A DNA stretch of 32,000 bases from Candidatus Thorarchaeota archaeon (GCA_003345555.1 PRDJ01000037.1:26314-58313), one strand, 5' to 3'. Shown: positions 1-32,000, counted from the stretch's first letter. Notes: generated by a model from the sequence alone, not told the origin. Made by a program: numbers and translations.

Positions 1-2
1 CT

Positions 3-893
3 GGATTCGGTTCAGGGTGGTGGGGACCGCCTTCTTTCACCTTCGGTTCATGGTGGGCCTTCATGACTGGTCTGCAAGGCCTCACCGATCTGGTATTCGG
101 CTCAGTTGCCTTAGGTGTCCTATACGTCGCAATTGTGTGTGTACTATTCGGCGTCTTTGCCTACAAGATTATCGCGCCTCCGAACCCCGATTTCGTGAAG
201 ATGACTGAGGCGCTGAGGACTGCCAATGATGGGCTCAAGAGTGCGAAATCACAAGTCCAGAATCTTGAGAGTGAGAACAAGAGGATGAAAGAGTTCGTTT
301 CTGAGAAAGAGGATACGCTTTCTTCTCTCCAGAGCCAGCTGGATGCACTCAAGTCGCAGGTCGGCGAGGGGAGCAAGTCTTTCACAGAGATGGAGGCCAA
401 GCTCAAAGCGGCCACAACTCAGGCTGAGTCAGTTGCTAGCAAGGAAGAGGAACTGCTAGCTACCATGGCCCAGAAGGACCAAAGGATAAGTTCATTGCAG
501 GGAGAGCTGACCATTGCAAAATCAAAGCTCGAGCTTCCAAGGGCGATGCCCACAGGCGACTTGGCAACATTGAAGGCGGTTGAAACCAAGCTCAAAGCGG
601 CAGAAGCCAAGCTCGAGAGCATGAATCGGAGAGCAGAGACTGCAACTGAAGTGGCGGACAGTGTAATCTCCGACCTCGCTCACCTGATATCACAGGTCGA
701 GTCGAGCAGATTAGATGCACAAGGCAAGAAGGCCATTACGACTCTCATAGAGAGCCTAGGCAAGGCTGTGAACCGAGTTTCTCGGCCGCCTGGCGAGAGG
801 ACCCCTGAAGAACCAAGAGTGGAAATGATAGGGGCTGTCATGATGATTCACGAAATCGTCGATACTATCAAGAAGATGACGAGGGGCACTTGA
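3..893 (+). CDS. Membrane-anchored coiled-coil protein, probably 5'-truncated by the window edge
   Basis: The frame is open from position 3 (GFGSGWWGPPSFTFGSWWAF) into the ATG at 63, so the true start may lie upstream. It has a hydrophobic segment (VALGVLYVAIVCVLFGVFAY), ~170 aa of heptad-like E/K/L/A/Q-rich sequence and a helical C-terminus. Confidence 0.8.
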   Translation, partial: GFGSGWWGPPSFTFGSWWAFMTGLQGLTDLVFGSVALGVLYVAIVCVLFGVFAYKIIAPPNPDFVKMTEALRTANDGLKSAKSQVQNLESENKRMKEFVSEKEDTLSSLQSQLDALKSQVGEGSKSFTEMEAKLKAATTQAESVASKEEELLATMAQKDQRISSLQGELTIAKSKLELPRAMPTGDLATLKAVETKLKAAEAKLESMNRRAETATEVADSVISDLAHLISQVESSRLDAQGKKAITTLIESLGKAVNRVSRPPGERTPEEPRVEMIGAVMMIHEIVDTIKKMTRGT

Positions 894-902
894 GCCCCCG
901 AT

Positions 903-956
903 AATCCTCTGCTTGCTGCCTCTCGCCTTCGTCTTTTCAGCGAGAGCAGAGAGATT
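903..956 (+). other. Imperfect inverted repeat / stem-loop just downstream of the first CDS
   Basis: AATC-CTCTGC (903-912) and TCTCGC (921-926) pair with GCGAGA-GCAGAG-(A)GATT (940-956). The loop is pyrimidine-rich. Confidence 0.45.
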
Positions 957-973
957 GTATGATTAAGGATGTA

Positions 974-999
974 GGGTCTATGGGTCTAATTGGGGTCTA
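974..999 (+). repeat. Three direct copies of GGGTCTA
   Basis: GGGTCTA at 974-980, 982-988 and 993-999, about 25 nt upstream of a TATA-like box. Confidence 0.7.
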
Positions 1000-1015
1000 T
1001 AACAGCCAGCCTTGA

Positions 1016-1030
1016 CAGAAGGCTTATTAA
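1016..1030 (+). promoter_or_regulatory. Putative archaeal BRE/TATA promoter for the S8 protease gene
   Basis: Purine-rich CAGAAGG followed by TTATTAA (1024-1030), which matches the archaeal BRE+TATA layout. Confidence 0.45.
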
Positions 1031-1091
1031 GAGCCTCTAGCCGGAGTGATATTCAATCACACGAGCTACAGAGAACGCGTTAGAGGAGAGA

Positions 1092-1178
1092 CGTCTGTTA
1101 GCCCGTTGGGCCGTGTGTTTCAGACGGTAGAGGTATGCGGCAGAGAGATGGTCATCGATGACGATTTCATTCTCTGCC
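1092..1178 (+). other. Two predicted hairpins in the putative 5' leader of the S8 protease gene
   Basis: CGTCTG (1092-1097)/CAGACG (1121-1126) enclose GCCC/GGGC. GGCAGAGA (1139-1146)/TCTCTGCC (1171-1178) enclose the perfect palindrome GTCATCGATGAC (1151-1162). Confidence 0.45.
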
Positions 1179-1203
1179 ATGGGTTCTCTGCTCAGCGTGA
1201 GGG

Positions 1204-4200
1204 ATGAGAAAAAAGATGAATAACTTACGAAGTCTCGCGGCTATGATGCTGCTGGCCGCAATGCTTGTCGGCATGACCGGCATTGCTCCGGCTGCTCCCA
1301 TGGCCAGAACGAATTCGCAGGTTGTCTCAACATCATCCTTGCTAACCGAGTCAGTCCTAAACGACTGGGTAACATACTTGGACGAGGTCCGTCCCGAAAC
1401 CAAGCTAGACTCCAAGCTCATGTCCTACAGGGAGACTGGAGCTGTACCCTTGGACGTTGCTGTCAGTGCGGATGGCAGACCATCAGTCTTGATAGCTGTC
1501 GCCAAGGGTGCAGACATGGAAGGCCTGAAGTCGATTGTCGATGTGCAATGGATGCTCGACTTCAAGGTCGCAGTCGTTGTCAGTGCCTATGTAGGCAGAG
1601 CGAATCTCGAGAAGCTCGAGAGCTTCAAGGGTGTAGCAGGCATTCTGTCGGACCAATTATACAAGGCGAGAGTGAATGGCATTGAGCCTCGACCTACACT
1701 GGACTATCAGGTGGTCGACGAACCCGCCATGTACAAGACCAAGGAGATAATCGGTGCAAATGATGTGGTCACAACCTACGGCTATATTGGAACCGATGCC
1801 GTTGTTGGTGTCTGTGACACCGGTGTTGACTTCAGCCATCCTGACTTGCAGGGCGCGATCTACTTTGATCCAGTGACCGGCATGCCGGCCAGCTTCGATC
1901 CGAGCGGATTTGGCGTTGGTCTCACGATGTACCGCTTCAACCTGACCGCCGTCAATGCAACTTGGTGGACTAGTCTGTCATCGTGGAACAAACTCACCAG
2001 TGTGGACCCAGTAACCCACAAGATCTACATACCGGGGACATGGAACCCGAACACCAACAACTTGAACAGTCTGAGGCCCCTGAACGACTGGATAAGCGTG
2101 TACCTGACTGGATGGTGGGGTGATGCATATCCTAATCAGGCCAACCTGACAGAGTTCTACACCAATGTGATGCGGCAACGGCACGAAGTACCGAACGCAA
2201 GCACGTACATGTACAACGGCGTTCCCACTTTCTTTGCAGGCTGGATCTTCCAGCAGAGGGACGAACCATACCTGAAGGCCTTCGCACCTGCTGTCGTGAT
2301 GAACGGCAGCTCATCGTCGAACGCTAGGCTGATAATCGACTGGGAGACAGCTAACGCTTACACCCAGTTCTGGAACTTGGCCATCAACTACGGTGCGCTA
2401 GACTTCAATGTCACAGCCGACCGTGACTACATCGAGGGTCTGGGTGACTGGAACTTCACTGACAACTTGGAGGCCGGTGAATGGTATTGTAACAACGGCA
2501 ACCTCGGAGTCAACCACATTGTGCTTGCTCACGACTACACCGGCGACGGTATCGCTGACTTCGGTCTCGGTGCGATTTGTACTTCCCAGGAACGCATTGG
2601 CTATGGTGTTGGCCTAGTCGAGGGCTTCACTCTGGGCGGACGCATGGTGGCCATTCTGTATGACACTGGTGCTCACGGCACTTTCGTTTCAGGCCAGATT
2701 GCTGGCCGTGGTGTGCTTGAGTACCCAGTCGGTCTGAACGGCGCAACGCATAAGCTGTACGGAGTAGCTAACGGTAGCAAGCTCATCGGTGAGATGGTGA
2801 TTGGTACCGGATCGCACTTGGCTGCAAACGTGTGGGAGGCAGGGTTTGTCTACAACTCGACCTCAGGATACTTCGAGTGGAGTGCGACGAGCGGTCACCA
2901 AGCTATTGTGTCAAGCAACTCTTGGGGCTGGGTCGCTCCTGAGTACCTTGAGCTGCAGCCTCTGTACTCTCTGATGTACGCAGCATTGTCGACGCCGGGA
3001 TTCTTCGATGTCAGCTATCCTGGAATTCTGTACTGCTTCTCAGCAGGCAACTCAGGTCCGGGCTATGCAACAATCGGCGCGCCGTGTGCTGCACAAATCC
3101 TCTCGGTAGGTGCTTCTACAAGCTACCACACATTCGACAACTCCTACGGTCCGAACCAAGGCTACGATCAGATTGCTGACTTCTCATCAAGAGGTCCGCT
3201 GTCGACCGGATATCCTAAGCCTGATGTACTCGCACCAGGAAGGAACACCTTTGGTATCGTGCCAGGACAGGGTGACTACCTGCTGTCGTTTGTGGTGGAT
3301 CTCGGATGGGATGGACCATTCCCGCTCTATGCAACATACGCCGGTACGAGCATGGCATGCCCGATGGTGGCTGGAGTCGTTGCTCTGCTGGCCGAGGCGA
3401 CTGCAGGAACAGCTCTGCCTGATGAATACAAGACAATCATACAGAGCACAGCCAAGGACCTCGGTCTCGACGGAATGAGCCAAGGCTTCGGTCGTGTCGA
3501 TGCAAAGGCAGCCGTTGACTATGTGGAGGAAGTGGGCTCAGGTGTCGTTTGGGGAACCTACGACTCCACAATCAACTACGGATCTGTCGTAGCTGAGGCT
3601 TGGGCCTACTACATGGACGGCTCGACCGGATGGACTGGTGGTGGATCTGGTATCTTCATCAACAGCACTATAATGCCTACCACATTCTTGGATTCCAGTC
3701 TGTACTACGGTGTTGTATTACCGGGTGAGACCCGGAACACCACGATGTTCGGTGAGTACGCAAACGGTACCTATGTTGGCGATGCTGACTTCTCTTGGGC
3801 CAGTTACGGCTATGAGGTCGATCAAGTCACGAGACTGGTCTGGGAAACGTTCATTTACAACGAGACCACTTCAACGGGTGCAGACAGCATCAAAGCTGGA
3901 TGGTTCGATCTGCAGACCGAGCTGGGCTCCAACTGGGCTAACTTCGCTGCTGCTCAGTATGCAACAATCTTGCTCGGAGGTCCGACGAGTTTGGATAACC
4001 TGCTGTGGGCTTTCGTCTTTGATTGGACTGACACGAGCCCTGTCAACGGAATCCCTGACTACTACGACCCGATCAGCGGATTGGGTGATGAGCTGACAAG
4101 GATTCAGTACGGTGGGGACATGCACACCATCAAGATGGACCTCAGCAGCATGAACGGAGTCGGCTCAGTCTTCTCGTACACCCCGATTGTTGCCATTCAT

Positions 4201-6024
4201 GACGACACCATCTGGGGCTGGCCGTACACAGGCGGTACCGAGCTGAACGTGACCATAATCACTTGGAAGCATGTTGCCAACTCAGAGCTTAGAGTGAGCG
4301 ACAAAGATGTCTCACATCTGTGGGTCAACCTCACAGTTCCCAACGATGCAGAGCCGGGTGTCCATGAGGGCTACCTAGATGTCGGTGGACTTTACAGGAT
4401 CCCATACTCGTACTTCGTAGGGACCGAAATCACCACAGCTAAGGGCGAAGAGACAGCCGTTGCCAGCGGGTACGGCAAAGTGCTGAACCCAATGGAACTG
4501 GGTGCGAGCTTCCTGAGCCAGGATTCCTACTACACATCCCAGTCGGCTGATCACCACTCGTTCATCGTGCTTGTCAGCAACACCTCGGCCAACTACATTG
4601 GTGCCAAGGTCGAGTGGGCTGATGCAGAGAGCAGTTTCGATGTGGCGATAGTTGACATGACTGGTGCGGAGCTAGGAACCTCACTGGATGCGAACAGGAC
4701 ATGGAGTGGTAGTGCTTCTGCCATAGGAGAGCTGTCAGCGGTTCCAGGAGACTACATAGTCTATGTAACAACCAATGACCTCAAGTATGACGCTCTACCC
4801 TACAACTTCACCCTGAGTGTGATGTGTTGGACAGAGATTCCTGCACCAACGCTCACGCTGTCCTATCGCTCCAACAACAACCCCGCATACACAGCCATCA
4901 CTGCTGGCGGAACAGCATCGGGTGACCATGTCCGGATCAACGCAACTTGGACCGACGCCGTGCTGCAAGGAATGCCAGACTACAAGGTGACTTCGATTGA
5001 GATGAGACTCCTGAAGGGTGTTCTATTCACTAGGACTGTTGACTTAGTGATTCCAGAGAGTGGATACGACCCGACCACAGGGTATCCAAGCTCTGCGACT
5101 CCCCTCGAGCTAGATCAGTTTGTTTGGGTTCTTGTGCCTGGCATTACCGTAGGAGCCAACGTCAGAATATCTATTGATTTCACAGTCGCCGATTGTGATA
5201 TCTATGGATACTGGGCTGACACGGATAATAGCACTTGGACCTGGCAGACCGACATCCTCGAACTCGAGATGGTGAGTGGTGCCGTACCTGAGCATACCTC
5301 GTTCGTCTCCGAACGAGATGGCACATTGGCGTTGGGCTTATTCGACTACTCTGGCGAAGCTGGTGAAGCGTACGTTACCGTCGATACGAGGGCGGGCATT
5401 GAGCCTTCTTCAGTCTATGGCAACACCTTCGAAATCGACACCTACCTACTAGGCAACATTGGCGGGTTCTCTGTGCTGGTCTCTAGCGATTCAGGAACGA
5501 ATCTCGTGTTCTCACGGGAGATTGCAGGACTTACATTCGAGAACTTCTTCTCGCCGCAAATCGCTTCTGTGACAGTCACTGGGACTGGAGCGGTCAAGAC
5601 AATCACTTGGACCGCCGCTTCCGACCTGAACGTTGGTGACGAACACTTCTACGAGATTTACCTCTCGTCTGACAATGGAGTGACTTACCAGCTGATGGCA
5701 GTTCACCAGTCCGCGACGAGCTACGCCTGGGACTCAACCGGATTCCTCCAAACCAACTACACCGTCAAGATCCTTGCGTTCGACAATGATCCGGCCTACA
5801 ACAACGCAAGCTATGGCCACTACTGGCCTGGTCTGACTGGTTCGAGGGTATCTGCTCCGTTCGTAGCAGGCACAGTGACAACACCGACAACCTCTATCAC
5901 AACGACCACGACCACAACTATACCAGTTGGACCAGGAATTGATCCGCTCTGGATTGGTCTGTTTGGTGGCATCGGTGTCGGCATCTTGGTCATACTGATC
6001 CTGTTCCTAGTCAGGAAGAAGTAA
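1204..6024 (+). CDS. Membrane-anchored S8 (subtilisin/pyrolysin-like) serine peptidase, 1606 aa
   Basis: N-terminal signal peptide and prodomain. Catalytic motifs: VCDTGVD (D205), GAHGTFVSG (H491), FSAGNSGP (oxyanion N616) and AGTSMACP (S716). Beta-rich C-terminal domains, a Thr-rich linker, a C-terminal TM and an RKK tail follow. RBS-like GTGAGGG lies before the ATG. Confidence 0.95.
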   Translation: MRKKMNNLRSLAAMMLLAAMLVGMTGIAPAAPMARTNSQVVSTSSLLTESVLNDWVTYLDEVRPETKLDSKLMSYRETGAVPLDVAVSADGRPSVLIAVAKGADMEGLKSIVDVQWMLDFKVAVVVSAYVGRANLEKLESFKGVAGILSDQLYKARVNGIEPRPTLDYQVVDEPAMYKTKEIIGANDVVTTYGYIGTDAVVGVCDTGVDFSHPDLQGAIYFDPVTGMPASFDPSGFGVGLTMYRFNLTAVNATWWTSLSSWNKLTSVDPVTHKIYIPGTWNPNTNNLNSLRPLNDWISVYLTGWWGDAYPNQANLTEFYTNVMRQRHEVPNASTYMYNGVPTFFAGWIFQQRDEPYLKAFAPAVVMNGSSSSNARLIIDWETANAYTQFWNLAINYGALDFNVTADRDYIEGLGDWNFTDNLEAGEWYCNNGNLGVNHIVLAHDYTGDGIADFGLGAICTSQERIGYGVGLVEGFTLGGRMVAILYDTGAHGTFVSGQIAGRGVLEYPVGLNGATHKLYGVANGSKLIGEMVIGTGSHLAANVWEAGFVYNSTSGYFEWSATSGHQAIVSSNSWGWVAPEYLELQPLYSLMYAALSTPGFFDVSYPGILYCFSAGNSGPGYATIGAPCAAQILSVGASTSYHTFDNSYGPNQGYDQIADFSSRGPLSTGYPKPDVLAPGRNTFGIVPGQGDYLLSFVVDLGWDGPFPLYATYAGTSMACPMVAGVVALLAEATAGTALPDEYKTIIQSTAKDLGLDGMSQGFGRVDAKAAVDYVEEVGSGVVWGTYDSTINYGSVVAEAWAYYMDGSTGWTGGGSGIFINSTIMPTTFLDSSLYYGVVLPGETRNTTMFGEYANGTYVGDADFSWASYGYEVDQVTRLVWETFIYNETTSTGADSIKAGWFDLQTELGSNWANFAAAQYATILLGGPTSLDNLLWAFVFDWTDTSPVNGIPDYYDPISGLGDELTRIQYGGDMHTIKMDLSSMNGVGSVFSYTPIVAIHDDTIWGWPYTGGTELNVTIITWKHVANSELRVSDKDVSHLWVNLTVPNDAEPGVHEGYLDVGGLYRIPYSYFVGTEITTAKGEETAVASGYGKVLNPMELGASFLSQDSYYTSQSADHHSFIVLVSNTSANYIGAKVEWADAESSFDVAIVDMTGAELGTSLDANRTWSGSASAIGELSAVPGDYIVYVTTNDLKYDALPYNFTLSVMCWTEIPAPTLTLSYRSNNNPAYTAITAGGTASGDHVRINATWTDAVLQGMPDYKVTSIEMRLLKGVLFTRTVDLVIPESGYDPTTGYPSSATPLELDQFVWVLVPGITVGANVRISIDFTVADCDIYGYWADTDNSTWTWQTDILELEMVSGAVPEHTSFVSERDGTLALGLFDYSGEAGEAYVTVDTRAGIEPSSVYGNTFEIDTYLLGNIGGFSVLVSSDSGTNLVFSREIAGLTFENFFSPQIASVTVTGTGAVKTITWTAASDLNVGDEHFYEIYLSSDNGVTYQLMAVHQSATSYAWDSTGFLQTNYTVKILAFDNDPAYNNASYGHYWPGLTGSRVSAPFVAGTVTTPTTSITTTTTTTIPVGPGIDPLWIGLFGGIGVGILVILILFLVRKK

Positions 6025-6062
6025 GCTAGAACAACAATATGGGGACTATCTGTCCCCATACC

Positions 6063-6072
6063 TTTCTTTTTT
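6063..6072 (+). terminator. Oligo-T archaeal-type terminator candidate after the S8 gene
   Basis: TTTCTTTTTT about 40 nt after the stop, in a convergent intergenic gap. Confidence 0.5.
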
Positions 6073-6132
6073 CGCTTCTTGTTAGCGGGCAATTACGAGC
6101 ACGGTTCAAGCGCTGTCAGGATTCGGCTCATC

Positions 6133-7146
6133 TCACTTCTGGGGCGTTTCAAGTCGGAGCCGCGACATCACCTCAGGGTTTACGATGTTAGGCGGTCGCG
6201 CTCCCCTCAGTGCCGCAATAAGATTGTCTGCACACATCACAGCCATCTTTGATCTCGTGGCGAAGCTAGCGCTACCTATATGTGGCGCCAGTACAACGTT
6301 GGGAAGTCTCATTAGCATACTGCTCATGGGCAGCGGCTCATCCGTGAAAACGTCGAGTCCGGCTGCATGCAAACGCTTGGAGGACAATGCTTCTGCCAAA
6401 GCTGCTTCGTCGATAATGGGTCCTCTGGAGGTATTCACTAGGACTGCGTTCTCTTTCATCATAGCTAGCTCGTTTCTCCCAATCATTTTCCTCGTTTGGT
6501 CCGTCAGAGGAACGTGGATTGTCACAATGTCCGACCGATTAAGGAGACTTGGAAGATCGGTTCTTGTGGCCCCCGTCTCCTTCTCAATTCCCTTCGCCGC
6601 GTCAGTCTCCGAGACATCAGCATACAGAATCTTCATGGAGAACCCCTTTGCCCTGCGGGCCACAGCTGCCCCGATTCTTCCCATTCCTACGATACCAAGT
6701 GTTGCACCGTAAATATCGATGCCGAGCAACAGTTGAGGTATCCAAGCTACCCGCCATTGACCTGAACGAACGTATCGGTCTGCTTCAGCTACTCTGCGGG
6801 ACGCAGCCATTATCAGTGCCCATGCAAGATCAGCGGTGGTTTCAGTGAGCACGCCCGGCGTGTTCGTAACGATAATACCCCGTTTGGTTGCTGCCCTGAC
6901 GTCGATGTTGTCATAACCGACTGCATATTGAGCAATCACTCTCAGCTCGGGCAATGCCTTGATTACGTCGCCATTGATAGGATCCGACAAGAGCGATACT
7001 AGCCCTACACAGTCTCTCGCGTTCTCCGCGATTTCTTTTGCCGACGGAGGTGTCTCGGGCTCCCAGACAGAAGTTTCGAATTCACTCCTAATGATTTCAA
7101 GGCCTTTGTCCGGGATTCTTCTCGTTACAAAGACGCGCATGGCCAT
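6133..7146 (-). CDS. gyaR: Glyoxylate reductase / D-isomer-specific 2-hydroxyacid dehydrogenase
   Basis: Motifs: VFVTRRIP, AVGYDNID, TNTPGVLTETTAD, Rossmann GIVGMGRIG, NTSRGPIIDE, AGLDVFTDEP and catalytic PHIGSA. The start could be the ATG at 7140. Confidence 0.9.
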   Translation of the reverse strand: MAMRVFVTRRIPDKGLEIIRSEFETSVWEPETPPSAKEIAENARDCVGLVSLLSDPINGDVIKALPELRVIAQYAVGYDNIDVRAATKRGIIVTNTPGVLTETTADLAWALIMAASRRVAEADRYVRSGQWRVAWIPQLLLGIDIYGATLGIVGMGRIGAAVARRAKGFSMKILYADVSETDAAKGIEKETGATRTDLPSLLNRSDIVTIHVPLTDQTRKMIGRNELAMMKENAVLVNTSRGPIIDEAALAEALSSKRLHAAGLDVFTDEPLPMSSMLMRLPNVVLAPHIGSASFATRSKMAVMCADNLIAALRGARPPNIVNPEVMSRLRLETPQK

Positions 7147-7276
7147 TTCCGATTCGCCTTCAGAGGTGTGATTGGCACTAGTCTAAGGAAAAGCTTGCTC
7201 TTCAATGATACTGCTTGAGGGACAGTACTCATGACTCAGATTCGGGTAGCTACTCAATTTCGATACGGACTGCGTA

Positions 7277-7293
7277 CAAACGTTTGCTTATAT
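7277..7293 (+). promoter_or_regulatory. 10-bp palindrome abutting a TATA-like box in the gyaR/wHTH divergent region
   Basis: CAAACGTTTG (7277-7286) is a perfect palindrome and is followed by TTATAT (7288-7293). Confidence 0.35.
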
Positions 7294-7356
7294 CCGGCAA
7301 GAGGAAGGCATGCCTAGAGCATTCGACCCAGCTCACAAACGAAAGACGTGATTGGG

Positions 7357-7629
7357 ATGAGCATATCTTTTGATTTGCCTCGGAGCGCCATAATTGTCTT
7401 GGACCGCCTGACACACGAGGGGCCGATGACACCGAAGGACATAAGCAACAAGGTGAATCTTGCACCCCGGACGGTTTCTTTCGCACTCAGGAAATTGATG
7501 GGTCACGAGCTCTGCAGGAAGATACCGAACCTTCTCGACATGCGACAGCCTCTGTATCTGGCAAATCTGGAGAGAGCTAGGGATCTTCAAGTACAGTTCC
7601 AGCATGTCTTCAAGCAGTTCATGATTTAG
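7357..7629 (+). CDS. Small winged-helix-turn-helix (MarR/ArsR-like) transcription regulator
   Basis: HTH pattern GPMTPKDISNKVNLAPRTVSFALRKL followed by the wing RKIPNLLDMRQPLY. The ATG at 7357 is preferred over the GTG at 7348. Confidence 0.8.
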   Translation: MSISFDLPRSAIIVLDRLTHEGPMTPKDISNKVNLAPRTVSFALRKLMGHELCRKIPNLLDMRQPLYLANLERARDLQVQFQHVFKQFMI

Positions 7630-7689
7630 TGACTGTGGTTCTAGCTGTCATCACGACTCTCACGGATTCACCTGCGCCCAACGTTCCAT

Positions 7690-8655
7690 TTACGGAAACA
7701 TGAGTGCCGTAAGCTTGCATACAAGCGCCGCAGAGACGAAGTCTGCGGTCGTTCCTGGGTTCAATAGGTTCCCATCTCTCCTCAGCAATTCATCAAGGTT
7801 AATGACGAGTGGATCCGAAGTCCCGCTTTTCGTAGCCTTGTGATAGGCTTGCTCAGCGATTCTTCTCACCTCTTCTGCCTTCTCACGCCCGACCTTCTTG
7901 ATAATTAGACCGTCTGGATGTCTCGAAAGCAGATAGAGGAATGTCATTACGACTGCTTCCTCTAGGTCCTCCAATCCATGGGCAAGATTGTCTAGGAACG
8001 GAAAAGCTTCGTGAAGAGTTATCTCAAAGAACCGTGACCATTCCTCGCATATCACGTCCACATCCCTAGCCGCGAGGAAGAGCTCGTAGAGGGTGACTTG
8101 GTCCTCCCTGATATTGTCGTACACGTTGGGATTGGTAATATCGAATCGGTCGTGTATCTCTGTCCATCCTAGCGTATCCTTATCGAGACTGCCTCTGGGG
8201 CGTGCGAGGTGAAAGGCCCTGTAGACGTCGACTGCATCATCGACCGAAGTGCCTAGCAGGACTGACTTCGCCCATTCTCCAACTCTTTCTACGGAGAATC
8301 GACCATCGGACCTCACAGCAGCGGCACAGCTTACAATCATGGGAACATCAAGGAGTATTGTACCGAGTATGGTGTTGCTTCTGTTGAGACCAGTGAAGAC
8401 ATCCAGCGTGCATTCATGGATTATCTCGCCCACCCTTACGTTATGAGGCTGTATCCTACCGTCTGCGAGTTCAACGCCTCTGGACGCCGCCAAGTGCAGG
8501 CCTCTTCCTGCCAAGCAAGCGCTGGCCACAAAATGGCGGTACCCAGCGTCAGAGAAGCGTCTGAGTCGGTTCACGTTTCCGGGCTTGGGTGAGCTGGCCT
8601 CAAGCAGGATCGCCAGCTGACCAATGCTGGACAATGCCCATTCAAGTTCGCTCAT
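7690..8655 (-). CDS. citG: CitG/MdcB-family protein (triphosphoribosyl-dephospho-CoA synthase-like), archaeal type
   Basis: LLEASSPKPGNV, NTILGTILL, PDGLIIKKVG and C-terminal LNPGTTADFV motifs. RBS GAGGA. Confidence 0.85.
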   Translation of the reverse strand: MSELEWALSSIGQLAILLEASSPKPGNVNRLRRFSDAGYRHFVASACLAGRGLHLAASRGVELADGRIQPHNVRVGEIIHECTLDVFTGLNRSNTILGTILLDVPMIVSCAAAVRSDGRFSVERVGEWAKSVLLGTSVDDAVDVYRAFHLARPRGSLDKDTLGWTEIHDRFDITNPNVYDNIREDQVTLYELFLAARDVDVICEEWSRFFEITLHEAFPFLDNLAHGLEDLEEAVVMTFLYLLSRHPDGLIIKKVGREKAEEVRRIAEQAYHKATKSGTSDPLVINLDELLRRDGNLLNPGTTADFVSAALVCKLTALMFP

Positions 8656-8737
8656 TCTGTCCTCTAAGGAACGATTCTTACGGCTTAAGACTTCTCATGG
8701 CGCAGGGAGAGTCATTTGGTTCGGATTGCCGCCTCTT

Positions 8738-9478
8738 CTATAACCCAACAACTTTCGGGACAATCTCTGTAGCCTTTCCTCTGATTATGAAGTCTGCTGC
8801 GTCTGTCCTGCCCTCAAGGTCTATCACAATCAACTTCGCTCCTGATTTCTTGGCTAGTTGGGGCAAATATGCCGCGGGATAGACCTGTAGACTGGTACCA
8901 ATCACCAACATCAGGTCTGTTCTGCGACACACCTCGACGGCCTTCCTCATTGCATCCTGAGGCAACGGCTCGCCAAAGAGAACGGCCTCCGACTTCAAGA
9001 CCCCATCACAGTCATCGCATTTGGGTGGTATCTCTCCTTGCGCCACGCGTCTATGTACGCCTTCGCCTACGTAGATTTTTCCACAGCCCATGCAGTATGC
9101 TCTGAGATAATTGCCATGCAGTTCAATCACATTCTTGCTTCCGGCCGCTTGGTGCAGGTTGTCGATATTCTGGGTTATCACTCCGATTAGTCTGCCCTGC
9201 TCCTCTAGTCTGGCCAGTGACTTGTGAGCCGCATTTGGAGCCGCATTGAGAAAGACCTTGGCCAATTCTCGACCCATCGTCCAAAACTTAGCCGGGTCGT
9301 TGAGGAAGCTTTCATACGTGGCGAACTCAAGGGGGTCATACCTCTTCCAAAGCCCGCCTTCTGACCTAAAGTCTGGCACACCTGATGCAACACTTATCCC
9401 TGCTCCTGTAAGAGCCGAAATCCTAGTCGCTGCGTCGACCAGCTGTCGCGCCTGCCGGATACTGTCACGAGGAGGCAT
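8738..9478 (-). CDS. cobB: NAD-dependent protein deacylase, Sir2 family
   Basis: [31 protein letters not shown], zinc ligands CxxC...CxxC, LFGEPLP and [10 protein letters not shown]. Confidence 0.95.
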
Positions 9479-9582
9479 GTTCTAGCGGCTTTTCATTTGA
9501 CAAGATGTCGTTTTCGGTTGCTACGCGGTTGGCCCTCGTTACTCTTACCAGAGGGTAATCGGTGCGGGAGACCGTATCATGT

Positions 9583-9598
9583 CGAAAGCTTTTTCTTC
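9583..9598 (+). promoter_or_regulatory. Possible BRE/TATA-like promoter for grpE-dnaK-dnaJ
   Basis: CGAAAG followed by CTTTTTCTTC. The TATA match is weak. It would place the transcription start near the first hairpin at ~9614. Confidence 0.3.
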
Positions 9599-9613
9599 TT
9601 ACAGCTGACAGTG

Positions 9614-9738
9614 CGCCGGAGAGTCACCGGCGAGTGCTGTAGCGCAGTCTTCGCTACCATTGACCGAGGTTTGGAACTCGGGATGCTTCTGTACAGCTTG
9701 CGTCGCAGAGTGTTCCTAGGTAGGCGGAGGCGACTCCG
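9614..9738 (+). promoter_or_regulatory. Four-hairpin putative 5' leader of grpE with the SD sequestered (RNA-thermometer candidate)
   Basis: Stems: CGCCGG/CCGGCG (9614-9632), GTAGCG/CGCTAC (9639-9657), CCGAG/CTCGG (9664-9681) and CGGAG-GCGA-CTCCG (9725-9738). The last contains GGAGG and directly abuts the ATG. Confidence 0.5.
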
Positions 9739-10347
9739 ATGGTTAGGAAGAAAAAAGGAGATCAGAACACAGAACAAGCGTCGGAAGCAACTGCTACCGA
9801 ACCCACGGGTGAGGCCTTCGAGATAGTTCCTGAAGACCCTTTTGAGACCGAGCGACTGAGGAACGAAGATCTCGTCGAGCGGCTGAAGAGACAGCAAGCT
9901 GACTTTGAGAACTACCGAAAGCGAGTCGAAAGCAGATACGCAGAGTACGCGAAGTTCGCCAGCGAAGGTATCCTTCTCAAGGTTGTTGACCTGTTTGACG
10001 ACCTTGATCGCGCTCTGCAGGCAGACTTCGCGAAGGACCCCGAAGCGGCCAAGAAGGGGATAGCTGGGATTCGTGAGAACTTGGCAAAGCTGCTCTCTCA
10101 GGAAGGCGTCCAGCCCATCGAGTCCGTTGGCGAACCCTTTGATTCGTACTACCAGCATGCTGTTCAGCGGACATGTGATCTCGGAAAGCCTGACAATATC
10201 GTTGTTGAGGAATACAAGCGAGGCTACATGCTCAAGGAGAAGGTCCTTCGCCCTGCACTTGTTTGCGTCAACAGACACGAAGCTATTCCTGAGACGGAAA
10301 GAGATTCTGCAGATGATAAGAGATGTTCAAAGGCGGGTGATGAGTAG
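9739..10347 (+). CDS. grpE: Nucleotide exchange factor GrpE
   Basis: [28 protein letters not shown] and [27 protein letters not shown]; first gene of the dnaK operon. Confidence 0.97.
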
Positions 10348-10349
10348 AC

Positions 10350-12251
10350 ATGGCAAAGATAGTTGGCATTGACCTTGGAACCACTAATACACGAGTTGCA
10401 TATCTTGAGGCCGGCAAGCCCACAATGATTCCCAATGCTGAGGGCAAGCGGCTCACTCCTTCGGTCGTTGGCATTACGCAGAAAGGAGAGGTAATCGTTG
10501 GAGAGATGGCTAAGCGACAAGCTGTGTCCATGGCCGACCGCACTGTGAGATCCATAAAACGAAAGATGGGTCAGGATTACAAAGTAAGAATCGGGGACAA
10601 GGAGTACGCTCCTCAAGAAATCTCGGCGATGATCTTGCGGAAAGTCAAGGCAGACGCCGAGGCCTTCCTTGGCGAGAAGATTTTACAGGCAGTCATAACT
10701 GTTCCTGCGTATTTCAACGACAGCCAGAGACAGGCAACCAAGGACGCTGGGAAAATCGCCGGTCTGGAGGTTCTGCGCATTATCAACGAGCCTACCGCAT
10801 CTGCTCTTGCTTACGGTTTGGACAAGGGCAAGGAAATGAAAGTGCTTGTTTACGATTTGGGTGGAGGCACATTTGATGTTTCGATACTCGATATCGGTGA
10901 GAATGTATACGAGGTGCTCTCTACCAACGGCAACACTCACCTTGGCGGAGACGACTACGATCAAAGGATAATCGACTGGGTGGCTTCCGAGTTTAAGAAG
11001 GCAACTAGAATCGACATCACAAAGGATCTCTCAGCAATGCAGCGCATTCGTGACGCGGCTGAGCAAGCCAAGATTGAGCTCACTACGGTTATGCAGACAA
11101 CAATCAACCTGCCCTACATCACAGCCGACTCGTCGGGGCCCAAGCACATCAATCTTGAGCTCACCCGCTCAAAGTTTGAACAGCTGACCGACGACCTGAC
11201 GCAGGCAACGCTGGGTCCTGTGAGACAGGCGTTGACAGACGCGAAGCTTGAGCCTGAGCAGATTGACAAGATTCTACTTGTGGGCGGGGCCACACGGATG
11301 CCGCAAGTCGTAAAGATAGTGAGAGCCACATTCGGGAAGCAAGGCGACAAGACGATTAATCCGGATGAATGTGTGGCGTTGGGCGCCGCTGCACAGGGCG
11401 GCGTGCTTGCTGGAGAAGTCAAGGATATTGTCCTCCTCGACATAACACCCCTCACTCTGGCTATTGAGACTCTCGGCGGAGTGGCAACCCCTCTCATTGA
11501 GCGCAATACTACGATTCCCACTCGAAAGAGTAAGGTCTTCACGACAGCAGCAGATGGACAGACGGCTGTGGAGATCCATGTTACTCAGGGAGAACGGCCT
11601 CTGTCCAAGGATAACATGACGCTGGGCAGATTCCAGTTGGTTGGGATACCTCCTGCACCCCGTGGTACGCCGCAGATTGAGGTTGCGTTCGACATTGATG
11701 CCAACGGTATTGTGAACGTTACCGCGAAGGATATGGCCAGCGGTAACAAGCAATCCATCACGATCACAGCGACAACGAATCTGTCTGATGCCGATGTGCA
11801 GAGGATGGTGAAAGACGCAGAGCGATACGCTCAGGACGACACAAAGCACCGAGCCCAGATTGAAGCTAAGAACAATGCCGATCAGATGATTTACCAAGGC
11901 GAGAAACTGGTGAGAGACTTCGGAGACAAGGTCCCCGAGGACCTGAAGAAGGACCTTCAGAGCAAGTCTGAAGCTCTAAGGGAGGCTATGCAGGCTGACG
12001 ACTTTGAGAAAATCAAGTCTGGGACGGACACTCTCCAACAGGTCATCTTCAAGATTAGCGAGAGAATCTATGCGTCTGCTGGACCGGGTGGACCGGGCTC
12101 TCAAGGACCAAGCGGACCAAGCTATGGCGAAGGTCCGACCGCGACTCCACGCGGAGGTCGTTCGAAGAAACCCAAGCCTCCTCGTGGCAAGAAACCCTCG
12201 GATGAAGATGAGGATGCTGTTGACGTCGATTTCGAAGACCTTGGCAGCTAG
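10350..12251 (+). CDS. dnaK: Chaperone DnaK (Hsp70), short monoderm/archaeal type
   Basis: [49 protein letters not shown] and [11 protein letters not shown]. It lacks the ~23-aa N-terminal insert of diderm DnaKs ([19 protein letters not shown]). Confidence 0.99.
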
Positions 12252-12275
12252 TGTGTGCGTCAAGGGTGACATTCG

Positions 12276-13331
12276 TTGTCTGAGCCTGACGATTACTATG
12301 GCATATTGGGAGTGAGCCGCACTGCATCAGATGAGGAAATCAAGAAGGCCTATAGACACCTCGCAAAAGAATACCATCCTGACCTCCATCCCGGAGACAA
12401 GCAAGCCGAAGAGAAGCTGAAGAAGGTCAACGAAGCATACGAGGTGTTAGGTGATCCTCAGAAGCGGGCAACTTATGACAGGTATGGGACAACTGACTTC
12501 CGAGGTATCAACTGGGATGCGGAGAGCGGGTTCGGAGACATATTCAGTCAGATTTTCAGAGATTTCTCGGGGTTTGGTGGATTTGGCGATTTTGGGACGG
12601 GTCGCGCAGGTCCGCCGCCCGGGGACAATCTGAGAGTCAACATCAATCTGACGTTCGAAGAAGCTTTCTTTGGAACCGAGAAGCAAATCGCCTTCCAGCG
12701 TCTTGTAAGATGCGACAGCTGTAATGGCTCGGGCGCCAAGCCCGGATCCTCGCCCACCCGTTGCAGGACTTGCGGAGGCCGGGGTCAGGTCATAAAGTCG
12801 ATGTCCGGTTTCATCACGATAGCTCAGACATGTCCGACATGCGGCGGACTTGGAGAGAGCATCGGATCTCCCTGTCAGAAGTGCAGAGGCACTGGGCTCA
12901 TGAAGGAGCGAAGAGAAGTCCGGATACCAGTTCCTGCAGGGGTCGAGGATGGAATGTACCAAAGAATCCGGGGCGGGGGCAATGCCGGAGAGAGAGGAGG
13001 TCCGTATGGTGACCTTATTGTGGTCTTTGGCGTAGAACCGCACAAGACCTTCGTAAGGCGGGGGCTCCATGTCTACTTGGAGAGTGAAATACCGTTCTCC
13101 GTCGCGACGCTCGGCGGAGAGGTTGAAGTCCCCACAATGTACGGCAACAGCAAGATCCGGATAGGTAAGGGAACGGAATCAGGAACTATACTCCGGATGA
13201 GAGAGAAAGGCGTTCACGCCGCTGACGGAAGGAAGGGAGACCAGCTTGTCCGCGTGAATATCCGAGTACCTAAACATCTGACAAAGGAGCAAGAGCAGTA
13301 TCTTCAGCAGTTCGAACAGGTGTTTGACTAG
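12276..13331 (+). CDS. dnaJ: Co-chaperone DnaJ (type I)
   Basis: J domain with HPD, a G/F-rich linker and four CxxCxGxG repeats (CDSCNGSG, CRTCGGRG, CPTCGGLG, CQKCRGTG). TTG start after RBS GGGTGA. Confidence 0.98.
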   Translation: MSEPDDYYGILGVSRTASDEEIKKAYRHLAKEYHPDLHPGDKQAEEKLKKVNEAYEVLGDPQKRATYDRYGTTDFRGINWDAESGFGDIFSQIFRDFSGFGGFGDFGTGRAGPPPGDNLRVNINLTFEEAFFGTEKQIAFQRLVRCDSCNGSGAKPGSSPTRCRTCGGRGQVIKSMSGFITIAQTCPTCGGLGESIGSPCQKCRGTGLMKERREVRIPVPAGVEDGMYQRIRGGGNAGERGGPYGDLIVVFGVEPHKTFVRRGLHVYLESEIPFSVATLGGEVEVPTMYGNSKIRIGKGTESGTILRMREKGVHAADGRKGDQLVRVNIRVPKHLTKEQEQYLQQFEQVFD

Positions 13332-13897
13332 AAGCCCAACGGTTTACAGAGGCAAGCTCTCATCTTGAGCTCAGGGAAATTGCTTGTGTAAGCAGGTTGA
13401 ACGAGCCAAGATGTATCAGCGCCTCTTCCAGTACCTGCAATGCAAACCACGTCCCTGTCTACCGGCACGAGGCCTGAATCTGCGGCCATCATCGCAATCT
13501 CGGCTACCACTTTCGTACCCTGCCCAAACGTTCGGTAGACAACAGCGAGCAGCTCGGCAGTCATGTATGTACCCAGAGCTTTGCGAATACCTCGAGATAC
13601 GCCCGCGAATGCGTGCGTTGTCGTGAGGACGTGTGCACCGAGTTCTTGGAGTTGTCTCCTGACTTCATCAGACAGTTCGTTTTCTCCCGGAGCGGCGAAC
13701 CCGTAGGAGTGAGTCACCACAATCACTTTCTTGTCTTGAAACGCACGGGCCACACTCAGGCCAGTTGATCCTTCGGTAGTGGCTACCACGACATGCTCAA
13801 TGGTTTTGTTTCGGCTCATGAAGTCACCCACTACTGAAATGACCCGGTCGGTATGTTCAGGTGAAGCTCGCTCGAAGTAGACAGTCCTGATATCCAT
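13328..13897 (-). CDS. Stand-alone pyruvate-kinase C-terminal (PK_C)-like domain protein, COG1751-type archaeal conserved protein
   Basis: TVYFERASPEHT, VVVATTEGSTG, VTHSYGF, FGQGTKVVAEIAMMAADSG and AGTGRGADT. The start is placed at MDIRTV (ATG at 13897). Confidence 0.85.
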   Translation of the reverse strand: MDIRTVYFERASPEHTDRVISVVGDFMSRNKTIEHVVVATTEGSTGLSVARAFQDKKVIVVTHSYGFAAPGENELSDEVRRQLQELGAHVLTTTHAFAGVSRGIRKALGTYMTAELLAVVYRTFGQGTKVVAEIAMMAADSGLVPVDRDVVCIAGTGRGADTSWLVQPAYTSNFPELKMRACLCKPLGF

Positions 13898-14111
13898 AGG
13901 ATGATACTGCGCAGAGGCTCTCATGAGTGTTGCCCTGAGTTGTCCATGGCCAAGGGATGGTCTCACTTACCATGCTTTGAGATTGAACATCACCTGAAAC
14001 TATTACTTTCTGTCGTGAATGGACGCTATTGGTGGTTCGCTCTGCCGCTTGAGGGCCCTGCCGCAGTGCATATTAGTTCCATTCTCAAGACATGGGTCCG
14101 GAACAGCTATC

Positions 14112-16127
14112 ATGCCGAACGTAAGAGAACTGAAGGTCGAGCTGCAGGGGCCAAACCATGGACGCGAGTGGGGCGTCTTAAGATGGTTTGATTCAGGACC
14201 TAGAGTGTTTCTTCAAACAGGCGAAATCCTAGAAGACACGCAAAACTTGGTTCTGATTCTGCGTGAGGAAGTTCTCTTAGACCAGCCGGAAGTTTCTGTA
14301 GTGCGCCCGCTTTCCAAGCCGATTATCACAAGAATGAAGCCACTCATAATGGTGCGCAGGGGTTATGAGGGTCGGGTAGTCAGTGCAATCGTAGAGGACA
14401 TGTATCCGCCGAGCAGTCATGGCTGGGCATCTCGACTTGTCAGTCATAGAGACGATGCACAATATGGAGTTCAACAGGTCGTGGGGACTCCTCTTTACTG
14501 GCTTACTATTTTCGACCCTGTGACAGGAGATATTCTGGAGTCACACACCATAAAGTCGTACGAACTCGGTATGCTGACGTTGGAAGAGGATTGGGAGTAT
14601 TATCAATCGATGGATTCCGTTTCAGGGTCCGAAGAGGCACTACCAGAACAGGCCCGAGATCTACTGGATGGTCCTCCTCCTTCTTGGAAGGCAATTGCGA
14701 ATCTTACACAGGGGGTCGAGATCGCTGGTCTCCACAGGGGAAAGACGATGCGCGATTTCACAGAGCAGCTCGTACCCACTTCCTTCCCGCCGCAGGTCAG
14801 AGAAGAGATTATGGCGTTTCTTGCTTGGGTGACCAAGAACAGGATTCCAAAGAGAGATCCCATTGAGTTGGGGAAGGAGCTTCTTCCTCACTCTCTATTG
14901 AGGATGCTGACTCTGGCTCACATTCAGTGCAGAATTGACGAGGTCAGTCCTCCTGAATACGTCAGAATAATGAGAGAAGCGGACTCGGGTCAGCTTCGCA
15001 CGCCGCGAAAGGAGATACCCGAGACTATACGCGGGACTGCTTGGCTGGTAGCATTGCACAAAATCACGGAGCAGATCCCCAATTGGGTTGACAGGGTGAT
15101 TGACTATGCGCAGACCTTAGACTCGTCAGGACGGATTCAGACTCGGCTTCCTGTGTCAAAATCGGAAGCACGTGCGTCCGTGAAGGCTTGGGGCGATAGG
15201 CTTGCCATGCTGGTGCACGGACTGAGGCTTAGGGCGCAGGTTAATCCCAATGCGCTTGGGCTACGCAACATCGTCTACGTAGGCACGGCGCACCGATGGC
15301 CTCACAAGCACCTCGAATGGACCGCCCGATTGGGGTTTGCCAGCGAAAAGCCTCCCTACGTACATGTCATGCTTATGCCGCCCGATGCCGTAGAGCGCGT
15401 ACGAAGAGCAAGGCCGACGGTCGTTGAGATTGGCTTCTCTGCTAGGTCGATTAACCTCGGTCTCTACAACGCAAAGCGAAGGGAGTGGACTGTGGCCACC
15501 CCAAGAATACTAAACTCAATCGATGAAACAAGGTCTCTTCAAAGACTTGAGAACGAATTCGGTGTCTGGCGGGGTGCAGCGCATCATCCAACGATGACAG
15601 AAGCCAAAGTGTTGGACCTTGTATCAACACAGATGTTACTCTCGGCGTGTGAGCAGGACTCCTACTTGCAATCGATGGGCGTCGACAGGCGAACACTTCA
15701 GACTACATTGACTTCGTTAAGGGACGAGGGCGTGGTTCGTTTACAGTATGGCATCAACCCCTTGGGCGTAGCTTCGCTATTCACCATGGCTCAAGGTCCT
15801 CCTGATCAAGTATGTAGCTTAGCACGAGCGTTTCTTCTTCATACTCCGACAGCCGCTGTTGAGATGGGCGGCGGCGGAGGCAAATGCTTCATCATGTCTC
15901 GTATACCAGAAAGGTCCGCACATAGCTTCGCATCATCATTGGAAGAGAGAGCGTCAGAACGTGGGATTGAGCTGCGCTGCCAGCGTGTCAGCTCCTACCG
16001 TGGATACATGAGTACGCTTTATCAAAGGCTGCTCAGAGAGGACGGTACCTGGAATGATGATGTAGATGATCTACTGTCTCAGATTCGGTTACCACCACCC
16101 GTGGGAGGCGAGGCTGGTGTTTTATGA
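14112..16127 (+). CDS. Hypothetical protein with C-terminal tandem Lrp/AsnC-like wHTH+RAM modules
   Basis: Long ORF whose probable start is the ATG at 14112 (MPNVRE; the ORF opens at 14019). The C-terminal HTH-like MGVDRRTLQTTLTSLRDEGVVRLQY is followed by a ferredoxin-like beta-alpha-beta pattern. It is similar to the C-terminus of 24813-26771. Confidence 0.7.
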   Translation: MPNVRELKVELQGPNHGREWGVLRWFDSGPRVFLQTGEILEDTQNLVLILREEVLLDQPEVSVVRPLSKPIITRMKPLIMVRRGYEGRVVSAIVEDMYPPSSHGWASRLVSHRDDAQYGVQQVVGTPLYWLTIFDPVTGDILESHTIKSYELGMLTLEEDWEYYQSMDSVSGSEEALPEQARDLLDGPPPSWKAIANLTQGVEIAGLHRGKTMRDFTEQLVPTSFPPQVREEIMAFLAWVTKNRIPKRDPIELGKELLPHSLLRMLTLAHIQCRIDEVSPPEYVRIMREADSGQLRTPRKEIPETIRGTAWLVALHKITEQIPNWVDRVIDYAQTLDSSGRIQTRLPVSKSEARASVKAWGDRLAMLVHGLRLRAQVNPNALGLRNIVYVGTAHRWPHKHLEWTARLGFASEKPPYVHVMLMPPDAVERVRRARPTVVEIGFSARSINLGLYNAKRREWTVATPRILNSIDETRSLQRLENEFGVWRGAAHHPTMTEAKVLDLVSTQMLLSACEQDSYLQSMGVDRRTLQTTLTSLRDEGVVRLQYGINPLGVASLFTMAQGPPDQVCSLARAFLLHTPTAAVEMGGGGGKCFIMSRIPERSAHSFASSLEERASERGIELRCQRVSSYRGYMSTLYQRLLREDGTWNDDVDDLLSQIRLPPPVGGEAGVL

Positions 16128-16141
16128 TGAGAGCACTTCTT

Positions 16142-19100
16142 CTAGGGCTCCCACTCTCCGGGTAGAAGTGACTCCATCTTCTTGAGCTTCCTACTCAAGA
16201 AGAGGGCTACTCCTGCTATGATACCTATCTCAGACACAACAGGGATAGTGCTTTCGTCCAACTGAATTGGAATTGACTGCCTGACAGGCAATGTGAATGT
16301 TTTCCTCTCCGACGCCAGTACTGGCAACCCCGAAAGAGTGACATTCAGGAGATAGGTTCCCTCTTTCTCTGGTATGAATACAACCTGCTGTAAGCCGCTC
16401 CTCGTCACAGAAAATGCCCATTGACCAACGAGGGTGTTTTCCGGTCCACGAGCATCGATAGTCAGAGTGCCTTTCCATTCTGAGCTGAGACCAGCTACCT
16501 CGTATTCGATGGTCACTATGCAGCTAATCCCGACAACTGCATCAGAATTGGCCGTGGCCTTCATTGATACAATCGGACTGACAGTCAAGCTCACGGTCTT
16601 TGCGCACACGTTGTATGTGGGCGAACCCTCATAGACAACGAACACACTGTGGTTACCTGCACCCAAACCCTCGATGCTCAGCGTTGCGCTTCCCCTAATA
16701 TCGGTCACAATAGAAAGATGTCTCTCTTCGACTCCTCCAAGAGTCACGATGACCACGATCTGCGCTTCCTGTATCTTAGAGACCGGGCCAGACAGTGTAA
16801 CCGAGAGAGACAACGCTTGTCCATAGACAATCTGTCTTGGAATATCCAGTCCTAGAGTGCATTCGTACCTAATCAGAACTACGATTTCGATTGATGCACC
16901 GGTCCTGAGTGCATCTCCGTCGAATACCAGTATCAGCGTGTAGTTGCCAATCTCTGATGGTGTCCATTCAACCCGAGTTCCTCCGAGGGTGGATACGACA
17001 GGTGTCCTTGTTGTGAGCGGGCTACCATAGATCTCTCTGCCTCTCGGGTCGTATAGACTCACAAACACTGTCATACCCGAGGTTGCATCTCCAAGAGAAT
17101 CAGTCAACAAGAAGATCATGTAGTGTTGTCGGCTAGGTACTCCCGGCAACGCCTTCTCCGGGATCACAAGGGCAGAAGTGGTGCTGACTACGAAATCCAA
17201 CCATGACGAGCCTCCCAAGCGCATCACAGAATCAGGAACAGTAGCAGTGATTTCGTAGTCTCCAACAGCGAACCCTCTTAGCGGGATTATTAGTCTTGAA
17301 CCATTGATGTGAACAAGACCAGCGAGTGCAATCAGACCGTTGGGACCTGTCAGTTCAATCTGCAAATCAAGCTGCTCGATTGCCATTTCCGTGCAGGATT
17401 CATCAACGACTGTAAGTACTAGTCGTCCATCTTCTGACCTGTCTGTTCTGGCAGGGCACTGGAACACAATGGTTGTAGTTCCTCTCGCCCAAATGCTGAC
17501 CGCAGCTGACGAGGGAAGATAGTGCTCAGTCCCGGCGAATGATAGAATGACCGTGTAGTTGCCGGCCAGCGGAAGGGTCAGGTTGAGAAGAACCGGGCTC
17601 TGCCCTAATTGAATGATGTTACCTTCGAGGCACAGTCCAATGATTTCGTGATAGACATCGTATTGCACGCTGAAGCCCTCAAGAGGAGTGCCTCCAGAAT
17701 CGGAGAGCAGCATTCGCAACTGAGCAAGGCTCCTACCTGCTACTATTTCTGCAGTAGTGGTCAATGACGCGTCAAGATTCGTGGCATATCTCACGTCAAG
17801 CTCAACTGAGGCGGTTGTCGCCAGATACACGCCTATTCCAGCGAAGTCTGCTCGCAGTTTCCAGAGACCTATCTCATCCATCTGAACTCTCCATGTGCTG
17901 TAGCCCGTGGCGTTTGTCACCACATCAACGGGCCCTTTGAGCCGACTGCCCGGGCCGTCCAACTGCAGTGAAATCGTCCGACCATCCATGGGCAGTCCAT
18001 CAGAGTCACTCAGGAGGACTGTGACATTCAGGTATGCTCCGACCTCCATGCACGGACTCTGAACGAATACAACCAATGACGTTCGTGAATACACAGTGTG
18101 CAGCGTTGTCGTTTGGAATGGATGCACAATGACAGAGCCCGAAGAAGAGACGTCGAGGGTGTACAACCCCGGGTACTGCGGCGTGAAGGCGAACCCTGCT
18201 GTCCCGTTTCTGACTTGGAGAGTGATCGACGATGACATGGGTCCCAATTTGACTTGCTGGCCATATGGATCATATACTCGTACGATGACAGAGATTCCAT
18301 CTATGAGTGCGCCTAGCTCGTCTTGGACCTGCATAGACACAGTCACCTCGTTAATGGCACAAGGCGGTATGGGGCCGAACGTTGCTGAAAGCTGAGCCTC
18401 AGTCATAACCACAAGCTGTTTCTGAGTTCCCGCTCCCAGTAGACATTCATCGGCCGCTGGCTCGGCCACTACCATCAGGATGCCGTAGGCCTGTTGGGCG
18501 ACATAGATTATCTGAACAAACCCGGAGCTGTTGGTTTTCGCTTCTGCAGTCCAGACCGGGACGAGGTTGACGCCTAGAACTTCGAAATGCACAGTAACGC
18601 CGTTGACGTTACCTTGGGCTGTCAGGGAATACTGAAGTGCTACAATGCCAAGCACATCTGTCTGTTTCGCAGATAAGAGAAGGCTTCCTGTTGCGACCTC
18701 CATGACGGGCACGCAAGAGACTGTTGAGTTTGTGTAGTAGTAGACATCTCCGGCATGCAACACTCGGATGAGAATCTGTCCTCGATTCGTCGGAGTCCAG
18801 TGAATGCGCACGAGACCATCAATCGTCTGTACTTGGCTTTGGAAGAGAGTGTTGCTGCCAGAGTCGATTCTCAACAGCAAAGTTCTGCCTGCAATGTTGT
18901 TTCCGAGAGCGTCCTTCAGACCGAGGTCCACCTCCGAATCTTGCCCGATGAGGTATGATGCGTCGTGGATGACAACAATGCCAGGTACTACAAAGATTCT
19001 CTGGGGCTCACTATGATTTGAAGGAGCTTGGAGTCCTGACCCACCGAAGGAAGCAGTGATTACGAAGTCTCCAACCGTGTTGAAGATGTAAGCAATGCTG

Positions 19101-22100
19101 CACTTGCCGCCTGCTCCCGTGATCGTAGTAGAGGACGAACAGACTGTTCCGCTTGCCCAGCCAATCACGATGTCGACTTGAGCGCCTATAATCGGGTACC
19201 CATTGTAGTCTGTTAGTGTAGCCACGAGTCCCACAAGTGACCCTTGCTTGACCGGTTGAGCCGGTGATGTTAGGCTGATGCTGGTCATGCCAAGAACCGT
19301 GCGCTCACAGAGTACCCATGCTCCAACCAGCCATCCTTGCGATGGACACGTTATGTTTACGTTCAACGTTCCGGAACACGGTAACTGGAGAATGAGATTG
19401 ATCTCGCCCACGCTCGATGTCAGGTTTGAGGAATCAAGAATCACTTCGTCATCGATTATTGCCACGACTATCACCTCAACACCTGCAAGTCTTGACTGGT
19501 CGTGGCCCTTGACAGTCAATTCAAGAGATATGGAACACGGCGCGACAGGAGCTGCTGCAATATCAGCTGAAATCACAGGAGTTTCCATCACAGCAACACT
19601 GACGGTCTTCTCCACTCTCTCATACCAGTATTGACGATCGATACAGACAACTATGCTGTTGATTCCTCTATGACCGGGCAGCCAAGCCACGTGCACGGTC
19701 TGGTTCTGTGTTGTCACCGTCGTCTGATACACTGTCTGGTTGGTCGGGCCTCTGACAAGAACGCTCGCAGTCAATCCTGAAATGGGAATACCCCTGTAGT
19801 CCAGCGCTAGGATCTCAAGCCAGTCTTCCTCTCCCACCAGAGGGTTCTCGCCTGCTGTTATCAGAACAACCACAGGAACTCGAAGCTCGAATACAGCAGT
19901 GCAAAGAGAGTTACCTCTTGAGAGTGTCCCGCCGAATTCAGCTTCAAACCTATATGTGCCTGCAGTATTCCCTGCCCATTGAAACACTACACGGCCAGTA
20001 GAATCTGTCGTCAGTGTTTGTTGGGCAATAATAGTCGACGGCAGGTAGACAATTCTCAGTGTCACCTGTACGCCGGAGACCGGCATTGAGCTGGAGTCAG
20101 TTATCTCAGTCCACAGGTTCCATGTCGTACCGACCAGCGATTCGGAAGTAGTCCCGCCGACGACGAGCGAGCTGGCGGACCATGATATAAGACCTTGGCT
20201 GGCTGAGCATCCGATAAGGAATCCAATGTCCGAAATTGATGCGTTTAGGAGATAGACTCCGTTGTCATCTAGAATGAAGCTCAGTCTTGCAAACCCAGTC
20301 GCGTTTGTAACCATTTGCGTATTCACGATTACAGCAGAAGACGGCGACGTGACAATAATATGAATGGGATAGTTCGACAATGGGATTCCGCTTTCTGTGG
20401 AAAGCCTTACATCATATGATCCAGATGAGTACTGGTTCTGCACTTGTGCTCCTATCCATTGCAGTTTCGTACTCTCGTAGACGTGAATCGCTCCGGCAAA
20501 GGATGCACTCTCAAGGCTGTCATTTCCCGCAAAAAAGAGAATGAAGCTGTAGTTTCCCCTTTGACTTGGCGCCCAAGTAAACGGTGATATGGTCCCTGAG
20601 CGCTCGAGAGCAATTGCACCGGACTGGTCTCTGACTGTAATCTTGACCCGCTGACTCGGTATGTCGCTGCCATTTGCAAGGTAATGGAGGGACCACCCTA
20701 TGGTCAGCGTCTCGTTGATTTTCCCCTGGATGAGTGCCAATGCCGAAATGTACGTCTGGACCGGCTCAAGCAACGTGACCTGCCGTAGCAAGGTGAGGTT
20801 CTGGCAATACGGCTTGTCTAATTGCGCCGTAATGCTGTATAATCCTGCAAGGAGCCCAGAAGTTGGAAGAGAGAATGAAAGTGGTGACTGAGTAGTATAC
20901 TCTATTTGCTGATGGACAAGCCCGTTACTAAGATCAATTGATACATGTGTCTGCCCCGCTGCGAATCCGCATTCAAGCGACCAATCAATGGTGCCGTTGA
21001 CATTGTGCCCTCTAGGCAATCTGGAAGCTGGAATCTGCAAGGTTCCCTGAAGCGTCCCTTGGACCTGTATCGAGACTGTGCAGTATGCTCTTGTCAAACT
21101 GAAGTCTTGGAGCATAATCGCTATGTTGCTAGGACCTAATGCCTTGTAGTCGCAGGGGATGCTGAGTTGTATTGAGTCCGTATCGCTAACATACCGGAAG
21201 AGCCGCCAGCATTCGAAAGCGAAGACAATGACACAATGACGACCTGAGAGTGGCGTCATTGATACTGCGAGCACCATAGAGGAGCCAATCTCTGTGACTG
21301 ATGGCCCGGTGGCGTTGATTGAGCTGCTAGATGGGGTTGCTAGACGTGTGCGGAGACCAAGAATCGAGATCATCTCCAAGACTCCTGCGGCATAGATGGG
21401 TTGCCACAACTTGGTCGAGTTGAACCAGCCGTCCGAGAATGGTGTTCCTCCGAGAGACTGGAGGATTGCTTGTGAGTCAACGCAGTCAAGGCTTGCTGAG
21501 AATCCAGAAGCGTTGAGGAGAGCTAGAGTTGCTACGTCTCTGCTGAGCGCCCACAAGTCCGAGTATTGAATTCTGGCTGTAACGGATTGCTGTACCTGTT
21601 CGGCTTTCGCAGAATCGAGTATCCCTAGTCTGAGCGCAGTCCTCGTGCAAAGCCAGTCGACTGCTGATTGTTGGCTGGCAAATGGCTTGAGTGTCCAACC
21701 TTCCGTGGACCATTGCCCTGATTCGAATTCAGCTAATACTGCCGACTCCAGGCTAGTTCTGTAATGAACCGTGTCTAATGCATTCAGGAGGTACAGTGAC
21801 TCTACAGCCGCAACTGTGTACTGCATTTGTGGTGTACCCATGAACGCCGTTGGTTTGTAGTGCCCGGAGGGATCCTGACACTGGTAAACGTATAGTTGGC
21901 CAGCGGATACAGCAGAATCCGGGATGCCGCTTCCGAGTGCAGCGTACACGGCTGCTCCAAAGTATTGAGTCCATGCACTCTGCATCCGATACTGAGTTGG
22001 AGAATACTCAATCGGCGTCGCAGCAGTCACGTTGCCTGGATATTGGGACCAGCCCACTAGTCCATCCACATACGACTTGGCAAGCGAATAGTCTGAGAAC

Positions 22101-23953
22101 CCTGCTGAATGAGACAGTCTGGATATCGATGCCAGCCAACTCGTCCACATCAGTGATGGTATCTTTTCCATTACCTCAAAACCCAGTCCGGTCTCACAGA
22201 GTGACAGAAAGCTCATTACCTTACTAGCCATTGATTCAGATTGCTGTCCGACGGCTTGGATGCACTGAGCGACATTCATTGTCGGCCATGTCTTGCCCAC
22301 ATTGTCGCTGGCTGCTTCAGTGAGGCCGAAACCCCCCGATGGTAGCTGGTTGGCGGCTAGCCAGGACATGCCTGTGGTCAGATTCTGATAGCTTAAAGTG
22401 TTCATGATTGCCATGGCCGTGAGAGCCGATGAGGTCCCGGTGACTAGCTCCCCGCTTGAGCCAAGCGTCTCCTTGTATGATCCATCGCCATTGGACATCC
22501 GAGTTGTAATCCAACTGGTGAGCTTGAGAGGGTCTCCATGGCTCTTGCCCAGCAGCTGCAGAGCCATGATGTATTGGGCGGCATAAGAGGTCCTTGCAGT
22601 GATGGTAGTCGGATTCTGTCCTACTGCGCCCCATAGGTCGGGGTTGGATGTCTTGGACCCGTCAATGATGCAACTACGGAGCCACGTCTCGGCGTTGGCT
22701 GTGTTGACGTAGGCAAGGCTGGCCGAGAGGGTTAGGCCCTCGACAACTAGACATGTAGTTGTGAGATCGTTGTTGAAGCCTCCTTCAGCATCCTGTCTCG
22801 AAGCCAAATACGAAATGAGCTTGTCTGAGCCGTAACGTGCAAGAAGTCCCATAGAAGAAGCCAGCCATAGCCCTTCTGCTGCGGTCTGCACGCTCACTGT
22901 ATTCTCACTTACCGAGTTCATGAAGCCAGCTTGTGACCCGTAGTCGACGAAGAGACTATCGAGGAGTCCTTGGATTAACGGCTGTTTCTGAGATTTCCAC
23001 GTTGACCAGTCCGACATACTCAATGCAGACTTCGCAGAGTGCACCACGGCGTATGCGGCCTTCAGAGTCGGTTCATGCAGATAGCGATACCCGCCGGCAA
23101 ACAGACTGTCATATGGTGCTTGGAGCTGGCTAACTACGTTCGTGGTCGAAGTCTCTCTGAGGGCGACTGAGAATGCAATTATGTTGACCAGCAGCCCACG
23201 ACCTTGGTCCGTCAACTTGGTGGGGTCTTCAGGACTAAACAGGAAGCAGTCAAGTGGATATGAGTCGTACCGAAGCACTGCGAGGTCCGCATGATTTTTC
23301 ACGCCAGTGAGATTCACGATGCGGGAATGTTCGCCTTGAGCCATGTCAACAGGCAGAACCAGACCAGTCTCCTCAGTAAGCTGAGAAGATATCGATAGTG
23401 TGATTGGGGAGTTGAGAAATGTAGCTGTCTCGTATCCTGGCGCTGTGAGAAGCCTTTGAGAAACCGATGCAGTCGCCGACGCCAACGGCGACGCCCTCAG
23501 ACTGTGGAGTAACCAAGCAGCTCGACCTGTGAGTATCACAGGAATGTCACACGAAATCAGCAGTTGGATAAACGTGTCTGGTATCCCACTTCCGTTTCCC
23601 GAACCCAGACTTCCATCCAGAAGAACTGCAGGCGCATGCTGCAACAAAGTGGGCTGCGCAAGAATGTCTTGAGTCGACAATACATGACTCACAATGCCGG
23701 ACGAATTGAGAATGGTTGACCATGCCTTGCCTAGTGCCGGAACGCTCGAATTCGGCATCTCTATCACTAGGTAAGGACTCACTTCGATTGTGCTCCCGGA
23801 ATCGGACGCTAGGCTCACGTTGTTTCCCCCGGGGCTTGTCACTGAGCCAGAAATCTGCGCTAAGTTCGGGCAATTGATAGTGACAGAATACTGAGACGTC
23901 CCGGCAATGAGAGCTATAACGACAGCCACGACAACAAGGCCTCTCGTCCTCAT
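16142..23953 (-). CDS. Giant TM-anchored cell-surface protein: GATase-like domain + prenyltransferase/squalene-cyclase-like toroid repeats + ~16-17 Ig-like repeats, 2603 aa
   Basis: Signal peptide MRTRGLVVVAVVIALIAG. QW-like toroid motifs SRQDAEGGF, NQLPSGGF, MSNGDGSY and QCQDPSGHY. Recurring ~100-aa units carry L.D..G.P(I/L).G..V (e.g. LTDYNGYPIIGAQV, LSDSDGLPMDGRTI, LSDSGGTPLEGFSV). C-terminal TM IGIIAGVALFL plus RKLKK. Confidence 0.85.
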   Translation of the reverse strand: MRTRGLVVVAVVIALIAGTSQYSVTINCPNLAQISGSVTSPGGNNVSLASDSGSTIEVSPYLVIEMPNSSVPALGKAWSTILNSSGIVSHVLSTQDILAQPTLLQHAPAVLLDGSLGSGNGSGIPDTFIQLLISCDIPVILTGRAAWLLHSLRASPLASATASVSQRLLTAPGYETATFLNSPITLSISSQLTEETGLVLPVDMAQGEHSRIVNLTGVKNHADLAVLRYDSYPLDCFLFSPEDPTKLTDQGRGLLVNIIAFSVALRETSTTNVVSQLQAPYDSLFAGGYRYLHEPTLKAAYAVVHSAKSALSMSDWSTWKSQKQPLIQGLLDSLFVDYGSQAGFMNSVSENTVSVQTAAEGLWLASSMGLLARYGSDKLISYLASRQDAEGGFNNDLTTTCLVVEGLTLSASLAYVNTANAETWLRSCIIDGSKTSNPDLWGAVGQNPTTITARTSYAAQYIMALQLLGKSHGDPLKLTSWITTRMSNGDGSYKETLGSSGELVTGTSSALTAMAIMNTLSYQNLTTGMSWLAANQLPSGGFGLTEAASDNVGKTWPTMNVAQCIQAVGQQSESMASKVMSFLSLCETGLGFEVMEKIPSLMWTSWLASISRLSHSAGFSDYSLAKSYVDGLVGWSQYPGNVTAATPIEYSPTQYRMQSAWTQYFGAAVYAALGSGIPDSAVSAGQLYVYQCQDPSGHYKPTAFMGTPQMQYTVAAVESLYLLNALDTVHYRTSLESAVLAEFESGQWSTEGWTLKPFASQQSAVDWLCTRTALRLGILDSAKAEQVQQSVTARIQYSDLWALSRDVATLALLNASGFSASLDCVDSQAILQSLGGTPFSDGWFNSTKLWQPIYAAGVLEMISILGLRTRLATPSSSSINATGPSVTEIGSSMVLAVSMTPLSGRHCVIVFAFECWRLFRYVSDTDSIQLSIPCDYKALGPSNIAIMLQDFSLTRAYCTVSIQVQGTLQGTLQIPASRLPRGHNVNGTIDWSLECGFAAGQTHVSIDLSNGLVHQQIEYTTQSPLSFSLPTSGLLAGLYSITAQLDKPYCQNLTLLRQVTLLEPVQTYISALALIQGKINETLTIGWSLHYLANGSDIPSQRVKITVRDQSGAIALERSGTISPFTWAPSQRGNYSFILFFAGNDSLESASFAGAIHVYESTKLQWIGAQVQNQYSSGSYDVRLSTESGIPLSNYPIHIIVTSPSSAVIVNTQMVTNATGFARLSFILDDNGVYLLNASISDIGFLIGCSASQGLISWSASSLVVGGTTSESLVGTTWNLWTEITDSSSMPVSGVQVTLRIVYLPSTIIAQQTLTTDSTGRVVFQWAGNTAGTYRFEAEFGGTLSRGNSLCTAVFELRVPVVVLITAGENPLVGEEDWLEILALDYRGIPISGLTASVLVRGPTNQTVYQTTVTTQNQTVHVAWLPGHRGINSIVVCIDRQYWYERVEKTVSVAVMETPVISADIAAAPVAPCSISLELTVKGHDQSRLAGVEVIVVAIIDDEVILDSSNLTSSVGEINLILQLPCSGTLNVNITCPSQGWLVGAWVLCERTVLGMTSISLTSPAQPVKQGSLVGLVATLTDYNGYPIIGAQVDIVIGWASGTVCSSSTTITGAGGKCSIAYIFNTVGDFVITASFGGSGLQAPSNHSEPQRIFVVPGIVVIHDASYLIGQDSEVDLGLKDALGNNIAGRTLLLRIDSGSNTLFQSQVQTIDGLVRIHWTPTNRGQILIRVLHAGDVYYYTNSTVSCVPVMEVATGSLLLSAKQTDVLGIVALQYSLTAQGNVNGVTVHFEVLGVNLVPVWTAEAKTNSSGFVQIIYVAQQAYGILMVVAEPAADECLLGAGTQKQLVVMTEAQLSATFGPIPPCAINEVTVSMQVQDELGALIDGISVIVRVYDPYGQQVKLGPMSSSITLQVRNGTAGFAFTPQYPGLYTLDVSSSGSVIVHPFQTTTLHTVYSRTSLVVFVQSPCMEVGAYLNVTVLLSDSDGLPMDGRTISLQLDGPGSRLKGPVDVVTNATGYSTWRVQMDEIGLWKLRADFAGIGVYLATTASVELDVRYATNLDASLTTTAEIVAGRSLAQLRMLLSDSGGTPLEGFSVQYDVYHEIIGLCLEGNIIQLGQSPVLLNLTLPLAGNYTVILSFAGTEHYLPSSAAVSIWARGTTTIVFQCPARTDRSEDGRLVLTVVDESCTEMAIEQLDLQIELTGPNGLIALAGLVHINGSRLIIPLRGFAVGDYEITATVPDSVMRLGGSSWLDFVVSTTSALVIPEKALPGVPSRQHYMIFLLTDSLGDATSGMTVFVSLYDPRGREIYGSPLTTRTPVVSTLGGTRVEWTPSEIGNYTLILVFDGDALRTGASIEIVVLIRYECTLGLDIPRQIVYGQALSLSVTLSGPVSKIQEAQIVVIVTLGGVEERHLSIVTDIRGSATLSIEGLGAGNHSVFVVYEGSPTYNVCAKTVSLTVSPIVSMKATANSDAVVGISCIVTIEYEVAGLSSEWKGTLTIDARGPENTLVGQWAFSVTRSGLQQVVFIPEKEGTYLLNVTLSGLPVLASERKTFTLPVRQSIPIQLDESTIPVVSEIGIIAGVALFLSRKLKKMESLLPGEWEP

Positions 23954-23955
23954 GT

Positions 23956-24552
23956 CTAGACATACACCCCCACGACTTGTGTGTAGAATAATACAAGAAC
24001 GGCGATTACCACAAGAAGCTCAATTGCACCTCGACGGCCCTGTTTCTTCAATGAAGCTCCGATTAGTGTGAGATCCCCGCTTCGAATGCAGCTGTTAAGG
24101 AGGACTGCTACCGCTAGGTACCAGCACACGAAGGCAAGAGGGAATTCCATCAATAGGCTCATGGGCACGAACAGAAGCAGGAATCCAACAAACACAGATG
24201 CTAGGGAGCTGAGGAAGAGGGCAACAAGTAGAGCAGCAACCCTAGGCGGTCTTTCCACGTGTATGAAGACGTTCACTTCTGCATATGTGGTCCCTACACC
24301 AAAGCCATCGAGATGGATACCCAAGACTGAGCACACAACATACCGGATTCCAGTATTGATGAAGATCCCCGGCGCCAACACTATGCTGAGAAGCGATAGC
24401 ACAGTATTCCTTGTCCAGGTATTGAAGGCACGCTTGTAGCCGGTCAAAAGCAATATGCTTCTGAACAGTGTCGCAACTATGATGACATAAGGAGCGATTC
24501 TCAGCGAGAACTGCATATTACCGATTAGAAGTTCAACGATTCCAAACTGCAC
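23956..24552 (-). CDS. Multi-pass membrane protein resembling M50/DUF3267 zincin-like peptidases but lacking HExxH
   Basis: About 5 hydrophobic helices. LAPGIFINTGIRYVVCSVLG matches the PG.I.HELSH..(C)..LG layout, and LNSCIRSGD matches the C-terminal ..PS.GD motif. It ends 2 nt before the start of the giant gene. GTG start. Confidence 0.6.
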   Translation of the reverse strand: MQFGIVELLIGNMQFSLRIAPYVIIVATLFRSILLLTGYKRAFNTWTRNTVLSLLSIVLAPGIFINTGIRYVVCSVLGIHLDGFGVGTTYAEVNVFIHVERPPRVAALLVALFLSSLASVFVGFLLLFVPMSLLMEFPLAFVCWYLAVAVLLNSCIRSGDLTLIGASLKKQGRRGAIELLVVIAVLVLFYTQVVGVYV

Positions 24553-24644
24553 TCTCGTTCACGACCCTGCTCAATCTGATAATCTTAGAACGAGTCAGTA
24601 TATCTAGGTCTAACTGTTCACAACTGTGAGTAGCCATATTGTAC

Positions 24645-24764
24645 TTTGGGGGATTTGAGATATCATGGGTATTTGGGCACGACTATTCAATACACTTAAT
24701 GCCTCAAATTACATTTGGGGCTTTTTTCGGGCTCTGTTTGACTATAGATTACGGCATTTTCGGG
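24645..24764 (+). repeat. Five TTT(C)GGG motifs in a divergent intergenic region
   Basis: TTTGGG at 24645, 24672 and 24714; TTTCGGG at 24725 and 24758. Confidence 0.4.
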
Positions 24765-24812
24765 TTTTGACCGGTAGTCATAAGAGGTCTGACACGTTGA
24801 CGAATCGCCAAG

Positions 24813-26771
24813 ATGTCAAAGCGTTTACAGAGCGGCCGCAGAAGGCCGGTCATTGATAGGCTTCATGATGCGCGTGAGCGGAGAGCTCTCGAAGACGATC
24901 TTCAATTGCTGAGAAAGTTAGTTCTGGTTCCATATGCTCTGGAATGTCAGACGCTTGTCCTTGATGAGCCCCTTTACGAGTCCACTGTAGGATTGAATCC
25001 TCTCCCATCGTCTGCATATGGCGAGGACAGAATAGACTCAGCTTTAGGTATGTCTCTGGCAACAGAATCAATTACTGGATGGGATCGTCCTCTGGCCGCC
25101 AAGGGTAGTACATTGAGAATGCAGATTGACTCGCTGCTTCCCGACAATCTTCCGAACAGGCCGTCAATTATCTATGCTCTCTGCAGGGTAGTCACTGACG
25201 ACATACCTTCGAAGACACGTTGGCAGCTCTATAATCCCGGCCTCGACTCCTTTGCCGCCGCGGTCCTAGCTATTCACCATGTCGGAAAGGAAATCGCAAG
25301 GAGACCGGCTTGGCTAGAAGTCCTATGGCGGACCAGTATACTGCGTCTCAAAGTTGGCGTGTTGAGGGATTTGCTAGCAGCGCTGCGCGCTGCGCCGACA
25401 GCTGGCCGAATGAGGAAGCGTCTTAGGAAGGTAGGCCATCGTCTAATGAAAATGCTCCCCCAAGACCCCCTTGGAAGCACCATCATTGATACTTGGCTTG
25501 CTATGATACCCGGTGATATGAGCGGCCGCCTTCCCAACGATATCATCGACAGGCTACGAGATGGAGAGACAAAGGGGAAACAAAAGAGAAGCGGAATCTC
25601 CGAGGAACTTGAGCTCCTCCAATCATCCTCGGTGATATGGCCAGTGATGACGCTCAGAGCAGATGGATCCATCGCAGGCGATTCCGAGGGAATACTCAGC
25701 GAGGTTCGCCAACAACTCAATGCTTTGGAGTATAAGCCAGTCCGGGATATCTGTGCGTATTTGGCAGAACGTCCGATGCCCGGTTGTCCTACAGGTGCGG
25801 ATGTCATGAACGCCACAGGTCTGACAAAGAGCGCATCCTATCATGCGTCAGCCTTTCTTCAGATGGTGATAACAGAGGACTATGTACCTTCCTTCGGGTC
25901 TATGGGTCTTCAGTATAGGTACGTTATGATGTCTCAAGAGAGAGGCGTGGACAGGCCTCTGGCAATAGCTGACAAGTGCTTCCTCCGCCGCGAGCACGCG
26001 GCAAAAACCACAACCAAGAACTTGGCTCATGCAGGTTTCCGCGTCGCTGTCGGTCAAGTTGAGCCGGTCGGTTCCCAAGGCCCGAGCGAACGGGACTTGC
26101 CTGAAAACTCGTTTACCGTTTCTGTTCAGTCCCAGTTTGTGTCCGTGCGGCTTGACCTCTATGATGTTGGCAAGTCAGTATGGAGGGAGCCTTGGAACGA
26201 ACGCCGACCGGCGCCAAGATCCACCATTCTGCATCTAACAGGGTCCGAGCCGCCCGTGCTTGGACCTCCCTCAGTTCCGATGCAGCGTGAAGTTGATGCT
26301 CTCAGCATATTGTGGAGCTTCAAAGGGACAAGACCGACACGCCGATGGTTGTTCGAAAGGATGGGTTTTCCTGCGGGCACGGCGGAACATATCATCCCGA
26401 GTCTGTTCAAGAAAAGACTTGTGCGACTGATGTATTATCCCGCGCTTGAGTACTGCAGCTTGCCCGAAGGAATCTTCGCTTGTTCGACTGGCATGTCCGC
26501 AAGAGATCTATTATCATACACGCGATGGGCTGTGGGGGTCTTTCCATATTGTCGTATACTCACAAACAAGTCCGCGGGCGATGTTGTGGCAATCGCAAGA
26601 GTTCCTCGTCTAAGGAGTACACTTGCCTCTGAGGTGATCAGAGACCGACTTGAGGAGACTGGTTGCGAATTCATGGTCTCGGTCATCCAATCTTACAAAT
26701 CCTATTACATGACAGTACTAAATAGACTCTACAATCCTGTCTCCAGAGACTGGCTGGATCCGTGGTCTTAG
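24813..26771 (+). CDS. Hypothetical protein with C-terminal tandem Lrp/AsnC-like wHTH+RAM modules
   Basis: 652-aa ORF with a helical N-terminus. Module 1: HTH-like GADVMNATGLTKSASYH, linker YVPSFGSMGLQYRYV, ending SVRLDLYDVGKSVW. Module 2: MGFPAGTAEHIIPSLFKKRLVRLMY, ending SYKSYYMTVLNRLYNPVSRDW. Confidence 0.7.
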   Translation: MSKRLQSGRRRPVIDRLHDARERRALEDDLQLLRKLVLVPYALECQTLVLDEPLYESTVGLNPLPSSAYGEDRIDSALGMSLATESITGWDRPLAAKGSTLRMQIDSLLPDNLPNRPSIIYALCRVVTDDIPSKTRWQLYNPGLDSFAAAVLAIHHVGKEIARRPAWLEVLWRTSILRLKVGVLRDLLAALRAAPTAGRMRKRLRKVGHRLMKMLPQDPLGSTIIDTWLAMIPGDMSGRLPNDIIDRLRDGETKGKQKRSGISEELELLQSSSVIWPVMTLRADGSIAGDSEGILSEVRQQLNALEYKPVRDICAYLAERPMPGCPTGADVMNATGLTKSASYHASAFLQMVITEDYVPSFGSMGLQYRYVMMSQERGVDRPLAIADKCFLRREHAAKTTTKNLAHAGFRVAVGQVEPVGSQGPSERDLPENSFTVSVQSQFVSVRLDLYDVGKSVWREPWNERRPAPRSTILHLTGSEPPVLGPPSVPMQREVDALSILWSFKGTRPTRRWLFERMGFPAGTAEHIIPSLFKKRLVRLMYYPALEYCSLPEGIFACSTGMSARDLLSYTRWAVGVFPYCRILTNKSAGDVVAIARVPRLRSTLASEVIRDRLEETGCEFMVSVIQSYKSYYMTVLNRLYNPVSRDWLDPWS

Positions 26772-26787
26772 TTCCCACTGCGGGCTC

Positions 26788-27774
26788 TCATGTCCACTGC
26801 TCCAATGTGGCTTGGTGTCTCCCGAATTCGCGCCATATCCGGACAATCTGGTCAGCAGTCTCTTCACTCCTTTCCTGACCAAAACAGGGCAGAAGAAGAG
26901 AAACAAGCTTGGACACGATTGGCGGTCTAAGAGATGCATCGAGGCCTGAAACGGAAATGTAGGCGGTCTGTTCGAAGACTTCTCGCGCGAGAAGGAGCGG
27001 TTCCCTCTCATCGGGGCGGTAACCTTTCGCCCTCAAGACAGCCTCTAGACTCCCATACCGCTTCAAGAGGATGGTTCCCTTGTGCGGACCCACTCCCTTG
27101 ATGCCGTCATTGTGGAAATCGCAGCCGCAGATTACTGCCAGGTCTCTAAGCTGGTCAAGGCCCAGACCAAGTGAGTCTTCGAGTTCCTGAAGCGTAGCTC
27201 TACAGATGCGGCCTCGGGACAACTCCATGTGATTTGTCACATGAGGGCTTCCAAAGAATAAGGCGTCCGCATCATTTGATACAACTGTCTTGACGAGGCC
27301 GCCCCTGCACAATGTCGCGCACAGCATTTCCGCCTCTGAAGGTGCCGTCAAAGTGGGAACACCCATGGCACGCGCCAAGTCCTTGAGGTGTTCTGCTGCA
27401 AAATACATGCGAAGTGCGGGGCTGTTTAGAATCTCTCTAGAGACTTTCTCGTTGTAGGGGTCACTCTCTCGTGAGAACTCAGAATAGACCTCATGGGCTC
27501 TTATCACGAGCTCGGGGTTTGGCTCTCTCTTCAAGGACTCCGGAGGTCCATCGAAGACCAAGACGGGCAGCACCTTATTACGAAGTGCAGTCTTGATGAG
27601 ACCAAATCCCATCAGAAGGTGCTCGAGAGGTACTCTTTCTCTGTAGGTCTTCTTCCGCTTCAAGACAGAGACTCTTCGGGTGATGTAATTCGGTGCATCT
27701 ACTGCAATGGTTCCGAGAATCTCGTATGAATCGGCCCAGACCCACGGAATGACACTGAACCGTTTTACGCCCAT
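26788..27774 (-). CDS. fen: Divergent FEN1/XPG-family 5' nuclease with a C-terminal PIP box
   Basis: MGV start; acidic residues D26 (AVDA), D75 (VFDG), E147/E149 (APSEAE), D168/D170 (SNDAD) and GCDF; H3TH GIKGVGPHKG; C-terminal QATLEQW. Confidence 0.9.
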   Translation of the reverse strand: MGVKRFSVIPWVWADSYEILGTIAVDAPNYITRRVSVLKRKKTYRERVPLEHLLMGFGLIKTALRNKVLPVLVFDGPPESLKREPNPELVIRAHEVYSEFSRESDPYNEKVSREILNSPALRMYFAAEHLKDLARAMGVPTLTAPSEAEMLCATLCRGGLVKTVVSNDADALFFGSPHVTNHMELSRGRICRATLQELEDSLGLGLDQLRDLAVICGCDFHNDGIKGVGPHKGTILLKRYGSLEAVLRAKGYRPDEREPLLLAREVFEQTAYISVSGLDASLRPPIVSKLVSLLLPCFGQERSEETADQIVRIWREFGRHQATLEQWT

Positions 27775-27783
27775 TGGGAGTCC

Positions 27784-28512
27784 TCACTTGATGCTGCTGA
27801 TGTTTTTTGCTGACAACCTGATCACAACCCCCGTTGGAGGATCGGGAAGAGGACATCTTTCTACAAGTATGGTGACTAGGTTGTCCGTACCAACATCCAG
27901 CTTCTCTACGCGTACGACGCTGTCAACGTTGTGCGCCACGACGTTGCCGCCAATCGGGGAGGGCTCACCAGAGGACCAATTGGGTGAAGAGTGGTCTGTC
28001 ATCATCACATGCGCTGAGCTATGATTAACGAATTCCCTTATCGTCTCCAGTGTATGAAAGAGCTTTCTTTGTCTTCCTGGACCGGTGACATCGTCACTCA
28101 AATCAAGTGCCGACGTTAGGCTATCGACCACAACGACCTGCACTCGTTCAGTGTCACGAATGAGTGATAGCTCATGTTCTATGTCTGAAAGACTCAGCAC
28201 TTTTCCGACAGCTATGCGTTGAAGGATTCCCGACGCATCTTGGTACCGACCGCACAAGGACCTAGCCAATGTTGGACTGTAGTTGTTCCCGGCATGTAGA
28301 TAGACCGAGCGCTGCCCGTTTGCTTTGGCTGCGCAGACAGTGACCAAGTGTGCAAGTGCCGTGAGGGGTGCCCGACTAGGACCATGAAGCAAGCTGATCT
28401 GGCTCGGTATGAGCAGCCTCCCCAATACTGCATCTAGGGGTTTGGGCACCAAAGAAAAGTGAGGCGCAGGGTCAATCGCTATCTCCTCAAGCGGCCTGCG
28501 ATAGATGCTCAT
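27784..28512 (-). CDS. RadA/Rad51-like RecA-fold paralog with a degenerate Walker A (predicted pseudo-ATPase)
   Basis: LDAVLG, HGPSRAPLTALAH (RadA has GEFGSGKTQLAH), VVVVDSLTS, RQRKL and PIGGNVVAH. There is no N-terminal HhH domain. GAGGAGG lies upstream; the start is ATG 28512 or GTG 28515. Confidence 0.8.
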   Translation of the reverse strand: MSIYRRPLEEIAIDPAPHFSLVPKPLDAVLGRLLIPSQISLLHGPSRAPLTALAHLVTVCAAKANGQRSVYLHAGNNYSPTLARSLCGRYQDASGILQRIAVGKVLSLSDIEHELSLIRDTERVQVVVVDSLTSALDLSDDVTGPGRQRKLFHTLETIREFVNHSSAHVMMTDHSSPNWSSGEPSPIGGNVVAHNVDSVVRVEKLDVGTDNLVTILVERCPLPDPPTGVVIRLSAKNISSIK

Positions 28513-29458
28513 CACCTCCTCGGATTAGAGAGTAATTCCTAAACAGGACTACACCGGTCTCCAGCCCTCGTGGGATTTCCTCTGTCTTGAGGCCGGGAAC
28601 AATCTCTTCTGGAAACACAGCTACGAGGCTTCCTTTGTCGGCAAAGACTGTCAGTCTCTCCGGCCATTGGGAAATTGCTTGAGTCAACGCCATGCTGTCT
28701 CTGACTATGCGATAGTCACGCATCTTGAGCCCATATGATTCATCAATGAGTGGAAGCATAAGAACGGCCTCGGCTAGCAAGGGCCGGGCCCGCTTCACAT
28801 GGGAAATACCATATTCCGAAAGCGTAGACGTTGCCTTGCGAAACACTCCTTCATCGGCATCTGAGGAAGTAACAATTACAGCATAGCAGTCTGCAAGACG
28901 AGTAATCGATACAGGTAGAAGGGGCCTCTCCTTCATCAGCTGTATAACCTTGTGTCTATCTTCCTGCTGCAGTACAATCACTCGTGCTTGTTGCATGAGG
29001 GCGCTAGAGAGTGTCGCGATCGCTGTTGGGGTGATTTGACCTGATGGGTTGTCAGTGTACAATGCCAGCGAACGCAGTTGAGACCTTCCTCTGTAATTCC
29101 AGACGCTCGGAGGGAAAGCTGCTGCGGAGAAGCTAAGAATGGTGGCCACAGATGTGATGAAGGATGCGAGAAGTCCCCATGGAAGAACGTACGCAAATGA
29201 GACAGCGGCCACGTAAGCGATTGTTCCGTAAGCCAACATGGTTAGAATCGGTCTGGTTGGAGAATGGCTCTTGACTCGTCGCACCAGCAGGCAGAGGACA
29301 AGAGTTCCAACGAATGTCAATATAAGAGGAAGCAAGTCACCATGACGTGCTGATACAACAACTGAAATGATTGAAGCCAGAATCTCAGTCCCTACGGTTA
29401 AGACCACCATGACCACCAGACCGAACACGATTCCTTTCCACAGAAGGCCGCCGAACAT
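28487..29458 (-). CDS. Hypothetical membrane protein (about 4 N-terminal TMs + soluble C-terminal domain)
   Basis: 323-aa ORF with hydrophobic helices in the first ~115 aa. It is translationally coupled to both neighbours. Confidence 0.75.
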   Translation of the reverse strand: MFGGLLWKGIVFGLVVMVVLTVGTEILASIISVVVSARHGDLLPLILTFVGTLVLCLLVRRVKSHSPTRPILTMLAYGTIAYVAAVSFAYVLPWGLLASFITSVATILSFSAAAFPPSVWNYRGRSQLRSLALYTDNPSGQITPTAIATLSSALMQQARVIVLQQEDRHKVIQLMKERPLLPVSITRLADCYAVIVTSSDADEGVFRKATSTLSEYGISHVKRARPLLAEAVLMLPLIDESYGLKMRDYRIVRDSMALTQAISQWPERLTVFADKGSLVAVFPEEIVPGLKTEEIPRGLETGVVLFRNYSLIRGGDEHLSQAA

Positions 29459-29461
29459 GCT

Positions 29462-30148
29462 CTATGGATTCCTCCCGATGTCTGATGACTGGCAAATGCA
29501 GTTTACTTCAATCAGTCCCGTGTCCAGAAGTCTCAGTCTGCCAATCTGCGTCTGAACTCCAGATTTCGGATCAATGCCTGTAATGCTAGAATATCGACCC
29601 GCCATCTCTCTTCGTATGAGAATCTCTTTATCGGACCAGCGCCTGATTGCTTGTTGATGAACTGGGGCATTCTCGCTTTCCTGAAGCAATCTGCACTCGC
29701 TGGTAACAAGCACTCTTGATCCATTGGCCGCTAGGGCAGCAAGAGTGGGCAGCGCCTCCTCAATGAGCTCTTGACCCCACAACGTGGGGTTCGAACGCGC
29801 CATGTCCGCCACTCGCGTCACTGGGTCCACCACAATTAGTGCAGTGCTCCTTTCGAGCAAGGGCACAAGATTGAGAATAGCTCGCTGTGCTTCGTTGTGA
29901 CTCCGAGTCATTGTCACGAGGATGTTGCCAGTGCTACCGCCCCGCTCTTTCACGTTTCTCTTGAGATGAGGTATGAAGGACATCTTCCCATCTGTGCTAA
30001 TCCATTCAACCTGAGTGTTAGCAGACGCTTGGGCTGCCATCGCGACGGCAAAGAGACTCTTCCCGGCACCTGCAGGTCCCCAAACATGTACGAGCCCGTT
30101 GAGTCCCAGCGAGGTCGATGGCCAACGACTAGATGTCTCTATCCTCAT
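29462..30148 (-). CDS. RecA-superfamily ATPase (RadB/Rad51-paralog-like), intact Walker A
   Basis: VHVWGPAGAGKS (30056-30079 encodes GPAGAGKS), WISTDG, Walker B LIVVDPV and LVTSE. The start is placed at MRIETS (ATG 30148). No RadB-type KHR patch was seen. Confidence 0.8.
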   Translation of the reverse strand: MRIETSSRWPSTSLGLNGLVHVWGPAGAGKSLFAVAMAAQASANTQVEWISTDGKMSFIPHLKRNVKERGGSTGNILVTMTRSHNEAQRAILNLVPLLERSTALIVVDPVTRVADMARSNPTLWGQELIEEALPTLAALAANGSRVLVTSECRLLQESENAPVHQQAIRRWSDKEILIRREMAGRYSSITGIDPKSGVQTQIGRLRLLDTGLIEVNCICQSSDIGRNP

Positions 30149-31904
30149 CGTTCTGTCCTTCTTCCGTTGCTTTTCCACCGGCATCCTTGTGAACCAATGC
30201 CCGCACAGAGTGTTCCTGTCCGCGTGTCTTGACGACTGTGTCAGCTTTGGTGGGGTCATCCATCTTGGCAACATAACGTGTTTGTGCTGCCGAGTCTTTG
30301 TCCTCGCTCTCAACAGACTTGCTAGCAACTGGGCTCTCTAGAGATTCTTGCATTCGCAAAGTGGCCGATGCTTCTGATTTCCTGGACGGCAGAGAGTCCG
30401 TAGTAGGACTTGAATTATCACGTATGGATTGGGAGGCCTGTCTGAATTCCTCATTCCTGTCTACATGTTTGCCTCCAGTCACGGGCTGATCGAAATCTGG
30501 CTGAGTTTCTGCTTTCGTCTCCGGTGAACGAGCAACTGATACTGTTTCGTCCGGCCCATGCAGAATCTGTTCGAGTTCATGTGCAACAGTTTCCATTGCC
30601 CACGTGTTCATGACGTTGTCGAGTTTCTCCCTAGCATCTTGGGTGAGCACTCCCGAGTCACCCAAGACGTTTGTCAGTGATGTCATGTGGTCGACGACTT
30701 CCCCGAATCCTATGGGACTTGACAGATGTCCGGTGAGTCCAACGTAGGCAACAGCTAAGCTTTCCTCTTCTGAATTTACGCCGAGGTACTTCATGAATCC
30801 AAGGAATCTCTTGAGACCTTCGTCTGTTCCAGCCAGAGATGGTTCGATCTCATTTGCAGGGCTTGGTGAGAGGCGCACACACTCATCTAGCACGTAACAT
30901 GCCGACGAAACAGCATGATTCACATCGCCCGCCTTCAGTGCTTCTGCCGCCATCACCATCAGAGGTGAGACAACGAAGCTTAGGTCTTCAACCGTTCTCA
31001 GCAAGTCCCGGTTCTTCTCAGCTGATTTTGCGGTTCTGGCGGAATCTCCCACCTCCAATGCGTGGAGATGCTCGGTCTTCAGTGCAAGAACGAGCTCGTT
31101 GAATCTCCGCCTCGATGTAGACAGCAGCTTGACAGTCGCAATGCCGGCAACTCCTGCGAGCAATAGAGGTACAATCATTGCAGTTGGGTGTCCTAGACCG
31201 ACCATGGAAGCTGTCATCAGCCCTACCAATATAGTGACGAGGGCTAACACACCATACCATCCGTTCGCCATCGCCTGCCGAACTAGAGCTACCTTGTTCT
31301 TGCCTACACCGTTTCTCAGCTTTGCGGATGAGGACCTCATGTCGCTCTGCCGCGAAAGTGCAAGGTCACTGATGCTCACTACCCTTTTCGAGTCCGTCAG
31401 CCATGAAAGGTCTGCCGCGGGTCGAATGTCCTTGCAGATTGCATACACCCATCTTGTCTCTATGACTATCGAAGATGCTTTACCTGACTGTGTCAACAGT
31501 ATCGGCAGACGAATGCGTCCCCAGGGCATGACCAAAGGTTTCTCGCTCAATGATTCTTCGAGACCCACATCGTCAAGAATGCCTTGCAGCGGCCTATTCA
31601 CATGCGCCAGTACCGCTGCCATCATCGCAGTTGTAGTTTTCCATGCTTTGTCAGAACGCAAGTCCACTACGTGCGTGATTTCAATATGCACACTGCGAGT
31701 TCCCGGAACCGCCTCAAGTCGGACTGCTAGAACAATGCCGTTTGAATAAGAGTGAACTCTGTGACCTGAGTTCTTGAGGATTGCAGCAATATCGTCAGTG
31801 CGGCGCTTGGTATCATCCTTTGCTCCTGTCTCACTGCGAGCGGAAGCATGTTGATCGGTTTTCCCAGAAACCTCCCTGGGCATCTCAGATTCAGTCGTTG
31901 TCAT
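30129..31904 (-). CDS. Hypothetical protein with a central 2-TM hairpin, helical region and disordered C-terminus
   Basis: Long ORF. The ATG at 31904 is preceded by the RBS GGGGTGA. TMs: WYGVLALVTILVGLMTASMV and MIVPLLLAGVAGIATV. The tail is rich in S/E/K/D/T. Confidence 0.75.
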   Translation of the reverse strand: MTTTESEMPREVSGKTDQHASARSETGAKDDTKRRTDDIAAILKNSGHRVHSYSNGIVLAVRLEAVPGTRSVHIEITHVVDLRSDKAWKTTTAMMAAVLAHVNRPLQGILDDVGLEESLSEKPLVMPWGRIRLPILLTQSGKASSIVIETRWVYAICKDIRPAADLSWLTDSKRVVSISDLALSRQSDMRSSSAKLRNGVGKNKVALVRQAMANGWYGVLALVTILVGLMTASMVGLGHPTAMIVPLLLAGVAGIATVKLLSTSRRRFNELVLALKTEHLHALEVGDSARTAKSAEKNRDLLRTVEDLSFVVSPLMVMAAEALKAGDVNHAVSSACYVLDECVRLSPSPANEIEPSLAGTDEGLKRFLGFMKYLGVNSEEESLAVAYVGLTGHLSSPIGFGEVVDHMTSLTNVLGDSGVLTQDAREKLDNVMNTWAMETVAHELEQILHGPDETVSVARSPETKAETQPDFDQPVTGGKHVDRNEEFRQASQSIRDNSSPTTDSLPSRKSEASATLRMQESLESPVASKSVESEDKDSAAQTRYVAKMDDPTKADTVVKTRGQEHSVRALVHKDAGGKATEEGQNDEDRDI

Positions 31905-32000
31905 TTGGCTCACCCCTTTTCATTCGAGATTCAATCGCATCTGACAATCGGGTTGCAGTCTCGCTTGCTTTTGATAATCCACCAAGGCTGGCAATAGCTT

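Follow-up and report, generated by a model that had tools for sequence, protein, structure and literature searches.

Five genes in the 32,000-nt stretch of Thorarchaeota DNA analysed here (the window) make up the distal part of a large operon of 17-19 genes and not an autonomous unit, and this operon is restricted to Thorarchaeota/Thorarchaeia, archaea closely related to eukaryotes. By combining spare copies of recombination enzymes with membrane proteins of unassigned family and a giant surface protein, it points to an undescribed machine for DNA handling at the cell envelope. A description of the operon was not found in the literature, in keeping with an earlier note on this DNA, whose author had not recognised the gene set as a described system.

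ORF calling recovered the five co-directional minus-strand ORFs A-B-C-D-E (table 1) and confirmed the positions, overlaps and gaps given in the earlier note. Indeed, A and B overlap by 20 nt, B and C are separated by 3 nt, C and D overlap by 29 nt when counted from the GTG of D (26 nt from its ATG), and 9 nt lie between D and E, with Shine-Dalgarno (SD) motifs of the GGAGG/GAGGA type found upstream of the starts. The locus is surrounded by housekeeping genes and has a uniform GC content. All of A-E are under purifying selection, with dN/dS values against the nearest relative of 0.08-0.20 (A 0.20, C 0.14, B 0.09), the lowest being that of D (0.08), even though its Walker A motif is dead. Synteny with the convergent gene F extends to most of the family's loci; F is missing from a few and may stand outside the system.

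Table 1. Features of the window and assigned genes of the upstream array (coordinates counted from the first base of the window).
Feature	Coordinates	Strand	Description
A	30129-31913	minus	594 aa; GTG start, alternative ATG at 31904
B	29462-30148	minus	228 aa; ATG start; RadB-like RecA-fold ATPase
C	28487-29458	minus	323 aa; 4 TM helices and cytoplasmic alpha/beta domain
D	27784-28515	minus	243 aa; GTG start, alternative ATG at 28512; RadA/Rad51 core paralog
E	26788-27774	minus	328 aa; FEN1 paralog, probable 'Fen1-2'
F	24813-26771	plus	652 aa, family unassigned; convergent with E
G	23956-24552	minus	198-aa membrane protein, 4-5 TM segments; directly upstream of H
H	16142-23953	minus	2,603-aa surface protein
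N10 3' end	31891-32000	minus	last 35 codons and stop of a Hel308-like SF2 helicase; truncated by contig end
N3			full-length RadA paralog (Rad51 179 bits; HHH_5 match present)
N4			Zn-ribbon/wHTH protein
N6			XPD-like helicase (Rad3/XPD family match)
N7			N-terminal 2-TM hairpin (hydropathy)
N9			1 TM, HerA/FtsK-like (weak assignment), degenerate Walker A
N10			Hel308-like helicase (G012 copy matches Hel308 NCBIfam models, residues 6-394)

The gene-neighbourhood survey proposed in the earlier note found the order A-B-C-D-E retained in 10/10 and in 28/28 related Thorarchaeota loci at 22-82% identity, so that the five genes are real far beyond chance. These 28 loci span many genera with the same housekeeping context at each, and the locus appears to be vertically inherited. 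Among the genomes of the family, A was present in 54/85 and C in 56/85, against none and one marginal match, respectively, in 315 other Asgard genomes; for A, a search of 1.84 billion proteins recovered just 62 cluster representatives. A, C and E co-occur, being either jointly present or jointly absent across genomes. Approximately one-third of the family genomes lack the operon, some of them 91-93% complete, which indicates that it is dispensable.

In relatives (G003, G012, G022 and G006), ten further co-directional genes stand upstream of A, giving a 15-gene array in the order N1-N2-N3-N4-N5-N6-N7-N8-N9-N10-A-B-C-D-E, of which A-E are the final third. The junction is visible inside the window, where the end of N10 and the start of A share 14-23 nt: the minus-strand translation of the final 110 bases (...RLSDAIESRMKRGEPNDND*) matches the C-terminus of N10 from G003. 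The head of the array is located at the end of another contig of the source genome itself (C75). Thus, the five-gene coupled operon described earlier stands as regards coupling and gene order, but it is not self-contained, since A overlaps the end of N10, A-E are the last third of a 15-gene array and, as detailed below, G and H are part of the operon in a sister lineage.

Six of the ten upstream genes encode proteins without a recognised family, the others being N3, N6, N9 and N10. The enzymes of the operon are paralogs of canonical repair and replication factors, each also encoded elsewhere in the genome, and TM segments (one to five each) are predicted in N7, N9, A, C and G. Across its Walker B/sensor region, the profile of N9 retrieves four HerA structures (E 0.04-0.12), and its hhalign alignment to Thorarchaeota HerA runs collinearly along 292 columns (E 3e-3), with a probability of only 10%. 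The Walker A position of N9 reads CGG....R, without GK[ST], and the protein appears, from its motifs, to be inactive as an ATPase. A polymerase gene, already reported as missing, was found neither in the window nor in the extended cluster.

G and H add a surface-protein arm to this array. H carries a signal peptide and a C-terminal TM anchor (hydropathy), and its Pfam domains comprise an alpha/alpha toroid, macroglobulin MG2/MG4, Big_1, Big_3_5 and filamin-type Ig repeats. G/H are linked to A-E, downstream of E, in 24/28 loci; among the four loci without them, only L039 has 10 kb of sequence past E, the other three ending early. In a divergent sister lineage, G-H lie inside the operon, between A' and B: G-H-B-C-D-E is a single tight operon in G025, and the order is ...N10-A'-G-H-B-C... 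in GCA_053940065.1. H accompanies B-C-D-E in two distinct gene arrangements. G and H are members of the same system in the sister lineage, although common regulation, instead of a common machine, could explain why they are linked.

Profile and motif evidence upholds the protein families named in the earlier note, namely an active/dead RecA-fold pair, a FEN1 paralog with a PIP-like tail and two membrane proteins of unknown family. B and D are homologous (hhalign 92.8%). In B, both Walker A (GPAGAGKS) and Walker B (VVDP) are intact, residues G29, K30 and D108 are invariant, and G-K-[ST] is found in 26/28 orthologs, the remaining two being misses of the search pattern. B scores 38 bits against the RadB model TIGR02237, below the equivalog cut-off of 172.4, and matches the RadB structure 2cvf at E 2.6e-5 over a region limited to residues 19-112. 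D is recognised as a Rad51 family core (Pfam PF08423, 29.4 bits for a cut-off of 22); a search with its profile returned structures of RadA/Rad51/Dmc1 (E 4e-17, residues 19-208) and also the RAD51D chains in BCDX2 structures. Its ATPase core begins at about residue 20, with no HHH_5 match, and neither the N-terminal HhH domain nor the FxxA polymerisation motif of filament-forming recombinases is present. The Walker A position of D reads GPSRAPLT, GK occurring in none of the family's orthologs, and LHAGN/LDSG stands where RadA carries IDTE, so that the catalytic Glu is lost in all of them; Walker B is retained despite both losses. The description of D as a dead RadA-like protein thus holds within this family but not as a general state, the sister-lineage counterpart carrying an intact P-loop (GGPGTGKT).

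Hydropathy gives two TM segments in A and four in C. A consists of a disordered N-terminus, an alpha/beta domain (approx. 34-200), a TM hairpin (approx. 215-255), a helical domain (approx. 290-455) and a disordered acidic tail, and matches no Pfam, NCBIfam or PADLOC family. In C, the TM helices (3-114) are followed by a linker and by the cytoplasmic domain (144-312), modelled by AF2 as two beta-alpha-beta-beta-alpha units (pLDDT 81.6), for which Foldseek retrieved weak matches to ACT-like folds (best E 9e-3). The earlier note had associated both proteins with DNA metabolism, and neither matches a family unrelated to DNA. As neither A nor C has a significant match to a known fold or family, the scaffold role proposed for them below is a guess.

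E scores 105.8 bits against TIGR03674, below the equivalog cut-off of 351.95, compared with 423.7 bits for the canonical FEN1 encoded on contig C10 of the same genome. The seven FEN1 carboxylates (D26, D75, E147, E149, D168, D170 and D219) are kept, without variation across 11 orthologs and the canonical copy. An 11-residue insert of the canonical FEN1, corresponding to a beta-hairpin, is absent from E and its orthologs, a gap pattern shared with human FEN1, and E matches human FEN1 (81 bits) better than most archaeal FEN1 structures. In a tree built without eukaryotic sequences, the E clade forms a long branch outside all canonical archaeal FEN1 (support 100/99). The C-terminus, QATLEQWT, is a PIP-like motif, and Q-x-T-L-[ED]-x-[WF]-h is found at the extreme C-terminus in 25/26 orthologs. 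Relative to the PIP box Qxx[LIM]xx[FYW][FYW], Q, L and W/F are conserved and the last position is V/L/T/I/M, rarely aromatic; PCNA binding by E is for this reason only putative.

A second Asgard FEN1 copy has been described as Fen1-2, long-branching, eukaryote-like and devoid of the beta-hairpin, beside a universal Fen1-1, and was treated as a replisome paralog (PMC12680538, Nat Ecol Evol 2025). E is probably this Fen1-2, judging from the features above. The main text of that paper contains no 'gene neighbo-' or 'synten-' wording and mentions 'operon' for the rfc genes only (PMC12680538), whereas here E closes an operon that links recombination genes to membrane proteins.

The best explanation of these data, and one that we consider moderately probable, is a large Thorarchaeia operon for recombination-coupled DNA handling at the membrane. 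A and C would act as membrane scaffolds whose cytoplasmic domains hold the short RecA-fold proteins B and D. B would hydrolyse ATP with D as its ATPase-dead partner, and the two could form a mediator of the Rad51-paralog type for the operon's own RadA paralog, N3, on single-stranded DNA generated by two helicases, the XPD-like one (5'-3') and the Hel308-like one (3'-5'). E would then cut the 5' flaps that strand invasion or annealing leaves behind, its PIP-like tail possibly placing it on PCNA for this step, and N9, N7, G and the giant H would connect this DNA chemistry to the envelope. The most likely task of such an assembly would be to process DNA that passes through the membrane or touches it, namely during uptake or exchange between cells, with homologous recombination coupled to the transfer.

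This logic would be analogous, without homology, to that of Ced (Sulfolobales) and Ted (Thermoproteales), chromosomal archaeal membrane systems for DNA import tied to homologous-recombination genes, the Ted loci carrying HerA-like and Rad50 genes (PMC9905601). Shared with them are a HerA/VirB4-class P-loop protein, small 2-TM proteins and the proposed combination of envelope DNA transfer with recombination. However, neither a CedA/TedA homolog (VirB6-like, 6-7 TM) nor a CedA1/TedC pilin was recognised in the Thorarchaeota operon, and no active translocase was recognised among its products; the fold searches, which covered A and C, listed no VirB6-like chain. Unlike the active CedB/TedB ATPase, N9 has a degenerate Walker A and a weak similarity to HerA. 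Conversely, Ced and Ted operons have no RadA paralogs, XPD, Hel308, FEN1 or giant surface protein.

B and D resemble yeast Rad55-Rad57, human BCDX2 and archaeal RadB/aRadC in being short RecA-fold paralogs without an N-terminal domain, and resemble mediator pairs in that an ATP-competent and a degenerate member are encoded adjacently near a full-length recombinase. They differ from RadB (38-39 bits for an equivalog cut-off of 172) and from Rad51-paralog complexes, each being translationally coupled to a membrane protein. The archaeal HerA-NurA/Mre11-Rad50 end-resection operon likewise joins a HerA-class protein, a nuclease and recombination functions, but the present cluster has no NurA, Mre11 or Rad50, and N9, with a TM segment and no GK[ST], differs from the HerA of HerA-NurA, which forms a soluble active hexamer.

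Several other readings of the operon have to be weighed. The paralogy of every enzyme to a canonical factor encoded elsewhere in the genome also fits a second, specialised toolkit for repair or replication restart on the organism's own chromosome (RadA2, XPD2, Hel308-2, Fen1-2 and RadB-like mediators). Its membrane proteins would only localise or regulate it, for example by tethering a chromosome that is damaged or being replicated, without any passage of DNA through the envelope. Consistent with this possibility are the tail of E, which is PIP-like and suggestive of action on PCNA-loaded DNA, the published view of Fen1-2 as a replisome paralog (PMC12680538) and a HerA-like N9 seemingly unable to hydrolyse ATP. 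Nevertheless, a purely internal pathway poorly explains the presence of five membrane proteins together with a 2,600-aa protein outside the cell, as well as the nesting of G-H between A' and B in the sister lineage, and we regard such a toolkit as unlikely.

A role in defence against viruses or plasmids, in which A, C, N9 and H would sense invading DNA to be destroyed by the helicases, the RecA-like ATPases and the FEN-type nuclease, seems quite unlikely. It is typical of defence systems to combine a helicase, a nuclease and a P-loop ATPase, the operon is absent from some fairly complete family genomes, and N6 and N10 match the PADLOC models of the DinG (type IV CRISPR-associated) and HamB helicases; these last matches, however, cover the generic helicase core, whereas A, C-G, N1-N5 and N7-N9 have no match in PADLOC-DB 2.0 and B a single 19-bit P-loop match. 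Moreover, the constant housekeeping context in 28 loci of many genera, with seemingly vertical inheritance and uniform GC, speaks against a defence locus, and a full-length RadA paralog together with a PIP-tailed FEN1 suggests repair or recombination over degradation. That same fixed chromosomal position across genera, without compositional deviation, makes it highly improbable that the operon is what remains of a mobile element or virus, namely a replication-recombination module with envelope proteins, domesticated and fixed in Thorarchaeia. Such an origin could account for the very long branch of the E clade outside canonical archaeal FEN1 and for the orphan families A and C, but integrase, capsid, terminase and replication-initiator genes are absent from the cluster and its flanks.

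Recombination-coupled DNA handling at the membrane thus remains our preferred reading. In its boldest form, which we regard as decidedly unlikely, the operon would encode an apparatus that spans the envelope, lets cells exchange DNA and carries out homologous recombination itself, the eukaryote-like Fen1-2 lineage having evolved as its flap nuclease. If this were true, the operon would be a dedicated Asgard 'mating and recombination' machine, and the eukaryotic type of FEN1, perhaps together with specialised recombinase paralogy, would have come from proto-sexual DNA transfer and not from the replisome.

The genes A–E belong to an operon that is vertically inherited, lineage-restricted and translationally coupled. 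Besides three RecA-family proteins, a catalytically intact FEN1 paralog and two helicases whose polarity classes are opposite, it encodes five membrane proteins and one giant surface protein. The ORF listing reproduced exactly the five co-oriented minus-strand ORFs and the junctions described in the earlier note: A and B overlap by 20 nt, B and C are separated by 3 nt, C and D overlap by 26/29 nt, and D and E are separated by 9 nt, with a GGAGG-like motif upstream of every start codon. Hydropathy likewise gave the transmembrane (TM) segment counts proposed there, two for A and four for C.

Genes of the operon and of its surroundings. Coordinates are those of the window; N1–N9 are described from the upstream array of relatives.
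Gene	Position	Strand	Length	Features
N1			~250 aa	no family
N2			~155 aa	no family
N3				full-length RadA paralog with HhH domain (Rad51, 179 bits)
N4				CxxC...CxxC ribbon, wHTH-like tail
N5			~210 aa	no family
N6				XPD/Rad3-like helicase
N7			200 aa	2-TM hairpin at N-terminus
N8			~110 aa	
N9			~790 aa	one TM segment
N10 (C-terminus)	31891-32000	-		
A	30129-31913	-	594 aa	
B	29462-30148	-	228 aa (counted from ATG)	
C	28487-29458	-	323 aa	
D	27784-28515	-	243 aa	
E	26788-27774	-	328 aa	
F	24813-26771	+	652 aa	no known family
ORF beyond G-H	14019-16127	+	702 aa	no known family
grpE-dnaK-dnaJ	9739-13331	+		ordinary chaperone operon

The gene-neighbourhood survey found the order A-B-C-D-E conserved at 10/10 related loci of the G-numbered genomes (G000 being that of the window) and at 28/28 loci of the species collection, with identities as low as 22% (for C). 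The FEN1 paralog E was present in approximately 20/24 sampled genomes of the window's Thorarchaeota family, with 44-80% identity; beyond this family, FEN1 searches gave canonical-type FEN1 alone, at approximately 30% identity. Profile searches retrieved A in 54 and C in 56 of 85 family genomes, and among 315 other Asgard genomes A in none and C as one marginal match; in a set of 1.84 billion cluster representatives, only 62 proteins matched the profile of A. Absence is joint, as genomes without one gene (G001, G005, G016, G019 and G024) were also without the others. All five genes yielded dN/dS values of 0.08-0.20 against the closest relative, the minimum being that of the ‘dead’ D, although these estimates are rough as dS is saturated. 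A fusion of A and B hinted at by an ORF extension at one locus (L029) was rejected, a stop codon separating two same-frame ORFs.

The five genes are not a complete unit, as the earlier note had supposed, but part of a larger array: ten genes (N1–N10) precede A in relatives, and the final 110 bases of the window code for a C-terminus aligning with the end of the last of these in the nearest relative. The stop codon of N10, in relatives a 735-aa Hel308-like SF2 helicase, falls inside the first codons of A. Ahead of N10, relatives carry nine more co-directional and mostly overlapping genes, up to a divergent GH3-family gene that marks the upstream boundary. In the window's own genome, the assembly break lies inside the operon, within the Hel308-like gene; N1–N6 are found at the end of contig C75 (L072 5243-9099), which is cut inside N6, and the remainder of N6 through N10 is unassembled. 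The lack of any match to N9 in this genome is thus explained by the gap between contigs C75 and C37 rather than by absence of the gene. The best match to a relative's N10 in this assembly, on contig C30 (38% identity, approximately 740 nt from a contig end), considered as the missing piece, was judged to be a paralog. In the closest relative (L031, G003:C3, 3679-5893, plus strand), N10 is broken into two ORFs that overlap (3679-4593 and 4538-5893), owing either to a frameshift or to an assembly error.

Downstream, 24 of the 28 family loci have the convergent gene F after E and, past it, G and H on the strand of A–E; among the four loci without G and H, L039 alone has 10 kb past E, the other three ending at contig ends. 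G possesses 4-5 TM segments, and H (2,603 aa) combines a signal peptide, an alpha/alpha toroid, macroglobulin MG2/MG4 domains, Big_1, Big_3_5 and filamin-type repeats and a C-terminal TM anchor. In the sister family, represented by G025, a 315-aa ORF (its 5' end outside the stretch examined), G, H and B-like, C-like, D-like and FEN-like genes form one tight operon. A further divergent genome (GCA_053940065.1), reached through the weakest match of the A profile, displays a single array N3-N4-N5-N6-N7-N8-N9-N10-A'-G-H-B-C..., A' being the sister-lineage counterpart of A. That G-H are thereby kept together with B–E in two different gene orders speaks for a functional link, and for G and H being part of the system. 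G-H are flanked on the other strand by F and the 702-aa ORF; most loci keep F in synteny, but it is missing in L044 and L054, where G-H come directly after E. Sir2, CitG and 2-hydroxyacid dehydrogenase genes lie close to the chaperone operon.

The proposed pairing of an active with a dead RecA-fold protein was upheld. D exceeds the cut-off of Pfam Rad51 (29.4 bits versus 22), and the profile of its orthologs matches RadA/Rad51/Dmc1 structures (E 4e-17). B is weakly RadB-like (TIGR02237, 38 bits versus a cut-off of 172; RadB structure 2cvf, E 2.6e-5) and homologous to D (hhalign 92.8%, 161 columns). Its Walker motifs are intact, G-K-[ST] and the Walker B Asp being found in 26/28 orthologs and the remaining two being search-pattern misses, whereas in all D orthologs of the window's family R-A-P-L-T replaces GK[ST] and the catalytic Glu is gone. 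The G025 counterpart of D (L074, G025:C1, 2042-2713, minus strand) retains an intact Walker A (GGPGTGKT); the inactivation of D is thus a derived trait, specific to the window's family. Prediction of a complex between C (residues 136-323) and D gave an uncontrolled score of 0.00 that says nothing either way. The canonical RadA (312 bits) lies on another contig of the same genome, which also has two short RadA/RadB-type paralogs (C73:32888-33277 and C26:15133-15717), so that this 2.3-Mb genome holds six RecA-family genes (RadA, N3, B, D and the two short paralogs).

The description of E as a FEN1-like nuclease also stands: it is a FEN1 paralog scoring below the TIGR03674 cut-off (105.8 bits versus 352) that retains each of the seven active-site carboxylates, and in 25/26 orthologs the C-terminus reads Q-x-T-L-[ED]-x-[WF]-h. 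The canonical FEN1 of the genome (424 bits) is on a different contig and bears an 11-residue insert missing from E, which aligns to human FEN1 with just a 3-residue gap at this site and with a score above that to most archaeal FEN1 structures. In the tree, the E clade (100/99 support) forms a long branch outside all canonical archaeal FEN1, beside the G025 paralog, a placement in which long-branch attraction is possible. A divergent, long-branching second Fen1, ‘Fen1-2’, was described in 2025 from many Asgard clades (PMC12680538); it has lost the beta-hairpin as in eukaryotic FEN1, of which it was proposed as the source, and was treated as a replisome component. A search of the text of that study turned up neither ‘gene neighbo-’ nor ‘synten-’, and the single mention of ‘operon’ concerns rfc genes. 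Given the missing insert, the high score to human FEN1 and the separate long-branch clade, E is very probably the Thorarchaeial Fen1-2. In G011 (C4:65094-66058), the FEN1 paralog was matched as two pieces with an in-frame TAA, possibly a pseudogene or a sequencing error. Another Asgard family (L073, G031:C1) has two FEN1 genes 4 kb apart on the minus strand (approximately 8525-9319, and 12616-13641; 342 and 346 aa), which the tree shows to be of the canonical type.

Neither A nor C had a significant match in any fold search. The AF2 model of A (pLDDT 70, confident across residues 34-455) comprises an alpha/beta domain and a helical domain with a long TM hairpin between them. Against the PDB, Foldseek returned scattered nucleotidyltransferase-fold rows for A (best E 0.29), the VIA-wide search only helical-hairpin matches plus one (Z 9.3) that pairs residues 302-422 with the helical domain of the NTase-like protein 3c18, and the Atlas search a best TM below 0.5; an NTase fold was rejected, as the strand order of A is unlike the canonical NTase core. 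C (pLDDT 81.6) is modelled as four TM helices and a cytoplasmic domain of two beta-alpha-beta-beta-alpha units, and its alignment contains no conserved 7-mer. Its best lead is to ACT-like regulatory domains (Foldseek, E 9e-3); the best VIA-wide matches (ESX-3 6lar_G, Z 7.9, rmsd 18; TrwK/VirB4 N-domain, Z 7.2) were below the noise mark, and the Atlas search returned nothing.

A Pfam search of N9 orthologs gave no consistent family. Their profile (17 orthologs) matched four different HerA structures (E 0.04-0.12) in the Walker B/sensor region, and alignment with HerA of the same genomes was collinear over 292 columns, from the P-loop to the C-terminal motif (hhalign probability 10%, E 3e-3). 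With CGG....R at the P-loop position and D-x-P as Walker B, N9 could plausibly, if weakly, be read as an inactivated HerA/VirB4-type protein. Another Asgard family (L075, G030:C5, 2155-8369, plus strand) has a compact co-directional set in which a 415-aa RadA paralog and two small ORFs are followed by an N9-like protein of 480 aa, a FEN1-like protein of 271 aa, two unknowns and a 214-aa P-loop ATPase; this set could represent a reduced relative of the system.

The literature search found no description of the operon, in line with the earlier view of an undescribed gene set, and we infer its function from its content. The interpretation as a DNA-processing module holds for the protein families and the conserved order, but not for a self-contained five-gene unit, the operon being larger in relatives. 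B and D would be a mediator pair serving N3, with A, C, N7 and N9 as the membrane platform on which they work, and E would trim flaps, possibly on PCNA; the overall task would be recombination-coupled DNA handling at the envelope, with DNA exchange or uptake as its most likely role. The system is probably not a member of Ced/Ted (PMC9905601): no VirB6-like channel or pilin was recognised in the operon, and its own weakly HerA-like protein, N9, is without the P-loop lysine.

That these repair-enzyme paralogs and membrane proteins serve instead as an internal, membrane-localised repair toolkit is the least improbable of the alternatives, though an unlikely one. A defence system seems slightly less probable still; a PADLOC search returned generic helicase matches only. 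We give very little credence to a domesticated mobile-element module; the locus is surrounded by housekeeping genes of uniform GC.

Thorarchaeia are among the archaeal lineages near eukaryotes, and to our knowledge no member has been cultured. The operon is among the largest conserved ones in their genomes, and devotes to an undescribed task six repair-enzyme paralogs together with five membrane proteins and one giant surface protein. If DNA is moved or recombined at the envelope, as in the favoured reading of DNA exchange or uptake, the operon would add a third independent archaeal route of DNA exchange to those of Ced/Ted and haloarchaeal fusion. The reading of Fen1-2 is altered as well, as in Thorarchaeia it appears hard-wired into this operon, a link that bears on its value as a phylogenomic marker and on origin scenarios for eukaryotic replication and recombination factors.
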